In this document: piece by piece, positions 1-64,000 of the stretch
How positions within the stretch are numbered: position 1 is the first letter of the stretch
Layout: each line of letters starts with the position of its first letter
The notes under the pieces: generated by a model
Told to the model about the DNA's origin: nothing
What the model saw: only the letters and a program-made list of their open reading frames with translations
Databases searched by the model: none
Assembly: GCA_016432365.1 (NCBI GenBank)
Contig: CP066686.1
Coordinates: forward strand, 793,501 to 857,500
Source of the DNA: Candidatus Woesebacteria bacterium
GTDB lineage: Bacteria; Patescibacteriota; Microgenomatia; UBA8517
Direction of reading: 5' to 3'
Length of the DNA stretch: 64,000 bases
Translations under genes and position numbers: made by a program

Positions 1-29
1 ATGAACAAATAAATGATGTCATAAACAAA

Positions 30-248
30 ATGGAGGGTACTTATTACGACTTAATGGAACCAGGTAAGCATTATCTGTCGGTAAATAGTGGTGTTGATGA
101 AGACAAAGATGCCAAATTTAACTTTTCCGGTTTTAGATATATAGGTAATTATCCATATACAACCGAACAGGATGTAAAAAATGCATTAGACGACCTTCAA
201 AGAGTACTTTTGGAACGTTTTAGAGAAAAAATAAAAAGAATCAAATAA
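30..248 (+). CDS. small hypothetical protein (72 aa)
   Basis: Complete ORF with an in-frame stop just upstream. Hydrophilic, no recognisable motif. Immediately precedes the M20 peptidase gene. Confidence 0.3.
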   Translation: MEGTYYDLMEPGKHYLSVNSGVDEDKDAKFNFSGFRYIGNYPYTTEQDVKNALDDLQRVLLERFREKIKRIK

Positions 249-249
249 T

Positions 250-1452
250 ATGTCTACTGAACGAGAACAAATTGTTGATTTAACAACAAAGTTAGTTAAA
301 ATACCATCTATTTCAATTGAACCAAAAGACGCGCCTGAAGATCGTGTCAGGAAAAGAGATGCAGCAGTCCAGGTATTAAACCTTGTATCTGAATATCTGG
401 CAAGAACCGATGGGATTACCAGCGAAACATTTGAAAACAACGGCGTTGTATCAAGACTGTGGGGAAGTAGAGAAACTTTTTTGAAACCCAAACTACTTCT
501 TTCGGGACACATCGACGTAGTCAATGCTCCCACAAATTTTTTTACTCCAAAATTAGATAAAGAAAAATTAATTGGTCGCGGTACCGGAGATATGAAGGGG
601 CATGTCGCCGCCTTAGTGATGGCATATAAAAAGTGGATTTTAGAGAATAAATCATCGAAAGGTGTTGGTTTACTTCTAACCTCGGATGAAGAGGTCGGCG
701 GATTTAATGGCGCCAGGTATGTTATAGAAAAGGGTTTACTTAGACCTGGTGTAGTTTTCATTCCAGATGGAGAATTCTCTTTTAATATCGTGGATTCTCA
801 AAAAGCACCTCATCACTTTCATGTTAAAGCAATGAGCAAAGATGGTGGTGGCCATGTTTCCAGAGCTTTCAAAATTGATAATCCTGTTAACCATATCGTA
901 AGTCTTTATCAAGAAATGAGGAAAAAATACGCACTTGCGACACCAGATAACGATTGGCAATCGACTTTTGAAATGACAGCTTTTTCAACTGGGAACGGAC
1001 AAGGTGAAAACAAATCTTCGAATTCAGCAAATCAAATAGCAGAATGGGCTGAAGCCTGGTTTGGGTGGCGTTGGCCGCTAGAAGTAAAGATTGATGGAAA
1101 ACCAGCAACATACCAAACAGGTATGGCGGACCTCAAAGATCTAGCAGAAAAATACGGCGTCGAAATATTAAAAGACGAACATGGATTTGGCGAAGGATGT
1201 TATACAGACCCAAATCTTGATTCAGTCAAACGGTGGATAAGAGTTATTGAACCAATTGTTAAACAGCCAGTAAATTTCCAACATATGCACGGAGCTACCG
1301 ATGGCAGACATTTTTACAAGTATGGGTCCGATGTTATTGTGACTTCTGGTATAACTGGAGGTGCACATTCAGATCACGAGTGGGTAGACATTGACAGCCT
1401 TGTTAAGTTATCTGAAGCAATCTATAGATATCAAAAAGAAATGACAAAGTAA
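250..1452 (+). CDS. M20-family metallopeptidase (ArgE/DapE/CPG2-like)
   Basis: Metal-binding motifs typical of M20 enzymes: LLSGHIDVV, GRGTGDMKG and SDEEVGG. Length 400 aa fits the family. Confidence 0.75.
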   Translation: MSTEREQIVDLTTKLVKIPSISIEPKDAPEDRVRKRDAAVQVLNLVSEYLARTDGITSETFENNGVVSRLWGSRETFLKPKLLLSGHIDVVNAPTNFFTPKLDKEKLIGRGTGDMKGHVAALVMAYKKWILENKSSKGVGLLLTSDEEVGGFNGARYVIEKGLLRPGVVFIPDGEFSFNIVDSQKAPHHFHVKAMSKDGGGHVSRAFKIDNPVNHIVSLYQEMRKKYALATPDNDWQSTFEMTAFSTGNGQGENKSSNSANQIAEWAEAWFGWRWPLEVKIDGKPATYQTGMADLKDLAEKYGVEILKDEHGFGEGCYTDPNLDSVKRWIRVIEPIVKQPVNFQHMHGATDGRHFYKYGSDVIVTSGITGGAHSDHEWVDIDSLVKLSEAIYRYQKEMTK

Positions 1453-1459
1453 GGTTTTC

Positions 1460-1487
1460 TTGAAAACTTGCCCCAAAGGTGTACAAT
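1460..1487 (+). promoter_or_regulatory. sigma70-like promoter (TTGAAA-16nt-TACAAT)
   Basis: TTGAAA at 1460-1465 and TACAAT at 1482-1487, about 30 nt upstream of the tyrS-like start at 1516. Confidence 0.35.
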
Positions 1488-1515
1488 GCCCATGAGTTAA
1501 AAATAATATATAGAT

Positions 1516-2781
1516 ATGAGTGAAAGATTATTAAACGAAATAAAAGAATCAGAAAAAGAAGCAGTCTCGGTAAGAGAAACTTTAACGAGATCGATTGCCG
1601 TTGATGACGAAGGGAAAAGGATGGTCATGCCAGACTCCCGTGGTTTAGAAGAGTTGATGGGCAAAAAAAGAGTTAGGCTTTATCTTGGGATTGACCCAAC
1701 AAGTCCTGAGCTTCATATAGGTCATACGGTGCCTCTAAGAAAATTAAGGCAGTTCCAGGAATTGGGTCATGAAGTAAATTTGCTTTTCGGTGGGTTTACC
1801 GCAACCATCGGAGACCCCAGCGACAGAACCGCAACCAGAATCAAGCTCACACGAGCACAAGTAGAAAGCAATATGTCCGATTATGTTGAGCAGGCCGGAA
1901 AAATACTTGATTTATCACCAACTGCAAAAAACAAAATAACATTGAGGAATAATGCCGACTGGCTATCTAAACTCACATTTGAAGACGTAACGGAGTTGGC
2001 CGCAAACTTTTCCGTACAACAAATGATGAACCGATCCACATATAAAAATAGGTACGCCACCGGAACAACAATCGGACTTCATGAATTTTTATATCCGCTC
2101 ATGCAGGGATGGGACTCGGTAGCAATGGATGTTGACTTGGAAGTAGGCGGAAAAGACCAAGTTCCAAACATGCTGGATGGAAGAACTTTGGTTAAAAATT
2201 ATAAAAATCACGAGAAGTGGGTGCTTGGAACAAGACTCATTGAGGATCCAAATGGAAAAAAGATGGGCAAAACTGAAGGGAATATTGTTAACATCCGCGA
2301 TCTCCCCGAGGTTAAATATGAAGGAATTATGACCTGGCCCGACAGCGCAATCGCAATGGGATTTGAACTCATAACATCGATCCCAATGGAACAAGTTGAA
2401 ATTGTTAAAGAGTTACTTGCCAAAGGTGAACTTGATCCAATGAAAACTAAGGAGGCGCTTGCTTTTAGGGTTGTCCAAGAACTCGATGGCATAGAAGCTG
2501 CAAAATATGCACAAGAAGAATTTAATAGAGTTAAAAGGCAGGGCCTTCTACCAAGAAGAATGCGAGAGGTTAGTGTCGCCAAAGGAACCAACCTATCGTC
2601 CATCTTGCTATCGTCCGGCCTAGTAAAAAACAAAGAAGAGGCTTTATTTAAAATTGCTCAAAAGTCTGTATTTATTGACAACATACAATTTGGAAAAGAC
2701 GTTGTTTGGCCAGCAAACGCCGAAACAATCGCAACCGGAAAGAAAACAATTAGAAATATCAGAAGAGTTGTAATTGGATGA
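1516..2781 (+). CDS. tyrS: tyrosyl-tRNA synthetase, copy 1 (canonical HIGH motif)
   Basis: Class I aaRS: DPTSPELHIGH, GGFTATIGDPSDR (TyrRS-type), KMGKT (KMSKS) and a C-terminal S4-like domain. Confidence 0.8.
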   Translation: MSERLLNEIKESEKEAVSVRETLTRSIAVDDEGKRMVMPDSRGLEELMGKKRVRLYLGIDPTSPELHIGHTVPLRKLRQFQELGHEVNLLFGGFTATIGDPSDRTATRIKLTRAQVESNMSDYVEQAGKILDLSPTAKNKITLRNNADWLSKLTFEDVTELAANFSVQQMMNRSTYKNRYATGTTIGLHEFLYPLMQGWDSVAMDVDLEVGGKDQVPNMLDGRTLVKNYKNHEKWVLGTRLIEDPNGKKMGKTEGNIVNIRDLPEVKYEGIMTWPDSAIAMGFELITSIPMEQVEIVKELLAKGELDPMKTKEALAFRVVQELDGIEAAKYAQEEFNRVKRQGLLPRRMREVSVAKGTNLSSILLSSGLVKNKEEALFKIAQKSVFIDNIQFGKDVVWPANAETIATGKKTIRNIRRVVIG

Positions 2782-3644
2782 ACTATTTGTCTCCCGAAGC
2801 AAAGTTTTCTTATACAGACTTATTCCCGCAATACATTTCATTGGAAAAGGCTCTAGGGCCTCACAACTTAAAAGCTTTTTCTTTCACTAGTGGCGAACAG
2901 TTACTGCCATTTAAAGAAATGCTAAATCCTAAGTTCCAAAAACTTTGGGCGAGCGCATTGAGTCGTTCTTCAACCGACAATCTCGTTATCGAAGATTCTT
3001 CAGAATATCCATATTTGCCTACCGATAAAGTAATAATTATTAAAAACAGTCAGGGTGAAATTCCCGTCTTTTTTTCTTACAGAGATGTCGCGACAACCGA
3101 TAGCAGGGGACTATACCTTCACATTTGCCTTGTAGACAAGAAATACCAGGGAATGGGGCTGATGAGAGCCTTAACAAAATACGTTATAGATGAAGCTCCC
3201 TCGACCTTACGGTCGGGGTATCTTCTCCCAAGCTTCGTCGGGAGCGGAATCCCTCCGAAGCGAAACTCTTCGCTTCCATCCGAGAGCTCGCGCTCGGGGT
3301 ATTTCGCGAAGGGGGATAAAACAAAACCGGGATTTATCTCTCTCATGACACAAAATGAACACATGGTCCAAACTCTAAGGCCTTTTTGTCCGCCAGGATC
3401 TCTTTACCCAATTGATGGCAAACCACCGGAGGAAATATTGGCAATTGCCAATAACTTAATACCACACGAATCCAACTTTGATAAAAACACATTTGTCTGG
3501 AAACGAGTTTATTCAAACGGGTCACCGCTTTATGGAGATCGAATGGAAAGACATTCAAATCATCCTGAAATTAGAAATTATTTTGAAAAGAATATTAATT
3601 TTCAAGATGGTGACGCAGTACTTATTGTTGGAAAGTTGAAGTAA
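2778..3644 (+). CDS. hypothetical protein, possibly GNAT-like, with a GC-rich internal segment
   Basis: YQGMGLMRAL resembles the GNAT acetyl-CoA motif Q/RxxGxG/A. A ~120-nt GC-rich stretch encodes the low-complexity peptide LRSGYLLPSFVGSGIPPKRNSSLPSESSRSGYF. Confidence 0.35.
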   Translation: MNYLSPEAKFSYTDLFPQYISLEKALGPHNLKAFSFTSGEQLLPFKEMLNPKFQKLWASALSRSSTDNLVIEDSSEYPYLPTDKVIIIKNSQGEIPVFFSYRDVATTDSRGLYLHICLVDKKYQGMGLMRALTKYVIDEAPSTLRSGYLLPSFVGSGIPPKRNSSLPSESSRSGYFAKGDKTKPGFISLMTQNEHMVQTLRPFCPPGSLYPIDGKPPEEILAIANNLIPHESNFDKNTFVWKRVYSNGSPLYGDRMERHSNHPEIRNYFEKNINFQDGDAVLIVGKLK

Positions 3645-3701
3645 AGTTTATCGCTCATTCAAATACAAAATTTAGGTCAAATATCCACTTGGAGGTGGAA
3701 C

Positions 3702-4610
3702 ATGATTATTACAAATCTATACAAAAAGTATGAGTACATCTGGCTGTCGTTGATCGTTGTACTTACCTGGGGTTTCGTCCCGCTTTTTGCCAAAGTAGGA
3801 GATCTCGCTGGAGGTCAAACCACCATGTGGGTAAATTGGTTTGGAGTTGTGGGAGTAATCGCCATAATGGCAGTAATTGGAGAACTTGGTAACATTAAAA
3901 AAGGGTTACCATATTTTACCTTTGTAAAAATAGGGTTGGTTTGGCCATTGGCCTACTCACTGGCCTACTTCAACGCAATAAAATTTGGCGGACCTTCCCT
4001 GGCAACGATCGCCAATTACACCTGGCCTGCATTTGCAATGCTTTTCTCATACTCAATGTTGAAAAGCAAAAAAACCGGTAGGGATTGGGCCGTTGTTTTA
4101 CTTGCAATTCTGGGAGTATCTATTCCAGTCTTACTTGAAGGCAACTTGAAAATATTGCTTTTACCACTGACCCTTGGGATCTTCGCGGCCATTGCCCAAG
4201 CATATTTCAACGTTCGCACAAGCTCATTCCCAAATAATTGGGCCTGGGTTCTCACGTTCGTCGTTCAACTTGTCACTGCTATCGGCGCAACAATTTATGC
4301 GATGCTTTTCGAAAGTATCACAATTCCATCCCTCACCACATTAGGGTATCTTGCATTCCTGGGGGTGGTTTCCGGCTCTGTCGGGTTCTGGGCATTTATT
4401 AAAGCCGGACAAGTCGCCCACAATCTTGGTGACAAAGAGGAAATTACATTCTACATCTTGATGTGCCTTACACCTCTTGCCCAGGTATTCGCCTTATTGA
4501 TACCCTTCTGGCATGTAGAATCTGTAAGCCCGCTGCGCTGGATTGGCGTCATGCTTGTTAGCTCGTGTTTTTTGATTTATAAAATCTTAACACGAGAAAA
4601 AAATAAATAG
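3702..4610 (+). CDS. EamA/DMT-family membrane transporter
   Basis: About 10 predicted TM helices in a two-repeat arrangement typical of drug/metabolite transporters. Confidence 0.5.
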   Translation: MIITNLYKKYEYIWLSLIVVLTWGFVPLFAKVGDLAGGQTTMWVNWFGVVGVIAIMAVIGELGNIKKGLPYFTFVKIGLVWPLAYSLAYFNAIKFGGPSLATIANYTWPAFAMLFSYSMLKSKKTGRDWAVVLLAILGVSIPVLLEGNLKILLLPLTLGIFAAIAQAYFNVRTSSFPNNWAWVLTFVVQLVTAIGATIYAMLFESITIPSLTTLGYLAFLGVVSGSVGFWAFIKAGQVAHNLGDKEEITFYILMCLTPLAQVFALLIPFWHVESVSPLRWIGVMLVSSCFLIYKILTREKNK

Positions 4611-4611
4611 G

Positions 4612-4655
4612 TCTAAGACCTCTTCTTTATCAAAAAAGGAGAGGTCTTTTTTTAT
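4612..4655 (+). terminator. rho-independent terminator
   Basis: AAGACCTCTTC...GGAGAGGTCTT stem followed by a T7 run, directly after the transporter stop. Confidence 0.6.
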
Positions 4656-4685
4656 TACGCAAATTATAGTAATATCAGCTTAGAT

Positions 4686-5840
4686 ATGAAGTTCTCAATC
4701 GATGACGTTTTAACCCGTGGAGTACAACAAGTTTTACCTGATAAAAAAGCGTTAGCGGAGCTCATGGCAAAAAGAAAAATCAAACTCTACCAAGGGTTTG
4801 ACCCGTCGGCCCCGTCACTCCATCTTGGTAATTTTGTAGGCCTGATGAAACTTAGGCAGTTCCAGAAATTGGGACATGAAGTAATTTTCTTGGTAGGGGA
4901 CTTTACCGGAATGATAGGGGACCCAACCGATAAACTTGCTACCAGAAAAAAGTTGACTCGTGAACAAGTTTTGGAAAACGCAAAAGCCTGGTATAAACAG
5001 GCGGGAAAAGTTTTAGATTTTGAAGGCAAAAATCCCGCCAAGATTCTATTTAATTCCGAATGGAGTGACAAGATTACTTTCAAAGATTTAATTGAAATTA
5101 CTTCAAATGTAACCGTTCAGCAAATGATTGAACGCGATATGTTCCAGGAAAGATTAAAAACTAACACCCCTATATATCTCCATGAATTTTTATACCCAAT
5201 AGCTCAAGGATACGATTGTGTGATGATGGACGTAGATCTGGAAATTGGCGGCAACGATCAACTTTTCAACATGATGATGGGAAGAACTCTAATGAAAGCA
5301 ATTAAAAATAAAGAAAAATATGTGCTTACGACAAAACTTTTAGTGGATAAAGAAGGTAAAAAAGTTGGCAAGACCACAGGAAATGCATTGTTTTTGGATG
5401 GCCAGCCCGAGGATTTCTATGCCGGCATTATGTCCTTTCCGGACGAGGTAATTTATTTAAGCTTTGAACTCCTTACAGAAATAGATCTTAACGGTTTGGA
5501 AGAAAAAATTAAAAAATCCCCAATGGAAGAAAAGAAGCATTTGGCCTTTGAGATCGTTAAGTTTCTTTGGGGAACAAGCGCCGCCACTTTAGCCGAGCAA
5601 AAATTTGCAAAAACTTTTCAACAAAAAGCACCTGAATTCGACAAAAGTGTTAAGGCAGGTGAAAGTCTGGCTGTTACGATAACACCCTTTACGTCACTTG
5701 CCAGCGTAAGTGATGCAAAAAGGCTTCTTAAACAAAACGCGGTAGAAGTTAACGGTCAAAAAGTAACCGTTACTTCTTACACCGTAAAGCCTGGCGATGA
5801 AATAAAAGTTGGTGCAAGAACATTTTTGAAAGCAAAATGA
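4686..5840 (+). CDS. tyrosyl-tRNA synthetase paralog, copy 2 (HLGN variant of HIGH)
   Basis: YQGFDPSAPSLHLGNFVGL, GDFTGMIGDPTDK, KVGKT and a C-terminal S4-like domain. The second His of HIGH is replaced by Asn. Confidence 0.75.
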   Translation: MKFSIDDVLTRGVQQVLPDKKALAELMAKRKIKLYQGFDPSAPSLHLGNFVGLMKLRQFQKLGHEVIFLVGDFTGMIGDPTDKLATRKKLTREQVLENAKAWYKQAGKVLDFEGKNPAKILFNSEWSDKITFKDLIEITSNVTVQQMIERDMFQERLKTNTPIYLHEFLYPIAQGYDCVMMDVDLEIGGNDQLFNMMMGRTLMKAIKNKEKYVLTTKLLVDKEGKKVGKTTGNALFLDGQPEDFYAGIMSFPDEVIYLSFELLTEIDLNGLEEKIKKSPMEEKKHLAFEIVKFLWGTSAATLAEQKFAKTFQQKAPEFDKSVKAGESLAVTITPFTSLASVSDAKRLLKQNAVEVNGQKVTVTSYTVKPGDEIKVGARTFLKAK

Positions 5841-5941
5841 TATCCAAAAAAGGTAAAAAAATATTTGTAGTTATAACAATAATCTCCTCTTTGGCCCTTC
5901 TGGCCGGAGCGATATTGCCTTATATTCTATACACAAGGTAG
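5837..5941 (+). CDS. small hydrophobic membrane peptide (34 aa)
   Basis: MISKKGKKIFVVITIISSLALLAGAILPYILYTR. Its ATG overlaps the tyrS-2 TGA stop (ATGA), consistent with translational coupling. Confidence 0.3.
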   Translation: MISKKGKKIFVVITIISSLALLAGAILPYILYTR

Positions 5942-5957
5942 TTATATAATTGGCAGT

Positions 5958-7958
5958 ATGGACTTAAATTCTCCCATTTCCGATCTCCCCAAAGTTGGGC
6001 CAATATTTGAAAAGAAATTTGAACGATTAGGGATTAATACCATCGAGAACCTCTTTTACCATGTTCCTTCGCGCTATCTGGACTATTCATTAATAACAAC
6101 TATTAACAAACTTCGAGCGGATGAAACAGTTACCATTCACGTCAAAATTGTCTCCATCACAAATATTTTTTCCAAAAGGGGAGTGCGAATGCAAATCGGG
6201 TCCGTGGAGGATGAAACGGGCAAACTAATGGTTGTTTGGTTTAACCAGCCGTTTCTTTTAAAAATGTTATACCCGGGAAGGCTTGTTTCGTTGTCCGGAA
6301 AAGTCGGATTTTTTAATAGAAAATTATGTTTGAGTTCACCCGATTACGAAATACTGGACGAGGAAGGAGACCAAACTTTCCACACAGGCCGTTTTGTACC
6401 CGTTTATCCCGAAACTTCGGGTCTTTCTTCCAAATGGCTTAGAACCAAAATCCGCGACGCATTTGCTGTAAGTGAAATCAAAGAATATTTACCAAAAGAT
6501 GTATTGACAAGGTCGGACCTTGTCAGTCTGAAGGAGGCGATACGGGAAGTTCATTTCCCTGAAAATCTGGAGGAAGCGGAGGAGGGGAGAAAAAGATTGG
6601 CTTTTAATGAAGTCTTAAATCTTCAATTAAAAAGTTTAATCAGAAAATCAAACTGGAAAGAAAATCGCGTCACCAACAAATTAAAAATTGACAGCTCGGC
6701 TATCTACAAGTTTATTGAATCCCTGCCTTTCAAATTAACCGATTCGCAATCAAAAACGATCAATGAAATCTTAAAAGATTTGGGGGGTGAAATCCCGATG
6801 AACAGACTCTTGGAAGGGGACGTGGGCAGTGGAAAAACAGTTGTAGCGGCAGTTGGCGCGTTTGCGGCTTTCCTCAACGGTTATCAAACTTTGATAATGG
6901 CACCCACTCAAATTTTGGCAACTCAGCATTACGAAACTCTCAATCGTCTTTTTTCCAAATTCAAACTTCGTCTCTCGCTTCTAACATCCAGCGTCAAACT
7001 TCACGATCTTGGACGAACAGATATCTTTGTTGGCACTCATTCATTAATTCACAGTAAAGTTGACTTTAGTAAAGTAGCCTTTGTAGTTATCGACGAACAA
7101 CATAGATTTGGCGTTGAGCAAAGAAGACACTTGGTTAAAAGAACAGGGACCCCACATGTATTAACAATGACCGCTACCCCAATTCCAAGAACTGTTGCCT
7201 TAACCACATACGGAGATCTGGATTTGTCGGTCTTGACCGAAATGCCGAAAGGCAGACAAAAAGTCACAACTTGGGTCGTGCCGGAGGAAAAAAGAGAAGG
7301 AGCATACGAGTGGATGAAGAAACAAATAGTGACCGAGAAATCGCAAATATTTATCGTTTGTCCATTAATAGAGGACTCAGAGACTGAAACAATGAAAGAT
7401 ATAAAGTCAGTCACTTCCGAATTCTTAAATCTTAAATCTGTATTCATAAATCAAAAACTCGGGCTGCTCCACGGAAGATTAAAATCAATAGAAAAAGAGA
7501 AAGTATTAAATGAATTTCGTGAGGGTAAAACAGATATTCTAGTGGCAACACCCGTGGTTGAAGTTGGGATAGATATTCCCAATGCCACCATTATGATGAT
7601 TGAAGGTGCAGAACGTTTTGGCCTTGCAGGACTTCACCAACTCAGGGGCAGGGTGGGTAGGGGCAGTAAACAGTCATATTGTCTACTATTCTCCAACTTT
7701 CACTCAGGTATGGCCTACACGCGCCTAAAAGCGATGGAAAAGAGTCATTCCGGCTTTGAGTTGGCAGAACTGGACCTTAAGCTCAGAGGCCCGGGCGAGA
7801 TCTTCGGAACAGCCCAATCAGGCTTCCCCGAGCTCAAAATTGCCTCTTGGAACAACTTTGAACTGATCAAAGCGACTAAAGAAGTTGCGGAGGATATAAT
7901 TAAAAACCCCAAAAAATACCCCTTGGTAAAAACCAAATTCGAAGCCTCAACTGTATAA
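5958..7958 (+). CDS. recG: ATP-dependent DNA helicase RecG
   Basis: N-terminal wedge/OB region, Walker A GDVGSGKT, DEQHRFGV (DExH) and helicase C motifs. Length 666 aa. Confidence 0.85.
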   Translation: MDLNSPISDLPKVGPIFEKKFERLGINTIENLFYHVPSRYLDYSLITTINKLRADETVTIHVKIVSITNIFSKRGVRMQIGSVEDETGKLMVVWFNQPFLLKMLYPGRLVSLSGKVGFFNRKLCLSSPDYEILDEEGDQTFHTGRFVPVYPETSGLSSKWLRTKIRDAFAVSEIKEYLPKDVLTRSDLVSLKEAIREVHFPENLEEAEEGRKRLAFNEVLNLQLKSLIRKSNWKENRVTNKLKIDSSAIYKFIESLPFKLTDSQSKTINEILKDLGGEIPMNRLLEGDVGSGKTVVAAVGAFAAFLNGYQTLIMAPTQILATQHYETLNRLFSKFKLRLSLLTSSVKLHDLGRTDIFVGTHSLIHSKVDFSKVAFVVIDEQHRFGVEQRRHLVKRTGTPHVLTMTATPIPRTVALTTYGDLDLSVLTEMPKGRQKVTTWVVPEEKREGAYEWMKKQIVTEKSQIFIVCPLIEDSETETMKDIKSVTSEFLNLKSVFINQKLGLLHGRLKSIEKEKVLNEFREGKTDILVATPVVEVGIDIPNATIMMIEGAERFGLAGLHQLRGRVGRGSKQSYCLLFSNFHSGMAYTRLKAMEKSHSGFELAELDLKLRGPGEIFGTAQSGFPELKIASWNNFELIKATKEVAEDIIKNPKKYPLVKTKFEASTV

Positions 7959-7983
7959 TCTCCATTTCTGGTAAAATAGCCAT

Positions 7984-8784
7984 ATGACAAAGACGTATAT
8001 CGGGCAACACTTTTTAACTAACGAGGTGATTCTTGAAAAAATCGCCGGTTTCGTGCCCAAAAATTCCACGATCTTAGAGATCGGGGCAGGGGAAGGGCAA
8101 CTAACCCGGAAACTGGCAAGGCATGCCAGTCAGATTGAGACCGTGGAAATTGACAAAGATCTTTTACCCACCCTATATTTACTTCTACGAAGTAACAAAA
8201 ACCTCAAAATTACAATCGAAAACGCTCTCACACTCGATTTCCAAAAATACCCAAATTACTGGCTGGTAGGGAACATTCCTTACCACATAACTGAGCCATT
8301 GGTAATGAAGCTTGCGGATACCAACTTCAAAAGTATTATCCTCATGGTAGGAGATTCTTTTGGTAGGGAAGCGACCGCAATTCCTGACAATATGGAAAAT
8401 TTCGGTAAATTATCCTGGATTATTTACGCATATTTTCGAGCAAAAATAGAGTTGGAAGTCGGAAAAGAAAATTTTGATCCCGTTCCCCGTACAGATTCAT
8501 CAGTTTTAGTACTTACCCCTCGAAATCCGGATGAATTCAAAGACGGTAAATTATTTTTAATGCGTTGGCTGGTTCGTAGTATAAAAGGCAACAAACTTAT
8601 CAAAAATGCACTCATGGAGGGAATTATCAGACTTAAAAAGTCTACCAAAAATCAAGCCAAGGAGATTATTTCTAACACAGAGCTTTCCCCTTTACTCCTT
8701 TCAAAACCTTTTGAACAGCTAAACAATGAAGAATATCGCAAATTGTATCAATCCCTCGACATTGTGTTAAAATTATTGAAATGA
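7984..8784 (+). CDS. rsmA: 16S rRNA (adenine1518/1519-N6)-dimethyltransferase RsmA/KsgA
   Basis: GQHFLTNEVILEKIA, the SAM motif ILEIGAGEGQLT and NIPYHIT. Confidence 0.85.
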   Translation: MTKTYIGQHFLTNEVILEKIAGFVPKNSTILEIGAGEGQLTRKLARHASQIETVEIDKDLLPTLYLLLRSNKNLKITIENALTLDFQKYPNYWLVGNIPYHITEPLVMKLADTNFKSIILMVGDSFGREATAIPDNMENFGKLSWIIYAYFRAKIELEVGKENFDPVPRTDSSVLVLTPRNPDEFKDGKLFLMRWLVRSIKGNKLIKNALMEGIIRLKKSTKNQAKEIISNTELSPLLLSKPFEQLNNEEYRKLYQSLDIVLKLLK

Positions 8785-9404
8785 AGCTATTTTTGGTAAG
8801 ACATGGCGAAACTACGGGCAATATCGGCAATCTATATCAAACCTCAAGCACACCACTTTCTACGGAAGGAGAAAACCAAGCAAAAAAAGTTGCGGACCGT
8901 TTTAAAGAGGCTAATATTGATTTAATTTACTCAAGCGCTCACATGAGGGCCGAGGAAACTTCCAAACTAATTTCCAAGGAAACCGGAGCCAAAATAGAAC
9001 TTTGGGAAAAACTGATGGAAATCAGGAGGCCTAGTGAAGTTAGGGGAAAACGTGTTGATGACCCCGATGTGGAAAAAATTATGAAAGAAGTAACCGCAAA
9101 TTTTGCCAATCGGGATTGGAAATATTCGGATGAAGAAAATTTTTTCGATCTTGAGTCCCGGGCTGTCCTGGTTCTTGACCATCTGCTTACAAAACATAGG
9201 GATCAAACTATAATTTGTGTCTCTCATGGCACTTTCATTAAATTCCTGGCCTCAAAGGCGATATTTAGAGACAAACTTACACCTGAAATCTTCGATCTTT
9301 TTAGGCATCACGTTTGGTCAGCAAATACAGGCGTCACAAAGCTCGAATATACCGAAAGATACGGCTGGCGTCTTTCCTACTGGAACGACATTACCCACAT
9401 CTGA
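8781..9404 (+). CDS. histidine phosphatase family protein (phosphoglycerate mutase-like)
   Basis: LVRHGETTGN (the RHG catalytic motif) and a C-terminal SHG. Confidence 0.7.
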   Translation: MKLFLVRHGETTGNIGNLYQTSSTPLSTEGENQAKKVADRFKEANIDLIYSSAHMRAEETSKLISKETGAKIELWEKLMEIRRPSEVRGKRVDDPDVEKIMKEVTANFANRDWKYSDEENFFDLESRAVLVLDHLLTKHRDQTIICVSHGTFIKFLASKAIFRDKLTPEIFDLFRHHVWSANTGVTKLEYTERYGWRLSYWNDITHI

Positions 9405-9451
9405 GTGACTGCCAATTGTTAATTCTTAATTATTAATTTATAATTGAGCCT

Positions 9452-9610
9452 ATGGTTCCATTACCAAAGAGAAAACATACAAGAAGTAGAACCGGAATCA
9501 GACGTGGAGGACAACCTAAAATGGTTCTTTCGAACCTAACAAAGTGCACCAGTTGTGGAAAATTGAAGGAAAATCACCGCGCATGCCCATATTGTGGCTT
9601 CTGGCGTTAA
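9452..9610 (+). CDS. rpmF: 50S ribosomal protein L32
   Basis: [52 protein letters not shown]. Below the 60-aa cutoff of the ORF track; Cys4 zinc ribbon. Confidence 0.75.
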
Positions 9611-9659
9611 TCCCTCTTGTCACTTGTCTCTTGTCGCTTGCCACTCTATACTAAATTCG

Positions 9660-10034
9660 ATGAAAACATCAACCGACCCCAGGCATATCAGAAGAAGAGA
9701 GGCCGTTAAATCTCTTTTTGCCGAAACCTTTGCCAAGCAACCGGAAAATGGCGAAATGGTAATAAAAATCCTTGGCCAAAAAGAGAAAATTGACAAATTG
9801 ATTAGCGACGCGGCCCCTCAGTGGCCAATAGACAAACTCAACAAAATTGATTTGGCAATTTTGAGGCTTGCCGTCTACGAACTTGAGAACGAGGATACAC
9901 CTCCTAAAGTTGTAATAGACGAGGCTGTGGAACTCGCCAAAGAATACGGTGCGGAATCTTCATCTTCTTTTATCAACGGAGTATTGGGTACAATATATAA
10001 AGACGAAACTGACGCAAAATCAGCAAAAGAATAA
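9660..10034 (+). CDS. nusB: transcription antitermination factor NusB
   Basis: [11 protein letters not shown]...[11 protein letters not shown]...ELAKEYG. Start taken at MKTST rather than the upstream ORF-track start. Confidence 0.8.
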
Positions 10035-10035
10035 C

Positions 10036-10278
10036 ATGGATACCGAACTAAACAACATGTCAGTAAAAATAAAAAGAGAATTGTCTGATTTTCTGGGAAT
10101 CGATATGGAAGATATTGAGCAGGAAACATCTTTAAGAGAAGACCTGCATATGGATCCCACCAGCCTTACTGATTACTTGGAAATATTATCAAAGGCCGGT
10201 TTTGACACCGATAAGGTTGATATGGCCGAGGTCGAAACATTCGAGGACCTTCTTGAGTCGTTATCTTCCCACACCTAG
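10036..10278 (+). CDS. acyl carrier protein-like
   Basis: 80 aa, acidic, ACP-like helix pattern EDLHMDPTSLTDYLEIL. Directly upstream of rnc, as acpA-rnc is in Bacillus. Confidence 0.45.
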   Translation: MDTELNNMSVKIKRELSDFLGIDMEDIEQETSLREDLHMDPTSLTDYLEILSKAGFDTDKVDMAEVETFEDLLESLSSHT

Positions 10279-10281
10279 AAT

Positions 10282-10953
10282 ATGGATAAAGGAAAATTAT
10301 TAAAAGCAAAATTCGTAAATCCCGAACTTTTTGATTCGGCTCTAACACACCGTTCTTGGGTTAATGAACACAAGGGTGTACGCACAAATAATGAAAGGTT
10401 GGAATTTTTGGGAGACGCGATTTTGGAATTTGTAGTATCTAAAAGACTTTTTACAAAGTTTCCCGACAAAGAAGAGGGATATCTCACCGCACTCCGTGCC
10501 AATATTGTTAATACCATTTCGCTTTCGGAAGTAGCAAAAAAGCTTGATTTAGGCCCTCTGATTTTTTTAAGTAAAGGTGAGGAGGATGGCGGCGGTAGGC
10601 AAAACACCTCGCTTTTGGCAGATACGGTTGAAGCAATAATCGGGTCAATTTTTATTGACCGGGGTATCGAGGCAGCAGAAAAATTTATAGAAGCAAATTT
10701 GCTTAAAGACGTAGAAGACCGTGCAAAAGAACCCCTTAAAGACAGTAAATCGTTACTTCAGGAACACGTCCAGTCGCTTGGTTTTGCCGCACCTAAATAT
10801 CAGGTAGTCGAGGAGTCAGGTCCGGATCACAATAAAAAATTTATTATTGAGGTGGTCGTAAACGGGGAATCTTGGGGCAGGGGAGAAGGGAAAAGCAAAA
10901 GTACTGCCGAACAGGATGCGGCTAGACAGGCTCTGGCAAAAAAGGTACAATAG
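10282..10953 (+). CDS. rnc: ribonuclease III
   Basis: Signature ERLEFLGDAILEFVV, a catalytic domain, and a C-terminal dsRBD ending KSKSTAEQDAARQAL. Confidence 0.85.
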   Translation: MDKGKLLKAKFVNPELFDSALTHRSWVNEHKGVRTNNERLEFLGDAILEFVVSKRLFTKFPDKEEGYLTALRANIVNTISLSEVAKKLDLGPLIFLSKGEEDGGGRQNTSLLADTVEAIIGSIFIDRGIEAAEKFIEANLLKDVEDRAKEPLKDSKSLLQEHVQSLGFAAPKYQVVEESGPDHNKKFIIEVVVNGESWGRGEGKSKSTAEQDAARQALAKKVQ

Positions 10954-10960
10954 ACCCCAT

Positions 10961-11185
10961 ATGATCGCGATTCGTCTTTCCAGATTTGGCCGAATAAAAG
11001 CACCTTTTTACAGGGTTGTGGCTGTTGATTCAAGAAAAAAGGCCACAGGAATGGTTTTGAAAGTCCTGGGAACCTGGAATCCGGCAAAAAAGGAATTTAA
11101 AATAGATAAAGATGAATTGAAAGTCTGGGTAGAAAAAGGAGCTCAAATCAGTGCTACCGTCAAGAAATTGATTAGTGCTAAATAA
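10961..11185 (+). CDS. rpsP: 30S ribosomal protein S16
   Basis: MIAIRLSRFGRIKAPFYRVVAVDSRKK. Confidence 0.85.
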   Translation: MIAIRLSRFGRIKAPFYRVVAVDSRKKATGMVLKVLGTWNPAKKEFKIDKDELKVWVEKGAQISATVKKLISAK

Positions 11186-11187
11186 AT

Positions 11188-11415
11188 ATGCGAGATTTAC
11201 TAAATTTTATACTTAAAGGAGTGCTGGGAGAAGAAAAGTTTGATGTAGAAGAAAACGAAGTTGAAGGCAGAATTGCTTACTCCGTTAAAACTGATCCTAA
11301 AAATATCGGGTTGATCATCGGCAAAGGCGGGCACATGATTAAGTCCCTTAGAAATATCCTCAAAGTCCGCGCCACACTCGAAAAGAAAGCGGTCTCATTA
11401 GATATCTCCGAGTAA
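11188..11415 (+). CDS. KH-domain RNA-binding protein (YlqC-like)
   Basis: IGKGG motif. Sits directly downstream of rpsP, as ylqC does in Firmicutes. Confidence 0.6.
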   Translation: MRDLLNFILKGVLGEEKFDVEENEVEGRIAYSVKTDPKNIGLIIGKGGHMIKSLRNILKVRATLEKKAVSLDISE

Positions 11416-11416
11416 T

Positions 11417-12094
11417 TCAGGGTGAAAACGGGTCGGTTTTACCTGCTCCGGTAGACGGGGGAACGACAACAAAAACAGGCTTTCGAAGGCTTCCCATATC
11501 CGTAATCAACTGTTTTTCAGCAGCAGACAAGTCAGCTACCTGCGTCGTAATCGACGGCAGTTTAGTGGGAAGCGGAGACCAAAAAGATTTTATAGAAATA
11601 GAAGAATCAACGACGCCGTTATTTTCGCTAATCTTTATTTTATCAACCACAATCAGCGGGGCAATATTCTGAATACCCTTAATAAACGCAAGCACACCCG
11701 TCCTCGACCCCGAAATATTAAAACTTATGTCGCTTCTGGAAAGACCGGTTTTATCAGCAACTTCGGAACCGCTTTTAACCCCTGAGATTAAAACCGAATT
11801 TTCTGAAGCCACGAGTTTAATTTGCGAAGCCACAGCCAAGGCGGGATTTGTTTGGGGGAGTGCCATAAGGGAGACATCGGCAGCGTCTCCAACAGACACC
11901 AAAACAGTTCTTAAAATATTAAATTTCTGAGTTAAAAGGACCTTATCTGCTTGCGCCTTAGTCAAGGCAGTCCTTACCTCAGATATCTTCGACAAACCAA
12001 ACTTTCCGACAACAACGATAAGAATAGAAACAGCCAGAAGAGGCAGTACCGCTACTAATATTTGTTTTGTTCCCGTAGGTATATTTTTAAACAT
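11417..12094 (-). CDS. pilO: type IV pilus assembly protein PilO-like
   Basis: Single N-terminal TM segment plus a periplasmic domain, positioned downstream of pilM and pilN. Confidence 0.45.
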   Translation of the reverse strand: MFKNIPTGTKQILVAVLPLLAVSILIVVVGKFGLSKISEVRTALTKAQADKVLLTQKFNILRTVLVSVGDAADVSLMALPQTNPALAVASQIKLVASENSVLISGVKSGSEVADKTGLSRSDISFNISGSRTGVLAFIKGIQNIAPLIVVDKIKISENNGVVDSSISIKSFWSPLPTKLPSITTQVADLSAAEKQLITDMGSLRKPVFVVVPPSTGAGKTDPFSP

Positions 12095-12096
12095 GA

Positions 12097-12624
12097 TTAC
12101 AAGATATGAAACGCAGCCAAATATCCGCTCGCCGGATTAAACCCAAAGGTGGTAAGTGTTACCGATTTAAAAACATCCGACCCTCTAAGAGTGCTCAAAA
12201 AAACACCCAGCTCGCTATTGCTTCTAAAGATTACGGTTAAATCAAGTTTTTGGGGGTCTATATCTAATTCGTTTAAACTGGAGTTTTGCCCGATGTTTGC
12301 CAAAAACGGCTCAATCTTATTTAAAATTTTATTGGAACTTGCAACTGCCTGAACAGCTTTAATTTTAGAAAGACGATCTTTAAGAAGAACTGCCTTCTGT
12401 TCGGTTTTTTCCTGCGAAACAATTTGAGATTTAAGTGCATCCACTTCCGAACTTATACCTTGAAGTTGGATAGAGCTAAAAACAAAGAAAGCAGCAAGTC
12501 CTAGCCCAAAAATTATGAATCCTGAAAGTAAAATCACGTTCAGCATTCGTACCACCTTTAGTATTTTTCCCAAAGGACCGCTAACTGTATATTCTGCAGG
12601 TAGTAAATTTAGTGTGACCGCCAT
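12097..12624 (-). CDS. pilN: type IV pilus assembly protein PilN
   Basis: N-terminal LNLLP motif, one TM segment and a coiled-coil region. Confidence 0.6.
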   Translation of the reverse strand: MAVTLNLLPAEYTVSGPLGKILKVVRMLNVILLSGFIIFGLGLAAFFVFSSIQLQGISSEVDALKSQIVSQEKTEQKAVLLKDRLSKIKAVQAVASSNKILNKIEPFLANIGQNSSLNELDIDPQKLDLTVIFRSNSELGVFLSTLRGSDVFKSVTLTTFGFNPASGYLAAFHIL

Positions 12625-12633
12625 ATTAGTTGA

Positions 12634-13647
12634 CTAACCCTCGCGCATGGCCAAGCCAACTGCCACTGAATACAAGGACGCGTAGGGGGCAAGTTTTTTT
12701 GCGGTCTCGGGATCTACCGCGGTTTTTGCAAATGGATTTCCGACCAGAACTTCCAATCCCAAAAGCGAACTTAAGGCAGTAACAATTTCCCGCATGCTGC
12801 TTGTTCCACCAGAGATAATTATTGCCTTTGGAGAATCACCCTTTTCTTCAGTTTGGTAATAATTAATAGCCTTTTTAATTTCGTCTACTACCATCCTGAG
12901 GACCGGGTCAAGCGCCCCTTTAATTTTACCTTCCAGCTCCTTCGAAGAAAGCCCATATGTCTTTTTGTATTCTTCGGCCTGCATTGGGGAAATACCAAGG
13001 CCTTGGGAAACAGCCCGAGTAAATGCTTCTCCCGCAATTGGAATCGATCTGGAAAAACTTAGAAGCCCGTTTTTGGCAATAGCGATATCTGTACTGGTTG
13101 CTCCAAAATCAACAATCAAAACAGTTTTATCTATCGGAGCAAGAGCACGGGTTAGGGCAATCAGTTCCGTTTCAACCGCCACGGGTGTAAGCCCGGCCGC
13201 CTCCACCACTTTGGTATATCTTTCAACTACAGCCCTCGGGGCGGCAACTAATAAAACCAAAACCTCGGGCGGAGTAGACTTTTCATTACGTTCAAGAATT
13301 GTGTGTTGAATAATTGCTTCGGCAATAGGAATAGGAATATATTGTTCAGATTCCCATTTAATAGCGGAGGCAATTTCGGCATCGGTCAGCATGGGAAATC
13401 TGATGGTTCTGGTAAATACTTGAGACTCGGGAATGGAGATAACCACATCCCTCGACGAAACACCGGCTTCATTGTGGAGATGTTTAACAACGGCTCCCAG
13501 GTCGGCATATTCTTTATCGTCAATCATTTTGTCCACACTGTTGCCGGAGTAACCGACAATTCCGGAAGCGGAAAGAGAAAATCCTTCTCCTTCCTTTTGA
13601 AGTTCTACGATTTTAATTGTTTTACTACCAATATCAAGTCCAGTCAT
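12634..13647 (-). CDS. pilM: type IV pilus assembly ATPase-like protein PilM (actin fold)
   Basis: MTGLDIGSKTIKIVEL and an actin/FtsA-like fold (IVDFGATSTDIAI). Confidence 0.8.
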   Translation of the reverse strand: MTGLDIGSKTIKIVELQKEGEGFSLSASGIVGYSGNSVDKMIDDKEYADLGAVVKHLHNEAGVSSRDVVISIPESQVFTRTIRFPMLTDAEIASAIKWESEQYIPIPIAEAIIQHTILERNEKSTPPEVLVLLVAAPRAVVERYTKVVEAAGLTPVAVETELIALTRALAPIDKTVLIVDFGATSTDIAIAKNGLLSFSRSIPIAGEAFTRAVSQGLGISPMQAEEYKKTYGLSSKELEGKIKGALDPVLRMVVDEIKKAINYYQTEEKGDSPKAIIISGGTSSMREIVTALSSLLGLEVLVGNPFAKTAVDPETAKKLAPYASLYSVAVGLAMREG

Positions 13648-13700
13648 TTGAGCAGTTAAACCAGTATACTAGATACCAGCTACCAGTTGCTAGATACTAA

Positions 13701-14621
13701 TTATTTTGTAATCCCTGTTGAACTATAAATTGCAAAGTCAAAAACAGATGGCGGCTCCGGCCAACCCTGAAAAACACTTAAACGCCTATTAGATTGCCCC
13801 GCAGTACCTGTTGAATCAATTTGCGATCCTTGGGAGGGGAGTACCGTGTTTCCTGCAAAATTAACATCAAAGCCGATTTTGTGTGCAACATCGGTATTGT
13901 AAAAAATCCTAAGGCGCATAAACTGTAAACCATTTTGTGTATTATAAGAACCGGCAGGTATACCTAAGGTAGATAAATCAATTTCTTTTTGAAACTCATA
14001 GGTTTCGCTTCCGATTGTACAAGTTCCGGCATCGGGAGCAGAAAAACTATTTGGCTTAGCGGGAGTGTCGGAAGAAACCCTTGTTGTATATGGATCAAAC
14101 GCGGCTCTTGCGATTTTTATCGTTGCTAAATCCCCTGGAGTTGTTTCGTAAAAAACAGACATTTCTACCGCCGGAGTTGTTGAAGCCGATGCAGACGTTC
14201 CGGGATTTCCCCAACAAACTTTTACAGTTCTACCTATAAAACAAGGGCTACCAGCACCGCAAGTTAGATCGTCATTATTTGCCGAATCGTGTGCGACAAA
14301 CCAGACGGTTGCGGAATCCCCCGAAGTTAATGTTAAGGGATAAATATAATTGTTTGCCCCCTCTGCAACACTAGTAACACTGGACGAGTAAGTGGCATTG
14401 CCAATCGATATATTTGTTCCTCCCGCTCCGATTACCAAAGCTTTTTCTATTCCCGCCTCTGCCGCAGAAAAAGCACGGATCGCCTCTTCACTTCCCGAAG
14501 AAACCGCAATCCCGGTAATACTACGGGAAAGAATAAAAAGCACCAGAGTAAGTACTACCGCAAGGAAAAGAAGTATTAATACCAGTGCCTGACCGCTTTC
14601 TCTTTTGTACTTTACTTTCAT
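13701..14621 (-). CDS. hypothetical membrane-anchored protein with a pilin-like N-terminus lacking Glu+5
   Basis: KRESGQALVLILLFLAVVLTLV followed by a Ser/Thr/Gly-rich extracellular domain. Sits immediately upstream of pilMNO. Confidence 0.35.
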   Translation of the reverse strand: MKVKYKRESGQALVLILLFLAVVLTLVLFILSRSITGIAVSSGSEEAIRAFSAAEAGIEKALVIGAGGTNISIGNATYSSSVTSVAEGANNYIYPLTLTSGDSATVWFVAHDSANNDDLTCGAGSPCFIGRTVKVCWGNPGTSASASTTPAVEMSVFYETTPGDLATIKIARAAFDPYTTRVSSDTPAKPNSFSAPDAGTCTIGSETYEFQKEIDLSTLGIPAGSYNTQNGLQFMRLRIFYNTDVAHKIGFDVNFAGNTVLPSQGSQIDSTGTAGQSNRRLSVFQGWPEPPSVFDFAIYSSTGITK

Positions 14622-14665
14622 TTAATTCAGTTTAACAGCGTTTGAATAGTAGGTCAACGAAAACA

Positions 14666-14674
14666 TGATATAAT
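14666..14674 (+). promoter_or_regulatory. extended -10 element (TGATATAAT)
   Basis: TGnTATAAT located 15 nt upstream of the 14690 ATG, in the divergent intergenic region. Confidence 0.3.
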
Positions 14675-14689
14675 TTTAACTACCTGTAT

Positions 14690-15346
14690 ATGAAGCTGTT
14701 CAAAATCATTACAATTGGGGCAATAATACTTCTAATAGCTATCTTGGCCGGGTTATCTTTTCAATATTACCGACAAATTAAGTTAGCCAATGCGCCAGTA
14801 GGAGCGCCGACCGTAATAAACCTCAAGGGAGTCATAAAGCTTGGTAAGGATACCGACCCGCCTAAATATTATTGCCCGAACGAACTGTATATTGTTGCAG
14901 GCGACAAAACTTACCAACTGCGAACCCCCGATGGTTCAACTGAGAAACCTACCGCAGCTTACGCGAAATACCGAAATTCCGAAGTAGAATTAAAGGCGTC
15001 CTTTCAAGACCTTATACCAAATTGCGATCCAACTCTGCCTGATTGCAGTTGCGACCAGTTCGTTTTGGTCGAAAGTATAAAGGAAACCAAAAAAGCTGAA
15101 GCGCCGTTTCCTACATTTTCCGGCACAATTTCCTGCCTTCCTCTAATTAGCGGCAAAGAGGTTACCCCGGATAATTGCGCTTTGGGGCTTGTTACCAATG
15201 ACGGAAAGTACTACATTCTTAAAAACGTACCCGATAGCAAAATTGTAGAAGGTGCCACCCTTACCGTTACAGGGGAGATTGACCCGGGGAAAGTCAAAAG
15301 CATTTATAAAATAGATGCAATAATTAATGTAGTAGAAATTAAATAA
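14690..15346 (+). CDS. hypothetical N-terminally anchored secreted protein
   Basis: N-terminal TM segment IITIGAIILLIAILAGL. Cys-containing beta-rich domain with no recognisable family. Confidence 0.4.
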   Translation: MKLFKIITIGAIILLIAILAGLSFQYYRQIKLANAPVGAPTVINLKGVIKLGKDTDPPKYYCPNELYIVAGDKTYQLRTPDGSTEKPTAAYAKYRNSEVELKASFQDLIPNCDPTLPDCSCDQFVLVESIKETKKAEAPFPTFSGTISCLPLISGKEVTPDNCALGLVTNDGKYYILKNVPDSKIVEGATLTVTGEIDPGKVKSIYKIDAIINVVEIK

Positions 15347-15393
15347 ACAACGCCTATGAAAAAGAATAAACCATGAATAAAATTTGTCGATTT

Positions 15394-15420
15394 AAACCCG
15401 CCACCGGCGGGTTTTTCTTT
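15394..15420 (+). terminator. rho-independent terminator
   Basis: CCCGCC-ACC-GGCGGG hairpin followed by TTTTTCTTT. Confidence 0.6.
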
Positions 15421-15434
15421 ACCCGCAGCCTGAT

Positions 15435-15463
15435 TTGACAAATTTTAAAATGAAGAGTATTAT
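15435..15463 (+). promoter_or_regulatory. sigma70-like promoter (TTGACA-17nt-TATTAT)
   Basis: TTGACA at 15435-15440 and TATTAT at 15458-15463, upstream of the 15520 gene. Confidence 0.4.
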
Positions 15464-15519
15464 AGGACAATAGAACAGCTGGATTTGACCTAGACTGTTG
15501 ACTATTTTTAACCTAAAAT

Positions 15520-17598
15520 ATGACAATAGAATCGCAAATTATGGGTAGTTCTGAGCAAAATGAAACTTATTTAGATGCGGGTGAGCCTTCGAGGAGCTTC
15601 AACGGCATGGATTGGAAATATCAGATACAGTTTGCTAAAGATCACCTAGGTTTTGAGTCTGAGAACAGCATCCGTGAGGCAGCCGATATTTCTTCAAGAA
15701 CCGTTAATGTTGCCTTCCCGTCATTCTCAGTCAGGGCCGGGATAAAAGCGATGATCCATTCCGTTCGTGAAAATACAGTTTTTTATCCGAAATTATTAGA
15801 TGAGGGTAATCACATTGGGCTAGGAGTTGCTCATGCTCACTTTGAGCTCCACCCACCTAAATCACTAACAAACAAAGAGGACCAGACGGCCTTCAAAACC
15901 CAGGCAAAAAGCACTATCACCAATCTGCTTAGGTGGCATGAATTAAAGGCTATTCAAACGGTAATGGAAAAATCCGGTCGAAATTCCATCGAAGGAATTG
16001 ATCAACAGATGTCTAAAGCAGATCTCGCCACTCTACTTGATACCAACGAGAAAGCAATTAACCAAGGGGTCCATACACTTGAATTACTGGCAAAAGGGAT
16101 AAGACCAACTCAAGTAGGAGAGTTGGATAGGGAAAGAATTGCAACAGCGCAAAAAAAGGGCAGAGAAATAAAATTTACTTTTAAGAGGGGGCTTGTAAAT
16201 ACGGTTCTAACAGCCTCTGTCGACAGCAGTGTCGAAGAAGCTGTGCAGAAAATCCGCCGTTTCAGAAGTATAAGAAGAAATGTATCTATTACTTCGGTTG
16301 GGTTGGCATTTACAATATCTTGTTGTGCTCCAACAACGTTTCCCGTTGTTTTTACCGAAACCCCGACAACTACACCTGCTACCTCGCCGACACCGGAAGC
16401 AACATCTACCCCCGAAATCCCTTTTGGATTACCCATTTCCCAGGCCGACATAAATAAGTTTTTAGACGGTAATACTGATCCAAATATCGACCCCCAAAAA
16501 ATCCAGGGGTTTGATATGGGGGCCGAAAAATTACTTTTTGGCCAAGGCAAAGACGGCCTTAATTACGGAAGAATTTTTGTTAACGGTGTATGGAAAGCTA
16601 TCTACGGAACAGTTGCTCCCGACAATTCGGTCATTTGGGCATTGCCGAAAGGTGGCGCGACCCCCGTTGCTCCCGGGACCGCAATTTCGGATTTTGATGT
16701 TGTTCTGACAATGGACTTGCGAACCGATGCCCAGGGAAACATTATTGCACAATACACCCCTCCCGAAGAATCTAAAGATCAAAACGGAGGTAAAGTTTTC
16801 AAAATATCAGTTGACAGTCCCATTGCTTCAGGGATAAAAATGGCCGCACCTATAGATTTTGAAATACAGAAAGCATTACTACCCGAAAATCTGGGGGGAG
16901 ACACCAGATATTCAGATGAAATTCAAAAACACCAATGGGAATACGGAGTTGATGAGAAAACTGGAAACAAGGTAATCAAAGTAAACTGGACGGATACCGT
17001 TGACAAAAAGGGTAAACCTAATTATGAAGTAGCCTATGAAAAAGTTGGGGATAATTGGGAAATAAGGAAATTTGTACTAAAAAGATGGGAAGTAGATATC
17101 AGCAAGATGACCTGTGTGGATATACAGGATAGAAGTAAGGCAGGTAGTTGTGTTCAGGAAACTTTAGAAAACCCAGTACTTTTTTATGTTAAATTCAAGG
17201 CCGGTGACTTGGTAATGGAACAGAGAAAAGACCCGTTTACGGGTGAAGTTTTGCCCGGATCAGTAATTTACACATATGCACATACTAGAAGGGTTCCAGG
17301 TGGACCGGAAGAGGTTGTAAAAATTGCTGTACAAATTGATATTGGTGACGGTATAGATATTTTGCATAGCCCGACCAAAACTAAGCCGGTGGTTTCAATT
17401 TTTGATGTTTCCCGTAAACTATCAAGCGACGACGCAATTACTTATATTTTCACCAAAAGTAAATATAATGAATATGACCACGACTACTATAAATGGCTGA
17501 ATGTATTAATATCTTTCCAAAAGCAACTATACGATGGTGTATTTGATCCTTCAACAATATTTTATCCAGTTGGTTTCACAATTGGACCTGTGTATTAA
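15520..17598 (+). CDS. large hypothetical protein (692 aa) with an internal Thr/Pro-rich linker
   Basis: No family recognised. The internal hydrophobic segment TISCCAPTTFPVVF is followed by the linker TPTTTPATSPTPEATSTPE. Long ORF with consistent codon usage. Confidence 0.45.
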   Translation: MTIESQIMGSSEQNETYLDAGEPSRSFNGMDWKYQIQFAKDHLGFESENSIREAADISSRTVNVAFPSFSVRAGIKAMIHSVRENTVFYPKLLDEGNHIGLGVAHAHFELHPPKSLTNKEDQTAFKTQAKSTITNLLRWHELKAIQTVMEKSGRNSIEGIDQQMSKADLATLLDTNEKAINQGVHTLELLAKGIRPTQVGELDRERIATAQKKGREIKFTFKRGLVNTVLTASVDSSVEEAVQKIRRFRSIRRNVSITSVGLAFTISCCAPTTFPVVFTETPTTTPATSPTPEATSTPEIPFGLPISQADINKFLDGNTDPNIDPQKIQGFDMGAEKLLFGQGKDGLNYGRIFVNGVWKAIYGTVAPDNSVIWALPKGGATPVAPGTAISDFDVVLTMDLRTDAQGNIIAQYTPPEESKDQNGGKVFKISVDSPIASGIKMAAPIDFEIQKALLPENLGGDTRYSDEIQKHQWEYGVDEKTGNKVIKVNWTDTVDKKGKPNYEVAYEKVGDNWEIRKFVLKRWEVDISKMTCVDIQDRSKAGSCVQETLENPVLFYVKFKAGDLVMEQRKDPFTGEVLPGSVIYTYAHTRRVPGGPEEVVKIAVQIDIGDGIDILHSPTKTKPVVSIFDVSRKLSSDDAITYIFTKSKYNEYDHDYYKWLNVLISFQKQLYDGVFDPSTIFYPVGFTIGPVY

Positions 17599-17658
17599 AT
17601 ATCTCCAATAATACTTTGTCTGTATTGAACGCAATCATTAGTTGTTGTAAAGTTAGAT

Positions 17659-19455
17659 GTGGTTAAAAAGATCTTATTTCCAATACTTCTGATACCTATC
17701 ATCGTGTATTTTTTCTTAAATAGCGCACCGCAAGTGGACGCGACCAATGGTTGCGGAGGGTCAAGTGTGTGTAACAGTACAGTAGTTCACAACAGTTATA
17801 CTTGCAGTTTATCTGGCACAACGTGCAGTAGAGTTTTTTCAGGAACCTATACTTCTGACTGTCACGTATCGGAGAATGATTGCTGGACAAATAGTGCTGA
17901 CGCCTCCTGCGCTTTAAATGGCGATGAGTGTGTGTTGTCTATTAAAAGCAGAAAATCCAGCTGTTGTGGTTCGCCGGGTGGTGGGGGGGCCGGTGGGGGA
18001 AACTGTAACGGAATCTATACCGTCGAGACCAGCTGCGTCGACCCGGACAGATGCAAGAATGAAAACGGCGGACGTTGTGATATTAATGGTAATGTGTGGT
18101 GTTCAAGAATCGTCTGTGGTGCTTGCCCCGCAACGACTCCCGTCATTGACCCAATAACAACAACAGCAACAACTGCAACAATTAGCTGGACTGCAACAGG
18201 CGGCACATCTACAAAACTTTATATCACCACCGATTCAAATGACTTTAACCATAATTGCGCCGGTACAAATTTCTGTGTTTTTAAGGGTAATGCGCCTGCT
18301 TCACCCTACACCGTAACGGGCCTAACTCCGGGGGTTAAATACTATGTAAAGGTTTTAAACAGCTATGTGCAAGGTCAACAGTCTTGTAATACAGAAGCAA
18401 CTGCCGACTTCACCACATCTTGCACGTTAATCGCTCCTCCGTCGTTGTCCATGAAAGTTGGCGACCCGTCCCAAGCATTTGTTGTAAATCTTAACCCAAA
18501 TAACACAGGTCTCACTGTCGGCTTCGTTGCAACACCTTCAGGAATCATTGATTTTTCCACGAACCAAGGAAATGCCGGCAATGGCTATCAAACAAATATT
18601 TCGGCGGTAGCAGCCGGACCAACAACAATTACTTCTTTTGTGACGAATCCGTCCTGCCAGGCACAAACGTCGGTAAACATTACAAACAATAATGCCGGGG
18701 CTTGGTGGCAAGTGAAGGATGCCGATCTTTCGGCCAATGGTGATATTAACAGTAGTGTTCCTGACGGACAGTATTTTGATCTTGATGGAAGCGGAGGCTA
18801 CCCCGGAGTTCCAACTTATTCGTCGGCCTCGAATCTGACAAACACAAACGTGTCATTGAACTCAAAATGGCTGGCTCAAAGTACTACGGTTGGCAGCAAG
18901 AATTATGACTATCAATTTTTTGCAAATCAGGTTCCTACCGATACCGTGACTACAACTATTCCCAACGGCAATGTCGACGGTAGTTTTTTTGAAAGCGGGG
19001 GAACCTTGTCTTACGGATATTATTGGTACAAATATACCGGAAGTGGGACAAATCTTTCAATTGACACGCCCGTTAATTTAACAGGTACAGATAGAAAAGT
19101 TATACTTTTGGTTGAAGGAACGGGACTTACTATAAAAGGAAACATCAATTTAACCGACGGACGGGAATTTTTTGGAGCATTCGTAAATGGGGCAATTGAC
19201 GTTGACCCACTTGTAACCTCACTCGAAGGAATTTATTTGGCAGATTCTACTTTTAGTACCGGGGCTGGTAATACAAAGCTTACAGTACGGGGTTCTGTCG
19301 CTACCTACGGAGGTACATTCCTGCAAAGAGACTTGGCAACAGGTGCAGGTAATACCGGCCCTGCTGAGTTATTTGAATACGCCCCAGACCAGATTCTTAT
19401 GTTCCCCACAAGGCTCGGCGCCAGGAAAATAAGCTGGAAAGAGATAGCTCCATAG
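17659..19455 (+). CDS. secreted Cys-rich protein with an FN3-like domain
   Basis: Signal peptide, then a ~130-aa segment with more than 20 Cys including CCGSPGGGGAGGGNC, then an FN3-like ISWTATGG...YTVTGLTPGVKYYVKV, then a beta-rich C-terminus. Confidence 0.45.
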   Translation: MVKKILFPILLIPIIVYFFLNSAPQVDATNGCGGSSVCNSTVVHNSYTCSLSGTTCSRVFSGTYTSDCHVSENDCWTNSADASCALNGDECVLSIKSRKSSCCGSPGGGGAGGGNCNGIYTVETSCVDPDRCKNENGGRCDINGNVWCSRIVCGACPATTPVIDPITTTATTATISWTATGGTSTKLYITTDSNDFNHNCAGTNFCVFKGNAPASPYTVTGLTPGVKYYVKVLNSYVQGQQSCNTEATADFTTSCTLIAPPSLSMKVGDPSQAFVVNLNPNNTGLTVGFVATPSGIIDFSTNQGNAGNGYQTNISAVAAGPTTITSFVTNPSCQAQTSVNITNNNAGAWWQVKDADLSANGDINSSVPDGQYFDLDGSGGYPGVPTYSSASNLTNTNVSLNSKWLAQSTTVGSKNYDYQFFANQVPTDTVTTTIPNGNVDGSFFESGGTLSYGYYWYKYTGSGTNLSIDTPVNLTGTDRKVILLVEGTGLTIKGNINLTDGREFFGAFVNGAIDVDPLVTSLEGIYLADSTFSTGAGNTKLTVRGSVATYGGTFLQRDLATGAGNTGPAELFEYAPDQILMFPTRLGARKISWKEIAP

Positions 19456-19492
19456 TAACATTTGACGTCAAAGCGTATAATCACTTCTTAAT

Positions 19493-21334
19493 ATGGAGAT
19501 TCTGCATAATTCTTCATCGCCTGAGTTAGTACTACCCCCCAGGTTGGAAGATTTGATTGCAAAAGAGCCACTGCTTCAAAAAGCATGGGCTGTTGCAGAA
19601 GAAAATCATGCAGGACAATTCAGAAAAGACGGAGTTACTCCTTATTTTACCCACTGCGTGGGAGTAACAAGAATAATGTATGAAGAGTGGGGAATAACTG
19701 ACCCGGAAAAACTTGCTGTAGGACTCCTTCATGACACGGTTGAGGATACCAATTTGACAATTGAAGATATCCATATCGCCTTCGGTGAAGAAGTGGCCTT
19801 TGGCGTTGAAAGTGTTACCCAATTTAGTCCGGAAAAAGAAGCAAAGCAGATTAAGACAGTGGCCGATCTTGAAAATGTCAGAAAGGTTTTTGCAAAAACT
19901 TTGGTCAAACCGATTGTGGCTATTTATAAACTCGCGGATAGGCTTTATAACATGAGAGATATGGCTACAATGCCTCAGGAAAAGCGCGTGGCAAAGGCTA
20001 TTGAAACTCTAAATGATTACGCACCGCTTGCAGAGTCACTTGGTATGTGGGTAGTAAAAAGAGAGTTGGAAAATTTATCACTTCAATTTACCGATCCAAA
20101 AAATTTTGATATTTACTCAGATTTGATGGAAAAAGATCCCCGTACAAATGAGCATTTTATTGCTTATATGACATCATTTTTAACCGAAAAGTTAACAAAC
20201 GAGGGGATTGGATGTGAAGTATCCTACCGCAAAAACAGTTTGGCAAGAATTATGGATAAGGCGAAAAATAATCTATTTAAAGATATTGACGATGTAATAA
20301 GTTTCCGTGTAATGGTTAATGCAAAAGATGAAAGAAGTGTCAGGGATGAATGCATGAAAGTGCTTGGTATTATTTGGGAAGAGTTTGGAGGCACCGAGGA
20401 TCAAAAAAGATTTGATAATTTTTATTTTGTTCCCAGAGACAATGGCTATAGCGCTTTTCAGGTAACGCTAAATCTCCCCCAAGGCGCCGTTAAAATCGCT
20501 GTGGCTTCAAAAGAGAAAGAAGATTACAACAATTGGGGCGTCTTGAGTTTACTTAAAAAAGGGGAAACCGACCTCAAAAAATATGCTTTAAAACTTGTTT
20601 TTACTCCGGCTGGCGAAGTTAAATTTTTTCCATCAGCAGCAAACGGTTACGACTTCGCTTACCATATTGACGAAAAACTTGGGGCCCAGGCAGTAGAAAT
20701 GTTAGTCAACGGCGAAAAACGCGATCTTGCAACAATAATTCCAAACGGATCTGTCGTCAAAATTCTGGGAGGCGAAGAAAGAATTGCTCCTGATGCTGAT
20801 ACTATTTACCATGTTTTACCCAAAACCAAACAAAAAATCAGTAAGCAATTTTTGGAATTGGAAATGGCCCAACAGCAAAAAAAAGGCCGTGAAATTGTCA
20901 CAAAAATAATTTCTAAAAGAGGGCTATTAAACCTATATGATGTTTTGAGATTAAAAGAATATTCGAGAAAAATTATGGATATCCTGGACCAGCTTGGAAG
21001 CAAAAGTTCTTTAGCCAGGCTGTATCAATCAATCGGTTCCGGAGTTGTCAGTGAAGAAGATTTGGTTGCCGAACTGGACAGAAACGGAATAACAAAAGAG
21101 GAAATGGGTTTTACTTCAATATTTGTTGAAGGACCTGATGGGCCGGGACGACTTAATTTCTTTACCTCCGAAGTCGAGAAACTTGGAGGAAACATCCGTA
21201 GAAACTATGGGGAAAGCGCCAACCAAATTTTTACTCAACATTTAGTTATTGAGAATTTAAATGGGGAAGCAGAGAAAAGATTGGAGGAATTGCTTAAAAA
21301 AGATCCCAGGGTGTCTAAAGTCGTTGTTGTTTAA
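19493..21334 (+). CDS. rel: bifunctional (p)ppGpp synthetase/hydrolase (RelA/SpoT family)
   Basis: HD hydrolase motifs HAGQFRKDG..PYFTHCVGV and LLHDTVEDT. Synthetase motif RDNGYSAFQVTL. C-terminal TGS/ACT-like region. Confidence 0.8.
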   Translation: MEILHNSSSPELVLPPRLEDLIAKEPLLQKAWAVAEENHAGQFRKDGVTPYFTHCVGVTRIMYEEWGITDPEKLAVGLLHDTVEDTNLTIEDIHIAFGEEVAFGVESVTQFSPEKEAKQIKTVADLENVRKVFAKTLVKPIVAIYKLADRLYNMRDMATMPQEKRVAKAIETLNDYAPLAESLGMWVVKRELENLSLQFTDPKNFDIYSDLMEKDPRTNEHFIAYMTSFLTEKLTNEGIGCEVSYRKNSLARIMDKAKNNLFKDIDDVISFRVMVNAKDERSVRDECMKVLGIIWEEFGGTEDQKRFDNFYFVPRDNGYSAFQVTLNLPQGAVKIAVASKEKEDYNNWGVLSLLKKGETDLKKYALKLVFTPAGEVKFFPSAANGYDFAYHIDEKLGAQAVEMLVNGEKRDLATIIPNGSVVKILGGEERIAPDADTIYHVLPKTKQKISKQFLELEMAQQQKKGREIVTKIISKRGLLNLYDVLRLKEYSRKIMDILDQLGSKSSLARLYQSIGSGVVSEEDLVAELDRNGITKEEMGFTSIFVEGPDGPGRLNFFTSEVEKLGGNIRRNYGESANQIFTQHLVIENLNGEAEKRLEELLKKDPRVSKVVVV

Positions 21335-21342
21335 TTTTAAAA

Positions 21343-21882
21343 CTAATAACTTCTCAATTGAATTTGTGTACTTGAAGATATGGCTGTTGTTTGAGAACCT
21401 GTTCCGGCAGCGCTTTGCATTTCAAGAAAAACACTAACCGTAGGTGGGTTGGCTGCCGTGCCCGGAGCACATGTAAAATTACATGCTGTAACAAGCACAT
21501 CATCGGGTGTTAGTCTTCCTGAGCCGGAGGCAACGTAAGGGTCTGCCCCACTCATATTTATGCACGAAAATGAGGTTGCATCTCCGTTTTGATCAGTATA
21601 ATTTAAAATATGGTTATCGGTATTGGTGGCACAGTCGGGGACTGAGTTAGCATTTCTAATCTGGCGTTCTATAATACTCATGGTATAACCTAGGTTTTCA
21701 CTAACTTTTGTCTGAGCCTCGCTTTTCTTGCTTCCCTGTAAAGACAAAATAATTGAACCTGTAACAATGAGTCCTAAAAAAGCGAACAGTGTGACAACAA
21801 TCAAGATCTCAAGAAGCGACATCCCCTCCCAATTTTTGATTTTTGATTTTTGATTTTTGACTTTCATCATCTTTGTCTCCAA
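21343..21882 (-). CDS. type IV pilin-like protein (prepilin; real start probably 21870)
   Basis: Leader MMKVKNQKSKIKNWEG, then MSLLEILIVVTLFAFLG with Glu+5. The leader is encoded by a (TTTTTGA)x4 repeat. Confidence 0.7.
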   Translation of the reverse strand: METKMMKVKNQKSKIKNWEGMSLLEILIVVTLFAFLGLIVTGSIILSLQGSKKSEAQTKVSENLGYTMSIIERQIRNANSVPDCATNTDNHILNYTDQNGDATSFSCINMSGADPYVASGSGRLTPDDVLVTACNFTCAPGTAANPPTVSVFLEMQSAAGTGSQTTAISSSTQIQLRSY

Positions 21883-22319
21883 TCCGAAAAATTAGTAGCG
21901 CTTTTAACTTCATGCTTTCCCTGCGAATCTTGCCAGTAAACAGTAACGTCCGTTTCAATTAAGGTCTTATTATTATCGGTAGTTATACTAAAGTTCAACT
22001 GTCTTTTGAATAAAGTGTCGGAAACTTCGTCCCCATCTATACAGGCCCTCTGTAGAGTCCATGATAGGTCCTTTAAACACCAGACGGGGGATTGGGCCCT
22101 AACGAGAAATCCGTCAATGTCACCATCCCTCTGACCCCTAAGCCATTCAGTTGCCTGTTGGGCATATACAGCCGCCCGACTGCTGTTTTTTGAATAGGTA
22201 GAATTTCTTACGGATCCGGCAACCAGCGAAACAATCCCGGTGATTATAAGGGCAGAGACTGCTAAAGCAACAACTATTTCGAACATCGATTGTCCCGAAT
22301 TTATTTTTTTATTTGACAT
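21867..22319 (-). CDS. type IV pilin-like protein
   Basis: MSNKKINSG followed by QSMFEIVVALAVSALIITG, with Glu+5. Confidence 0.65.
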   Translation of the reverse strand: MSNKKINSGQSMFEIVVALAVSALIITGIVSLVAGSVRNSTYSKNSSRAAVYAQQATEWLRGQRDGDIDGFLVRAQSPVWCLKDLSWTLQRACIDGDEVSDTLFKRQLNFSITTDNNKTLIETDVTVYWQDSQGKHEVKSATNFSDWRQR

Positions 22320-22320
22320 T

Positions 22321-22872
22321 TCATTTGATCTCGCCTGACGAAGTTATAGTTATTACGAATGTGTTACTTATTCCCACCTGACTTACCGTAATTGTTGACT
22401 CTGCTCCGCTTACAAGGTTGGTTCCATGTCCCAATACTTTGAACTCAATTGGGTTGGGGGCAGGTGTTGAAAGAGTCATTCCGCTAGGTAAGTCAACTGT
22501 TTTAACTACAACTGAACCACCGGTGCAGTTTGCGGCTACAGAATATTGAGATGAACTATTAACTGTAAATATATATCCACCCAGACTATTCGGCGGGTTA
22601 CATTTTGCATCCAACGGTTTTTGCCCGGACAACGCCTGCTGTTGGGCGAGTCTCAGATCCCCCTGAATTACTTTCGCAATTCCGCTGACTGCCTGGCGTC
22701 TCGAAAAATCCCTGAAGCTTGCAAACCCAAAACCAAAAAGCATTCCTATGATTGTTAAACCCACAAGAACTTCAATCAGAGTGTAGCCAGAAACTTTTGA
22801 CTTTTGCATTTTGCATTTTGACTTAAACATCAGGGATTTGTTACTTTGTAGTTGCATGTTGCTGCTCCACAA
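22321..22872 (-). CDS. type IV pilin-like protein (real start probably 22830)
   Basis: Leader MFKSKCKMQKSKVSG, then YTLIEVLVGLTIIGMLFG. Confidence 0.7.
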   Translation of the reverse strand: MWSSNMQLQSNKSLMFKSKCKMQKSKVSGYTLIEVLVGLTIIGMLFGFGFASFRDFSRRQAVSGIAKVIQGDLRLAQQQALSGQKPLDAKCNPPNSLGGYIFTVNSSSQYSVAANCTGGSVVVKTVDLPSGMTLSTPAPNPIEFKVLGHGTNLVSGAESTITVSQVGISNTFVITITSSGEIK

Positions 22873-23318
22873 GAAGTGGCCGCAACAACCCCACAGGAAG
22901 TAGTAGCTCCACCTTGTTCAAGAGCTGCACACAGTTCGTATGTAGAACCGTCTAATGAATAATACTTGTAATCACTGTTGGGAGAAGTAGGGTCAAACGG
23001 AACCTCAGAAAGATAGATGTTGGTATCTAAACAAGAGGAAGTAGAAAGTCCGTCACCTTTAAGCTGCGCTCCAAGTGTCAATGGGTACTTATTACAATCA
23101 GCCTTATATATTTCGACAGCACTTCTTATTTGTTCCAGATCGGTCTTTCTTTTTGCGTCCCTGGCCGACTGTCTGGCACCCTGAAGTCCAAAAACGGAAA
23201 GGCCGATAAGAATTCCTATTATGGAAATCGTCACCAGAAGTTCGATCAAGGTAAATCCATCAGATTCGTTGTCTTCCCTTCTTTTCGACCTTTTTTGCAC
23301 TCTCAATTCATAATTCAT
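22830..23318 (-). CDS. type IV pilin-like protein
   Basis: Leader ...RREDNESDG, then FTLIELLVTISIIGILIG. C-terminal Cys pairs. Confidence 0.7.
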   Translation of the reverse strand: MNYELRVQKRSKRREDNESDGFTLIELLVTISIIGILIGLSVFGLQGARQSARDAKRKTDLEQIRSAVEIYKADCNKYPLTLGAQLKGDGLSTSSCLDTNIYLSEVPFDPTSPNSDYKYYSLDGSTYELCAALEQGGATTSCGVVAATSCGAATCNYKVTNP

Positions 23319-23334
23319 AATTCAATATTCAATT

Positions 23335-23847
23335 TTAGAGAGGGCATACCCCTCCTACCGGCAAATTCCAACTCGCCGTATCAATTGTTCCGACTTTTCC
23401 CCCTGAACAAATAACCCAATATTTATCGGAGCTCTCCAACTTATCCCACAAAACATATTGAGTTCCCAGTGCCGTTCCGTCCGAAGCAGTTCCATCTGAT
23501 TGATATTTATAAACGAAAAGACCTGTGGTGTCATTTACGCTTGGATCGGCAGGACAACCTGTCATAGACAAATCTGTACAGAGTGTGGTAGCTGCTCCCA
23601 CTCCTGAAGCATCCGGGCGTGATGGATAAAAAGTGTTATTTTTATTAGCGTAACTTTCCAGCGAACTTTGAAATTGTTTGATGTCTGATTTTCGTTGTGT
23701 GTCCCTCGCTTGGCGCTGAGCCGTGGTAAACGAAGCCAGTGATAGGGCAGCCAAAATTCCTATTATAGAAATCACGACCAAAAGTTCGATTAGTGTGAAG
23801 CCAAAACTTTTCGCTTTTCGCTCTTCGTTTTTCGTTATTGATATCAT
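23335..23847 (-). CDS. type IV pilin-like protein
   Basis: MISITKNEERKAKSFG, then FTLIELLVVISIIGILAA. Confidence 0.7.
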   Translation of the reverse strand: MISITKNEERKAKSFGFTLIELLVVISIIGILAALSLASFTTAQRQARDTQRKSDIKQFQSSLESYANKNNTFYPSRPDASGVGAATTLCTDLSMTGCPADPSVNDTTGLFVYKYQSDGTASDGTALGTQYVLWDKLESSDKYWVICSGGKVGTIDTASWNLPVGGVCPL

Positions 23848-24287
23848 TGTTTAATTTGAAACATCCATTTTGTTGTTGGACACCAAACGTCATAGGGTGA
23901 TGCGGCGGCTGAGACACCCTGAGCATCGCTGCTGTTTTCTAAACAAGCAGAAAGTGTATAGCTATTTCCGTCGGCACCAACCTCGTATTTATATGTCTGA
24001 TCCGATAATGGATCCCCGGGAAGTTTGCTCATATATGTTACTCCCGTGTCTGTCCAGGGTAACCCCCAAAGACTGTCGAAATAGGTTCCCACAGGGTAAG
24101 AATTTTTGTCATTGTAATAAAGTCTTAAAGCCGTAGCAATATTTCTTATATCTGATTTCCGTGAGGCATCCCGCGCCCTTCCTCTGGCGGAGTTAAGATT
24201 CGCCGAGACAAGTGTCGCAAGTATACCGATAATAGAAATAACCACAAGAAGTTCAATTAAAGTAAAGCCCCGGGCAAGTTTGTACAT
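23844..24287 (-). CDS. type IV pilin-like protein
   Basis: MYKLARG, then FTLIELLVVISIIGILAT. Contains the pilin-like stretch ARGRARDASRKSDIRNIATAL. Confidence 0.7.
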   Translation of the reverse strand: MYKLARGFTLIELLVVISIIGILATLVSANLNSARGRARDASRKSDIRNIATALRLYYNDKNSYPVGTYFDSLWGLPWTDTGVTYMSKLPGDPLSDQTYKYEVGADGNSYTLSACLENSSDAQGVSAAASPYDVWCPTTKWMFQIKQ

Positions 24288-24302
24288 AATTAAGTATATA
24301 AT

Positions 24303-24830
24303 TTATTCGGACGGTTTAGTATTACTGCTGGTTATGGCAAAGTTACAATATTTAGTACTTCCTCCGCACAAATAACTGCTTGCAGGCAAAAGTAAATTCG
24401 CGTCCTGCGTATTTTCAAGGTAAGCAAAAAGTTGAAACTTTTGATTGGATGGGGGATCTACTATACGATAATAATAACTTTGATCGGATGCCGGGTCCTT
24501 GGGCAAAACTTTAAAATAAATTGTTTTTCCGTCGCTAAATTGTCCGGATCCCCAAACACACAAAGTTCCCGTCGGGCAAGCCATTATTGAACCTCCGGAA
24601 TCATCGGGATATTTGCCGTAATCAGAGTAAAAAAGCTCAAGCGCGCTTGAAATTTGTTTTAAATCGCTTTTCCTTTCGGCGTCTCTTCCTCTTATTTGAG
24701 AGCTCCTGAAAGAAACCAATGCAATACTGGCCAAAACGCCTAAAATCGAAATAACCACGAGAAGTTCGACAAGTGTAAATCCCTTTGAAAATTTCCGCGA
24801 AGTGATCATACTAAATATAATATACAGCAA
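24303..24830 (-). CDS. type IV pilin-like protein
   Basis: ...RKFSKG, then FTLVELLVVISILGVLAS. Confidence 0.7.
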   Translation of the reverse strand: MLYIIFSMITSRKFSKGFTLVELLVVISILGVLASIALVSFRSSQIRGRDAERKSDLKQISSALELFYSDYGKYPDDSGGSIMACPTGTLCVWGSGQFSDGKTIYFKVLPKDPASDQSYYYRIVDPPSNQKFQLFAYLENTQDANLLLPASSYLCGGSTKYCNFAITSSNTKPSE

Positions 24831-24832
24831 AC

Positions 24833-25423
24833 TCAGTTTGTTTTCTTAAGAAAACGTTCCTCTTGACACTGTTCCAAACTTTTATCTGTTGTACAACCAA
24901 AAAAACGGCCCATATTGCAAATGCGAGCCCCACATTTTATATTTCTGGATACTATTTTTTGATCATATTCAGGTTGTCTCGTCTCCTCGAAAGAACCAAA
25001 AACTTGGAACGTGCTTCCATCAGAAAAGTAAGTATATGTAACCCCTTTATTTAAATCAGGGTCGCTCGGCATTTTCTTTAAATAAACTTTCGAACCCCCA
25101 GGAGTTAGATCGACGAGTGAGTCTTTACCCCACTGGCAGGGGACAAGATCGACAACTAACTTCCCTGTACTGTCCATCTGAGCTACTGCTCCATCTTTTT
25201 TACATCCAAGAATCATTCCGTCCCGGGAGGGTGGAAAAATGCCAAAATCATCCCGGTAGGAAATTAATGCATCTAAAATAGCTCCCATATCGTCCCTTCT
25301 AACCTGATCTCTGGATCTTTTTATACTTGAGGCAAAATTGGGAATAGATATCGCTATCAAGATAATAAAAATAATAATTAGCGACTTTGTTTCTTCTTTA
25401 TTAAAAAATTTCATTATTTCCAA
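24833..25423 (-). CDS. degenerate pilin-like protein (no canonical G/E+5 cleavage site)
   Basis: A hydrophobic N-helix followed by SIKRSRDQVRRDDMGAILDAL parallels the RDASRKSD..AL region of neighbouring pilins, but the prepilin cleavage motif is absent. Confidence 0.4.
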   Translation of the reverse strand: MEIMKFFNKEETKSLIIIFIILIAISIPNFASSIKRSRDQVRRDDMGAILDALISYRDDFGIFPPSRDGMILGCKKDGAVAQMDSTGKLVVDLVPCQWGKDSLVDLTPGGSKVYLKKMPSDPDLNKGVTYTYFSDGSTFQVFGSFEETRQPEYDQKIVSRNIKCGARICNMGRFFGCTTDKSLEQCQEERFLKKTN

Positions 25424-26067
25424 GGAGTGCAGTCATTACCGGGCAAACCACATTGTCCATAGCAACTCGAATTTTGATAATTAGGATCACACTCCGGCCC
25501 CGGACGAGCAGGGTCCCAAAGGATTGGCACACAGGCGCTATTTTGACATCCGTAAAAAGACGACGGAACGCCGGTTCCTGTTGGTTGGGGAGTGCCACCC
25601 GGTGGCGGAGTAGTAACCCCACTGGTACCCGCCGTATTAGCCGGAGCGTTTGGAGAAGTCGCAATATAATCAAAAGCTGAATTTGGTCCTATCCAGCCGA
25701 CTGTCGCAGAATCTAAGTGATTTTCAAATTTTGCGTAAATTCTATACCAGGAAGGACAAACACTATCTTGATATTCATAATAATACGAAGCATTTGTCGA
25801 AGGATCGCAGGGAATCTTATTAAGATATGGGGTAAGTCCGGTTCCGGGATTGCAAGTAACCGTCTGGGAAAGCGGGTAACAATTGTGGTCTTTCTCATAT
25901 TCCTCAACGGCCACCTGAATTCTTTGAATATCAGCTTTTCTTCTTGCATCCTTACCTTTGAATATCTGACCGCGGAAATAAGCAAGAGCGATAATGGCCA
26001 GTATGGCAATTATGGACATAACAACAATAAGCTCAATAAGTGTAAAGCCTTTCGTATTATTTTTCAT
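25414..26067 (-). CDS. type IV pilin-like protein
   Basis: MKNNTKG, then FTLIELIVVMSIIAILAI. C-terminal Cys-rich, Pro/Gly/Thr-rich tail. Confidence 0.7.
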   Translation of the reverse strand: MKNNTKGFTLIELIVVMSIIAILAIIALAYFRGQIFKGKDARRKADIQRIQVAVEEYEKDHNCYPLSQTVTCNPGTGLTPYLNKIPCDPSTNASYYYEYQDSVCPSWYRIYAKFENHLDSATVGWIGPNSAFDYIATSPNAPANTAGTSGVTTPPPGGTPQPTGTGVPSSFYGCQNSACVPILWDPARPGPECDPNYQNSSCYGQCGLPGNDCTPWK

Positions 26068-26086
26068 TTTTATATAGTCATATTAA

Positions 26087-26114
26087 AACAAAATGTCAGT
26101 TTTGACATTTTGTT
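26087..26114 (-). promoter_or_regulatory. perfect 12-bp inverted repeat hairpin between pilD and the downstream pilin
   Basis: AACAAAATGTCA-gttt-TGACATTTTGTT. On the minus strand it is followed by TTTTAATAT. Confidence 0.4.
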
Positions 26115-26143
26115 TGGCAAGCATAGAATTCCTATATACCGAA

Positions 26144-26183
26144 CTCAAAACATAAAGTTGTAAAACCGTCATTTTGTTTTGAG
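26144..26183 (-). promoter_or_regulatory. inverted repeat (9-bp arms, 22-nt loop) just after the pilD stop
   Basis: CTCAAAACA...TGTTTTGAG. Confidence 0.3.
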
Positions 26184-26187
26184 TTTG

Positions 26188-26940
26188 CTATAAACCTAAA
26201 AATATTAATAACTCATGACCAAATAAAAGAGTAAATAAAAGTCCGATTACCAAAAACGGTCCGAATGCTATTTGATCCTTTAGTCTTGCTCGACCACCTA
26301 GAATTAGTATGATTCCGGCGATTCCTCCTGTCAAGAAAGATAAAAAAAGCCATATAAGACTCAGCTTTAGTCCGATTAGAAGTCCACCAAAAACAGCAAA
26401 TTTTACATCACCTAGGCCCATGCCACGGCCACGGGTAAAAATGTGAATTAACAACAGTAAAAACGCTGAACCGAATCCGGCAAAAATATTTGGATACAAA
26501 ATTCGGCTATCTGTTAAAAACAGAAAAAGAAAGATCAAAAGAACTCCTAAAAAAACAAAATAATCCGGAATGATTTTATGCTCAAAATCAATTATAAAAA
26601 TCAAAATCAAAATTGAAAAAACAGAAAGTGAGTAGAGAAGTAAGAAAATGTTCATATTAAAAAGGTTAAACAAACACAAAAAGCCTAGGGCAGTAAATGC
26701 TTCAATTAAAGGATATCGGAATGAAATGTGTTTCTTACAATTTCTACATTTTCCACCTAAAAATAAATAAGAAAGTAGGGGAATATTGTCGTACCAAAAA
26801 ATTTGTTTCTTACAACTGTCACAAAAGGAACGACCCTTAGCGTTGGAAATTCCACGGGGATAACGCCACGAAAATGCTGCATAGAAAGATCCAAATACTA
26901 AACCGAGTAAAATAAACAACAATTGTTGAAGCAATATCAT
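26188..26940 (-). CDS. pilD: prepilin peptidase (A24 family, PilD)
   Basis: Zinc-binding Cys pairs (CDSCKKQ, CRNCKK), a multi-TM core and the GDVKF-type Asp motif. Confidence 0.8.
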   Translation of the reverse strand: MILLQQLLFILLGLVFGSFYAAFSWRYPRGISNAKGRSFCDSCKKQIFWYDNIPLLSYLFLGGKCRNCKKHISFRYPLIEAFTALGFLCLFNLFNMNIFLLLYSLSVFSILILIFIIDFEHKIIPDYFVFLGVLLIFLFLFLTDSRILYPNIFAGFGSAFLLLLIHIFTRGRGMGLGDVKFAVFGGLLIGLKLSLIWLFLSFLTGGIAGIILILGGRARLKDQIAFGPFLVIGLLFTLLFGHELLIFLGL

Positions 26941-27608
26941 TCAGGGACACATTCGGAGCAGGCTCCAGTTGTCCAGCCCGCATCATTAACTGCGGTGCAG
27001 GCTCCGGCGGCCGGAACTCCTGAAGCTGTAAGAGCTTGGGTTGTATCAAACATCTTGTTAGTGTTTGACGCTGCGCTTGCAATCAAGACTTGTCTGTTGG
27101 AATTTGATTTTGGTGACCAACATACATAGACAGCCGCAGATGCTCCCTGGGCTTTACCTACAAATAATTTAGCCTGGGTACTGGTTGGACCAACCCAGTT
27201 TTTGTTTAAAAATGTCTTTTGCAATTCCAACGAAGCTATAAGCTCACCCGAGTTTGCCGTTGTTCTACAAGACGTCCCGTTCGCTCCACAAACTCCAACT
27301 GAGGCGTCATCTGCACTCAAAAATGGAAATGCATCGTCCGGACCCTGACCAACCCCATCTAAACACTGCGTACCACCATTTGTTGTACAAGCAGACGAAT
27401 TCCAAGGAAAAGCACTATGAGAAACATAATATCTCTGAATGGCCGAAACAATCTGACTGGCATCCGCTTTCATTCCGGCATCTGATGCCCGATTTGCTTG
27501 TTCAATGGGGTTAATAGCCGCAATAACAATTGTTGCAATAATACCAAGAAGGGCAATAACAATAAGAAGCTCAACTAATGTAAATCCTTTGGACAGATAC
27601 TTTTTCAT
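26937..27608 (-). CDS. type IV pilin-like protein (first gene of the pilin array)
   Basis: MKKYLSKG, then FTLVELLIVIALLGIIAT. C-terminal Cys residues. Confidence 0.7.
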   Translation of the reverse strand: MKKYLSKGFTLVELLIVIALLGIIATIVIAAINPIEQANRASDAGMKADASQIVSAIQRYYVSHSAFPWNSSACTTNGGTQCLDGVGQGPDDAFPFLSADDASVGVCGANGTSCRTTANSGELIASLELQKTFLNKNWVGPTSTQAKLFVGKAQGASAAVYVCWSPKSNSNRQVLIASAASNTNKMFDTTQALTASGVPAAGACTAVNDAGWTTGACSECVPE

Positions 27609-27665
27609 CTACAAACTAGTATTCAATGTTTGAATAGGCTTGTCAAGTACCATTATGTAACAATA

Positions 27666-28202
27666 TTAAAATAACTTCAATTTCAGCCCGGCCAACATAA
27701 GCGCGGCCATTGAAGGACCATTAACAATTTCTTCGTTTTCAATCATCTGCAAAACTTCCTTGAACGAAACTTTCTTCATATCGTCAATGCCTTCCTCCGC
27801 TTTTTCGTTTTCTTTTGTTAATTTAACATCCTTCGCAACAAAAACGTGCGACATCTGTCCCGTCATGCCGGCCGCGACTTCCAATTCTCCTAATTTTGAC
27901 CAGTCTTTTGACACAAGTCCTGTTTCTTCTTTGAGTTCGCGTTTGGCTGCTGAAAGTTCATCTTGATTGTCGGAAGACCCGGCAGGAATTTCCCAATTAG
28001 ATTTTTTTGTAAAGTATCTGCTCAGATGTATCAAATAAACTTCGTTATCCCGTGTTAAGGGAATTATAAATACAACCGATGGACGGTCTATGACATAAAA
28101 AACTGCATCGCGTCCGTTGGGAGTAATGACTCCATCCTCTCTGACACTAAATCTTGGGTTTTTGTGAACTACTTTTGATGACTTTGTTTTCCAATCATTC
28201 AT
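27666..28202 (-). CDS. NUDIX hydrolase
   Basis: Nudix box EIPAGSSDNQDELSAAKRELKEETGL. Confidence 0.7.
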   Translation of the reverse strand: MNDWKTKSSKVVHKNPRFSVREDGVITPNGRDAVFYVIDRPSVVFIIPLTRDNEVYLIHLSRYFTKKSNWEIPAGSSDNQDELSAAKRELKEETGLVSKDWSKLGELEVAAGMTGQMSHVFVAKDVKLTKENEKAEEGIDDMKKVSFKEVLQMIENEEIVNGPSMAALMLAGLKLKLF

Positions 28203-28542
28203 TTTTTCTGATTATCTCGTGTTTAAACCACTTTTCCTGAAACTCAATTTGTTTTTCTATTTCCTCGTCTGACAAGGAGGAACCCTGTCCAACGACAATC
28301 AACTTATCTTCATTATCGTTCGTACGGTGAATTACAGCAATGCAAATACCTTTAAATTTATCCAAGGGTTTGTCCTCACCCAGGATAAACGCATCCAACT
28401 CATCTCCGTCACCCGAAGTTGTGTTCGGAATGTATCCATAGTTAATTGGATAAATATAATTATATTCAGGGTGTCTGCTCCCGAGAGGGCGGTCAATTAC
28501 AACTTCAACTTCTTTTCCCAAAAAATCTTTTGCGTTAAACAT
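28195..28542 (-). CDS. N-terminally truncated inorganic pyrophosphatase-like protein
   Basis: DRPLGSRHPEYNYIYPINYGYIPNTTSGDGDELDAFIL matches the family-I PPase signature D-x-D-x-L-D, but the ~40 N-terminal residues of canonical PPase are missing. Start taken at MFNAKDF. Confidence 0.45.
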   Translation of the reverse strand: MFNAKDFLGKEVEVVIDRPLGSRHPEYNYIYPINYGYIPNTTSGDGDELDAFILGEDKPLDKFKGICIAVIHRTNDNEDKLIVVGQGSSLSDEEIEKQIEFQEKWFKHEIIRKNE

Positions 28543-29077
28543 TTTTATACATTTGAATGTCATCCACCATTTTTCCTTTATATAAATTGCCGCCCGGAAG
28601 CATTCCGTATTGCACAAACCCAAAACTTTTATACATGTTTTGGGCTTTTTCGTTTTCTGCAAAAACCTCAAGCGTAACAATTTTTAATTTTGAAAGTTTT
28701 TTGGCTTCGTCTAAAACCAATTTCATCAATAGTTTCCCTAGTCCCTTACCACGGTATTCTTTAGCTAGTGAAATTCCAAAAACTCCGATATGGCTTTTTA
28801 TTCTATTTTTAAGATCTATTGCAGTAACTCCTGCAATCTTACCGTCAACAAAAAGCAACAGTTGAACAGTTTCCTTTTTTCCAATTTTTTCAAGTTGCCC
28901 TTTAAGATATTTTTCTTCATCAGTAATTGTCATTTGCTCGCCTTGCATCATAATGTATGTTTTTTCTTTGGATAACGTATTTATATATTCGCACATCACC
29001 CCAGCATCCCCACTTTTGGGATATCTGACAACAATTTCTTCGCCATTTATAGTTTCATTAAATACTATATGTTCCAT
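28535..29077 (-). CDS. GNAT-family N-acetyltransferase
   Basis: Motif A HIGVFGISLAKEYRGKGLGKLLMKLVLDEAKK; C-terminal FGF/YG. Confidence 0.75.
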   Translation of the reverse strand: MEHIVFNETINGEEIVVRYPKSGDAGVMCEYINTLSKEKTYIMMQGEQMTITDEEKYLKGQLEKIGKKETVQLLLFVDGKIAGVTAIDLKNRIKSHIGVFGISLAKEYRGKGLGKLLMKLVLDEAKKLSKLKIVTLEVFAENEKAQNMYKSFGFVQYGMLPGGNLYKGKMVDDIQMYKNV

Positions 29078-29124
29078 GGAACGATTTTATCATTTATCAC
29101 ACAGATGGCCAAGCTCTGCTTATC

Positions 29125-29724
29125 ATGTCAGATGGTATAATTCTTATTATGTATACCGAATTTGAGGCGACATTTACAAACATTGATAAAGACGACACAA
29201 GAAATCGTCTTAAAAATGCGGGGGCAAAATTGATCCGTCCTGAGTTTATGCAAAAACGAGTAGTTTTTAATCTGCCAAAAGGTCACGAAATCCCAGGCGG
29301 CTGGCTTAGAGTCCGCGACGAAGGGGATAAAATCACAATGAGTTTAAAAATAGTTAACGGAGGCAAAATTGACGACCAAAAAGAAACACAATTAACGGTT
29401 AACAGTTTTGACGAAGCAGCAACAATTTTGGAAACAATAGGTTGCGACAAAAAAGCCTATCAAGAAAGTAAACGCGAACTTTGGGAGTTGGATGGGGTGG
29501 AAATTACAATTGATGAATGGCCATTTTTGGAGCCGATTGTAGAAGTTGAAGGAAAATCCGAAGAGGAAGTTAAAAATGTTTCGGAAAAGCTTAATTTTGA
29601 TTATAAAAATGCAAGGTTTTGCGCGGTGGACGTTTTATATAGTGAAAAATATGGAATAAGCCAAGATAGAATAAACAATCACACCCCCGAAATTTTATTT
29701 GACGGGGAAAACCCTTTTACTTAA
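29125..29724 (+). CDS. CYTH-domain (triphosphate tunnel metalloenzyme) protein
   Basis: N-terminal YTEFEATF (ExExK-like start), then RVRDEGDKITMSLK and a C-terminal EIE-like segment (VEITIDEW..EPIVEVEG). Confidence 0.55.
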   Translation: MSDGIILIMYTEFEATFTNIDKDDTRNRLKNAGAKLIRPEFMQKRVVFNLPKGHEIPGGWLRVRDEGDKITMSLKIVNGGKIDDQKETQLTVNSFDEAATILETIGCDKKAYQESKRELWELDGVEITIDEWPFLEPIVEVEGKSEEEVKNVSEKLNFDYKNARFCAVDVLYSEKYGISQDRINNHTPEILFDGENPFT

Positions 29725-30229
29725 AATGAACGACTTCAAAACATACACAGATTACAAGACAGTCCTTTCCGTAAACGCCTTAATTTTTTCCGAAGGCAAA
29801 ATTTTAATGCTTAAAAGAGCGGATGACAAAAAAATTGATCCCGGACTTTATTCCGGGATTGGCGGAAAAGTAGAACCTCACGAAAGTTTTTATAATGCAA
29901 TTCTTCGTGAAATCAAGGAAGAAACAGGTTTGACAGAATTTAAATCAATAAAACCTTATTCGGTTACTCAAATCCCGTACCCACCCACGGACTCTGAATG
30001 GGTAAATGTCTATTTTATTGTCCATATTACGAAACAGGTTGAATTAGAACCAACTGAGGACGGTACATTTCATTGGGTAGGCATCGAAGAAGCCTTAAAA
30101 CTACCAACACCGAACGATGTCCACGATTACCTGGAGATTCTTTCTAAAGACCCCAACGCCTTCATTTTTGGTTTTTATGACCACGACAAGGAAGGAAACC
30201 TAACAAACAAAAAAATTAAAGTTGTCTAA
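29699..30229 (+). CDS. NUDIX hydrolase
   Basis: Nudix box GIGGKVEPHESFYNAILREIKEETGL. Confidence 0.7.
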   Translation: MTGKTLLLKMNDFKTYTDYKTVLSVNALIFSEGKILMLKRADDKKIDPGLYSGIGGKVEPHESFYNAILREIKEETGLTEFKSIKPYSVTQIPYPPTDSEWVNVYFIVHITKQVELEPTEDGTFHWVGIEEALKLPTPNDVHDYLEILSKDPNAFIFGFYDHDKEGNLTNKKIKVV

Positions 30230-31431
30230 AAAGAACTTGTTAAATTGTAAATCGGAAGAATAACAGCAATAACTAAAAATCCAACCCCAAGCCCTAGCAT
30301 TATCATAACCAATGGTTCTATTGCAGCTGTCAAGCCTTTTACCTTCTCGTCGCTTTCCATTTCAAAAATGTGGCTGATTTTGGTTAAAACATCGTCCATT
30401 TTTCCCGTTTCTTCACCCACCGCAATCATCTGAGAAAGTAAAAAGGGGAAAGCCTCGGGGTGCCTTGCAAAGGAAAAGGCGATAGGGAAACCCTTCTCCA
30501 CCTGTCTGGAAACATCTTTTAATGCATCGGAGATGACACTATTTGATACAACTTCACTTGTAATGTTCAAGGCCTCAAGAATTGGAACACCGGCCCCCAC
30601 CATTAAAGACAGGGTTCTTGTAAGTTCTGTCAAAATTACTTGTTTTTGCAGGTTCCCGAAAATAGGAATTTTAAAAACCATTTCATCGACTTTTTTCTTT
30701 CCCATTGCGGTGCTCCTGTAAAGTGTAAACAAATAGTAACCAACACCTCCGATTGCTAAAATGACAAACCAGTAATTAACAAAAAAACCGGAAATTCCCA
30801 TTAAAATTCGCGTAGGTAAGGGGAGTGTGGCATTAAAATCACCATAAAGCGAAGTCAGTTTGGGAATAACAAAAATCATCATTATAAAAACAACTACAAC
30901 CATACCTACCCCGATTATCGCAGGGTAAATTAAAGCCCCTTTAACTTTACCGTTAAATTCTTGCTGCTTTTCCAGGGTATCTGCCAATCTAAGAAGCACG
31001 GCATCCATAACACCCCCGACCTCACCCGATTTAACCAAGGATAAATAAGTTCTGGTAAAAATTTTGGGGTGTTTATTCATGGCACTCGAAAGAGATTCTC
31101 CGGCTTCAACATCCGCCAAAATCTGGGCAACAACTTTTTGCATAGCCCCATTGCTTTGAGATCTAAGTATTAGAAGTGCTTCCGTGATGGGTAGCCCGGC
31201 TCCGATCATTGTTGAAAGCTGACGGGTGAAAGTTGAAATGTCCCCTGTTGTTATCCGTTCTTTGAATTTCTTTACAATCGAAAATGGTGAATCCATTTTC
31301 TCGGAAATAGAAATAACATAAAAGCCCTTGCCCCGAACCAGTTTTGCCGCATGGCTCGTGTCACTCGCCTCGACTTCTCCTGACACCAATCTTCCTTGTC
31401 TGTCTTTGGCCTTGTAATTAAATCTTTTCAT
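30226..31431 (-). CDS. pilC: type IV pilus inner-membrane platform protein PilC (GspF family)
   Basis: Duplicated GspF domains and three TM helices. Downstream of pilB and pilT. Confidence 0.8.
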   Translation of the reverse strand: MKRFNYKAKDRQGRLVSGEVEASDTSHAAKLVRGKGFYVISISEKMDSPFSIVKKFKERITTGDISTFTRQLSTMIGAGLPITEALLILRSQSNGAMQKVVAQILADVEAGESLSSAMNKHPKIFTRTYLSLVKSGEVGGVMDAVLLRLADTLEKQQEFNGKVKGALIYPAIIGVGMVVVVFIMMIFVIPKLTSLYGDFNATLPLPTRILMGISGFFVNYWFVILAIGGVGYYLFTLYRSTAMGKKKVDEMVFKIPIFGNLQKQVILTELTRTLSLMVGAGVPILEALNITSEVVSNSVISDALKDVSRQVEKGFPIAFSFARHPEAFPFLLSQMIAVGEETGKMDDVLTKISHIFEMESDEKVKGLTAAIEPLVMIMLGLGVGFLVIAVILPIYNLTSSF

Positions 31432-31443
31432 GCAGAAGTTTTT

Positions 31444-32502
31444 TTAAACACCTCGTACTAAACGCGCAAGCTCTTCGGGTCTTAACGACCAACTCTGGGC
31501 AACTTCCATAGTTACCAGACCACGTTTTACAAGATCTGCCAGGGAACGCTCAAGAGTGCTCATTCCGGCTTCCTGTGAAGTTTCCAAAATGCTTTCGATC
31601 TGGTGAGTTTTACCTTCACGGATAGAAGTTTTTATAGCTGTGGTCCCCAACATTATCTCGTAAGTAACAACCCTGCCTTTGGTTGTAGAAGGGATTAGTC
31701 TTTGGGAAAAAACCGCCTCAATTACATTTGATAGCTGAAGCTTTACCTGCCCCTGCTGTTCTTCAGGGAAAACATCGACGATTCTGTCGATTGTTTGGGC
31801 GGCACTATTTGTATGAAGAGTAGCAAAAACCAAATGGCCTGTTTCTGCAACTGTTAATGCAGCTGCAATTGTTTCGTAATCACGCATCTCTCCAACCAAA
31901 ACCACATCCGGATCTTCTCTCAGTGCGGACCTTAAAGCTATTTCCCACGAATGTGTATCTGTTTGCATCTCGCGTTGAGAAATGACCGATTTAATCGGCT
32001 TAAAAATAAACTCAATCGGGTCTTCGATGGTTACGATGTGAGATGTGCGGGTTTCGTTAATTTCATCTATCATTGCCGCAAGGGTAGTTGATTTTCCATG
32101 CCCTGTTGGCCCGGTCACAAGAACCAACCCCTGCCTTAACGTCGTAAAAGAATGAAGAATTTTAGGTAGTCCCAAAGCATCTATTTTTGGAATTGTCAAA
32201 GGAATCTGTCTAAAAGCAACTGCTGTAGTGTTTTTCTGGGTATAGGCATTGGCTCTAAACCTGGCCTTATCGGAGAATGGTAAAGAAAAATCAAGTTCCT
32301 TGTTCACGGTTAACCTTTCGATTTGTTCGCTTGTAAGAACTTGTTTAAGAAGTTCGTTGATAGAATCCGGTGTAGAAATACCGGCTCCGGGCGCACTTAA
32401 CAATTCCCCATCCACCCTTAGAGTAGGGGGGACTCCGGCAACCAAATGCAAATCACTGGCTTTCAAGTCAATTGTTTGTTGTAATAATTGTTTGATGTCC
32501 AT
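31444..32502 (-). CDS. pilT: twitching-motility retraction ATPase PilT
   Basis: Walker A GPTGHGKSTT, Asp box, and AIRNLIRE-like TSIREGKTHQI. Length 352 aa. Confidence 0.8.
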   Translation of the reverse strand: MDIKQLLQQTIDLKASDLHLVAGVPPTLRVDGELLSAPGAGISTPDSINELLKQVLTSEQIERLTVNKELDFSLPFSDKARFRANAYTQKNTTAVAFRQIPLTIPKIDALGLPKILHSFTTLRQGLVLVTGPTGHGKSTTLAAMIDEINETRTSHIVTIEDPIEFIFKPIKSVISQREMQTDTHSWEIALRSALREDPDVVLVGEMRDYETIAAALTVAETGHLVFATLHTNSAAQTIDRIVDVFPEEQQGQVKLQLSNVIEAVFSQRLIPSTTKGRVVTYEIMLGTTAIKTSIREGKTHQIESILETSQEAGMSTLERSLADLVKRGLVTMEVAQSWSLRPEELARLVRGV

Positions 32503-32513
32503 AGTTAAACAGT

Positions 32514-32600
32514 CAAAAGGTAAAAGTTAAAAGGTAAAAGTTTCAGAAATTTTTGAATTTTGATTTGTAATTTTGAATTTTGCATTTTGAATTTTGAATT
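32514..32600. repeat. tandem repeats: 2x14-nt AAAAGGTAAAAGTT, then ~7 copies of heptamer TTTGAAT
   Basis: Read directly from the pilB-pilT intergenic sequence. Confidence 0.7.
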
Positions 32601-34344
32601 ACTCTTGTGCAACTCTCAGTATCTCTTCCACTGTAGTGATTCCTTCAGCAACCTTCAAGTACCCATCCTGTTTAAGTGATACCATTCCTGCCTCTCTCGC
32701 TGCATTGTCTATATCTCCGGCCGAGGCCCGTTCCAAAATAAGTTTACCAATTTTTTCTGTTACCGTGATAGTCTCAAAAATACCCATTCTTCCCAAATAA
32801 CCCGAGTTTCCGCAATCCGGGTCCCCCTTACCTCTATAAAGTTTGACCTCTCCCTGTGGCTGCCAAAGACTACCCAATTCTTTCTTCATCTCGCTTACAA
32901 TTTTAGGGTCTGGAACATAACTTTCTTTACAATCGTCATGGATTTTTCTGACAACTCTTTGGGCAACAAGACAGGTAATAGAGGAGGCCAATAAGTACGG
33001 TTCCGCGCCCATGTCTAAAAGCCTGGGTAGTGCACCTGAAGCATCATTTGTATGAAGTGTAGAAAATACCAAATGTCCGGTTAACGAAGCCTGAATGGCA
33101 AGATCCGCAGTTTCGCTGTCGCGGATTTCTCCTACAAGAATAATGTTTGGGTCCTGTCTAAGAAATGATTTCAATCCGTCGGCAAATGTGAGCCCAACAG
33201 CAGTGTTGATTTGGACCTGATTGACGCCGGGGATTTTGTATTCGATCGGGTCTTCCAATGTAACTATGTTGACTTTTGGAGTATTTAGTCTGGATAAAAC
33301 AGAATACAAAGTGGTCGTCTTTCCGGAACCCGTTGGTCCACAAATTAAAATAATTCCATGCGGACGCAAAATTGCATCCTGAAGATCTTTAAGACTTTTA
33401 CCCCTAAGGCCCAATTCCTGAAGCGTAGGGACTCCCCCGGATTTTTTGAGTAAACGCATCACAATTTTTTCTCCCCAAGTTGTGGGCAGAGAAGAGATAC
33501 GAAGGTCTACTTCTTCCTCACTACCTTTAAAGTTGAATCTACCGTCCTGGGGAACTCTTTTTTCGTCAATTTTCATCCCTCCCAAAATTTTGATTCTGCT
33601 TATTAATGAATCGTGCAGTTCCTGCGGAATTGTGAGCTTCTCCTGTAAAATTCCGTCAATTCGATAGCGAACTCGGGTTGACTTTTCTTCGGGCTCAATG
33701 TGAACATCGCTGGCCCTTGATTTAATAGCAAAGTCGAGTATTTGGGATACAATTTCTGCTATTTTTTCTTCTCTTATAAATCCGCCTCTGGAAACTTCGG
33801 CAGCTTTAATTCCTTCTCCTTTTCCTCCGGGTGTAACTTCTTTCATTGCAGCCGTAACCTGTTTGGTTAATGAGGTTGTATAGCGGGTTTGAATAAAATC
33901 GTCCACTTTCATGGGCTCCGCCGCGTAAGTTTTTACATGGAGACCTGTTTTTTGTTCGATAAATTCTATAGCCGCAAGATCCAGAGGATCAGCCATGGCA
34001 AGGCCCAAACTTTTTTCTTTTTTATCGTAATTAACAGGGAAAACTCTAAATCTTTCTGCGACCTCCGAGGGGAGTGCTGCTAAGGCATTGGGGTCAATCG
34101 GAGCAGTGTTTAAATCAACATATGGGATGTTATAGAGTTGGGCTTTAGCTTGAACAAGTTTATCTTCAGGAACCATCGAGGCCTCTTTAATAATGTCTTC
34201 CTGTGTTTTACCGCTTTGAATTTCGGTGAACTTTACCTGTTCGGCACGCCGTGCATCGAGTGCCCCCAAAGTCACTAAAATATCAGCAAGAGTTCCGGTG
34301 GAGTTTAAACTATTAGTACCGTTTACAGGTTGAGCAGTGGGCAT
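32599..34344 (-). CDS. pilB: type IV pilus assembly ATPase PilB (GspE family)
   Basis: N1/N2 domains and Walker A GPTGSGKTTTLY. No tetracysteine motif found. Length 581 aa. Confidence 0.85.
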   Translation of the reverse strand: MPTAQPVNGTNSLNSTGTLADILVTLGALDARRAEQVKFTEIQSGKTQEDIIKEASMVPEDKLVQAKAQLYNIPYVDLNTAPIDPNALAALPSEVAERFRVFPVNYDKKEKSLGLAMADPLDLAAIEFIEQKTGLHVKTYAAEPMKVDDFIQTRYTTSLTKQVTAAMKEVTPGGKGEGIKAAEVSRGGFIREEKIAEIVSQILDFAIKSRASDVHIEPEEKSTRVRYRIDGILQEKLTIPQELHDSLISRIKILGGMKIDEKRVPQDGRFNFKGSEEEVDLRISSLPTTWGEKIVMRLLKKSGGVPTLQELGLRGKSLKDLQDAILRPHGIILICGPTGSGKTTTLYSVLSRLNTPKVNIVTLEDPIEYKIPGVNQVQINTAVGLTFADGLKSFLRQDPNIILVGEIRDSETADLAIQASLTGHLVFSTLHTNDASGALPRLLDMGAEPYLLASSITCLVAQRVVRKIHDDCKESYVPDPKIVSEMKKELGSLWQPQGEVKLYRGKGDPDCGNSGYLGRMGIFETITVTEKIGKLILERASAGDIDNAAREAGMVSLKQDGYLKVAEGITTVEEILRVAQE

Positions 34345-34463
34345 ATTTGTAACTGAAAACTTAGAGCTAAAATCTAAGAGCTCTTATACATTATTACCTA
34401 AAGCGCCATTAGTATCAAGATCCCACTTGATTAGTTACTGGTTATTCGATATTAGTTAGTAAT

Positions 34464-36999
<2,536 letters not shown>

Positions 37000-37090
37000 T
37001 CGCTAACAAAGTCCGTCAACCAATTTTGGCATGAGGCGCTAACGAATAGTTCTGAAAAGCCGAATGCGAAAATCAGACGGTCGAAGTTGG

Positions 37091-37660
37091 CTACTTTGGA
37101 TGTTTAATCTTCAACAAATATAGATTTCTTTTTTCCGTATGGTCGCGGCGAAAAGAAGATAATTTTTTATTTTCAAAAGTACAAGTTGGATCGATTGCAA
37201 TATTTTCATTTTTGACATCAAGTCTTACCAACTGTTGACGGGCAACTTCACCCAAATCCAGAAATATTTTCCTTTCTTTTTCGATAACGGCGTTATTGTA
37301 TTTTGAGAACTTTATAGAAACATCATTTTTTATTTCATAATGTTTTGCGCAAATGTGCGGCCCAATTTTTATTTTTAACTCTTCGCTTTTCACTTTTAGC
37401 TTTTCCTTCATCCCGTTAATAGTTTTTTCAATAATTCCATTTTCCAACCCTCGCCAACCTGCATGAATAAGCCCTATTCCTAGGCCTTTTTCGTCACTAA
37501 TCATAATTGGTAAACAATCGGCAACGCGAACACATAAAGTTACATCCGGGTCATTTGTTATCAATGCATCACAGTTGGGGACGGTGATTCCGATGTCCTT
37601 TTTATCAACAACTACAACATTATTTCCATGTATCTGTTGCATTAAAACTATTTTTTGCAT
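37091..37660 (-). CDS. YfiH/PgeF family (DUF152) purine nucleoside phosphorylase / laccase-like protein
   Basis: LIHAGWRG and a CxxH-like PHICAKHYE. Confidence 0.7.
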   Translation of the reverse strand: MQKIVLMQQIHGNNVVVVDKKDIGITVPNCDALITNDPDVTLCVRVADCLPIMISDEKGLGIGLIHAGWRGLENGIIEKTINGMKEKLKVKSEELKIKIGPHICAKHYEIKNDVSIKFSKYNNAVIEKERKIFLDLGEVARQQLVRLDVKNENIAIDPTCTFENKKLSSFRRDHTEKRNLYLLKIKHPK

Positions 37661-37728
37661 TTACTGATTATATCTTGTTTGTAATTTGGTTCTTGAATTT
37701 TATAATTTCGCGACTAAAATTGTGATAT

Positions 37729-38205
37729 ATGGATTTTAAAGCGTTCATCGAAATTCCACTAAACTCAAACATTAAATATGAAGTGGATGAAGAAACAGGG
37801 GAGCTTACAGTGGATCGATTTCTCCATACAGCGATGAGTTATCCTTTTAATTATGGTTATGTTAAAGAAACAAAGGGGAAAGACGGCGACCCGCTTGATG
37901 TTTGCATTTTTTCCTCTCTTCCGGTCACCCCCGGGGTGGTTATGAAATGCCATGCTATCGGCCTTTTGGAAATGGAAGATGAAGGGGGAATAGATACAAA
38001 AATCTTTGCAGTTCCGGATAAAAAAATTGATCCGATATTCGGAGTTTGGACAAGTGTCAAAGATGTCCCGGAAGTAGTTCTAGCCAGAACCAGACACTTT
38101 TTCGAACATATGAAAGAGCTGGAACCGGGGAAATGGGTAAAGACGGGCGAATTTAAAGACGCCTCGGAAGCAGAAAAAGAAATTGAGGCTTCCAAAAATA
38201 AATAG
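37729..38205 (+). CDS. ppa: inorganic pyrophosphatase (family I)
   Basis: EIPLNSNIKYEVD, YPFNYGYV and DGDPLDVCI. Confidence 0.8.
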   Translation: MDFKAFIEIPLNSNIKYEVDEETGELTVDRFLHTAMSYPFNYGYVKETKGKDGDPLDVCIFSSLPVTPGVVMKCHAIGLLEMEDEGGIDTKIFAVPDKKIDPIFGVWTSVKDVPEVVLARTRHFFEHMKELEPGKWVKTGEFKDASEAEKEIEASKNK

Positions 38206-38989
38206 CATTTCTATGCCGAAAATTTTATTGTCTTTGTCGTTGTTTGTTTTACTTCTTGTCGTTTTTTCCTCGCCCGTTTCCGCAAATCACACTTGGAATG
38301 GATATCATTGGGCCCGAACCTCAAATCCATTTGCTTTAAAACTTGGAGATAATGTTACTTCAGGTTGGGACACATATTTGGCCACAGCTTCTTCTGATTG
38401 GACCACATCCGACGTCCTCGATACAGCGATTGTTGCCGGACAAGGCGGCAGAACCTGTAAGGCAACCAACGGAAGAGTTGAGGTCTGCAACAAAAAATAT
38501 GGAAACAACGGCTGGCTGGGAATTGCCCAAATATGGATTACCGGCGGGGTACATATAACTCAAGGAGTAACTAAAATGAATGATACCTATTTCGGTAAGC
38601 CTGCGTACAACACACCAGCCTGGAAACAAATGGTGATGTGTCAGGAAGTGGGGCATACTTTGGGCCTTGATCATCAAGATGAAATTTTTGACAATGCCAA
38701 CCTTGGAACCTGTATGGATTATACGAGCGATCCAAGTACAAACCAGCATCCCAATCAGCATGACTACGATGAGCTGAATACTATATATAGTCACCTTGAC
38801 AGTTTTACTACGATTGGTCAGACGACAGGACAGGTGGCCAGACAGCTTGGGCAACTCGCAGCAAACCAAGATCTTGATAATCCAGGAGAGTGGGGCAGGT
38901 CAATACGTGACAACGGCAAGATTGCCGTATTTGAACGCAACCTTGGCTTGGGAAACAAAGTCTTCACATTTGTAATTTGGGCCAAGTGA
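38183..38989 (+). CDS. secreted metzincin-like protein with a QExxHxxGxxH variant motif
   Basis: Signal peptide. VMCQEVGHTLGLDHQDE matches the metzincin HExxHxxGxxH motif except that the first His is Gln. Confidence 0.35.
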   Translation: MRLPKINSISMPKILLSLSLFVLLLVVFSSPVSANHTWNGYHWARTSNPFALKLGDNVTSGWDTYLATASSDWTTSDVLDTAIVAGQGGRTCKATNGRVEVCNKKYGNNGWLGIAQIWITGGVHITQGVTKMNDTYFGKPAYNTPAWKQMVMCQEVGHTLGLDHQDEIFDNANLGTCMDYTSDPSTNQHPNQHDYDELNTIYSHLDSFTTIGQTTGQVARQLGQLAANQDLDNPGEWGRSIRDNGKIAVFERNLGLGNKVFTFVIWAK

Positions 38990-39008
38990 CTTCCTTAATT
39001 CTTCGTTT

Positions 39009-39659
39009 TTGCAATGGTATACTAAATTGATGCTTAAAATTGTCTCCTGGTTATTAATAATTTTAGGACTCGCCTTGCTAATTTTTATTTTTGGACCCGT
39101 TATTAAAGAGGAAATTAAATACAGCTTTGATCAGATGTCTCGTGTTAAATACGTCATAGGCACTGAACAATTGGATACTTTTGAAAAACCGCTCACTCCA
39201 CCAAACACAGATTTCTCTGTAATTATCCCCAAAATAGGTGCCGTGGCTGCAATTTCCGAAAACATAGATCCCAAAGACTCGAGTACTTACCTACCGGCTC
39301 TCAAAAACGGACTAGTACAGGCCACAGGGTCGGCCAACCCGGATAACGATGGAAATATCTACCTTTTCGCTCATTCGGCCGACACTTTTTGGCATGTTAA
39401 TACTTACAACACTAAGTTCCTTTTGATAGATAAATTAGCCCTGGATGACGAAATTGATATTTTTTACAAAGGTAGACTAATAAAATATACCGTTTTCAGC
39501 AAAAAAATCATAGAAACGCAGGCTGCAGTATTTACGGGTAGCCTTGACCCGGACTTAAACCCCTCCGGCTTTATAAAAACACTCACCATTGAGACCGGCT
39601 ACCCGGCCGGGACGACTTTCAAAAAACTCATAGTTACGGCATGGCAGGTGAATCCTTGA
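39009..39659 (+). CDS. sortase-fold homolog lacking the catalytic Cys and Arg (pseudo-sortase)
   Basis: N-terminal TM anchor. GNIYLFAHS retains the His, but TLTIETG replaces the TLxTC Cys motif. Aligns with the true sortase at 44751. Confidence 0.4.
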   Translation: MQWYTKLMLKIVSWLLIILGLALLIFIFGPVIKEEIKYSFDQMSRVKYVIGTEQLDTFEKPLTPPNTDFSVIIPKIGAVAAISENIDPKDSSTYLPALKNGLVQATGSANPDNDGNIYLFAHSADTFWHVNTYNTKFLLIDKLALDDEIDIFYKGRLIKYTVFSKKIIETQAAVFTGSLDPDLNPSGFIKTLTIETGYPAGTTFKKLIVTAWQVNP

Positions 39660-39708
39660 CATCCCAATAACTGATAGTATAATCTCAAATTGTCCAACCT
39701 AAATTCGC

Positions 39709-42700
39709 GTGAAAAACAAACTTTTTAGAAAAATAATCTCGGTATTCGCAACTTTTGCGCTTCTTTTTAATTCTGTTGCACCTTATTCGCTTGCAGTCGC
39801 GCAAGAAATAACCCCAAGCCCAACACCCGATGCAACCACTCAACCGACAGAGCAGCCAACGATTGCACCCACAGACACCGTTTCACCAACAGCCACACCA
39901 GATGCAACACCAACAGAAATAGCCAGTCCAACACCAGAGGTAACAGCAACACCTACCGATTTAGCAACACCGACACCTTCCGAAACCCCAGCCGAAACCC
40001 AAGCACCGGAAAGCAGCCCCACAGTTCAAGGACCACCCTCAGATGAAAATAAACAAATAAACGAATCTGCAAATCTACAAATTTCCACACCAACTGCAAC
40101 GCCTGTAGTGCCAGTTGAACATGGAAACATTACAACCACCACAATAGAAAATGTCGATCTTTCGGGCATAACATTACTTAACTCAAATTTAAACGGGGCA
40201 TCTGTTACAACAGATAAACCAGATTATTCACCCACAAGCATTGTTCTTATTACCGGCACGGGTTTTACAGCAGATAAAACATATACTATAGTGATATCCT
40301 CAACCGACGAGCCTCCGGTAACCCATATAGATAGTGTAACCGCCGACACCCAAGGAACTTTTAGTTACGCCTACCAGCTCGATGGCAACTACCGACCGGA
40401 TTATAAAATTGAAGTAAAGAGTGGGGAAGTGGTGGTAGCATCAACAAGTTTTACTGACAATGGGGCAAAAATTGACAAACTCTATAAAAACGCTGGTCTT
40501 TTAACCGAGGGTTATCAATTTGCTGTCAATGAAACTGTATATGCAAAAGCGACCAATTTAACCACAAGTCGTGGTTATAAATTTGAAGCAAAAAATTCTT
40601 CAGGGGTATCAATGTACCTGGGTGCATGTAAAACAGGTTCAACAACTGCTAGCGACTCTTTTACTCCTACAACCGTGTCAGGAAGTTCAAGTTGGACTTG
40701 GATTCTACATGAATGGTCGTCAAACACTTGTTCAAGCGGTCCACAAAGCGAAGATTCTGACAACACACTCGCATTCAACGTAGCACAAGCTACCGCCTAT
40801 ACAACATCGGGGTTGTCTACCACCACAACATCTTACCTAACCGGTGCAACGGCGTATGTCAAAATAAATGGTCTACATCAAAACGATAACGATTGGGATG
40901 TTACCTGGATTAAACCAGACGGTACTACTGCCTGTGCAAATACAAGTAGTGGTGATCGTCCAAACTCTTCCAGCAATGGGGTCCTCCCTGATTCGTCTCC
41001 TTCGTATTTAGAATACCAACCAAGTACAGGTAGTAATAACTGGAACGATCCAACAAAGTATGACGGTTCTTGTCCGGCTTTTACCAGTGGAAATACAGGT
41101 CTTTGGAAATTAATCGTATCCCAAGACTCAACACACACAGTTACTTTTTCCGTATTTTCTGTAGCAACACCTTTAGATACCACACCACCCAACACAACCA
41201 TTGACTCCGGACCAAGTGAAAATGTACCAAGTACCTCAGCAACATTTGCATTTAGCGCTAACGAAACATCGACTTTTGAATGTAAATTGGATGGCGCATC
41301 ATTTTCAACTTGTACATCAACAAAATCATATTCAAGTCTTTCTCAAGGGTCCCATACATTCCAAGTTAGAGCTACCGACACGGCAGGGAATGTCGACTCT
41401 ACACCTGCAAGTCAAACTTGGACAGTTGATACGGTTGCTCCAACAATTTCAGCAGCAGTAAGTGCAGGGACACTTGGTTCAAATGGTTGGTACACAAGCG
41501 ATGTTACGGTTCATTTCACCTGCGCTGATACAGGAGGGTCCGGAATTGCATCTTGTCCGACAGATCAAATTTTAAGTACAGAAGGAAGCTCTGTAAGCTC
41601 AACTGCTCAAACAGCCACAGATAATGCGGGTAACACCAGCGCATTAAGCAACGTTGTTACTGTAAAAATCGATAAAACAGGTCCTACTGCTACCCTTGTA
41701 GTTACAGCTGGGGACTTGGGCCTAAACGATTGGTACACAAGCGATGTTACGGTCGCTACAAGTTGTTTTGATGGAATTAGTGCCATTACCGCATACACAT
41801 CTGATCAATCTCAAACAACCGACACGGCAGGACAAACTTTCAACGGATGGTGTGAAAACTGGGCAGGCTTAACTACAAACGCCTCACCATTAACTATCAA
41901 ATTGGATAAAACATCCCCAACTGCAACATTCAGTTATTCAACAACATCACCTACAAACAGTGATGTTCTTGCCACCCTAGTTCCAAGTGAGACGGTCACG
42001 GTTACCAACAATGGAGGACTTTCGACATATAATTTTACATCGAACGATTCTTTTACTTTTGAATTTAGAGATGAGGCCGGTAACATCGGAACTGCAACCG
42101 CAACTGTAGACAATATAGATAAAACTGCCCCAACTGTTACATATACCGACCCAACACCGGCAAACGGAACTCTTACAAACATCAATAACCACACATTTAA
42201 AGTTTCTTTAAGTGAAGAAGTTTCCAGCTGTAAATTAATCGCCGAAAATGGAGATTTCGAAAATGGCCTAAACGGATGGACAACTGGGGGCAACACAGCC
42301 CTAACTACCAGTACTTACCACTCTTCAAACCATAGTTTACAACTCCAAACAACAAACGATAATGTGGGAGGTAGTTATAACTACGCATTTACTACAGCAA
42401 ATCTTCCTGGAAGTGGTTTGATCAATTTAAATGCATGGCTAAGCCGTTCAACCACTGACGGACCTTATTGGGATCAACAGAGAATTTATTTAACCGATCT
42501 TTCAGGAAATATGTTGGTTGATTTGTTATATGGCCTTGAAAATTCAAGTTGGACGAATGTGAATTATGATATTTCTGCATACGCCGGACAATCCGTAAGG
42601 GCCTATTTTGCAGTACACGATGACGGGGCCGGCGACCCTTCCAGAATGTTTGTTGACGACGTTTCAATTACCGGTGGTTTCCAAGGCGGTGAGCACCCAA

Positions 42701-43935
42701 TGGTTGTCGATGGATTAGAAGCTACTTTAGATTGGAACGATATGCCTGATGCAAATTACAATCATTATGTCCAATGTACAGATTTGGCAGGAAACAATGG
42801 AAATTCAGAAAATAGGACATTAACCATTGATACTCAAGCGCCAGTTCTTTCCGACAAAACAGCATTTGACGATTCCTGGTACACAAGCGACCAAACATCG
42901 AATTTTGATTATTCAGATGTAAACGGTATTGCCTCGGGCAACCCCGCCAGTTGTGTAATTTCCACAGAAGGCTCTGCTCAAACTTGTGAGGTTATTGACC
43001 CCAATGTTTGTGACAATGCCGGAAATTGTAACCACGACACGGTTACATCTAATGGCGTAAATATCGACAAATCCGGTCCAACTTTGTCAGCCGATCCGCC
43101 GGCTGGCAACTACAGCTCTACTCAATTCGTTACCTTAACCGGAAGTGATGCTGGAAGTGGAGTAAAAGACATTTATTACACAATTGACGGTTCAACACCC
43201 GATGAAACAAAAACTCTTTACACGAGCGGGTCAACAATAACAGTAGATGACGATATGACCATTAAGGCAATTGCGTATGACAATATTGGTAATGCGAGTG
43301 ACGTATTGGTAGCTACCTATGGAATGGCGCCTGTTATATCAGCTGAGGATGGTATGGGTTCGGGTCATACATCCGCGAGAATTACGTGGACAACTGATAG
43401 GCCGGCAACTTCGAGAGTTGTTTACGACACAGTAAGTCATCCAGCTCTGGATAGCGAACCCAATTACGGATACGCCTTTTCAACAGGGACTTTTGATACA
43501 GATCCAAAAGTGCTGGCTCACTCAATCTCAATTGACGGACTTTCTGCAGGGACAACTTATTACTACAGAACAATCTCAACCGGTTCGCCGGCAGCTATTG
43601 GAGCTGAACACTCACTTTCTACACTTACATACTCAGGACCACCCAGCGCAGGTGGTAACAGTGGAACAGTTCTTGGAATCTCCACAACACAAGCTGACAG
43701 TTCATGGCCCAAGCTGGCCTTTGCAGGAACAACGGATTCTAACGGTTCAACCGAGAATGTTCTTGGAACCGAAACAACAGCCGGTACACCCTCCGCCGAC
43801 TCAACCATACAGACGGAACAAGATGAAAAAGTAAACTTTATGAAGTGGATATTGAGTCACAAGAAGATTTCCCTGGGAGTTGTCCTAGTCCTAATCGCTG
43901 TTGGTTATTACATATCTAAAAGGAAAAATAAGTAA
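39709..43935 (+). CDS. giant cell-surface protein (1408 aa) with a signal peptide, Thr/Pro linker and C-terminal TM anchor
   Basis: Signal peptide, a PTPxATP-type linker (residues ~35-110), many Ser/Thr-rich beta domains with repeated DKTxPT / WYTSD units, and a C-terminal TM segment plus KRKNK. Confidence 0.55.
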   Translation: MKNKLFRKIISVFATFALLFNSVAPYSLAVAQEITPSPTPDATTQPTEQPTIAPTDTVSPTATPDATPTEIASPTPEVTATPTDLATPTPSETPAETQAPESSPTVQGPPSDENKQINESANLQISTPTATPVVPVEHGNITTTTIENVDLSGITLLNSNLNGASVTTDKPDYSPTSIVLITGTGFTADKTYTIVISSTDEPPVTHIDSVTADTQGTFSYAYQLDGNYRPDYKIEVKSGEVVVASTSFTDNGAKIDKLYKNAGLLTEGYQFAVNETVYAKATNLTTSRGYKFEAKNSSGVSMYLGACKTGSTTASDSFTPTTVSGSSSWTWILHEWSSNTCSSGPQSEDSDNTLAFNVAQATAYTTSGLSTTTTSYLTGATAYVKINGLHQNDNDWDVTWIKPDGTTACANTSSGDRPNSSSNGVLPDSSPSYLEYQPSTGSNNWNDPTKYDGSCPAFTSGNTGLWKLIVSQDSTHTVTFSVFSVATPLDTTPPNTTIDSGPSENVPSTSATFAFSANETSTFECKLDGASFSTCTSTKSYSSLSQGSHTFQVRATDTAGNVDSTPASQTWTVDTVAPTISAAVSAGTLGSNGWYTSDVTVHFTCADTGGSGIASCPTDQILSTEGSSVSSTAQTATDNAGNTSALSNVVTVKIDKTGPTATLVVTAGDLGLNDWYTSDVTVATSCFDGISAITAYTSDQSQTTDTAGQTFNGWCENWAGLTTNASPLTIKLDKTSPTATFSYSTTSPTNSDVLATLVPSETVTVTNNGGLSTYNFTSNDSFTFEFRDEAGNIGTATATVDNIDKTAPTVTYTDPTPANGTLTNINNHTFKVSLSEEVSSCKLIAENGDFENGLNGWTTGGNTALTTSTYHSSNHSLQLQTTNDNVGGSYNYAFTTANLPGSGLINLNAWLSRSTTDGPYWDQQRIYLTDLSGNMLVDLLYGLENSSWTNVNYDISAYAGQSVRAYFAVHDDGAGDPSRMFVDDVSITGGFQGGEHPMVVDGLEATLDWNDMPDANYNHYVQCTDLAGNNGNSENRTLTIDTQAPVLSDKTAFDDSWYTSDQTSNFDYSDVNGIASGNPASCVISTEGSAQTCEVIDPNVCDNAGNCNHDTVTSNGVNIDKSGPTLSADPPAGNYSSTQFVTLTGSDAGSGVKDIYYTIDGSTPDETKTLYTSGSTITVDDDMTIKAIAYDNIGNASDVLVATYGMAPVISAEDGMGSGHTSARITWTTDRPATSRVVYDTVSHPALDSEPNYGYAFSTGTFDTDPKVLAHSISIDGLSAGTTYYYRTISTGSPAAIGAEHSLSTLTYSGPPSAGGNSGTVLGISTTQADSSWPKLAFAGTTDSNGSTENVLGTETTAGTPSADSTIQTEQDEKVNFMKWILSHKKISLGVVLVLIAVGYYISKRKNK

Positions 43936-43999
43936 CCTATAACTTTGCCTCTTGACAAGCAGGGAAAGTACTGTTATTATTCCACCATAGTTATATATT

Positions 44000-44812
44000 A
44001 TGACTAAATTTAATTCAGGCAAAGCTTCGGTTTTAGCGCTTACGTCTGTTTTCGTCGTCGCGACTTTTCTCCTTGGTAAATCCCTGACTTCTGTTTTTGC
44101 CAGGGCTGGTGATGTTCCAAAAGCGTACTGCCATGCAGCTGGGCGTGAGGAAACTGATCACTTTAATTATCATTACAATCGGGCTTGGACATCTCACTTT
44201 TATAATAACGGAACACCGAAAGCAGGTCACGAAGACGATTTCTACACAGTAGTAGGGGACAGAAATTGTGACGGTCAAGCAGACTCAAGCCCTACGCCGA
44301 CACCTACACCTACGCCGACAGCAACTCCTAGAGAATGCGAAGAAGATGAGGATGAGTGCAGTACACCTACACCAGAACCGACAGCAACCCCGGAAATAAC
44401 TGACGCTTGTCCAAATATTGAAGGTATTCAAGACTCCATACCGGAAGGATATTTCCTAAACAGTGATGATAACTGTGTCGAGGGAGAAGAACCCACACCA
44501 ACTCCAGACGCTGATGTCTGTGACAACCTTGATGGTGTTCAAACGGGATTACCAGAAGGAATGCATTTTGATGCCGCAGGTGTAAATTGTGTAAATTTTG
44601 GTCAAAGTGGGCCAGCACCCAGGAACGACGAAGGAACAGGTGGGCAGGTATTGGGAGCCTCCACTGTAAGAGGCCAAGTATTGGGCGCTTCCACAATGGC
44701 AAAAACAGGTAGTTTTGAAGAAAGCCTTTATATAGCTATAATGGGTGTAGGTGCAATCATTACTACGCTCGGTGCGAAAAATCTCAAGAAAGCTTTCAAA
44801 GCGGCTAACTAA
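44000..44812 (+). CDS. surface protein with Cys-containing repeats and a C-terminal sortase-type sorting signal (MAKTG-like)
   Basis: Signal peptide, TPTPTP linkers and repeated C-x-N-x-x-G-[IV]-Q modules. C-terminus is MAKTGS + hydrophobic stretch + KNLKK. Overlaps the downstream sortase gene. Confidence 0.45.
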   Translation: MTKFNSGKASVLALTSVFVVATFLLGKSLTSVFARAGDVPKAYCHAAGREETDHFNYHYNRAWTSHFYNNGTPKAGHEDDFYTVVGDRNCDGQADSSPTPTPTPTPTATPRECEEDEDECSTPTPEPTATPEITDACPNIEGIQDSIPEGYFLNSDDNCVEGEEPTPTPDADVCDNLDGVQTGLPEGMHFDAAGVNCVNFGQSGPAPRNDEGTGGQVLGASTVRGQVLGASTMAKTGSFEESLYIAIMGVGAIITTLGAKNLKKAFKAAN

Positions 44813-45356
44813 ACTTCAAGTTAAACTTCAGAGTGGTAAAAACCCAATCATTGTCGTAACCTTCGGCATGTTTCTTATTTTTGTAGGAGCCTCCCATTAC
44901 TATCAACTGCGGATTTTATCGTTTAGGGGGCCTCTTGCCATGGCACAGAACGCACAAAGGGGCGAGTTGCCGGTTCAGATTACTATTCCCTCTATAAAAA
45001 TTGACCAGCCGATCGATGTAGGTACAATCCAAAATGGCGTTTGGCTTATCTCATATGAGCACCCGACTTTTTTAGATACTTCGGCCAGGCCGGGAACAGG
45101 CGGAAATACAGTTATTTATGGTCACAATAAAAAAGTTATTTTTGGAAACCTGCCATATGTAAGTATCGGCCAAAATGTTTTTATCAAGGTTGCGAGTGGG
45201 AAAATATATAAATATGAAATTTATCAGAAAGATTTTGTTAGTCCCGATAGAATAGATTTGGTTTCACCGGAAAATAAAGAGGACTTAACAATCTACACTT
45301 GCTGGGGCTTATTTGATTCACAACGTGCCGTTATAAAGGCAAGGCCTATGTTTTGA
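44751..45356 (+). CDS. sortase (transpeptidase)
   Basis: N-terminal TM anchor, catalytic His in VIYGHN, LTIYTC Cys motif and a downstream Arg (KARP). Confidence 0.65.
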   Translation: MQSLLRSVRKISRKLSKRLTKLQVKLQSGKNPIIVVTFGMFLIFVGASHYYQLRILSFRGPLAMAQNAQRGELPVQITIPSIKIDQPIDVGTIQNGVWLISYEHPTFLDTSARPGTGGNTVIYGHNKKVIFGNLPYVSIGQNVFIKVASGKIYKYEIYQKDFVSPDRIDLVSPENKEDLTIYTCWGLFDSQRAVIKARPMF

Positions 45357-45450
45357 CCTATTATTTCTTCACCCTTGTTCGGATGCTCCTTGTAAGTTAA
45401 AATGACACCCGAGAAGCTGGCTAGCTCATTTAACACAAGGAGAAAACCGA

Positions 45451-45942
45451 ATGAAAAAGATCGTTTTTGTCGTACTTACCGTGTTGGCTCTGGTTTTAAT
45501 GCCAACCACCTCCGCCTTCGCAAGCGGCGGATTCAATGAATTCGGCTACAACTACAACGCCCACATCTTCGTTGGCTCGGCCGATGGAGTTGATCGTGTG
45601 TTGGACGGCGCTGTTTGGGGCGACCCGACTTATGCCAACGACCATCTGGTCATGAAGTGGAACGCTGCCTGGGACGCATGCAACGATAACGGATATGATG
45701 ATCCGGCTTTCTGCGCAGGCGCCTGGACCACAAACGAATACAACGGCATGAATCCTGATGGAAGCCAAAGCAGTTGGCATTACAAGATCATCTGGGTCGG
45801 CTCGTTGGGGTCCGCGAGTCCTTACTGGCGCGACGGCGGTTATTCCGTTTGGGGAAATTACGAAGTCATTCAAGACTTCGGTTTTGACCCTACCGGCCAT
45901 TACCGCTTTGCCCTGGCCCGCCCTGCAGGCCTCGGACACTAA
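45451..45942 (+). CDS. small secreted Trp/Tyr/Gly-rich protein in a locally GC-rich gene (probable horizontal acquisition)
   Basis: Signal peptide MKKIVFVVLTVLALVLMPTTSAFA. Strong AAGGAG Shine-Dalgarno site. GC content and codon usage (GGC, GCC, CTG) differ clearly from flanking genes. Confidence 0.6.
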   Translation: MKKIVFVVLTVLALVLMPTTSAFASGGFNEFGYNYNAHIFVGSADGVDRVLDGAVWGDPTYANDHLVMKWNAAWDACNDNGYDDPAFCAGAWTTNEYNGMNPDGSQSSWHYKIIWVGSLGSASPYWRDGGYSVWGNYEVIQDFGFDPTGHYRFALARPAGLGH

Positions 45943-46133
45943 ATAACTATAAAAACAGAGATTTGACGGCCTAAAGCCATCGAATAATGCTAGCCAGCTC
46001 CTCTGTTTTTTTTGTTTTAGTATCTCCCCATTGCTTCATAAATATTGTTGAGGTAGAATCATTTAAGGCTAATTGAGCCTGTTTTTTATGTTCGTAATTA
46101 TTAATTCTTAGTTATTAATTCTTAATTTAGCTT

Positions 46134-48761
46134 ATGGATATCGGTAAAATTCAACAAACAGAGATAACCAGCGAACTTTCTAAATCATATTTGGATTATG
46201 CAATGAGCGTTATCGTCGCCCGGGCCTTGCCGGATGTACGGGACGGACTTAAGCCGGTTCACAGGAGAATTTTATATGCAATGCATTTGATGGGACTTCA
46301 TTTCGTGGGTTCTTCCACAACAAAATCCGCCAAGGTCGTTGGAGAAGTTTTAGGAAAATATCATCCACATGGAGACATGGCAGTCTACGACGCGATGGTC
46401 CGACTTGCCCAAACTTTTTCCATGCGTTATCCCTTAGTCCACGGTCAGGGAAACTTTGGATCCGTTGACGGCGATCCTCCCGCAGCCATGCGTTACACCG
46501 AGGTTAAACTCGCAAAAATAGCAGACATGATGCTTGCGGACATGGAAAAAGAAACCGTCGATTTTACGGACAACTTTGATGCAACACTTAAAGAACCTGT
46601 TTTCCTTCCCGCAGTTTTACCCAATTTGCTTCTTATGGGAAGCGAGGGAATTGCGGTGGGAATGGCTACAAAAATTCCCCCTCATAATTTAACTGAATTG
46701 GTTGATGGCATAACCGCTATGATCAAAAAAGGTAAGGTTATAACTGAGCAAAAGGCGCAGGAAGAACAAACCGATTTTGTCATCAAAAAGATTAATTTGG
46801 TAGCTTCGGGTGAGGCCAAAGCATTAACCGAAGAAGAAGTTAACCCAACAGCAGTCTCTTTTGAAAGCGAAATAGATATCGACGAACTAACCAACATTAT
46901 ACCCGGACCTGATTTCCCAACAGGCGGTGCGATTTACGATGCCAACGGACTAAAAGAACTTTACGCTACAGGGCGCGGCAAAATAGTTGTCAGGGGAATT
47001 GCAGAAATTGTAGAGGGTGCTAAAGGCAAGCAGCAAATAATAATCAGCGAGCTTCCATATCAAGTAAATAAGAGTGAACTTGTAGCCAAAATCGCCGAAC
47101 TCGTAAAAGATAAAAAGGTTGTAGGAATTGCAGATCTAAGAGATGAAAGCGACAAAGACGGTATGAGGGTAGCGATAGACCTCAAACGCGATGCAAAACC
47201 AAAATCCGTTTTGAATAATATTTTCAAACACACCAGACTTCAAAGCAGTTTCCCTGCAAATTTTGTGGCACTTGTTGACGGCACCCCCCACACATTAAAT
47301 CTCAAAACAATTCTTGTTGAATACGTTAAACACAGACAAAGAGTTGTTATAAGGCGCACTATTTTTGAATTGACCGAAGCCAAAAAACGCGCTCATATTT
47401 TGGAGGGGCTTAAAATCGCACTAGACAATTTAGATGCAGTAATCAAAACCATCAGAGAAAGTAAGACTCAGGAGGATGCCAAGAAAAACTTAATTGAAAG
47501 GTTTAAGCTGTCCGAAATCCAGGCAACTGCAATCCTTGATATGCAGCTTAGAAGGTTGGCTGCACTTGAGAGAGAAAAGATTGAAAAAGAATATGCTGAA
47601 ATCAAGAAACTGATAGATCAACTTGTTGCAATTTTGAAAGACCCCAAACAGGTTTTGAATATTATTGTTAAAGAGCTGGGAGAGCTAAAAGAAAAATACG
47701 GAGACGAAAGAAGAACCAAAATCTACAAAAACCCGCTAGGGGAAATCAGCGAAGAAGATTTAGTTGCTAAAGAGGAAACGTTAATCACCGTTACAAAAAC
47801 CGGCTATGTTAAACGGCTTTCGGCAACAAGTTACCGCGCGCAGCGTCGGGGTGGTAAGGGTGTAATCGGAATGGCAACAAAGGAGGAGGATGAAATAGAA
47901 CACATTTTATCCGCCACCACTCACGACACGATATTATTCTTTACCAACAAAGGCCGTGTTTTCGGGCTAAAAGCATGGGAAATTCCGGAAAGCAGTAGAC
48001 AGGCAAAGGGACAAGCTCTTGTCAATTTGTTGAATCTTGAACAGGGCGAAGAAATAAAATCTATTCTTCCGCTTTCTAAAGAACTCGGAATCAAAAATTT
48101 GGTAATGGCCACCAAAAACGGACTTATTAAAAAGACCGGCATTGACGAATTTGAAAACTTAAGAGCGTCCGGGCTTATTGCAATTAAACTCAGAGACAAC
48201 GACATGCTTATTTCGGTTCATCCGACAACGGGGGATGACCACATCATTCTTCTTACAAGTAATGCAAAATCAATAAGATTCCCGGAGTCAAATGCCAGAC
48301 CCATGGGCCGTGCCACAACCGGGGTAACGGGAATAAAAATGGATGCAGGAGATGAGTTGATTGGAATGGAAGTGTTCCCGACAAAAGAAAATATCCCAAC
48401 CGATAAAAGGAAAAAATTCTACCGCGACATTTTGACTATCGCCGAACACGGACTTGGGAAGCGTACCCCAATCAATCTTTTCCCTGTACAAAAAAGATCA
48501 GGTAAGGGTGTTAAGGCGGCGGTGGTTTCGGCAAAAACAGGGAATCTAAAAACTGCCGCGATGGTCACTGAAAAATTTGATCAGGTGATAATTACTTCAA
48601 AAATGGGGCAGGTGATTAAACTGCCATTGAAAAATATTCCCCAACTTGGAAGAGCTACACAAGGAGTAATACTTATGCGTTTTGCAGATAAAGCAGATTC
48701 GGTTGCGGCTGCTGCGGTTTTAGAAAAAGGAGTGGATGACGAAGAAGAAGAGGAGGGTTAA
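46134..48761 (+). CDS. gyrA: DNA gyrase subunit A
   Basis: [24 protein letters not shown], active-site Tyr region (AMRYTE), and a beta-pinwheel C-terminal domain ending in an acidic tail. Confidence 0.9.
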
Positions 48762-49012
48762 CCCTTGCCGGAACGAAAATTATTTTCCTCAACTAATCCT
48801 TTTCTGATTAGTCTCGCCAGTTCCCGTTCTTTGTAAGCAACGACTACTCTTGTTTGATTATATCTTCTGGTATTTTCTTTAAAATATTCCTGAGAAAATA
48901 AAAGTGGAACAGGAGCCAGCTTAACTTCAGGATTAACAGACTCAATTTCCCGAGCCAATTCGTCTATTTTATCGGCAAAATCTGCAAGCGACATATATAT
49001 TTTTTCCTGCAT
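48758..49012 (-). CDS. small hypothetical protein (84 aa)
   Basis: ORF in a gap free of competing genes. Basic and hydrophilic. Confidence 0.3.
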
Positions 49013-49037
49013 ATTTACTTATTACCTACAATAATTT

Positions 49038-49805
49038 ATGATCATTATATATATGAATCCCGAAAAATCAATTAACATTGCCGGTTCAGTTATCATATTT
49101 TTTATTCTTCTTTTTGTCTTTGCCAAATGGGGACCGGCAATTAACTTTTCGACAACGTCGCAATCAAAAGGTGAGCCGTTTGTTGTAAATGGAGAAGGAA
49201 AAGTTTCAGTTGTACCGGATGTAGCAAAAGTTACTTTTGGAATTCAAGAGAATGGAGGTTCACTCAAACAAGTTCAGGACAGTGTAAACACTAAATCTAA
49301 ATCCTTAACTAATGCAATCAAAAAGTTGGGTATAGCAGAAAGCGATATTAAAACCACCTCATACAATGTTTATCCTCAATACGACTATATAAACCCAGGT
49401 CAGAGAATAACCGGATACCAAGTATCTACCAACTACCAAGTTACCGTAAAAGATTTTGACAAAGTCAATGACTTGATAGTTTTGGCAACCGATGCCGGCG
49501 CCAACATTGTCGGTGGGGTTAGCTTTGAATTAAGTGATTCAACTAAAGCAGAAAAAACTAACGAGGCCCGTGTAAAAGCGGTAGCAGATGCAAAAACAAA
49601 AGCCGAAGGGCTCGCCAATGCCGCAGGGATATCTTTGGTTAAAATCATAAACGTCTCCGAAAGCCAAAATGGTATTTCTCCACGTTTTTACGCCATGCCA
49701 GCCTCAGGTGACAGCTTAGAACAAAAGTCAATCGCCCAACCCGATATTCAACCGGGTCAAACCGAAATCCAAGTAATTATCTCCCTGTCCTACGAAATTA
49801 GGTAA
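49038..49805 (+). CDS. SIMPL/DUF541-domain protein (BP26-like)
   Basis: N-terminal TM anchor. VSVVPDVAKVTFGIQ and SYNVYPQYDY are typical of SIMPL-domain proteins. Confidence 0.6.
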   Translation: MIIIYMNPEKSINIAGSVIIFFILLFVFAKWGPAINFSTTSQSKGEPFVVNGEGKVSVVPDVAKVTFGIQENGGSLKQVQDSVNTKSKSLTNAIKKLGIAESDIKTTSYNVYPQYDYINPGQRITGYQVSTNYQVTVKDFDKVNDLIVLATDAGANIVGGVSFELSDSTKAEKTNEARVKAVADAKTKAEGLANAAGISLVKIINVSESQNGISPRFYAMPASGDSLEQKSIAQPDIQPGQTEIQVIISLSYEIR

Positions 49806-49847
49806 ACCTACCCCCTAAACCGCTCTTTAAATTGAAAGGAGAGCAAA

Positions 49848-50645
49848 GTGAAAAAGCTTGTTTTTGTGCTTTTGCTGTTTTTGACAACTTGCGCACAAGT
49901 TAATACCAAAGTTGCCCCAACCGTGGCACCAACCGCAGTCGTTCTGCCTACAAAAACTCCCGTACCAACACTAAAGCCAACGTCGACCCCGACACCCGTT
50001 CCATCGCCATCACCATCACCTTCGCCAACACCTGCGGTCGTCACATACGTGGTTCAACCGGGTGACACCCTGTGGGAAATCGCAAATCGTTTTGGGATAA
50101 CCGTTGAATCGCTTGCGCTAATTAATGACATTGCCGACCCAAACTTGATATATCCGGGCCAAGTCTTGATTATAAAAGGCGATGAAGTTGGAGTAGAACC
50201 GATTGCCCCCATACCCGACATATTGAAAGGAAAGGAAATTGTCGTTGTAATTCACACTCAACGGACTTACGCCTTTGAAGATGGGGCCTTACTTAAAACG
50301 TTTATCGTTTCTACCGGAGTTGCCGCACACCCAACAAAAATCGGCAAGTTCAGAATCATGATAAAACTTGATTTTGACGACATGACGGATCGATCGACCT
50401 ACTATTTACCAAAGGTCCCGTGGGTAATGTACTTCGGCAATGATGACGTTTCCTGGCATGAAGGATATTCACTTCATGGTACTTACTGGCATCACAATTT
50501 TGGTGTACCGATGAGTCACGGATGTGTTAATTTAAGCATCCCGGACGCAGAGTGGATATATAACTGGTCTGACCCAACACCAATGGGTAGCGAAACTGTT
50601 TCAACCGAGGCAAAACCAGGAACTGTTGTTTGGATAATTCCGTAA
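49848..50645 (+). CDS. LysM-domain L,D-transpeptidase (YkuD family), probable lipoprotein
   Basis: Lipobox-like LTTC. Lys[18 protein letters not shown]. Catalytic [20 protein letters not shown]. Confidence 0.8.
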
Positions 50646-50703
50646 GAGGAACGAAAAGGGAATCTTAATGATTTAAAAAGAATCAGAAGGTTCCCTTGTT
50701 TTT

Positions 50704-51216
50704 TTAACTTTTTAAAAATTCTAAAAATTCCGAATAATAGGGATATTCGTGATCACTGCCAGATTTAACTATTAACCTAATGTCGGGGTTTATCTCTGCC
50801 AAAAATTCTTTGATTTGAGCTCCGCTTCCATGGGGGTCTTTATCATTTTGAAAACAAAGAATCTTACTTTCTGAAAGCTTCAAAAGCGCCTGCTTAATTT
50901 CTCTTTTTGCCTTATCGTTTATATCATTTAACGGGATTCCGCTAAAAATTATTTTTTGAATTTTGTCCGGAGTTTTTTGAATCAAATGTGAAGCAACCAA
51001 AGTGCCAATCGATTTGGCAACAATGTTAATCTGATTGTCACTCAATATACTTAAAATATCGTCCGCAACAACTTGCTCGTCAAATTTTGTACTCGGGTCT
51101 TTCCAGTGCTCCCAAAGCACAGGGCGCACGTCATGGTCAAGTTTAAGTTGTTTTGCGGTTTCCATTGCCCAGTCCTCATTGTGGGGAGAGTAACCGGGTA
51201 GAATCAATGTTAGCAT
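50704..51216 (-). CDS. alpha/beta-hydrolase-fold esterase (RBBP9/YdeN-like)
   Basis: Nucleophile elbow AKSIGT. Small (~170 aa) serine-hydrolase arrangement with a C-terminal DH. Confidence 0.4.
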   Translation of the reverse strand: MLTLILPGYSPHNEDWAMETAKQLKLDHDVRPVLWEHWKDPSTKFDEQVVADDILSILSDNQINIVAKSIGTLVASHLIQKTPDKIQKIIFSGIPLNDINDKAKREIKQALLKLSESKILCFQNDKDPHGSGAQIKEFLAEINPDIRLIVKSGSDHEYPYYSEFLEFLKS

Positions 51217-51244
51217 TAATTAAGTATATCAAAAAAGGTATCTC

Positions 51245-51742
51245 TTAAAAATCAAGTTTTTTAATAAAATCGACAAACACCTTGGGAGTGTCAGTTGCCA
51301 TTTTTTCTTTCCATCTGACCCCGCCCCTCATTACTTTACGAACAAACTCTTTTGTCTTTTGAGATTGATTCAAGACATTGTACATATAAACCTGTCCGAC
51401 AATATCATCCACAAACAAATCTAAATCGTTTTCGGATCCTACTTCAAATCCCATTAATGCAAAGCTAAAAATCAAAGCGAGTTTGTTTTCGTCAGGGGTG
51501 GTAGTAGAAAAAACTTTCTCCTGTTCTGCCATATACAAAAATGACCTGCAATCTTTACTTATTAACCTTTCTCCCAAAAGTTCAATCATTTCGTCCCTCT
51601 TGGATACAAAAACCTTTCCGGCCATATTTTGCCACATTTCAGGATCGGCTTTACCGTAAGGGTCGATATACGCGCGAAGAAACGGGGAGTTCTCAATAAT
51701 TAAATGTTTTCTAATATTTTTCTGATATGGGTTCTCAACCAT
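51245..51742 (-). CDS. hypothetical protein
   Basis: 165-aa ORF with no family recognised. Confidence 0.35.
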   Translation of the reverse strand: MVENPYQKNIRKHLIIENSPFLRAYIDPYGKADPEMWQNMAGKVFVSKRDEMIELLGERLISKDCRSFLYMAEQEKVFSTTTPDENKLALIFSFALMGFEVGSENDLDLFVDDIVGQVYMYNVLNQSQKTKEFVRKVMRGGVRWKEKMATDTPKVFVDFIKKLDF

Positions 51743-51905
51743 ACGATCATCTTAATACGCTATCAAAATATGTCAATTCACTATTGACTGCAAATAAAAC
51801 TTGTGTAGAATAAATAATATATCAAGAGGCGGCCAGGGACTAGCCCGATGACCCGCCAACAACCTCCTGAATTTAGTTCGGGAAAGGTGCTAAAACTAGA
51901 ACGAT

Positions 51906-52964
51906 ATGAAAAACATATTTTTAGATACTTTCAAAAACTACACTGTTGAATCCGTAACAAGCGGACACCCCGATAAAATTTGTGATCAAGTTTCCGATGC
52001 CATACTCGATGAATGCCTCCGCCAGGATCCCAAAAGTAGAGTAGCTATAGAAAGTTTTGGCGCGCACGGACTTTTTGTGATCGGTGGAGAAGTTACAACC
52101 AATGCTAAGTTTGACGCAAAAAAAATTGCGGCACGAGTTTACAAAGAAATTGGGCATTTGGATAAACTCAAATTTGTAACAAACATAATTAAGCAATCAC
52201 CCGACATTGCCATGGGGGTAGATACCGGCGGGGCAGGGGATCAGGGCATCATGTACGGCTTTGCTACCGACGAAACTCCGGAATACCTCCCCAGAGCAGT
52301 TGCTCTTGTACACAAGCTTACAAAAGGATTGGAAGAGCTTAGACGTTCCAAAAAAATCAAATGGCTTCTTCCCGACGGCAAGGCCCAAGTAACAATAGAA
52401 AACGGAAAAATCAAAACAGTTTTGGTTTCGGCCCAGCATAAGAAAGGTGTAAAACTTGAACAAGTGCGCAAGGAAATTTCCGAAAAATTAATTAAAAAAC
52501 TTGTGCCCGGTATTAAAGATGAAAATATCCTAGTTAATCCTACAGGTAAATTTGAGGTAGGAGGATTTATCGCTGACACAGGACTAACCGGCAGAAAAAT
52601 CATGGTTGACTCTTACGGAGGACTTATTCCACACGGCGGTGGAGCGTTTTCCGGAAAAGATCCTACAAAAGTAGATAGGAGCGGCGCCTACATGTGCCGA
52701 TTTGTCGCTAAAAACCTGGTTGCAAAAGGAAAGGGTAAAAGTGTTCTCGTTTCTGTTGCTTACGCTATCGGAAAGGCAGAGCCACTAATGATCGATGCTA
52801 AAAACGAAAAAGGTAAAGATCTTTCAGATTATGTTAGGAAACATTTCGACTTTAGGCCATTGGCTATCATCGAAAAACTAAAACTCAGAAACCCCATTTA
52901 TTCCCAAACCGCCGCCTATGGCCACTTCGGCAAAAAAGGTCTTCCCTGGGAAGAGATTGAATGA
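51906..52964 (+). CDS. metK: S-adenosylmethionine synthetase
   Basis: ESVTSGHPDKICDQVSDAILD and GGGAFSGKDPTKVDRSGAY. Confidence 0.85.
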   Translation: MKNIFLDTFKNYTVESVTSGHPDKICDQVSDAILDECLRQDPKSRVAIESFGAHGLFVIGGEVTTNAKFDAKKIAARVYKEIGHLDKLKFVTNIIKQSPDIAMGVDTGGAGDQGIMYGFATDETPEYLPRAVALVHKLTKGLEELRRSKKIKWLLPDGKAQVTIENGKIKTVLVSAQHKKGVKLEQVRKEISEKLIKKLVPGIKDENILVNPTGKFEVGGFIADTGLTGRKIMVDSYGGLIPHGGGAFSGKDPTKVDRSGAYMCRFVAKNLVAKGKGKSVLVSVAYAIGKAEPLMIDAKNEKGKDLSDYVRKHFDFRPLAIIEKLKLRNPIYSQTAAYGHFGKKGLPWEEIE

Positions 52965-53015
52965 CGTTTTCTTCCTGTATAACTAGTAAAGAGATATAAT
53001 TGTTGCATATATCCC

Positions 53016-54015
53016 ATGTCAGATTTTGGTAAAGATTCTCCGCATTCACAAGAAGGGTCAGAACCATCAATAAGGTTTTTGCAAATAACACATTCGGCTG
53101 AAAATGCGGTCAGGGTTTGGGAGGAAGCCAAAAAACATGATGTTGTATTACTAGAAGTTTATGACCTGTCTGATGCTCAACGTGAAGATTTGGAAAATAC
53201 CATTAATGGTATGTCCTCAATCGAAGACCCAGAGAGTAGAATGAAGACTCTTGGAAACCTCTACTCAGATTCGGGATTCGCGCAACAAATTATAAGGCAA
53301 GCGATCCTTGAAGGAAAAGAGTTTCATTTTATTGACATTTCCAGCAATCACGATGCTCATGTGTTTTATGAAAGAGCCGAAGCATATAGTAATGAAGTTT
53401 TCAAATATTTTTATGAGGGTGTATTCGATAAGTCTTTGTCAAGTCTCCGTGCGTATGTTGCCGCAAATTCCCAAGCAAACACCTCAAGAGAAAACCTGGT
53501 GTCAAGACAAGTTAAAAATTTGGTTAGTGAAAACCAAAAAAAAATGGAGGGGTAAGTCTGTATGTGTCGTCCAAGGGGAGGAACATACAAGAAGCTATCA
53601 TATTTTCAAAAAAGATAACCCCACAATACAATCGTCGCGTACATTTTTAAACGAAGGGCGATTTTCCTTCGATTTAGAATTTGAAGTTGAGAAAAGGCTA
53701 TCTGTTGGAAGTCATGAAGATCGCGAGCTGGCCCTCAAAAGGTTATTTATTACCCGTCTAGTTCTAGGCACCGTTATCAGGGGAGTCACGACAGAAACGA
53801 TAGAAAAAAAAGACAAACTCGCAAGGTCGTTGGAAAGCGATGAAGTCGATAAAATTTTTGAAAGACTTGCAGAAATACAAAAGTACGTTCACGAGGAAGA
53901 GCATGACACACCAAACCTGGTCAAAGTCTATGTATTTAAACAAGTACAAATTCTAGGTCAACAAATTATAGAAAAACATCCCCTTTTTGCCGAAAGTTCG
54001 ACACAAGTAGTATAA
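53016..54015 (+). pseudogene. hypothetical gene split by a +1 frame change at an A9 homopolymer (53536-53544)
   Basis: ORF 53016..53555 ends 8 nt after the A9 tract. The downstream frame (to 54015) has no start codon after that point, yet removing one A gives a single ~333-aa reading frame. Confidence 0.4.
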
Positions 54016-54022
54016 TATATTT

Positions 54023-55759
54023 ATGTCTGAAGAACTAGAAACTTTAGAGTCACAAGTCGAACTTGACCGCTTTGAAAAAGAATGGGGAGAGTACGGTGAT
54101 CTTCCTGAGCGTGGCGGGGGAGGAGGCAAACGCCCCAAAAACGGCCCCACCAAAAGCCAGGAGGCTTCAAATGCCGAAGAAAACGCAAGACTTGCGCGAG
54201 AAAGACAGGTATTTGCCGAAAACCAGATTTTAGAATACATCGACGAAACTTGGGATCATTTTAAAAAAGAGGATTTGCCGAATAAAGTAGCTGAATATGC
54301 TACCTGGATGGAAAAGGCCTCAAAGCAAAAAGATTTTAAAGTTGACCCAGACGACATTAGGATTAAATCAAAATTATCCGGGGGAAGCGGAGGCCAAAAT
54401 GTACAAAAAAATCAAACGGCTGTAGATATAACACATAAGCCAACCGGCCTTCGTGTGGGTTCACAAAGCGAACGTAGTCAACTTACCAACAAACAAGTTG
54501 CTCTCCAAATACTAACATTAAACATAAAATCCCAGCTAAAACTTTGGAAAGAAACATCAAAAGAATTTAGACAAAAACTAATGCACCCCAAAGAGTCTGA
54601 GAAATTTGAAACCGGTTTTGTACCACTCCCCGAAGGAGTAACAATTGATCGTCTAAGAGGGCAGGTGCCGCCCTCAGAAGAACTAACCGTTATGTTTAAT
54701 TGGGAAGGTGATTCCGATCATAAACCAAAAAGCGTCACAGTTAACGGAGAAAATTTTTATTTGTATCCCTCAGTAGAATACCGGGTAAATTTTAATTCGT
54801 CCCAAAATGGCGATGTCTATATGAATCCGGTTGACCCCAAAAGTGGCGCCCCGGAAGTTTCCGATATTCCGGCCGCTCTTGATAGGCATTTGGCATCAGT
54901 AAAGGGCAGGCAGGTATCAGGCATTAATATTTCTGCTAAAAGTTCGGATGGGGAAATATCAAAAGCCATCGACAAAGTTCAAATGGGAATTGAAAGATCG
55001 CTGGATACCGACAGACTCAGAGCTTTTGCTCAAGAATACTTCGAATCCGATCTCACCAACGATCTTAAAACCATAAAAGAGGCTTTAGACCTGGCCCCGT
55101 TCCAAGAAGGGTCTCGAGCTGATCAAATAATATACCGCCAAGCCTGGCTAATATTCGAAAGTGAGTTTTACAAAAGATTAGATGAAAATGGAAATATAGA
55201 TAACCTAAAAGAATTAATGCAGGATTCTCTCATTCAATATATGGAGCAAGTTAAAGATATTTTAGAAAACAGACCGACAGAATTAATTAACATAACCGAT
55301 GATCCAAATAGCATAGTTATACATTTTGACACTATCCCAACCGACCCGAGATACCCCAATCACGGTCTTATCATCCTAACAACATATATTCCCAACCGAG
55401 GTTGGACGATAATGGCCCCAATTGGTGATTGCCCAAATTTTGCAGCCTACATGCTCAAGGACTTTGCCACCGGCACGAACAAAGAAAACCAAGCATCAAT
55501 ATTTGCGGATTCATTTCAGACTGCGAAAGAGAGCGGAGTATTGAATATTTTAAACGACGGTAAAACATTGTTGTTTAAAAACTTATCGGACCTAAATCCC
55601 TACATGGCCGTTTTTCATAGCGACGACCACACTCTAAAAATGGCGTTAGAAACTCTAAGAGTTGCAGGGGATCCGCACATGGGCGAAAATAATTTTAAAT
55701 TTATTATTTACAAAAAGGACGAAGTCGTGCCGGAGATGACGACAATCGATTTGACATAA
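54023..55759 (+). CDS. release-factor GGQ (peptidyl-tRNA hydrolase) domain fused to a ~400-aa C-terminal domain of unknown function
   Basis: Residues ~105-165 (DPDDIRIKSKLSGGSGGQNVQKNQTAVDITHKPTGLRVGSQSERSQLTNKQVALQIL) align with the class I RF / ArfB catalytic domain. No codon-recognition domains are present. Confidence 0.6.
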   Translation: MSEELETLESQVELDRFEKEWGEYGDLPERGGGGGKRPKNGPTKSQEASNAEENARLARERQVFAENQILEYIDETWDHFKKEDLPNKVAEYATWMEKASKQKDFKVDPDDIRIKSKLSGGSGGQNVQKNQTAVDITHKPTGLRVGSQSERSQLTNKQVALQILTLNIKSQLKLWKETSKEFRQKLMHPKESEKFETGFVPLPEGVTIDRLRGQVPPSEELTVMFNWEGDSDHKPKSVTVNGENFYLYPSVEYRVNFNSSQNGDVYMNPVDPKSGAPEVSDIPAALDRHLASVKGRQVSGINISAKSSDGEISKAIDKVQMGIERSLDTDRLRAFAQEYFESDLTNDLKTIKEALDLAPFQEGSRADQIIYRQAWLIFESEFYKRLDENGNIDNLKELMQDSLIQYMEQVKDILENRPTELINITDDPNSIVIHFDTIPTDPRYPNHGLIILTTYIPNRGWTIMAPIGDCPNFAAYMLKDFATGTNKENQASIFADSFQTAKESGVLNILNDGKTLLFKNLSDLNPYMAVFHSDDHTLKMALETLRVAGDPHMGENNFKFIIYKKDEVVPEMTTIDLT

Positions 55760-55786
55760 CCATACATCTGGAGCTATATTGCATAT

Positions 55787-56188
55787 ATGGCCAAGGGATT
55801 TGTGCGAAATTTAGAAGAGTTAACGGCGCAAAATTCCAACTTCAGAAAAGTAATATATACCGCAAAACATTCCCAACTGGTATTGATGTGTCTTAAACCT
55901 TCCGAGGAAATCGGAATGGAAACTCACCCGGATAACGACCAATTTTTAAGAATCGAAAGTGGCGAAGGGAAGGCTATAATTGACGGAAATGAACAAGTTT
56001 TTTCCAGCGGATTTTGCGTAGTTGTTCCTGCCGGTTCCCGGCACAACATAATTAATACTTCAGCCAACGTCGAACTAAAACTTTACACCGTTTATTCTCC
56101 GCCTCATCACAAAGACGCTACCATCCACGAAACAAAGGAAATAGCCATGTCTTCAGAGGAGGATTTTGACGGAGTTACTTCAGAGTAG
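55787..56188 (+). CDS. cupin-domain protein
   Basis: GMETHPDNDQFLRIESGEG...VVPAGSRHNIIN two-motif cupin pattern. Confidence 0.55.
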   Translation: MAKGFVRNLEELTAQNSNFRKVIYTAKHSQLVLMCLKPSEEIGMETHPDNDQFLRIESGEGKAIIDGNEQVFSSGFCVVVPAGSRHNIINTSANVELKLYTVYSPPHHKDATIHETKEIAMSSEEDFDGVTSE

Positions 56189-56780
56189 AAGGTAAAAGTT
56201 GCCACCAATTTCGTTTAAGCTCAGCCACGCTGGAACACATATCTGTCACAATAAGTAAACGATGTTCGGGAGATTTTAGGTTTACCGATTCCAAATTAAT
56301 TCCCCTTACTTCAAATCTGTCTTCCAACTCATGACTTAAATTTTTCAAAACCACACGCAATTCCCGCTGATCAAACCGGCCGGAAATGACACTCAAGTTA
56401 TGTCCCGGAATATAAGGGCTATCTGCCTCGATATAACCACAATCAAGACACCTGTACATCCTTATAAACGGATTAAATTTTAAATCATATTGCTCGTTTG
56501 AAAATGGAAAGTTGACAACAAGAGGTTTGTCTTTAAACATTTCGTGAGCTTTGTTTGTGATTTCCCAATAAAGACTTAGGGTGCGGGCGCCAGGCGGACT
56601 AAACTCCTTTGGCCCACTGCCAACATATACCCTTTTGACCATGTCGCCATTTTTATAGACCCGAGAGTCATAACCGTCGCCTACGAAATGGTCCAAAAGA
56701 GCTCTATGGCATTCTCCGCCAACAAATTCAAATTCCTTCGACATAACCAGCAATTTTACCTCGTTTTCAATTTGTTGCAA
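56175..56780 (-). CDS. CxxCG-motif hypothetical protein, paralog A of a three-member family
   Basis: Shares VKRVYVG, NPFI..C.DCGY.EA and TDMCSSVAELK blocks with the ORFs at 57324 and 57927. Confidence 0.45.
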   Translation of the reverse strand: MQQIENEVKLLVMSKEFEFVGGECHRALLDHFVGDGYDSRVYKNGDMVKRVYVGSGPKEFSPPGARTLSLYWEITNKAHEMFKDKPLVVNFPFSNEQYDLKFNPFIRMYRCLDCGYIEADSPYIPGHNLSVISGRFDQRELRVVLKNLSHELEDRFEVRGINLESVNLKSPEHRLLIVTDMCSSVAELKRNWWQLLPSTLK

Positions 56781-56802
56781 CTTGAGTTAGAATAATCTAA
56801 TT

Positions 56803-57321
56803 ATGGAAGGGGGGATTGATCCGGAAGTTTTAGGCGAGATGATAGAAAAGTTCTACGAACCGCGCCACCACAATAAACGTCGCCCCAACGTTATCCTACC
56901 CAAAGGTAAAGGTGCAGAAATCCTCAGGCAAAACGAGACAGATAAAGCCGAACAGGCAATTCAAAAACATATATCTAAAAATTTTGATTCGATTCAGGAC
57001 CCCCAGGAAAGAAAAGAAAAAATGGGGGAATACTTGGGGTGGGTTAGGGAATCATTGGTTACAATGAGCCGACGCCCTCCTTACATTACCAAGTTCGAAG
57101 AGGAAAATCTTGAAAAAACCGAAACGGAGAACACCGTTTCCGTACTTCATATACCTTCAAAACTTTCAGTTACACACACAGGCGAAGCAGACCAGCATCA
57201 CAACGATATCGAAGCCCAGGAAGATCTCTATACTCGCTTAGAAAATCATATAAATGACTGGGGAAACAAAGTCTCCAAAAGGTTCAGGGAAAAATACGGA
57301 ATTATCGCCGATTTAAAATAA
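56803..57321 (+). CDS. hypothetical hydrophilic protein
   Basis: 172-aa charged ORF lying between paralogs A and B on the opposite strand. Confidence 0.35.
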   Translation: MEGGIDPEVLGEMIEKFYEPRHHNKRRPNVILPKGKGAEILRQNETDKAEQAIQKHISKNFDSIQDPQERKEKMGEYLGWVRESLVTMSRRPPYITKFEEENLEKTETENTVSVLHIPSKLSVTHTGEADQHHNDIEAQEDLYTRLENHINDWGNKVSKRFREKYGIIADLK

Positions 57322-57323
57322 CT

Positions 57324-57863
57324 TCAATTTTTTTTAGCCAAATCGGCAATATCAAAACACAGGTCCGTTACAGTAAAGGCCGATAAACCACTGCTTCTGA
57401 CATTTACAGGAGCTATGAAAATACCGTCAACGCCAAGCTCTTTTTCTATTTTATAATTTAAGCCGCTCAACTTATCAACTAATATATCGTGGACAGGAGT
57501 AAAAAAAACGGAATCGAGTCTTGCTCCGGTTATAAAAGGAGCCCATGCCTCAAGGTAGCCACACTTGTCACATTTACCAACCTGAAGAAAGGGGTTAATC
57601 AAAATCCTTTTATTTCCATATGGCAAGGGAAGTTTTATGGACCATTTTTCAGCCTTGGCCAAATCTGAAGCCCTGGAAGTTATGTCGTTATAAAAACGAA
57701 GTTTTTCAATATTTAAAAAGTCTATTGGGCTATTGTCTCTGTAAATTTTCAATGCATATTCGTTAACCCTAAAAACAACCGAATTAATTCCTTGGGCAAT
57801 CAATTTTTTGTTAACATCCAGACGGCAGGGCCAAACTCCCTCCGCTCCAAATTCTTTTGACAT
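57324..57863 (-). CDS. CxxCG-motif hypothetical protein, paralog B
   Basis: NPFLQVGKCDKCGYLEA, ..VTDLCFDIADLAKKN. Confidence 0.45.
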   Translation of the reverse strand: MSKEFGAEGVWPCRLDVNKKLIAQGINSVVFRVNEYALKIYRDNSPIDFLNIEKLRFYNDITSRASDLAKAEKWSIKLPLPYGNKRILINPFLQVGKCDKCGYLEAWAPFITGARLDSVFFTPVHDILVDKLSGLNYKIEKELGVDGIFIAPVNVRSSGLSAFTVTDLCFDIADLAKKN

Positions 57864-57926
57864 GCAGGCATTCTACTACAAAGGCCATCTAAACTGAAAT
57901 TAAACACCACTTTGCGCCCACCGTCT

Positions 57927-58466
57927 TCAATGAAACCTCTTTAGTCTGCCAATATCGGAGCAAATATCTGTGGCAATTAGGATGTCATGACCCCCATCTT
58001 TTACATTAATTGGATCTAACTTAACACCCTCAACATTAAGTCTTTTTTCAAGATCACGACTAAGTTGACTAAGTCCAGCCTCCATATCTGCCAAGTCGTA
58101 TTTGTAACGAAGACTTTCAAGATCGTCACCGCCTACAAACTTAGAAACAGCTTCCATAGATCCACAATCACACATGCGCGCAGTTATTATTGGATTTACT
58201 TTAAAAATAAATGATTTTTTAGAGTTTGGCAGTCTAACAAAAAGATCTTCTGTTTCAGAAACAGAATAAGCTAAATTGGTTATTTGCCAATAAAAATTAA
58301 ACTGTCTTTCCGATAATGGCGGAGGGTCTCCTCCCACACCACCCACATACACCTTTCTCACGTTTTCCCCGTCCCTAAAGACTAAAGAATCGTACCCTGT
58401 GGTTACAAGTTCCAAACCCAGCTTTTTGTGACAGATCTGTAAATTTGGTTCTGTATCTCTAAACAT
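57927..58466 (-). CDS. CxxCG-motif hypothetical protein, paralog C
   Basis: VRKVYVGGVGG, NPIITARMCDCGSMEA, ATDICSDIGRLKRFH. Confidence 0.45.
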   Translation of the reverse strand: MFRDTEPNLQICHKKLGLELVTTGYDSLVFRDGENVRKVYVGGVGGDPPPLSERQFNFYWQITNLAYSVSETEDLFVRLPNSKKSFIFKVNPIITARMCDCGSMEAVSKFVGGDDLESLRYKYDLADMEAGLSQLSRDLEKRLNVEGVKLDPINVKDGGHDILIATDICSDIGRLKRFH

Positions 58467-58486
58467 GATTTTGTGAAATTTTCGTA

Positions 58487-59443
58487 TTATTTACCACCTT
58501 GTCCGTGATATTGTTCATGTATTTCTTTTAACTGGCGGTTTGTTACATGAGTGTAGATCTGAGTTGTAGAAATGTTCTTATGCCCTAGCATCTCTTGCAC
58601 CGAACGGATATCAGCCCCGGCGTTTAGTAAATCGGTGGCGAAGGAATGGCGCATCACATGAGGTGTAACTTCCATCGGCATTTTCATTTTGTGAGAATAC
58701 TTTTTTATCATTCTCTGGACCGAGCGGGGAGTGAGTCTCATTTTTTCATCCGGCGTGGCCGGATCAGACTTCCCTTTGTGATGAATGAAAAGGGGTTTGT
58801 AGTGATCGCGCCTTTCATTTAAATATTTAATTAACCAATCAGTTGCACGACTGGAAAGAAACACTACCCTGGCCTTTCCACCTTTTCCCACAATCCCGAA
58901 TTCTTTTGTTTCGAGATTCACCTTATCACGATCAAGTTTGGTAAGTTCCGAAACACGAAGGCCTGTAGAAAACAAAACTTCCAAAATCGCTTTGTCCCGC
59001 TTGCCTTGAATCGAATCCTGAGAGGGGGCGTTTAGCATTCTGTCGACTTGCTCACCGCTTAAAAATTTTACCTGCCGTTCTTCCACTTTAGGCAAGTCAA
59101 TTTTATCGGGTGCCATAGCCTGAAAGTCATTTCTAATAAGCCATTTAAGAAAACTTCTAAGAGCTATAACATGATAACTCTGAGTGCGGCGTCCCATTAG
59201 GTGACCATTTTCTCCGGGCAGGGTTGTTAAAAAAACTCTAAAACTCCTTACAATATCCTGATTGATATCAATTATATTTTCCCGGATTCCTTGAGACTCC
59301 ATCCACAAAATAAGTCTCGATAAATAGTGTCTGTAATTCCGAAGGGTTAGGGGAGAGGCGCCACGTTCTACCTGAAGATACTCCAAAAAGTCTTCAACCT
59401 TTTTGGCTATCTCACTTTGATTGATCGGGCCAGGATCGGGCAT
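58487..59443 (-). mobile_element. tyrosine site-specific recombinase (XerC/XerD / phage integrase family)
   Basis: C-terminal catalytic region: HVMRHSFATDLLNAGADIRSVQEMLGHKNISTTQIYTHV (R..H..R..Y). N-terminal SAM-like core-binding domain. Confidence 0.75.
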
Positions 59444-59504
59444 CTATAAATGAGTTTACACTGAGCAAAGTTGAAGTGTCAATAACATTGTGCGACATCA
59501 ACAT

Positions 59505-60260
59505 TTAGGGAGAATAATAAAGTAAGTCTTCAAATACCGAGATGTTCGGAAAAAAGATGCGTCTTTCTCCCAATAATCCCTCAAAACTTTCACCTTCCGC
59601 AGGAAATCCCAAAAAACCAATATCCGGTGCTTTTTGAAGAAGAGTACGAGCAAGCCTCATTGAATCGTCCAGGTGAACCATGCCCGGGTTAAACTTAAAT
59701 AGCTCGGCGACTCTTCGGGCTTTGAATTCGTTTCCGTCCAAATTTGAATTAGGATTGATACCAATATGATCAGTAGGAATCCAGGGAAAATTATGATTTA
59801 GCCACATAAAAGTTGAGTCTGCCAAAGACGGAATCCTCGAAGTCGTAACATATTGTTTTACACCTCTTACGTTTGCCACAATTGATAAATTCCTCAATTT
59901 TTGATTTGCCTCACCTGCTAATAAAATTTTTGGGTCTGACCATACACGCCATTCATATTCCAAAGCATCCTTCTTATTCATCAGGTCATCTTCAACAAGC
60001 CAATTGGCAATGCTATTCCAACCGATGATTTTTCGGCTCGAATAATTTGTTCCAAGATCTTTGTCACAATAATCCAAAACCGGAATTTCGGTCCGCGATA
60101 AAACCTGATCAATATCCCAACTAATTACCAAATCCCGTTGATTTAAATTTACTATACCGAATAAATAAATCCGTTGTGAATAACTTAACGTGTCTAGGTA
60201 ATTCTGAACCGTCTCTTTTTGCATTTCGGTAAATATACAGCCTATTGTTATCAATATCAA
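59505..60260 (-). CDS. HAD-superfamily hydrolase-like protein (5'(3')-deoxyribonucleotidase-like)
   Basis: Motif I-like VISWDIDQVL (DxD) and a C-terminal HLDDS. Confidence 0.35.
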   Translation of the reverse strand: MILITIGCIFTEMQKETVQNYLDTLSYSQRIYLFGIVNLNQRDLVISWDIDQVLSRTEIPVLDYCDKDLGTNYSSRKIIGWNSIANWLVEDDLMNKKDALEYEWRVWSDPKILLAGEANQKLRNLSIVANVRGVKQYVTTSRIPSLADSTFMWLNHNFPWIPTDHIGINPNSNLDGNEFKARRVAELFKFNPGMVHLDDSMRLARTLLQKAPDIGFLGFPAEGESFEGLLGERRIFFPNISVFEDLLYYSP

Positions 60261-61028
60261 ATCGAGGCTAAATGTGACCTCACTAAATCGATTTTAAAGG
60301 CCCTCTAGGTCAAAAGACGACTATATGGTCGTCTTGTTAAGGTCGTATTTACGGTAAAAACAGTCAGTTAAATTATTTGAAAAACTTTTAAAAGAAAGAT
60401 AGGGAGGTGCAGTGGTAGGAGGAGTCAAACCATTCGGTCTTTATTCGGAAGAAGTATTTTAAGGAAAAATCTAAAAATAGAGTATTTATACAATATCAAA
60501 ACATAAAAGATGAAAATTAAAAGCTAAAAGTTTTTTAAAATAACGTAAGAAGTACTACACTACGTCATCAAAATTATTCTGCGTCGCAAAAGTATTATTG
60601 TGCGACCTTATATAATTTACTTCCTTCTGGAAGTTCGTCACAAATACGCCTCAGGTTCGCGGGATAGGGTTAAACACGCTTAAAATACCCAAACGTAATA
60701 GACATCTATTCCCTCATAAAGAAGTAGTCGATTTTACGTTTAACCATTTAGTTATCCACACTACGAGAGATGATGGTCAGTTAGTATAATCTCGAGCGTG
60801 ACAAGTATATCAATCTATATCACCCATTGCTGAAGACCTATTGTGTTTTCTTCGGGTTGACAAATACGTCGCATTTCGTGAAAAGATCCTATAATTTTCG
60901 TGAAAACAACCTCTGTCTGAAGTGATAATACCCTATAATTATAGGATACTTTATTCCCCTCCTCCCCTCTCTCGTTCTCTGTTCTGCCTAAAATTTTAAT
61001 TCTAATTTCTTAATTATTAATTAATTTG

Positions 61029-61799
61029 TTATCCGCCCCAGTGAGTGGCTATATACATTGCAATAAAAACTAACGTTCCTACTACAAGGTGTTCCCTAAC
61101 GATTGTGGGAAAAAGACGATCTTCAAGTTTGGCTTGACCAAGTCCTAATAGCATATAAAAACTCACTGTTAAGAACAGTGATCCTACCATCACGGTTACC
61201 GGCCAAAAATATAAAGCGCCTCCAATTTCAGCAGTAACAAGTGAGCAAATCAAAGAAAGTTTTAGCATATCTTTTGAAAATTCTTTTTCCAATACCACCG
61301 ACCAAAAACCCTGAAAGTAAAGAGGTAGTGAAATGACTAATATAAGAGGTATTAAATAATAAATTTCTGCCTTGAGAGAAAGTACGGCATCAAAGACAAA
61401 AAAGGAAGTAATTAAGGTGAGGACAAACCCCACTCCCCTTGCCGCCCGCAAAAGAGCAATTGTACGGATCGCCGCCACAGTGTAAATATTCATTGTAAGA
61501 CTTAAAACGTACATCCCGACTGCGTAAAATATTACAATAGGTATTCTTGTAAAAACGCTTGCAGGAAGTAGAAACCAAAAAATTCCAACGCCCAATGTGA
61601 AGACGGTAGGAAGAACTAAAGTGAGGAGAGTCATATCACGTCCAAGGTTTCCCCATAACGACCATCCAAAAAGGATTGTTGTAAAGATTCCTAAAACGCC
61701 GATTGCCCAAAGCCTGTTTACATCCGTTAAAAATTGAATGCCCACAAAACCAAGTGACAGAAGGAGTGAGGCGATAACAAAACGGCGGCGTTTAGACAT
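61029..61799 (-). CDS. hypothetical polytopic membrane protein
   Basis: About 7-8 predicted TM helices. No family recognised. Confidence 0.45.
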   Translation of the reverse strand: MSKRRRFVIASLLLSLGFVGIQFLTDVNRLWAIGVLGIFTTILFGWSLWGNLGRDMTLLTLVLPTVFTLGVGIFWFLLPASVFTRIPIVIFYAVGMYVLSLTMNIYTVAAIRTIALLRAARGVGFVLTLITSFFVFDAVLSLKAEIYYLIPLILVISLPLYFQGFWSVVLEKEFSKDMLKLSLICSLVTAEIGGALYFWPVTVMVGSLFLTVSFYMLLGLGQAKLEDRLFPTIVREHLVVGTLVFIAMYIATHWGG

Positions 61800-61802
61800 A
61801 TT

Positions 61803-61841
61803 CTAGTATCTAGCTACTAGTTACTAGATACTAGTAGCTAG
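61803..61841. promoter_or_regulatory. CTAG-rich quasi-palindromic motif TAGTATCTAGCTACTAGTTACTAGATACTAGTAGCTAG
   Basis: Lies between the yebC stop and the membrane-protein start. Matches the motif upstream of pilM (13663-13699) at 21 of 24 positions. Confidence 0.45.
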
Positions 61842-62570
61842 TTTATTCATTACTTCATCCGGAATTTCGACATTGGTAAAAACCTTTTGAACATCTTCAA
61901 GCTCGTCCAGTGCATCTAAAAACTTGACCACTTTTGATGCTTGATTGGGATCAGAGATTGCTTGTAAGTTCTTAGGTTTCATCTGAAGCTCAACTTGAGT
62001 GATTTCAAAACCTTTGGCCAATAGATCTTTGTGGATCTCACCAAGTTTTTCAGGGGCAGTATAAACCTCAATACCATCTTCAGTTTCATTAACATCTTCT
62101 ACCCCACCTTCAATTAAAGATAACATTTCGCCCTCCGGGTCGTCGGTTTTTTTAACAAGCATAAAACCCTTGCTCTCAAAATTAAACGAAACCGCCCCAG
62201 GCCCGGCTAGGTTTCCCCCATTTTTATCAAAAACATTTTTCATCTCTTGAGCTGTTCTATTTTTATTATCACTTGCAACATTAACCATAACAGAAATTCC
62301 TGCAGGCCCATAACCTTCGTACATAATTTCTTCCAAACTGGCGGCGTCTGTGGTAGCTTTAGCTATTGCGCGGTCGATATTTTCCCTCGGCATACTCACG
62401 GCCCTGGCTTTATCAATTTCAAATCTTAACTTGAAGTTCATGTCGGGGTCTGCTCCACCTTTGGCCGCTATCATAATTGCACGAGCCATTTTGCTAAAAA
62501 CATTTCCCTTAGCCGCATCGTTTATGGCCTTCTGTCTTTTAATGGTGGCGAAGTGACTATGACCGCTCAT
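61824..62570 (-). CDS. yebC: YebC/PmpR-family transcriptional regulator
   Basis: MSGHSHFATIKRQK...KGGADPDMNFKLR. Start trimmed to the family-typical MSGHS, whereas the ORF track extends to 62717. Confidence 0.8.
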   Translation of the reverse strand: MSGHSHFATIKRQKAINDAAKGNVFSKMARAIMIAAKGGADPDMNFKLRFEIDKARAVSMPRENIDRAIAKATTDAASLEEIMYEGYGPAGISVMVNVASDNKNRTAQEMKNVFDKNGGNLAGPGAVSFNFESKGFMLVKKTDDPEGEMLSLIEGGVEDVNETEDGIEVYTAPEKLGEIHKDLLAKGFEITQVELQMKPKNLQAISDPNQASKVVKFLDALDELEDVQKVFTNVEIPDEVMNKLATSI

Positions 62571-62610
62571 ATCAATTGGTATTATAACAGAATTTTTAAC
62601 CGCGAAGTAC

Positions 62611-63351
62611 TTGACAGAAACTTCTCTCTCTTTATACTCAATTACAACGGTGGAAAATACTCTTGCCCAGAAAGCTATAGACTTCGCATTAAGCGGAAAG
62701 TGGAACGATGCAGTCAAAGTTAATCTTCAATTACTTGAAGATAACTCCCTAGATGTGGATGCCCTAAATAGACTTGCCAGGGCTTATTCAGAACTCGGTA
62801 AACTTCGGGAAGCCAGAAGTGCTGCATTAAAAGTAATCGATATCGATCCTCTAAATCCAATCGCTCTCAAATGTTTGGAGAAATGGAAATCCATAAAAAG
62901 CCTGGAAAAAAATCATTCTCAAGTTATCAGCGTTGATTCTTTCCTTGAGGAACCGGGTAAAACAAAACTTGTCACTTTGGTGAATACGGGCGATGAAAAG
63001 ACTTTCGCAACTACCGACCCGGGTGAAGAAGTTAAGCTTTCTGCGAATGGTCACAGAGTTACAATCTTGACCCAAGAGGACAAATACTTGGGACGTCTTC
63101 CCGATGATATTTCCGCCAGACTAAAAAATCTGATTAAAAGCGGGTATAAATATCAAGTACTCATAAAGTCAATTGACCCCAGGGAAGTAACTGTGTTTAT
63201 GAGAGAAACAGAAAAAGGAAATGGAGACAATAAAATGGTTTCGTTTCCGACCGAAAAAATTGAATATGTAAGCTTTACCCCTCCCGAACTTGTCCACAAA
63301 GACGAACCGCTTGAGATAGGTGAAGATTTAGAAGAAGCGGAGGGAGCTTAA
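62611..63351 (+). CDS. hypothetical protein with an N-terminal TPR-like helical region
   Basis: LAQKAIDFALSGKWNDAVKVNLQLLEDNSLDVDALNRLARAYSELGKLREA. Acidic C-terminal tail. Confidence 0.4.
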   Translation: MTETSLSLYSITTVENTLAQKAIDFALSGKWNDAVKVNLQLLEDNSLDVDALNRLARAYSELGKLREARSAALKVIDIDPLNPIALKCLEKWKSIKSLEKNHSQVISVDSFLEEPGKTKLVTLVNTGDEKTFATTDPGEEVKLSANGHRVTILTQEDKYLGRLPDDISARLKNLIKSGYKYQVLIKSIDPREVTVFMRETEKGNGDNKMVSFPTEKIEYVSFTPPELVHKDEPLEIGEDLEEAEGA

Positions 63352-63359
63352 AATTTAAA

Positions 63360-63977
63360 TTAAAAAGTTTTAGGGAATTCCGAACCCAATTTCACTTCCA
63401 AATCGAAATCAGTTTCTTCGTTAACAGCTTTGCATCCGAGTAAGTTAATCACTTTTTTAACCAGCCCTTTATCGCGACCCGACGTCTCACAACCAAAGCC
63501 CCTCACCCCCTGGCTTTTATCAATTGAGACAACTTTACCTCCCATTACTTCAAATATCCTCCCCACTTCCTGGGAGATATCAGGCCGCCCCGTTGAGTCA
63601 ATGATATAAATTTTAATATTTTTCCCAGTTAGGGCGGGTTTAATAAAATCGTTATCGGAAAAGTAGACTGTGAGTCTCCCTGAGGTCTCTCCGGGAATTA
63701 TAAAACCGCTCTTCCCATCGGTTAAGGTCCGTTTGACAACAAATTGACTCTTGGCTAAATCTATTTCCGTTTTATCAAGATTTTTAACTTTGAGCGAATA
63801 TAAAGCGATCGACACTCTGTCTCCAAGCGATATATTCGTCATTTTCGGGAAAAATACAAATTTAAAAAGATTGGACATATTACTTTTCCCAATGCTTCGT
63901 CCCAATTCGTCTGACCAAAGAAAAACGGGAAAAGAAAAATTTTTAGCTATAGTTTTAACTAAAATCTGCCCACCCAA
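63360..63977 (-). CDS. hypothetical protein (possibly LytR_C-like)
   Basis: 205-aa ORF. Weak resemblance to the LytR C-terminal domain (IYIIDSTGRPDISQEVGRI). Confidence 0.3.
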   Translation of the reverse strand: MGGQILVKTIAKNFSFPVFLWSDELGRSIGKSNMSNLFKFVFFPKMTNISLGDRVSIALYSLKVKNLDKTEIDLAKSQFVVKRTLTDGKSGFIIPGETSGRLTVYFSDNDFIKPALTGKNIKIYIIDSTGRPDISQEVGRIFEVMGGKVVSIDKSQGVRGFGCETSGRDKGLVKKVINLLGCKAVNEETDFDLEVKLGSEFPKTF

Positions 63978-64000
63978 TTTTTCATTTAAACCAAGTTGCC

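Follow-up and report, generated by a model that had tools for sequence, protein, structure and literature searches.

A two-module sortase island in a Woesebacteria genome, in which one sortase has probably been retained as a pseudoenzyme

The region between gyrB and gyrA in this Candidatus Woesebacteria MAG, from an uncultivated ultra-small bacterium, appears from sequence comparison to be a conserved cell-surface island, here in its Woesebacteria form, composed of two sortase modules. Module B (44000-45356), an [M/L]AxTG protein and an overlapping sortase that we call sortase 2, appears intact and functional in the window, by which we mean the whole 64-kb stretch of DNA analyzed. Module A (39009-43935), which in relatives comprises sortase 1, a giant surface protein and a companion protein, appears degenerate here. 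Taken whole, the reading of an intact pair, a degenerate second module and a dead sortase kept as a pseudoenzyme is one that we consider probable. All four ORFs of the surface-protein island were present in our ORF check (Table 1). Its placement between gyrB and gyrA, proposed in an earlier note on this DNA, is correct, with the addition that the interval also contains a laccase-like gene, a pyrophosphatase, a zincin-like protease and a 163-aa secreted protein.

Table 1. Features of the gyrB-gyrA interval discussed in the text (window coordinates).
Feature	Position	Strand	Basis and remarks
Zincin-like metalloprotease, secreted, HExxH	38183..38989	+	Weak Pfam Met-zincin match; likely start ATG 38213
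Pseudo-sortase (sortase 1)	39009..39659	+	Pfam Sortase, AF2, Foldseek; N-terminal TM helix and sortase beta-barrel
Promoter-like TTGACA-16-TATAAT, perfect	39656..39683	+	Consensus scan only; 5' of giant gene, overlaps pseudo-sortase stop
Giant surface protein, 1408 aa, chimeric	39709..43935	+	Sequence comparison, domain search
Promoter-like site, 11/12 matches and extended TG	43952..43980	+	Consensus scan only; 5' of 270-aa gene
Sortase 2 substrate, 270 aa	44000..44812	+	Signal sequence, Cys/His-rich N-terminal domain, Thr/Pro linker
Sortase 2, active-type	44751..45356	+	Pfam Sortase E 1.7e-20; TM helix 44844-44903
Out-of-frame overlap, 62 nt	44751..44812	+	Codes both for substrate TM end with basic tail and for sortase 2 N-terminus
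Secreted protein, 163 aa	45451..45942	+	No family matched; between sortase 2 and gyrA

The upstream ORF had been predicted to encode a non-catalytic sortase homologue, and both its fold and its active site bear this out. Its Pfam Sortase match scores 40 bits against a gathering score of 26.6 (E 3.8e-10), and the AF2 model (pLDDT 84.6) matched only sortases in the PDB (Foldseek probability 1.00, TM 0.53-0.68), with class E structures from Thermobifida and Streptomyces among the best matches. In the family alignment, His122 is kept within FAHS (codon 39372-39374), while Gly197 occupies the catalytic Cys site (39597-39599, GGC vs TGY) and Lys206 the catalytic Arg site (39624-39626, AAA vs AGA); the whole protein contains no Cys. 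Sortases universally possess and require the His-Cys-Arg triad (PMC8225981), and because both Cys and Arg have been replaced, sortase 1 in the window cannot be a transpeptidase. The likely true start is ATG 39030, as orthologues begin MLK(I/V)(I/V)SW. A block-by-block alignment of the two sortases, on which the earlier note had relied, did not hold up, with BLASTP similarity near chance (E 0.013, 22% over 65 aa); the evidence that they are related comes instead from their fold and the family profile. Neither protein reached a class-specific sortase model in the profile search, and our literature search found no published description of such Cys-less pseudo-sortases.

Comparison with relatives places this gene not as an extra paralog, as had been supposed, but as the positional orthologue of a Cys-bearing sortase that precedes LPxTG giants (L051, L005, L006, L009 and others). 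These giants are adhesins of 1.4-2.4 k-aa with SpaA, CLIPPER or VWA domains that end in VLGxSTELPxTGS, a TM segment and a basic tail, and 3' of them lies a companion of about 300 aa that a KWILTHKK tail anchor (KWILxHKK type) fixes in the membrane. In the closest intact island (L051), the order is pyrophosphatase, zincin, Cys-bearing sortase 1, a 2050-aa giant (LPATG), a 299-aa companion (KWILTHKKISLG tail), a 247-aa protein (MAGTG) and sortase 2, with a substrate/sortase 2 overlap of 59 nt and gyrA about 0.9 kb downstream; the islands of L005, L006 and L009 are built on the same logic. No gene for the 163-aa protein occupies the corresponding position in the relatives examined, and sortase 2 lies directly 5' of gyrA in four of them (L006, L075, L086, L105).

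As a side observation, the zincin-like protease is a conserved upstream neighbor of sortase 1, with an 82% identical orthologue directly 5' of sortase 1 in L001 and another in the same place in L051, and M10 or A4 peptidases adjoin sortase 1 in L004, L005 and L008. We regard it as a context gene and at most a candidate component.

The giant protein in the window has the signal peptide, Thr/Pro linker and C-terminal TM segment with KRKNK previously noted, and a domain search returned Ig/FN3-like matches. Its parts identify it as a chimera of an LPxTG-giant N-terminus and a companion-type KWILxHKK tail anchor. Residues 1-250 (39709-40458) form an N-terminal module conserved in LPxTG giants, with 42-59% identity to five of their N-termini and 32-37% to two others, and are followed by a central part of unique Ig/FN3-like sequence. 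VLGIST (43669-43686) is present without a following LPxTG, and the last 75 or so residues (43705-43932) carry KWILSHKKISLG, a TM segment and the KRKNK tail anchor, as in the companion family; residues 1333-1408, approximately, are 38-48% identical to the tails of five companions. A motif scan found no LPxTG in any frame and no [ML]AxTG motif in the giant. With these signals absent and a companion tail anchor present, we rejected the giant as a sortase substrate. Since it has lost the LPxTG signal and gained a companion-type anchor, it would be held in the membrane rather than linked covalently to the wall. Module A is probably the degenerate remnant of a second sortase/substrate pair.

Loss of the catalytic Cys is recurrent in this family. 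Thirteen of 60 full-length sortase 1 homologues lack it (Gly in 11, Asp in 2), and in trees the Cys-less sequences fall into at least three clades and two singletons, which suggests about five origins. Of the 14 Cys-bearing loci whose downstream gene is complete, 13 have an adjacent LPx[T/S/A]G giant, as against none of nine Cys-less loci (Fisher p = 1.2e-5, a value that takes no account of common descent). Among the Cys-bearing loci, L081 has a giant with a TM anchor only, and at one Asp-variant locus (L008) the giant is still present with its C-terminus off the contig. In L075, L105 and L086, the giant has been deleted and the dead sortase stands directly 5' of module B.

These losses might be taken to mean that the Cys-less sortase is a functionless relic in neutral decay since its substrate signal was lost, an explanation to which we give a low chance. 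Constraint is relaxed: the rate of evolution of Cys-less sortase 1 is two to three times that of the closest Cys-bearing relative (Tajima tests, unique changes 40 vs 12, 36 vs 14 and 23 vs 8; p = 1e-4 to 7e-3; Cys-Cys control pairs symmetric), and between the window and L001 sortase 1 is merely 72% identical, gyrB being 99% identical. Furthermore, the former Cys site alternates between Gly and Asp, P0046 lacks the His segment as well, and the adjacent partner substrate is missing in all nine Cys-less cases. Against decay, the comparison of the window with L001, both Cys-less, gives a dN/dS of 0.17, approximate because dS of about 1.1 is near saturation, and similar to the 0.12-0.13 of neighboring genes. 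Nineteen distinct Cys-less sequences, from clades as little as 50% identical, all have an intact ORF; 95% of them keep the His and 89% the Arg. At 61 family-invariant columns, the average Cys-less member still has 87% of the consensus residues, with losses concentrated at the HST and TLxTC-YPPGTT motifs. The gene also persists where the giant has been cleanly deleted. Thus, we favor a pseudoenzyme that appears to be under purifying selection, with constraint relaxed around the former active site.

Module B, by comparison of its sequences, appears to have kept its working parts. After two Cys-bounded repeats (44408-44476 and 44519-44590), the 270-aa protein ends in a sorting domain made up of QVLGAST (44675-44695), MAKTG (44696-44710) followed by Ser, a hydrophobic stretch (44726-44776) and KNLKKAFKAAN (44777-44809). 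The proposal that this tail is a genuine sorting signal is strengthened by its conservation, as about 65 of 75 homologues end VLGAST-[ML]AxTG-[STA]F..E..Y.AIM..G......G.K..KKA, and a search with the tail alone gave 123 cluster representatives, matched at the extreme C-terminus in almost all. Its motif is indeed non-LPXTG, though not wholly unusual, since it differs little from the known LAxTG of class E type. In sortase 2 the triad is intact: His125 in YGHN (45117-45128), Cys184 in YTCW (45294-45305) and Arg192 in QRAV (45321-45332). The gene overlap is real, because both possible starts before the TM helix, GTG 44751 (62 nt) and the sole alternative, GTG 44772 (41 nt), fall inside the substrate gene; it encodes a cytoplasmic sortase N-terminus rich in Lys, Arg and Ser.

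Sixteen of 17 related CPR genomes have a gene with such a tail that overlaps the sortase 2 gene, by 14-137 nt and mostly 50-68 nt, which supports the suggestion of a dedicated partner; substrate and sortase also overlap in L006, L051, L053, L066, L086 and L105. With the substrate gene overlapped by some 60 nt, enzyme and substrate would therefore be expressed as one unit. The module occurs in Woesebacteria, other Microgenomates, Curtissbacteria and Saccharibacteria, so that the recurrence of the pair across several CPR groups contradicts the idea of a lineage-specific system. Within the 64-kb window this is the only AKTG-type tail, and a search for such tails elsewhere is not an applicable test of a one-enzyme, one-substrate cassette. 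The analysis covered these 64 kb of the genome, and further sortases or substrates may be encoded beyond them. By analogy with characterized sortases, which act in this way, sortase 2 would cleave after the Thr of MAKTG and link the protein to a peptidoglycan precursor. Peptidoglycan is expected in this bacterium, since a LysM-YkuD L,D-transpeptidase gene lies in the window and CPR bacteria generally possess the pathway (PMC7143001). Gene adjacency and motif conservation further suggest that specificity was split, with LPxTG for sortase 1 and [ML]AxTG for sortase 2.

It is unlikely that the MAKTG tail is instead a mere conserved membrane anchor and that the adjacent sortase serves proteins encoded elsewhere in the genome. 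The tail is unmatched by library models (TIGR01167, Pfam), position 1 is Met where the canonical residue is Leu, and some orthologues have MAxAG, without the scissile Thr. However, the spacing from [ML]AxTG to the TM segment and basic tail that follow is constant in most homologues despite differing N-terminal domains, LAxTG versions occur within the family and VLG-LAATG in distant relatives, the overlap with a sortase gene spans several CPR classes, and the sister signal of the giants is plain LPxTG in the same VLGxST frame.

Class E sortases are exemplified in Actinobacteria by Streptomyces SrtE1/E2, with chaplins, and Corynebacterium glutamicum SrtE. Their signal is LAXTG (PMC8225981), and module B resembles it in having Ala at position 2 and TG at positions 4-5 ahead of a TM segment and basic tail, as well as a membrane-anchored sortase with a His/Cys/Arg triad. 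It differs in that sortase 2 scores 25 bits against a model cut-off of 160, position 1 is usually Met, the signal lies inside a conserved domain of about 45 aa with a VLGAST prefix, and the module is a one-substrate cassette with a gene overlap of about 60 nt in CPR bacteria. Gram-negative one-sortase/one-substrate pairs of the Shewanella/Colwellia type, so far as the account of Comfort & Clubb (2004) cited in PMC8225981 describes them, offer a second parallel. As in this 'class GN' (TIGR03784), the gene of the module B sortase lies next to that of a single cognate substrate and the two genes stay together across genomes, whereas the HMM score (34 bits vs a cut-off of 158), motif, host envelope and gene order, with the substrate gene first and an out-of-frame overlap, differ. 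Gram-positive LPXTG adhesin/pilus islands (class A/C; SpaA/Cna-B/CLIPPER) are similar in that sortase 1 of relatives lies 5' of an LPxTG giant, but the window's two sortases match none of the class-specific models, each island here has one LPxTG protein with nothing to suggest pilin polymerization, and in the window sortase 1 is dead and the adhesin lacks LPxTG.

For the pseudo-sortase, a parallel may be drawn with iRhoms, inactive rhomboids that are pseudoenzymes retained from a protease family. Like them it is membrane-anchored and has lost catalytic residues while keeping its fold, with constraint on the active site relaxed and selection persisting; the fold and family are unrelated, and a client-binding or regulatory role is putative for the pseudo-sortase. 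That the Gly/Lys protein is still an enzyme, using another nucleophile or mechanism (e.g., His hydrolysis) to process the giant or a tail-anchored segment, is very improbable, for although conservation covers His122, the TLxT motif and most of the barrel, and the gene still adjoins a giant in the window, the protein has no Cys at all and has lost Arg too, Gly and Asp are interchangeable at the site, the relaxed positions are exactly those round the active site, most Cys-less loci have no giant neighbor, and all characterized sortases need Cys and Arg (PMC8225981).

As a pseudoenzyme, sortase 1 may sit in the membrane without catalytic activity and still bind C-terminal segments of the sorting or anchor kind, or it may act as a partner of sortase 2, and we offer both roles as guesses. 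A role tied to module B would not be general, because no module B was seen beside the pseudo-sortase in L001 (read to an inserted glycosyltransferase cluster), L003 or L004. What the island appears to preserve, then, is a case in which the sister enzyme is dead and the attachment signal of the giant is gone, yet selection retains the enzyme gene.

The interval between gyrB and gyrA carries all four ORFs that the earlier note had placed between 39009 and 45356 (see table). They form two modules: sortase 1 with a giant surface protein, which together with a companion protein of about 300 aa in related genomes make up module A, and a protein ending in an [M/L]AxTG motif with its sortase, here sortase 2, which make up module B. 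The earlier note's observation was confirmed, while its interpretation proved only partly right. The features that we regard as probably new are an [M/L]AxTG sorting domain of CPR type whose gene is overlapped by that of a dedicated sortase, a pseudo-sortase that recurs and is apparently retained by selection, and the likely coupling of nucleophile loss in that enzyme to loss of the LPxTG signal of its client.

Features of the gyrB-gyrA interval and its surroundings, with positions in the window
Feature	Position	Strand	Length	Remark
Large ORF	15520-17598		692 aa	adjoins next ORF
Large ORF	17659-19455		598 aa
Type IV pilus gene set	26188-34344	minus		upstream of holB-gyrB
ORF in pilus set	26188-26940			possible prepilin-peptidase
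PilC-like	30226-31431	minus		by synteny with L001
PilT-like	31444-32502	minus		by synteny with L001
PilB-like	32599-34344	minus		by synteny with L001
gyrB	35071-36999			left border of interval
Laccase-like gene		minus		within interval
Inorganic pyrophosphatase gene				within interval
Zincin-like secreted protein	38183-38989			within interval
Sortase 1 (pseudo-sortase)	39009-39659		216 aa
Promoter-like site	39656-39683			perfect TTGACA-16-TATAAT (sigma-70 consensus), immediately upstream of giant gene
Giant protein	39709-43935		1408 aa
VLGIST of giant protein	43669-43686
Promoter-like site	43952-43980			11/12 match with extended TG, upstream of 270-aa gene
[M/L]AxTG-type protein	44000-44812		270 aa
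N-terminal motif CHAAG...H..H...GHEDD	44120-44280			in 270-aa protein
Cys-bounded repeats	44408-44476, 44519-44590		23-24 aa	in 270-aa protein
Sortase 2	44751-45356		201 aa
Secreted protein	45451-45942		163 aa	signal peptide; between sortase 2 and gyrA
Terminator-like hairpin	46066-46080			before gyrA
gyrA	46134-48761			right border of interval

The product of the upstream ORF, which the earlier note took for a sortase homologue without its catalytic residues, has a predicted sortase fold. It passes the Pfam PF04203 Sortase model (MEROPS C60 superfamily) with 40 bits against a gathering score of 26.6, and its AF2 model (pLDDT 84.6, built on 23 sequences) consists of a long N-terminal helix followed by a beta-barrel. 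The 50 best Foldseek matches listed for this model from the PDB have probability 1.00, and every one is a sortase of class C, D, E or F; an unrelated fold, which would have spoken against the earlier note's reading, is not what the model shows. The block-by-block alignment with sortase 2 that had also been claimed is recovered through the family alignment only; pairwise BLASTP between the two is near chance (E 0.013), so that their relationship rests on profile and fold. Likewise, because a PDB sequence search with the pseudo-sortase gave no meaningful match, a profile and a predicted structure are needed to identify it. In the family alignment it keeps His122 (FAHS) and carries Gly197 where 75 homologues have the Cys of TLxTC (codon GGC versus TGY) and Lys206 in place of their Arg (AAA versus AGA), and the whole protein contains no cysteine. 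Lacking the Cys and Arg of the His-Cys-Arg triad, it is thus a homologue and not an active member of the sortase superfamily. A sequencing error can be dismissed, since the same Cys-to-Gly state is found in the 99%-identical protein P0001 from two other contigs and in 18 other distinct sequences.

Comparison with related genomes points to what this enzyme once did. We found 63 sortase-1 homologues, all from Woesebacteria or Patescibacteria where the source is named, and most keep TLQTCYPPGTTxKRL. They sit in a recurring island bordered by gyrB and gyrA. In order, it contains the pyrophosphatase, in some cases a secreted protease, then sortase 1, a giant of 1.4-2.4 k aa, the companion of about 300 aa and, in some cases, an [M/L]AxTG protein of about 250 aa with sortase 2. 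The relatives' giants contain SpaA, CLIPPER or VWA domains and end in a classical LPxTG signal made up of VLG(I/A/L)STELPxTGS, a TM segment and a basic tail; the LPGTG tail of the giant at locus L006 scores 15.6 with TIGR01167 against a cut-off of 15.9. In most loci the giant and companion genes overlap by 14 nt, and the companion protein ends in VLGTEAT...(K/R)WI(L/M)THKK(I/M)SLG, a TM segment and a basic tail, with the pentapeptide absent. The closest intact island is L051 from Woesebacteria GW2011_GWB1_39_10, which shares the window's zincin neighbour. Its sortase 1 (63% identical) carries the Cys, its giant is 2050 aa long with LPATG, its companion has 299 aa, and a 247-aa MAGTG protein is accompanied by a sortase 2 with a 59-nt overlap. 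On these comparisons, the pseudo-sortase is the predicted orthologue of an active sortase specific to a giant adhesin. A pilus operon of the Gram-positive type, which the SpaA domains of the relatives' giants might bring to mind, was rejected, as each island has one LPxTG protein and no class C model is reached.

The giant protein in the window departs from this arrangement. Its residues 1-250 comprise the signal peptide, a Thr/Pro linker and the first Ig-like domain and share 42-59% identity with the N-termini of five relatives' giants and 32-37% with those of two more; its last 75 residues or so are 38-48% identical to the tails of five companions, including KWILSHKKISLG, and match the companion-type KWILxHKK anchor. 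The middle region is unique. Domain matches in the giant are CHB_HEX_C_1/Fn3_assoc (residues 1130-1204), an FN3-like domain (1220-1293) and a partial Big_13. Where the relatives continue with ELPxTGSPTAFLALALG, VLGIST is followed here by TQADSSWPKLAFAG. We found no LPxTG or [ML]AxTG motif before the C-terminal TM segment in any frame, nor a frame-shifted remnant of LPxTG plus TM at the 3' end of the gene. The giant is thus, as far as the alignments indicate, a chimera without a sortase signal, and lacking LPxTG it should be tail-anchored in the membrane and not linked to the wall. Anchoring of the giant by sortase 2 was rejected, as its tail has no xTG motif. At L001, the closest relative (gyrB protein 99% identical), a glycosyltransferase gene cluster including a 1531-aa multi-GT protein occupies the giant's position (10730-20630); apparently the whole surface module has been exchanged between backbones that are nearly identical.

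Loss of the nucleophile is not confined to this genome. At the Cys site, 11 of 60 full-length sortase-1 homologues have Gly and two have Asp, and there are 19 distinct Cys-less sequences once metagenome loci are added; in NJ trees these fall into at least three clades plus two singletons, with Gly and Asp mixed within clades. Counting only loci with a complete downstream region, a Cys-bearing sortase 1 is followed by an LPx[T/S/A]G protein in 13 of 14 cases and a Cys-less one in none of nine (the window, L001, L003, L004, L007, L055/57, L059, L075/105 and L086; Fisher's exact test, p = 1.2e-5, not corrected for phylogeny). The exception, L081 (11190-19013), pairs a Cys-bearing sortase 1 with a 2607-aa giant that has a plain TM anchor and no LPxTG. 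At L075, L105 and L086 the giant and companion are gone and the dead sortase lies directly before module B; the Asp variant at L008 keeps a giant whose C-terminus runs off the contig. Nucleophile loss is therefore apparently recurrent and tracks loss of the client's LPxTG signal. A link between a Cys-less sortase 1 and the presence of module B (4/4 Cys-less versus about 6/15 Cys-bearing loci) involves too few loci to be claimed.

The Cys-less genes show constraint of a particular kind. Between the window and L001, both Cys-less, sortase 1 has a dN/dS of 0.17 at 72% amino acid identity, an approximate value because dS (about 1.1) is near saturation, compared with 0.13 for holB (83% identity), 0.12 for the zincin gene (82%) and 0.011 for gyrB (99%). 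In Tajima relative-rate tests, changes are 2-3 times more numerous in Cys-less lineages than in the Cys-bearing relatives closest to them: unique changes number 40 versus 12 for the window and L051 (p 1e-4), 36 versus 14 for L001 and L051 (p 0.002) and 23 versus 8 for L075 and L065 (p 0.007), while Cys-Cys control pairs are symmetric. In 61 alignment columns, conservation among Cys-bearing members is 90% or higher, and Cys-less members carry the consensus residue at 87% of these on average. The losses cluster beside the His (T124) and within the TLxTC-YPPGTT segment; the His itself is retained in 95% and the Arg in 89%. Several Cys-less clades have intact ORFs. Catalytic residues are lost from a coding sequence that, by the approximate dN/dS, is under purifying selection, as is expected of a pseudoenzyme. 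This pattern is the apparent signature of a pseudoenzyme rather than a dying pseudogene, with constraint probably relaxed at the old active site. We propose tentatively, and with more doubt than conviction, that Woesebacteria hold recurrently evolved pseudo-sortases, membrane-anchored proteins of sortase fold that lack the nucleophile. Once the giant LPxTG client was lost, they would have been exapted as non-catalytic receptors for, or regulators of, C-terminal segments that serve in sorting or anchoring. Such a protein could, for example, keep tail-anchored adhesins in place or modulate the adjacent [M/L]AxTG sortase.

Module B, by comparison, has the makings of a functional pair. Sortase 2 scores 73.4 bits with the Pfam Sortase model against 26.6 and exceeds the TIGR01076 cut-off (40.0 bits versus 39.35); its H125, C184 and R192 align to solved sortases, and a TM helix at residues 32-51 forms an N-terminal membrane anchor. 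The 270-aa protein has, by inspection, the layout of an LPXTG-type sorting signal, that is, an N-terminal signal or anchor and a C-terminus in which MAKTG, a pentapeptide ending in TG, precedes the hydrophobic stretch LYIAIMGVGAIITTLGA and the basic tail KNLKKAFKAAN; the predicted target peptide around MAKTG is GASTMAKTGSFE. Of its 75 homologues, about 65 end in (Q)VLGAST-[M/L]A-x-TG-[S/T/A]F-x-E-x-x-Y-x-AIM..G......G.K..KKA, though their N-terminal parts vary in length (190-470 aa) and domain content; pentapeptide variants include LAxTG, YAxTG, MGKTG and MAxAG. Searched on its own against 1.84 billion proteins, the 52-aa tail matches 123 cluster representatives, nearly always at their extreme C-terminus, and it has no Pfam or NCBIfam match even at E <= 10, TIGR01167 included. 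The MAKTG tail is thus by all appearances a real, conserved sorting domain, and the motif may best be described as a variant of the class E signal LAXTG (PMC8225981).

When species-representative genomes were scanned with the sortase-2 alignment and the 17 closest loci inspected, the gene immediately upstream of sortase 2 ended in an xTG tail at 16 of them; in more distant relatives the tail reads VLG-LAATG or VLGATG. The 3' end of each such gene extends 14-137 nt, usually 50-68 nt, into the longest sortase ORF. Woesebacteria, other Microgenomates, Curtissbacteria and Saccharibacteria are represented among these loci. Ahead of its TM helix, sortase 2 in the window has just two in-frame start codons, GTG 44751 and GTG 44772. 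Since each falls within the substrate gene, the overlap is genuine; the shared DNA codes in one frame for the end of the substrate's TM segment and its Lys-rich tail, and in the other for the cytoplasmic N-terminus of the sortase, which is rich in Lys, Arg and Ser. The earlier note's pairing of a sortase with an overlapping substrate is therefore strongly supported by comparative genomics, and sortase 2 would, as the genomic linkage suggests, transpeptidate the sorting signal of the 270-aa protein.

Several observations on these proteins stand apart. The 270-aa protein is 100% identical to a Candidatus Woesebacteria protein (locus tag HYV90_04640); its two repeats follow the pattern C(P/D)N(I/L)(E/D)G(I/V)Q..(I/L)PEG........NC and recur with the N-terminal His/Cys motif in the orthologues at L005 and L006, with no Pfam family match. 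A 374-aa repeat protein (13884-15008) about 5 kb downstream of the Gly-variant sortase 1 at L003 adds LSFTG to the pentapeptide variants in the VLG frame; its C-terminus consists of VLG-LSFTG-SG, a TM segment and KKKK. Records L011, L012, L017, L019, L022, L024 and L026, titled 'uncultured Gammaproteobacteria' or 'Pseudomonadales', carry the Microgenomates-type cassette, and the titles of these MAG records look like mislabelled taxonomy.

As for the genomic setting, the host belongs to the Microgenomates within the CPR/Patescibacteria, and a LysM-YkuD L,D-transpeptidase encoded in the window leads us to expect peptidoglycan, in agreement with PMC7143001. In a consensus scan of 8.6 kb, the sites upstream of the giant and 270-aa genes were the top two of 22 promoter-like sites, which suggests that the pseudo-sortase may be transcribed with the upstream pyrophosphatase and zincin genes and that module B may have its own promoter; the hairpin before gyrA likewise comes from a scan. 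The 163-aa secreted protein has no Pfam or NCBIfam match and, since sortase 2 directly precedes gyrA at L006, L075, L086 and L105, its gene would seem to be a lineage-specific insertion. In many Woesebacteria (those four loci and window 44751-48761) gyrA closely follows sortase 2, and srtA adjoins gyrA in Streptococcus suis (PMC8225981), a parallel between distant monoderms. Sortase 1 is adjoined by a secreted zincin-like protease in the window, L001 (9184-9960) and L051, by a Peptidase_M10 in L004 (8654-9391), L005 (6670-7437), L066 and L100, and by a Peptidase_A4 in L008 (1645-2283) and L053; none of the neighbouring proteases in these genomes has a sorting signal, and the zincin-like protein, without a C-terminal signal, was rejected as a sortase client. 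The order of the pilus set and holB-gyrB is shared with L001, L005, L006 and L009. The two large adjoining ORFs have no Pfam match at E <= 1e-5, and ARAGORN found no tRNA or tmRNA gene in the 64-kb window.

Sortases are the standard means by which monoderm bacteria fasten proteins to the wall, and they are widely used tools. In CPR bacteria they are known at the level of family presence or annotation and are near-ubiquitous in Microgenomates (PMC6744442; also PMC7143001). Across sortases the His-Cys-Arg triad counts as universal, LAXTG is the class E signal, and pairs of a single sortase with a single substrate are known in some Gram-negative bacteria (PMC8225981). Module B would work like the class E and dedicated-pair systems, yet sortase 2 falls below every class-specific NCBIfam cut-off (class C 40.7/160, D 39.6/165, GN 34.4/158, F 31.8/166, E 25/160), as does the pseudo-sortase (class E 17.2/160, D 14.8/165); with no cut-off of classes A-F or GN reached, both are best read from their profiles as unclassified CPR-type sortases. 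The relatives' module A works like an LPXTG adhesin with its own sortase, whereas the window's enzyme lacks an intact triad. Full-text literature searches of limited coverage found no published catalytically dead sortase family and, among the results listed, no publication joining LAXTG with CPR taxa.

The significance of these results is limited because everything has been read from sequence in uncultivated organisms. Even so, the locus gives a concrete, testable enzyme-substrate pair for CPR bacteria. Because the [M/L]AxTG sorting domain is missed by current models, profile models of it could annotate the surface proteins of uncultivated episymbionts. The conserved out-of-frame overlap of about 60 nt has one stretch of DNA code for both the basic tail of a substrate and the basic N-terminus of its enzyme. 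The pseudo-sortase, a mildly surprising and testable finding for specialists, amounts to an experiment of nature: time and again a sortase loses its nucleophile along with the signal of its client and nevertheless persists. Should the inactive form bind or regulate, it would represent a new functional class in a well-studied family, and the sortase superfamily would have in the pseudo-sortases its first pseudoenzyme branch.

Follow-up and report, generated by a model that had tools for sequence, protein, structure and literature searches.

The 64,000-nt stretch of Ca. Woesebacteria DNA analysed here (hereafter the window) contains one gene whose composition sets it apart from its surroundings, which raises the question of why it looks foreign and what kind of unit it forms. 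The gene is an intact open reading frame of 163 codons on the + strand (45451-45942) with an ATG start and a TAA stop, and both peptides quoted in the initial annotation (NEFGYNYN and a second one) are present in its product. Its GC content of 0.543 compares with 0.409 for the whole window, and its GC3 of 0.628 lies at z = 6.7 relative to the other 62 window ORFs of 100 aa or more (mean 0.368, sd 0.038, maximum 0.462). A 300-nt sliding profile reaches its maximum of 0.55 within the gene and drops to 0.35-0.37 to either side of it, so that the description of a GC-rich gene between flanks of about 40% GC holds. All four codons that had been called rare elsewhere in the window are enriched in the gene (GGC 0.55 vs 0.18, GCC 0.47 vs 0.29, CTG 0.33 vs 0.08, GAC 0.54 vs 0.40), as are AAC, TAC, TTC, ACC, ATC and CGC, and its synonymous-codon likelihood is the lowest among 63 ORFs, by a narrow margin (z -2.3). 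The GC3 excess resides in C3 alone (0.45 vs 0.21 in gyrA), G3 being 0.18, the same as background. A Shine-Dalgarno site, AAGGAG (45437-45442, + strand), stands 8 nt upstream of the ATG, and its unusual strength was rightly singled out by the initial annotation, with consensus matches of at least 6 nt found for 3 of the 63 window ORFs, this gene among them. The gene is not a chimera, since the exact protein with the same neighbours recurs on five contigs, which derive from three or more sequencing runs, and on a chromosome of 1,078,985 bp. The source DNA came from groundwater samples (runs SRR12113419, SRR12113420 and SRR12113422).

A straightforward reading of these values is that the gene, together with its own Shine-Dalgarno site, is a recent arrival from a donor with a GC content of about 55% and has still to ameliorate, the repeat that flanks it (see below) being incidental. 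The GC3 deviation, the rare strong Shine-Dalgarno site and the atypical codon usage all speak for such an event, as does the propensity of the family for transfer. A total of 941 homologues, 48-94% identical, were found, along with 174 relatives in species-representative genomes, and the hosts include CPR bacteria, DPANN and other archaea, Chloroflexi, Actinomycetota and further phyla (more than 20, from both domains), with a concentration in uncultivated small-genome lineages (CPR, DPANN and freshwater Nanopelagicaceae). The protein tree intermixes phyla, and all-against-all ORF clustering at 80 loci revealed no partner gene recurring beyond chance; a spread this wide without conserved neighbours implies repeated transfer. 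As judged from sequence, the family has thus been scattered horizontally across CPR, DPANN, other archaea, Chloroflexi, Actinomycetota and many phyla. About 13 of 80 representative genomes, mostly CPR, carry a copy whose GC exceeds that of its flanks by more than 0.12, and the class-2 CPR copies, in which C3 and G3 are both raised, group with a copy from Anaerolineae.

The history of the window copy itself argues against a fresh arrival. The gene lies upstream of gyrA in the window and at loci L001, L006, L083, L102 and L108, among which GyrA identity is 83-98%, and the same site is thus occupied in relatives at 83-84% GyrA identity. The closest relatives of the window copy (about 77% identical) are low-GC3 genes on contigs of similarly low GC; most of them also have gyrA as a neighbour, and they bear the same UTR arms as the window copy. 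The restriction of the excess to C3, with G3 at background, also counts against a recent GC-rich donor, as does the state of the L001 copy: it and the window copy both have GC3 of 0.63-0.67 after a synonymous divergence of 0.42 (0.78 for gyrA), with T-C differences that are roughly symmetric (13 vs 8). Outgroups are saturated for the synonymous changes of these two copies. No integrase or other mobility gene was found near the gene and no tRNA anywhere in the 64-kb window. These sequence comparisons place the gene as a resident just upstream of gyrA in this Woesebacteria clade, and we regard recent acquisition from a GC-rich donor as unlikely. The proposal of horizontal acquisition therefore stands for the family, with its phylum-mixing tree, and is not supported for the window copy as a new arrival (gyrA synteny, low-GC3 relatives, C3-only excess); the label "recently acquired" applies to this copy only in part. 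A preference for C-ending codons under selection, or an allelic replacement inside the clade, would fit the data as well as recent acquisition does. The GC3 anomaly of the window copy relative to its sister copies lies outside what the expression cassette model developed below accounts for, and is not explained by it.

The regions on either side of the gene have an organization of their own. A sigma-70-like promoter was read from the sequence at 45375-45403 (+ strand), comprising a -35 element TTGTTC (45375-45380), a 17-nt spacer and a -10 element TAAAAT (45398-45403); a consensus promoter scan did not call it. A promoter of the form TTGnnn-16/17-TAnnnT ends 5-9 nt upstream of the 5' arm described below in 10 of 11 class-1 loci as well as in L145 and L115, the sequence of the 11th class-1 locus (L006) being truncated 3 nt before it reaches the arm, and this promoter-to-arm distance is fixed across unrelated genomic contexts. 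Homology between the window and L001 begins at 45371, 4 nt upstream of the -35 element, and the non-coding flanks of the two copies are 97.5% and 96% identical, yet 32-48% of their synonymous sites differ.

Downstream of the gene, inverted repeat I3 and the minimum-energy fold of the 3' UTR define a terminator stem, P1, whose 5' strand AAAAACAGAG occupies 45951-45960 and whose 3' strand CTCTGTTTTT is followed by a U-tract (46001-46013), the predicted 3' end of the transcript. P1 (10 bp) followed by TTTTTTTT, the arrangement of an intrinsic terminator, appears in the minimum-energy folds of all 13 3' UTRs taken by themselves, and the consensus terminator scanner (loop 3-8) missed it because its loop is about 40 nt. 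The U-tract after P1 is absent in some class members (L095, L097, L145). Within the loop, single-sequence folds place a second hairpin, P2 (ATTTGACGGC / GCCATCGAAT, 45961-45985), which forms in 13 of 13 loci and is kept on co-folding with the 5' UTR; the letters of its stem vary while the pairing stays (TTAATCAAT/ATTGATTAA in L095, AAGGC/GCCTT in L038). Single-sequence folds replaced RNAalifold for these 3' UTRs, the latter having returned no consensus structure on a plain MAFFT alignment because of misalignment (P1b offset by indels). Conservation among homologues starts at the 5' arm and stops past the U-tract, in five homologous loci directly after CTCTGTTTT. A second canonical terminator-like hairpin, AGGCTAATTGAGCCT plus a T-run (46066-46089, called by the consensus scanner with its hairpin at 46066-46080), stands between this unit and gyrA and is identical in L001. 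An integron attC reading of the 3' element was rejected by eye (no R''/R' consensus, no array), and an Rfam scan of the region gave nothing close to any gathering score.

The most distinctive feature of these flanks is an inverted repeat, I2, that brackets the gene. Its 5' arm GAGAAGCTGGCTAGC (45411-45425, + strand) begins just downstream of the promoter, where the mRNA itself is predicted to start, and is complementary at 14 of 15 nt to the 3' arm GCTAGCCAGCTCCTC (45989-46003), which lies within the terminator loop and overlaps the 3' strand of P1 by 3 nt. The 5' arm is identical in L001, L006, L082, L083, L097, L102, L107 and L108. Among 62 window genes the helix is the top outlier (score 33 against a mean of 17.9, sd 2.9), and three sequence classes retain the pairing even though the only letters they have in common are a TGGC/GCCA core. 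Arm complementarity across loci was measured by an ungapped complementarity score. Across 16 mutually related sequences, in an alignment anchored on the invariant TGGC/GCCA cores with the core pair picked by best complementarity, 92.5% of cells are paired and both sides have changed at 10 of 15 pairs, a count that the anchoring and the choice of core bias towards pairing; none of 500 shuffles scored as high, and slid controls were 25-53% paired. In all 13 loci examined, folding the 3' UTR together with the 5' UTR was more favourable than folding the two apart, the gain being -13 to -24 kcal/mol. The mismatches of the helix include A.C besides G.U, and wobble asymmetry is therefore no proof that the sense RNA strand is the pairing molecule. 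The sequences thus contain complementary 15-nt segments that bracket the gene, and compensatory changes across the classes keep them complementary. Outside classes 1-3 most family members have ordinary local terminators without the long-range helix, so the gene can do without it. In the Caldisericota-type loci L023 and L154, an apparent complementarity of the 5' and 3' sides was traced to Shine-Dalgarno/anti-Shine-Dalgarno-like sequences beyond the local terminator and was set aside.

We consider it fairly probable that 45375-46013 is a monocistronic cassette for a secreted protein, in which long-range pairing of the 5' and 3' UTRs stabilises a highly expressed mRNA. All RNA-level claims are inferred from DNA, with transcript ends taken from the positions of the promoter and terminator. 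The self-contained unit would encode a Sec-secreted, mostly beta-strand protein of about 138 residues. Transcription would run from the first base of the 5' arm to P1 and its U-tract, with P2 and the 3' arm enclosed in the loop; once the mRNA is released, its 5' end would pair with the 3' arm, displacing part of P1 and closing the molecule end to end in a pseudoknot-like arrangement. The paired ends may be shielded from 5'-end-dependent and from 3' exonucleolytic decay, by analogy with the hbs mRNA, and the helix, the strong Shine-Dalgarno site and the C-ending codons could together make for strong expression in a genome most of whose genes are without a Shine-Dalgarno sequence.

[quoted passage not shown] That pairing limits ribonuclease access, and the stability of the message is tied to translation (PMC5737220). 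Like hbs, the present gene is small and monocistronic, has a strong Shine-Dalgarno site and may pair its own UTRs over about 14-15 bp. Two features expected of an hbs-type mRNA are seen, namely complementary segments of at least about 14 nt in the two UTRs (here 15 nt, 14 of them complementary) and compensatory change that keeps the pairing, the latter in an anchored alignment. Unlike in hbs, the 5' partner here consists of the predicted first nucleotides of the transcript and the 3' partner lies in the loop of a terminator hairpin, giving a pseudoknot-like topology, and the pairing, known here from sequence, covaries across divergent, horizontally spread homologues. In the icaR mRNA of Staphylococcus aureus, translation is repressed by pairing of the 3' UTR with the Shine-Dalgarno region (PMC3868564). 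As in icaR, both UTRs of one bacterial mRNA would engage in long-range pairing; unlike in icaR, the Shine-Dalgarno site lies outside the paired arm, and repression of initiation is therefore not expected. Flanking complementarity also joins the 5' and 3' ends of long RNAs in the processing stalks of rRNA operons and in the panhandle or cyclisation sequences of RNA viruses, where it serves RNase III processing or replication, whereas the flanked RNA here would be a 490-nt protein-coding mRNA. With its 15 bp, or about 23 bp when stacking on P1 is counted, the present helix is about as short as an RNase III substrate can be.

An inverted repeat bracketing a whole gene could also act in DNA, the arms being terminal inverted repeats, or sites of recombination, in a small non-autonomous cassette that moves the gene between genomes. 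The repeat moves with the gene between genomic contexts (for example, L082 and the window), the family is highly mobile, and the L054 copy lies directly behind a tRNA 3' end. The placement of the conserved elements argues against this interpretation, as the promoter lies outside the 5' arm and the conserved P1 strand and U-tract lie outside the 3' arm, and P2 and a GAAA-tetraloop hairpin (L038, L134, L139) covary as RNA would. Furthermore, the element is present in a single copy in 64 kb, no transposase or integrase lies beside the inspected loci, no gene family recurs near the gene across 80 loci, and no target-site duplication is visible, so that, the inverted repeat itself apart, the hallmarks of a MITE or terminal-inverted-repeat element are missing. 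Searches of plasmid and phage collections returned no homologue, all 11 viral-contig matches of the arm 16-mer are chance matches in coding sequence, and one distant relative (31% identity) occurs on a putative viral contig. We consider a DNA-level role of the arms improbable and retain the reading of a UTR-paired expression cassette.

The product of this cassette (QQG41417.1, a hypothetical protein of Ca. Woesebacteria) agrees with its earlier description as a small signal-peptide protein rich in Trp, Tyr, Gly, Asp and Asn. The signal peptide, identified by inspection as residues 1-24 (MKKIVFVVLTVLALVLMPTTSAFA, 45451-45522), consists of MKK, a hydrophobic core of 14 residues and AFA|S, with cleavage predicted after AFA; every homologue in alignment A1 has an N-terminal hydrophobic segment, and the AlphaFold model has a helix at residues 2-15 with lower pLDDT there. 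The mature protein (residues 25-163, about 138 residues; 45523-45942 with the stop codon), delimited with alignments A1 and A8 and the AlphaFold model, consists predominantly of beta strands with two short helices. A second AlphaFold model from a deeper alignment reached a pLDDT of 92.6 (all five models at least 90.6) with unchanged secondary structure. A fold search of the PDB, with the earlier model rather than the pLDDT-92.6 one as query, gave no convincing match. Profile searches of the window protein against Pfam-A, NCBIfam, PHROGs and PADLOC found no family at E up to 1, sequence-profile searches of the PDB with narrow and wide family profiles returned noise, none of the 941 listed homologues carries a Pfam domain annotation, and a literature search on sequence motifs gave only irrelevant matches. 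No sequence or fold match bore out the comparison with lectins or bacteriocins made in the initial annotation, and none pointed to carbohydrate-binding modules, toxins, nucleases or lysozymes. Between the window copy and L001, dN/dS is 0.07. The family is thus undescribed and, on these sequence data, under strong purifying selection.

In the core family the Cys77/Cys88 pair (alignments A1 and A8) and, in the alignment, Asp64 and Glu138 are invariant, and none of these is conserved in the wider family. A secreted antimicrobial for microbial competition, either a bacteriocin-like toxin or a lytic enzyme, would account for the sporadic spread of a small, secreted, disulfide-bonded protein and for the invariant Asp64 and Glu138 of its core family, but appears highly doubtful given the loss of these residues and of the cysteines in the wider family, the absence of a conserved adjoining immunity or export gene at 80 loci, the lack of any match to known toxins, nucleases or lysozymes, and a sequence conservation that is very high for an arms-race weapon. 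Avidins and microbial lectins are small secreted binding proteins of sporadic distribution, and the present protein resembles them in its size of about 130-140 residues, its signal peptide, its beta-rich and Trp/Tyr/Asn-rich character and its patchy occurrence across distant taxa. Our guess, drawn entirely from composition and from conserved Trp, Tyr, Asn and Lys residues, is that it could be abundant outside the cell and serve to bind a carbohydrate or some small ligand, and that it is less likely to be an enzyme or a toxin.

Ranked by support, the strongest point of wider interest is the undescribed family itself, which keeps about 50% identity or more across both domains, has a confidently predicted fold without a solved relative, and is an obvious candidate for structural and ligand studies into the way small-genome cells handle their surroundings. 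The second is a rare candidate mRNA architecture in which a 5' end would pair into a terminator loop, supported by covariation across divergent homologues; its covarying arms make the idea of an end-protected mRNA directly testable by compensatory mutants. The third is a caution for compositional calls, in that a GC3 anomaly confined to C-ending codons, in a gene syntenic within its clade, need not signal recent transfer. More tentatively, the gene and its UTRs might form a portable unit, in which the covarying helix between the mRNA end and the terminator loop enables high-level production of a foreign, new-fold secreted protein in diverse hosts, which would include CPR bacteria, mostly without Shine-Dalgarno sites. 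If true, this would represent a conserved end-to-end pairing of a prokaryotic mRNA that is carried with its gene by horizontal transfer.

Among about 170 loci, a sortase adjoins the gene only in the window, in L001 and in the L143/145/146 lineage, and the window protein is not recognizable as a sortase substrate, which would have an LPXTG-type motif followed by a hydrophobic segment and a positively charged tail, as it ends in ...RPAGLGH without a hydrophobic tail. A Pfam search for fused domains in 10 longer distant relatives was uninformative, with matches confined to a repetitive 614-aa outlier; the longer relatives contain an accessory beta domain of about 100 residues, placed as an insertion in one loop or as an N-terminal fusion. 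The archaeal copies have signal peptides, and TATA-like boxes were seen by eye upstream of those at L030 and L041.

The reading frame at 45451–45942 on the plus strand is a real gene, as proposed in the initial annotation: it is intact (ATG start, TAA stop, 163 codons), its product contains both peptides quoted there, and it is recorded as QQG41417.1 ('hypothetical protein HYV90_04650', Candidatus Woesebacteria). Five contigs, derived from no fewer than three sequencing runs, and a 1,078,985-bp chromosome all carry this exact protein between the same neighbours, which rules out an assembly chimera. Its GC content of 0.543 (GC3 0.628) compares with 0.409 for the whole window, and sliding-window GC rises to 0.55 within the gene and falls to ~0.35 on either side. 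GC3 of the other 62 window ORFs of at least 100 aa averages 0.368 (s.d. 0.038, maximum 0.462), placing the target at z = 6.7. The codons singled out earlier (GGC, GCC, CTG and GAC) are enriched, and synonymous-codon likelihood is the lowest in the window, by a narrow margin (z = −2.3). The AAGGAG Shine-Dalgarno site lies at 45437–45442, 8 nt 5' of the ATG, and is unlike those of most genes here, a match of at least 6 nt occurring in only 3 of the 63 window ORFs. The original observation is thereby confirmed. The scarcity of strong Shine-Dalgarno sites, combined with an excess of −10-like TAnnnT hexamers ending 4–11 nt before the start codon (20/63 ORFs, versus 3–13 in shifted controls), suggests that many mRNAs of this Woesebacteria genome may be leaderless.

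The further proposal that the gene was horizontally acquired stands for the family, which is mobile, but not for this copy, which appears to be a long-standing resident and whose codon bias is confined to C3. Recent import from elsewhere would explain the unusual composition; against it, the family gene is followed by gyrA both in the window and at the homologous loci L001, L006, L083, L102 and L108, whose GyrA proteins are 98%, 84%, 84%, 84% and 83% identical to that of the window, and a neighbour shared at such divergence indicates that the gene has long resided at this site. Also against import, the nearest relatives of the protein (~77% identical) have a GC3 of only 0.42–0.50 with flank GC of 0.41–0.44, and the GC3 excess is wholly due to C3, which is 0.45–0.48 in the window and L001 copies versus 0.21 in gyrA, while G3 (0.18) equals background. 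Copies in GC-rich hosts have both C3 and G3 raised. Between target and L001 copy, dS is 0.42 and dN 0.029 (gyrA dS 0.78), with roughly balanced T-to-C and C-to-T differences (13 versus 8). Selection favouring C-ending codons for high expression, or a C3-rich allele that replaced the original one within the clade, would fit no less well than recent import; for calibrating codon preference, the window offers no ribosomal-protein or EF-Tu gene. The L001 and L006 records (flanks ~40% GC) are labelled Gammaproteobacteria, but gyrA similarity and flank GC mark them as Woesebacterium relatives and these labels look wrong; L040, L059 and L068, MAG records that share the title 'uncultured Gammaproteobacteria', may be mislabelled too.

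The family as a whole can reasonably be read only as having been transferred repeatedly between phyla and between domains. One-genome-per-species data hold 174 relatives, the best 80 of which (48–94% identity) come from CPR bacteria (Woesebacteria, Levyibacteriota, Roizmanbacteria, Collierbacteria, Jorgensenbacteria, Saccharibacteria, WWE3), archaea (Nanoarchaeota, Woesearchaeota, Aenigmatarchaeota, Bathyarchaeota, Methanomethylicales, Nitrososphaerales) and other bacteria including Chloroflexi, Actinomycetota (among them Nanopelagicaceae), Caldisericota, Bacteroidota, Planctomycetota, Thermoanaerobaculia and Spirochaetota, with phyla thoroughly intermixed in a neighbour-joining tree. Archaeal copies look resident rather than mis-binned because they retain signal peptides and, as judged by eye, TATA-like boxes precede two of them (L030, L041). 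Gene GC correlates with flank GC (r = 0.85), and in ~13 of 80 genomes, mostly CPR, the copy exceeds its flanks by more than 0.12. No gene family recurs beside target homologues, and plasmid and phage collections yielded no homologue. By eye, the 5' arm of the inverted repeat described below directly follows an apparent tRNA 3' end at L054 (~5915–5950; T-arm-like, acceptor-like, ending CCA), and tRNA-like sequence lies ~70–130 nt past the stop codon at L105 and L106; these could be integration hot spots or reflect co-transcription with tRNA processing.

The most interesting result is a covarying, predicted helix between the mRNA 5' end and the terminator loop that accompanies the gene. Two 15-nt segments, arm5 (45411–45425, GAGAAGCTGGCTAGC) and arm3 (45989–46003, GCTAGCCAGCTCCTC), form an inverted repeat around it, complementary at 14 of 15 positions, and its upstream–downstream complementarity is the strongest of 62 window genes (score 33 versus a mean of 17.9, s.d. 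2.9). The same arms, here termed class 1, surround homologues only 65–78% identical (L006, L082, L083, L095/96, L097, L102, L104, L107, L108), at L082 in a different genomic context. Around homologues 53–63% identical, complementary arms occupy the same positions with different sequences: GGGGGTTGGCAAGC / GCTTGCCAACCCCC at L038, L134 and L139, GGGGTTGGCAGGC / GCTTGCCAACCCC at L143, L145 and L146, GGGGGTTGGCGGCC / GGCTGCCAACCCCC at L115, and GGCTCA(A)TCTTGGCA / TGCCAAGAT(T)TGAGCC at L054 and L179. Only the core TGGC/GCCA is invariant across classes. When 16 loci are aligned without gaps, using this core as the anchor, 92.5% of cells are paired and both sides have changed at 10 of 15 pairs, a count biased towards pairing by the anchoring and by the choice of core for best complementarity; the 16 sequences are, moreover, not independent of one another by descent. 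None of 500 shuffles reached the observed pairing, which falls to 25–53% when the partner is slid by 1–3 columns. The alignment thus shows flanks evidently kept complementary by compensatory change. In the sister actinobacterial copies L028 and L036, unrelated sequences near −80 and +51 to +60 form complementary pairs of 12–14 bp, and Rfam holds no matching family. At L142 and L031, repeated GC-rich palindromes resembling the REP type (GGGGCGTTCAATTGAACGCCCC) lie 3' of the family gene; they cause the apparent 5'–3' complementarity there, which was discounted.

The putative promoter comprises a −35 element TTGTTC (45375–45380) and a −10 element TAAAAT (45398–45403). A TTGnnn-16/17-TAnnnT promoter ending 5–9 nt 5' of arm5 was found at 10 of the 11 class-1 loci analysed (at the eleventh, L006, only 3 nt of sequence precede the arm) and at L145 and L115, so that arm5 is the predicted mRNA 5' terminus; L038, L134 and L139 have an extra GAAA-tetraloop hairpin between promoter and arm. 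Past the stop codon, the predicted terminator has a closing stem, P1 (45951–45960 with 46001–46010), followed in most loci by a U-tract, and an inner hairpin, P2 (45961–45985). Both form in every class-1 and class-2 3' UTR folded alone, with arm3 unpaired within the P1 loop, and their sequences differ by class with pairing kept (for example, ACAGAG/CTCTGT versus ACGGAG/CTCCGT). When 5' and 3' UTRs are co-folded, the long-range helix replaces P1 and P2 stays, a gain of −13 to −24 kcal/mol in 13 of 13 loci. The element order (arm5, 5' strand of P1, arm3, 3' strand of P1) makes the combined structure pseudoknot-like, and because the arm shares a few nucleotides with the 3' strand of P1, the two helices could exchange or stack. 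Conservation among homologues begins at the arm and stops past the U-tract; in comparison with L001, identity reaches 97.5% and 96% in the non-coding flanks, although 32–48% of synonymous sites differ. A second, canonical terminator hairpin lies at 46066–46080. Other family lineages have ordinary terminators, indicating that the helix is one of several leader/trailer solutions and not a requirement of the gene. Several Chloroflexi copies have a AAGGAGGTG-type motif upstream, in a long leader. Such a second motif, 60–100 nt 5' of the gene in Chloroflexi-type genomes (L063, L062, L045, L073, L024, L015, L181), resembles a Shine-Dalgarno-type 5' mRNA stabiliser, and at L073 is followed by a 7-codon reading frame.

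The comparisons show a compact unit containing a predicted secreted-protein gene on which purifying selection is evidently strong. Its transcript would run from ~45411 to ~46010, P1 and the U-tract would end transcription, and the free 5' end would then pair with the loop-borne arm3, closing the mRNA and shielding its 5' end from 5'-end-dependent decay and its 3' end from exonucleases. Translation should stay on, as the Shine-Dalgarno site lies outside the helix; in icaR, by contrast, UTR pairing masks that site (PMC3868564). The closest studied case is the Bacillus subtilis hbs mRNA, a small, strongly translated message in which a 14-bp 5'/3'-UTR interaction limits RNase Y cleavage (PMC5737220). 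Mismatches in the arms include A·C besides G·U, so sequence cannot prove which strand acts as RNA, and the arms might be read as terminal inverted repeats of a mobile cassette. This is unlikely given that a conserved promoter and P1/U-tract are positioned beyond the arms, the 64-kb window has one copy of the element, no transposase was observed next to the loci inspected, no duplication was evident, and P2 and the tetraloop show RNA-like behaviour.

The protein itself begins with an N-terminus of Sec form (MKK, hydrophobic core, then AFA|S, by eye), supporting the signal peptide noted initially, and belongs to an undescribed family without a solved structural relative. It had no match in Pfam, NCBIfam, PHROGs or PADLOC, nor among PDB sequences searched with narrow and wide family profiles. 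A large protein database contains 941 homologues (E up to 0.001), none with a Pfam domain and all named ones hypothetical; the core family is so uniform that clustering at 50% leaves 305 representatives. Alignment of 33 core members gives 29 invariant columns, with Cys77, Cys88 and numerous Trp, Tyr, Asn and Gly positions among them. Across the wider family, invariance shrinks to Gly32, Gly42 and Trp70, and Tyr33, Asn34, Lys69, Trp74, Trp92, Asn95, Lys112 and Trp134 come close to it; conservation of cysteines and acidic residues is lost, the latter disfavouring catalysis by a fixed Asp/Glu pair. Two AlphaFold models, an initial one with pLDDT 85.6 and another built on a set of 78 diverse sequences (pLDDT 92.6; each of its five models at least 90.6), agree on strand and helix order, and no convincing solved relative of the predicted fold was found. 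A putative role as an abundant extracellular binding protein is tentatively favoured, though less likely than not, and a toxin finds neither an immunity partner near the gene nor structural support. Some relatives carry an extra ~100-residue, Gly/Thr/Tyr-rich beta domain (WxVxGxW...GxFxGxGxY...YxWxVxG; no Pfam match), which is either placed in a single loop of the family domain, where it separates the WVG strand from the SPYW loop, or fused to one or other end of that domain (P0128, P0131, P0138, P0153, P0196, P0238; L081 7947–8909). A putative viral contig carries one fusion in which this extra domain is on the C-terminal side, and one relative has the core domain twice in tandem.

Between gyrB (35071–36999) and gyrA (46134–48761) lies a block of surface-protein genes (37000–45400). 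One product has 1408 aa, a second (270 aa) is Pro/Thr-rich and terminates in MAKTG followed by a hydrophobic tail, and another is a sortase. The corresponding upstream region of L001 (1–5920) has no DNA-level alignment to the window and its sortase is just 30% identical, so the block is evidently swapped between close relatives while the target and gyrA stay. Taken at its longest, from the GTG at 44751, the sortase ORF shares 62 nt (44751–44812) with the end of the 270-aa gene before it; its true start is uncertain because one public gene call (L182) starts later, giving 138 aa. A type IV pilus-like cluster on the minus strand (21343–34344) includes a PilB/T2SSE ATPase (32599–34344, minus strand) and about ten small ORFs of 147–250 aa, most with high second-position GC, which are possibly pilins.

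Follow-up and report, generated by a model that had tools for sequence, protein, structure and literature searches.

Within a window of 64,000 nucleotides from the Candidatus Woesebacteria contig CP066686.1 (the whole stretch of DNA analysed here), three similar ORFs of about 180 codons lie close together beside a gene for a tyrosine recombinase. This arrangement raises the question of what kind of protein they encode, and whether they belong to a variable, mobile part of the chromosome or to its ordinary gene complement.

Three old paralogs of one family

The three minus-strand ORFs reported by the first-pass annotation are present and, judged by their sequences, are functional genes and old paralogs of one family (Table 1). 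For par1, the mechanically called ORF extends to a TTG at position 56780, but the true start is most likely the ATG at 56744, which gives the N-terminus common to the family (MSKEF...). Pairwise BLASTP gives 37% identity between par1 and par3 (E 2e-39), 30% between par2 and par3, and 27% between par1 and par2 (both E 4e-21). The three-way alignment holds 30 invariant columns, including G..S.V, ..Y, NP, C..CG..EA, and TD.C..L, and every ordered motif block that had been listed for the three proteins falls among them. The CxxCG motif described for all three is a shared Cys block, but in par3 it reads C-D-C-G, i.e., CxC in place of CxxC. Each paralog has its own nearer relatives in other genomes, and the duplications are therefore old; the par2 subfamily has orthologs at 49–61% identity in the related loci L001, L003, and L004. 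par3 and xer share a strand, and par3 begins 20 bp after xer, which makes co-transcription of the two genes probable.

Table 1. Features in and around the interval between metK and the HAD/NT5C-like gene (positions in the window)
Feature	Position	Strand	Remarks
SAM riboswitch	51816-51931	+	precedes metK
metK	51906-52964	+	conserved far boundary of the Xer–family–MetK interval
Accessory gene, apparently frameshifted	53016..54015	+	two overlapping ORFs, 179 aa and 235 aa
Accessory 578-aa protein	54023..55759	+	intact RF-1 (GGQ) domain at ~residues 100-185; Pfam RF-1 E 1.8e-20; partial matches to prfA/prfB/prfH (NCBIfam)
Cupin_2 protein	55787..56188	+	133 aa; E 2e-14; convergent with par1, 14 bp overlap
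par1, predicted minimal kinase-fold protein	56175..56744	-	189 aa, as NCBI annotates
Degenerate RF-1-like protein	56803..57321	+	172 aa; GGQ loop deleted; divergent from par1
par2, predicted minimal kinase-fold protein	57324..57863	-	179 aa
par3, predicted minimal kinase-fold protein	57927..58466	-	179 aa
XerC/XerD-type tyrosine recombinase	58487..59443	-	318 aa; Phage_integrase E 2e-42; XerC/XerD models E 1e-77
HAD/NT5C-like protein	59505..60260	-	conserved upstream neighbour of xer; homolog in L011 carries PF06941 NT5C
ORF-free stretch	60261-61028		about 770 bp

An exhaustive HMMER search was needed to reveal the family, which comprises 223 cluster representatives at E<=1e-3 and 108 at E<=1e-10; a word-indexed homolog search gave only 4–7 proteins, even with a 131-sequence profile. 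Nearly all listed members are 145–230 aa long, and typical ones are single-domain proteins of about 175–195 aa. A GTDB genome search for related loci recovered only the already known locus. No relatives were found in JGI metagenomes or IMG/VR, where the use of short peptide patterns as queries limits the reach, or by tblastn in phage and plasmid collections. Every organism named by a source belongs to the ultra-small bacteria of Patescibacteria/CPR (candidate phyla radiation), from which we infer that the family is confined to this group, a restriction that rests on few name-bearing proteins (Woesebacteria, Microgenomates, and a bin called “PAT1”). The label on one contig is “uncultured Gammaproteobacteria”, yet its synteny is that of Woesebacteria.

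That the family is not recognizable from sequence was noted at the outset, and profile searches agree: the three paralogs have no significant match in Pfam, NCBIfam, PADLOC, PHROGs (for PADLOC and PHROGs, none at E<=0.1), or a PDB-sequence profile search, the 131 family members have none in Pfam, and no well-characterized housekeeping family was assigned by any of these. Sub-threshold matches at E about 0.1 concern the N-lobe of APH (SGDDSDTF...VVKV) and Kinase-PolyVal. In a recent preprint on new protein-kinase-like (PKL) families in the oral microbiome, Patescibacteria and Saccharibacteria are absent from the main text.

Predicted fold and active site

The family is new, a previously undescribed and stripped-down (about 180 aa) version of the known protein-kinase fold. 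Its predicted structure is bilobal and of the PKL type, with an N-lobe that comprises β1, the G-loop, β2, β3, αC, and further strands, and a hinge to a drastically shortened C-lobe, in which a single long helix accompanies the catalytic loop and the strand equivalent to DFG; the chain ends ~12 residues past the DFG-equivalent Asp. The assignment of motifs to kinase subdomains draws on predicted secondary structure, on the order of the motifs, and on a spacing like that of HRDLKPEN, with I/L at N-4 and P at N-2. The earlier guess of a kinase N-lobe with glycine loop and Lys gains support.

Residues conserved in about 80–99% of sequences are, in par2 numbering, G25, D27, S28, V30, K39, Y41, Y58, T62, N63, N90, P91, G113, G147, N154, K156, T166, D167, and C169. 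The G-loop, G-x-D-S-x-V-[YF], is nearly invariant among 156 representatives, and the β3 Lys (V-x-K-x-Y), located inside the predicted third strand, is found in 144 of 151 aligned sequences. Two putative Mg2+ ligands are likewise retained, namely the catalytic-loop Asn of N-x-K (153/156) and the DFG-equivalent Asp (154/155), where T-D-L-C replaces DFG. The catalytic base, i.e., the HRD Asp, is not conserved. The equivalent column, five residues before the invariant Asn, is occupied by Asn (35), Ser (20), Glu (18), Asp (18), Phe (12), Lys (8), and others (n=156), which means that Asp is absent in about 88%; the residue is Asn in par1, Phe in par2, and Lys in par3. The candidate αC position for a putative partner of the Lys (Glu 51, Asp 27, Gln 19, others; n=156) is acidic in about half of the sequences; Thr62 and Asn63 are far better conserved. 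The loss of the catalytic Asp and the partial retention of the αC acidic residue are pseudokinase-like traits. As for the individual paralogs, par3 has all family-consensus residues, par1 has Arg in place of the β3 Lys (VKRVY) with the remaining signature residues kept, and par2 shows conservative substitutions in the G-loop (Asp to Asn), αC (Asn to Ser), and the catalytic loop (N-x-K to N-x-R).

Three cysteines, C13, C98, and C101 in par2 numbering, strictly co-occur in the family: 41 of 156 sequences have all three, and 92 have none. The CxxC motif is clade-specific, as part of this triad, and not a hallmark of the whole family. The triad (CxxC or CxC plus the N-terminal Cys) probably staples the N-terminal segment to a β-hairpin, as a putative structural Zn site or a disulfide. 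Among candidates for a fourth ligand, a His follows the first Cys in some sequences, and C169 is dispensable.

A conserved chromosomal locus with variable accessory genes

The cupin gene, the XerD-like recombinase, the HAD-like gene, and the ORF-free region of the first-pass annotation are all present. The order YebC, DUF5656, gap, HAD/NT5C, Xer, family gene, MetK recurs in at least six other assemblies, and MetK flanks the family gene in L001, L002, L003, and L011–L014. The recombinase matches TIGR02224 and TIGR02225 over their full length (E about 1e-77, 258–260 bits), below the equivalog cut-offs and above the XerA cut-off, and is 72–82% identical to proteins in the same position in L001, L002, and L011–L014. 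By sequence and synteny it is a conserved, chromosomal housekeeping neighbour of XerC/D type; a tyrosine recombinase does adjoin par3, as described, but it is not the integrase of a mobile element. The ORF-free stretch has no Rfam match at gathering score. It contains the only perfect DnaA box of the window, but was rejected as a candidate oriC since it has no box cluster and no GC-skew switch.

The intervening ORF on the opposite strand between the paralogs had been called acidic and unrelated. Its location is as described, but sub-threshold matches to the RF-1 model of Pfam (E 0.0014) and the prfH model of NCBIfam (E 0.0046) point to a degenerate RF-1-domain protein. In BLASTP it matches the 578-aa GGQ protein (E 7e-4) and a 476-aa protein in L014 (E 2e-4). 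These matches mark it as a weak paralog of the 578-aa protein, in the N-terminal part of the latter; beyond its RF-1 domain, the 578-aa protein has a C-terminal region of about 390 aa. An RF-1-like gene divergent from the family gene is found in two genomes only, that of this window and that of L014 (the 476-aa protein). The 179-aa and 235-aa ORFs jointly match one 328-aa protein of L014 as well as the C-terminal part of its 476-aa protein. A cupin gene is a recurrent neighbour, adjoining the family gene in L002 and L010, and located nearby in L014. In L018 the neighbours, of 304 and 336 aa, show no relationship to the accessory proteins found in the window or in L014.

The context sample comprises ~12 independent loci, several of which (L017, L018) have neither Xer nor S1. 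Tandem pairs of family genes are also seen in L002 and L006. In L006-8, L009, and L020, representing three distant lineages, the family gene directly follows rpsA, the gene for ribosomal protein S1. Distant members are located in rpsA-radA housekeeping operons.

These observations bear on the proposal that the locus is a variable, integrase-associated island for defence, toxin immunity, or host interaction, populated by fast-diversifying paralogs. The part of this proposal that stands is the variability: accessory genes between Xer and MetK differ among Woesebacteria, where RF-1-like proteins, the “328-aa” family, and a HExxH protein (561 aa, with a weak match of the anthrax-lethal-factor type) come and go, one accessory gene looks frameshifted, and the copy number of the family ranges from 1 to 3. 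It is the family gene itself, however, that stays constant at the heart of the interval; orthologs of each paralog occur in other genomes, and distant members reside in housekeeping operons. The syntenic recombinase, the age of the duplications, the unremarkable GC content (0.40–0.42 compared with a window average of about 0.41), and the lack of PADLOC or PHROGs matches and of phage, plasmid, or (with short peptide patterns as queries) IMG/VR relatives all speak against a mobile island, and this model was rejected. We consider the wider island reading largely refuted and very improbable; the three-paralog locus gives no indication of a new defence system or mobile element.

Comparison with known kinase-fold enzymes and proposed function

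Hanks-type features such as the activation segment, the APE motif, and helices αF–αI are absent from the family, and the Pkinase profile matches none of 131 members. OspG and NleH are secreted virulence factors of enterobacteria that retain the canonical catalytic Asp. These minimal bacterial effector kinases (PDB codes 4q5h, 4bvu, and 4lrj) are among the closest known systems, and comparable in size to the family, but identity is only 16–17% with no profile-level sequence match. Unlike OspG and NleH, the family has no conserved catalytic Asp; its N-lobe carries additional strands with an N-P turn, and it has a Cys triad and occupies housekeeping loci in CPR. RIO and Bud32/PRPK are atypical small kinases or ATPases that act on ribosomes and tRNA modification; they keep the catalytic-loop Asp and have extra helices (the N-terminal flap in RIO, and the C-terminal tail that binds Kae1/Cgi121 in Bud32). 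They are archaeal and eukaryotic, whereas the family is found in CPR, does not conserve the catalytic Asp, and has no match to the Pfam RIO1 or Kdo models among 131 members scanned. A candidate parallel for the active-site pattern is offered by the SelO/YdiU-type pseudokinase AMPylases, which retain the Lys together with the Asn and Asp that bind Mg but have lost the HRD Asp, as in the family. SelO, at about 480 aa or more, far exceeds the family in size and is widespread outside CPR, and it does not appear among the sequence matches of the family or the listed structural matches.

Taken together, we consider it probable that the three proteins are old PKL-fold paralogs that serve as nucleotide-dependent enzymes or switches of an atypical kind, with a housekeeping target. 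They would bind ATP, or another NTP, with Mg2+, and candidate actions are a SelO-like nucleotidyl transfer, phosphotransfer that dispenses with a general base, or ATPase activity in the style of RIO and Bud32. The predicted cleft is lined by a dense, conserved, and family-specific polar shell (the G-loop Asp-Ser, the αC Thr-Asn, Asn-x-Lys, and Thr-Asp-Leu-Cys), which argues that the proteins are not inert scaffolds. From the gene context, the target may be a housekeeping component, and the placement of family genes beside xerC/D and metK, after rpsA, and paired with RF-1-like genes gives a hint of the translation apparatus. With one full-consensus copy and two copies that carry conservative active-site changes, the three paralogs could partition substrates between them or form hetero-oligomers.

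A rather unlikely alternative is that the proteins are non-catalytic pseudokinases, which retain the kinase fold and perhaps nucleotide binding solely to act as a scaffold or allosteric switch, in which homo- or hetero-oligomers of tandem paralogs regulate a partner without group transfer. This would suit the loss of the HRD Asp in most members, the partly conserved αC acidic residue, a chain that stops before any activation segment or substrate-binding C-lobe, the substitutions in par1 and par2, and the recurrence of tandem paralogs, as in kinase/pseudokinase pairs. Against it, the β3 Lys and both putative metal ligands are nearly invariant, and the additional polar residues (Asp-Ser, Asn-x-Lys, Thr before and Cys after the Asp) exceed what fold maintenance needs. 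Enzymes of the SelO type are active without the HRD Asp, and SelO provides a precedent for a functional nucleotidyl-transferase of this kind. We find it quite improbable that the family represents minimal small-molecule kinases of the APH/choline-kinase type, directed at a metabolite, nucleoside, or antibiotic scavenged from a host. The nearby HAD/NT5C nucleotidase-like, cupin, and MetK genes would fit such a role, but they are not found near the distant members that follow rpsA; the Brenner motif H-x-D-x4-N is here without its Asp; the helical, substrate-binding C-terminal subdomain is entirely absent; and the proteins are about 180 aa long, as compared with about 260–330 aa for APH (PF01636), to which all matches are below threshold (best E 0.092, 2 of 131 members).

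A more specific version of the preferred nucleotide-dependent reading is a long shot. Here, the family would be a CPR-specific kinase-fold enzyme directed at the ribosome or a translation factor, in which the G-loop Asp-Ser and Asn-x-Lys catalyse nucleotidyl transfer or gated ATP hydrolysis without an HRD base, with GGQ-bearing and GGQ-less RF-1-domain proteins as partners in some Woesebacteria. If true, organisms with reduced ribosomes would have a bacterial counterpart to ATPases of the RIO/Bud32 type, or a new module for ribosome modification or rescue.

CPR/Patescibacteria have tiny genomes, in which a considerable part of the genes lacks an assigned function. A conserved and often duplicated family of about 180 aa, with a kinase fold and a place in housekeeping loci after xer or rpsA, is therefore a tractable candidate for an enzyme of regulation or modification that is particular to the lineage. 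SelO and SidJ are earlier cases in which the kinase fold supports chemistry other than phosphotransfer. The present proteins are among the smallest PKL domains seen, and their active site is distinctive, with no HRD Asp, an invariant G-loop Asp-Ser, and T-D-L-C in place of DFG, so that they could help to show how little the fold requires, or bring to light further non-phosphotransfer chemistry.

The family, its fold and its active site

The three minus-strand genes that had been read as related ORFs (par1, par2 and par3; HYV90_04710/20/25, on a 1.08-Mb contig of a Candidatus Woesebacteria MAG) align over their full length with 30 invariant columns and pairwise identities of 37%, 27% and 30%; with BLASTP E-values of 2e-39 to 4e-21, their paralogy is therefore far beyond chance. 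The alignment recovers all of the motif blocks listed in the first-pass annotation, namely G-x-D/N-S-x-V-F/Y followed by K/R-V/I-Y, N-P-F/I, and T-D-[MIL]-C with a later Leu. The central cysteine block is present in all three as C-x(1,2)-C-G-x-x-E-A, while the CxxC spacing claimed for it does not hold for par3, which has CxC. For par1 the start codon is almost certainly the ATG at position 56744, giving 189 aa with an MSKEF N-terminus, because this N-terminus is common to most relatives and the NCBI annotation also has 189 aa.

The family was initially described as unrecognisable, and none of the three proteins matches any model in Pfam, NCBIfam, PADLOC or PHROGs. A word-indexed search of 5.8 billion proteins returned only four outside relatives; an exhaustive HMMER search, with a 7-sequence profile against 1.84 billion cluster representatives, returned 223 proteins at E ≤ 1e-3, of which 108 reach E ≤ 1e-10 and 25 reach E ≤ 1e-30. 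Among the 150 matches listed (of 223), nearly all are 145–230 aa long and match end to end. The signature from an alignment of 156 HMMER-found sequences (par2 numbering) reads G25-x-D27-S28-x-V30-[YF], K39-x-Y41, Y58-x3-T62-N63-x-A65, N90-P91, [FY]-[IV]-x-G113, G147-I148, N154-x-K156, T166-D167-L168-C169 and L175, every residue being kept in ~80–99% of the sequences. A 131-member profile gave no significant match to Pfam or PDB sequences; its sub-threshold hints were to the APH N-lobe (PDB 3uzr, E 0.068, SGDDSDTF...VVKV aligned) and, in Pfam, to APH (E 0.09) and Kinase-PolyVal (E 0.1).

In the AlphaFold2 models of par1 (pLDDT 81.7, pTM 0.77; 7 sequences) and par3 (pLDDT 94.0, pTM 0.88; 131 sequences), the predicted N-lobe runs through β1, G-loop, β2, β3, αC and four more strands; after it come the hinge, a single long helix, the catalytic loop, a pair of short strands and the DFG-equivalent. 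All 50 of the 50 top Foldseek matches in the PDB are kinases (best E 5e-6, probability 1.00), and the structural relatives listed include PknB, CaMKI, the UbiB-like Rv3197, RIO1/2/3 (8.6–9.0), Bud32 (7.8–8.3), the RNA kinase Ark1 (8.1) and several APH/MPH enzymes. Judged by order and spacing, G-x-D-S-x-V maps between β1 and β2, the Lys to β3, [FY]-I-x-G to the hinge and T-D-L-C to the DFG position, and in G-I-x-[IL]-x-P-x-N-x-K the I/L at N−4 and Pro at N−2 have the same spacing as in HRDLKPEN. The motifs thus occupy the positions expected of a kinase, which, with the models and structural matches, bears out an early guess at a kinase-like N-lobe with glycine loop and Lys. We assign the protein-kinase-like (PKL) fold with high confidence. 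The family is most aptly classed as a variant inside the PKL superfamily, new and associated with CPR bacteria. No prior description was found in the curated libraries or the literature searched.

The residues that hold ATP and Mg (Lys, Asn and Asp) hardly vary across the family, which has no general base and only a minimal C-lobe. It departs from canonical kinases in two clear respects: the column at the HRD Asp position is not conserved (Asn 35, Ser 20, Glu 18, Asp 18, Phe 12, and others; n = 156), and the chain ends ~12 residues past the DFG-equivalent Asp, and is therefore without an activation segment and the αF–αI core. All consensus residues are kept in par3, Arg replaces the β3 Lys in par1, and par2 carries N63S, K156R and D27N, the last common to the entire par2 subfamily.

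Three cysteines, C13 near the N-terminus, C98 and C101, strictly co-occur (all three in 41/156 sequences, none in 92/156), and are limited to a clade with an MSKEF...C N-terminus that includes the window's three genes, so that the triad is a structural feature specific to that clade. Most plausibly it would staple the N-terminal segment to the hairpin turn, through a metal or a disulfide. C169 of T-D-L-C is family-wide and independent of the triad, and is Ala or Ser in some triad-bearing proteins.

Genomic neighbourhood

Features of the window around the family genes
Feature	Coordinates	Strand	Details
SAM riboswitch RF00162	51816-51931	+	53.5 bits; just upstream of metK ORF, overlapping metK start
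Frameshifted gene	53016-54015	+	overlapping ORFs of 179 aa and 235 aa, shifted frame
578-aa RF-1/GGQ protein	54023-55759	+	intact domain at residues about 100-185, Pfam E 1.8e-20
par1 ORF	56175-56780	-	201 aa counted from TTG (ORF listing)
172-aa degenerate RF-1-domain protein	56803-57321	+	between par1 and par2; Pfam RF-1 E 0.0014
par2 ORF	57324-57863	-	179 aa (ORF listing)
par3 ORF	57927-58466	-	179 aa (ORF listing)
Xer recombinase	58487-59443	-	XerC and XerD models matched full-length, E about 1e-77
ORF-free stretch, ~770 bp	60261-61028		between DUF5656 gene and HAD/NT5C-like gene
DnaA box TGTGGATAA	60752-60760		sole perfect DnaA box of the 64-kb window

The Xer recombinase is 72–82% identical to the same-position recombinase of other assemblies. 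The conserved order is YebC, DUF5656, an ORF-free ~800 bp, HAD/NT5C-like, Xer, a 75-aa Cys-rich ORF or cupin, the family gene or genes, and convergent MetK. It recurs in full in other loci carrying family genes (L011–L013, L014), its Xer–family–MetK core in L001, L002 and L003, and Xer followed by a family gene in L004, and the window shows the identical YebC-to-MetK order on the opposite strand. What had been called an integrase is therefore the chromosomal Xer, with the family gene as a constant part of its surroundings. With this order conserved, an ordinary GC content at the locus, and no relatives found in phage, plasmid and IMG/VR collections, the integrase-linked mobile or defence island of the first-pass annotation is not upheld.

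The 75-aa Cys-rich ORF between xer and the family gene (L011 6720-6947, L004 207-434; 55% identical) is conserved in some Woesebacteria and missing from the window. In one genome a 561-aa protein with a HEIGH motif and a weak anthrax-lethal-factor-like match (PF07737, E 3e-4) is inserted at this place (L014 3849-5534). The Xer ORF of the metagenomic contig L003 (1-1485) has a ~410-aa insertion right after the conserved HVMRH motif, with Cys as first residue, that looks like an intein within the catalytic domain. Contig CAZOUV010000014.1 (L001/L005) is labelled ‘uncultured Gammaproteobacteria’; this bin label is probably wrong, because the contig has Woesebacteria-type HAD–Xer–family–MetK synteny and an Xer 72% identical to that of the window.

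The ORF-free stretch is syntenic in other Woesebacteria (L011 4143-4953, L014 1215-2102), with strongly conserved blocks amid diverged DNA: the palindrome CCTATAATTATAGG, TTTTCACGAAA repeated twice, TGTGGATAA, GTCGCACAATAATACTTTTGCGACG and GGCCTTTAAAATCGATT. Neither an Rfam match at gathering score nor a GC-skew switch was found in it, and it could be an unknown ncRNA, a regulatory region or an origin-like region.

Between the family genes and MetK, the 578-aa, 172-aa and frameshifted genes are extras of the window. In the 578-aa protein, the RF-1/GGQ peptidyl-tRNA-hydrolase domain is preceded by a Gly/charged-rich N-terminus and followed by an unknown ~390-aa C-terminal region, a layout that is unusual for a release-factor-like protein. 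The ORF between par1 and par2, formerly called unrelated and acidic, instead encodes a degenerate RF-1-domain protein without the GGQ loop, with similarity (E 7e-4) to the N-terminal portion of the 578-aa protein. The frameshifted gene has no Pfam match; its two ORFs align one after the other to one and the same L014 protein of 328 aa, a sign either of a pseudogene with a frameshift or of an error in the assembly. In the corresponding interval of L014, which also contains the 328-aa protein, a 476-aa protein (5538-6968, minus strand) fuses a degenerate, GGQ-less RF-1-like module, similar to both RF-1-like proteins, to a C-terminal part that resembles the frameshifted gene and is paralogous to the 328-aa protein. 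This RF-1-like gene is divergent from the family gene, about 30 bp apart, as in the window, and such a pairing in two Woesebacteria genomes is suggestive.

Copy number and distant members

The family is present in one copy in L001, L011 and L014, in two in L002, and in three in the window. Judged by sequence identity and an unbootstrapped NJ tree, par3 clusters with L010 (59% identity), par2 with L004, L003 and L001 (61–49%), and par1 with P0013, P0016 and P0022. Each paralog thus joins different relatives in other genomes, so the duplications are old. Divergence has been slower than in the HAD-like neighbour (24–37% identity), and faster than in Xer or the cupin (72–87%).

The more distant members have other surroundings. 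In three lineages (L006–8, L009 and L020), the S1 proteins of which are only 41–47% identical to one another, a family gene lies directly downstream of rpsA; in L006–8 it is followed by another tandem paralog and radA, and in L020 radA is convergent to the family gene. The family gene is divergent from greA in L017 and lies beside unknown genes in L018. The context of the family is housekeeping. Upstream of rpsA in L020, a stretch without other called genes (1331-4892) contains a LAGLIDADG homing-endonuclease ORF and may be an intron-bearing rRNA gene; such genes are common in CPR.

Possible function

We lean towards a nucleotide-dependent enzyme or switch that serves a housekeeping role. The proteins would bind nucleotide with Mg2+ and be active, because the polar ring around the predicted cleft (G-loop Asp-Ser, αC Thr-Asn, the Lys two after the Asn, and the Thr before and Cys after the Asp) is conserved beyond the need of fold maintenance. 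Lacking the HRD Asp, they may carry out a phosphotransfer that needs no base or uses the G-loop Asp, a SelO-like nucleotidyl transfer, or, as in RIO/Bud32, ATP hydrolysis as a conformational switch. The tandem diverged copies may form hetero-oligomers or divide substrates among them.

The strongest competing reading, a non-catalytic pseudokinase, would accommodate the missing base but would leave the conserved polar ring to be explained; we consider it unlikely. An APH-like small-molecule kinase is improbable. Among known proteins, the APH N-lobe is closest by sequence hints, the minimal kinases OspG and NleH in size and architecture, and RIO/Bud32 or SelO in possible mode of action. The defining features tested (profile match, catalytic Asp and family-specific subdomains) place the proteins in none of these families. 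The defence-island model is very improbable given the fixed chromosomal neighbourhood. As for the target of the favoured enzyme or switch, the rpsA linkage and the RF-1-like partners give a weak pointer to the translation apparatus, and a specifically ribosome-directed function is improbable. What the three genes represent is a clean and testable minimal kinase-fold family, new and with an atypical active site, within a fold class that is itself well known.
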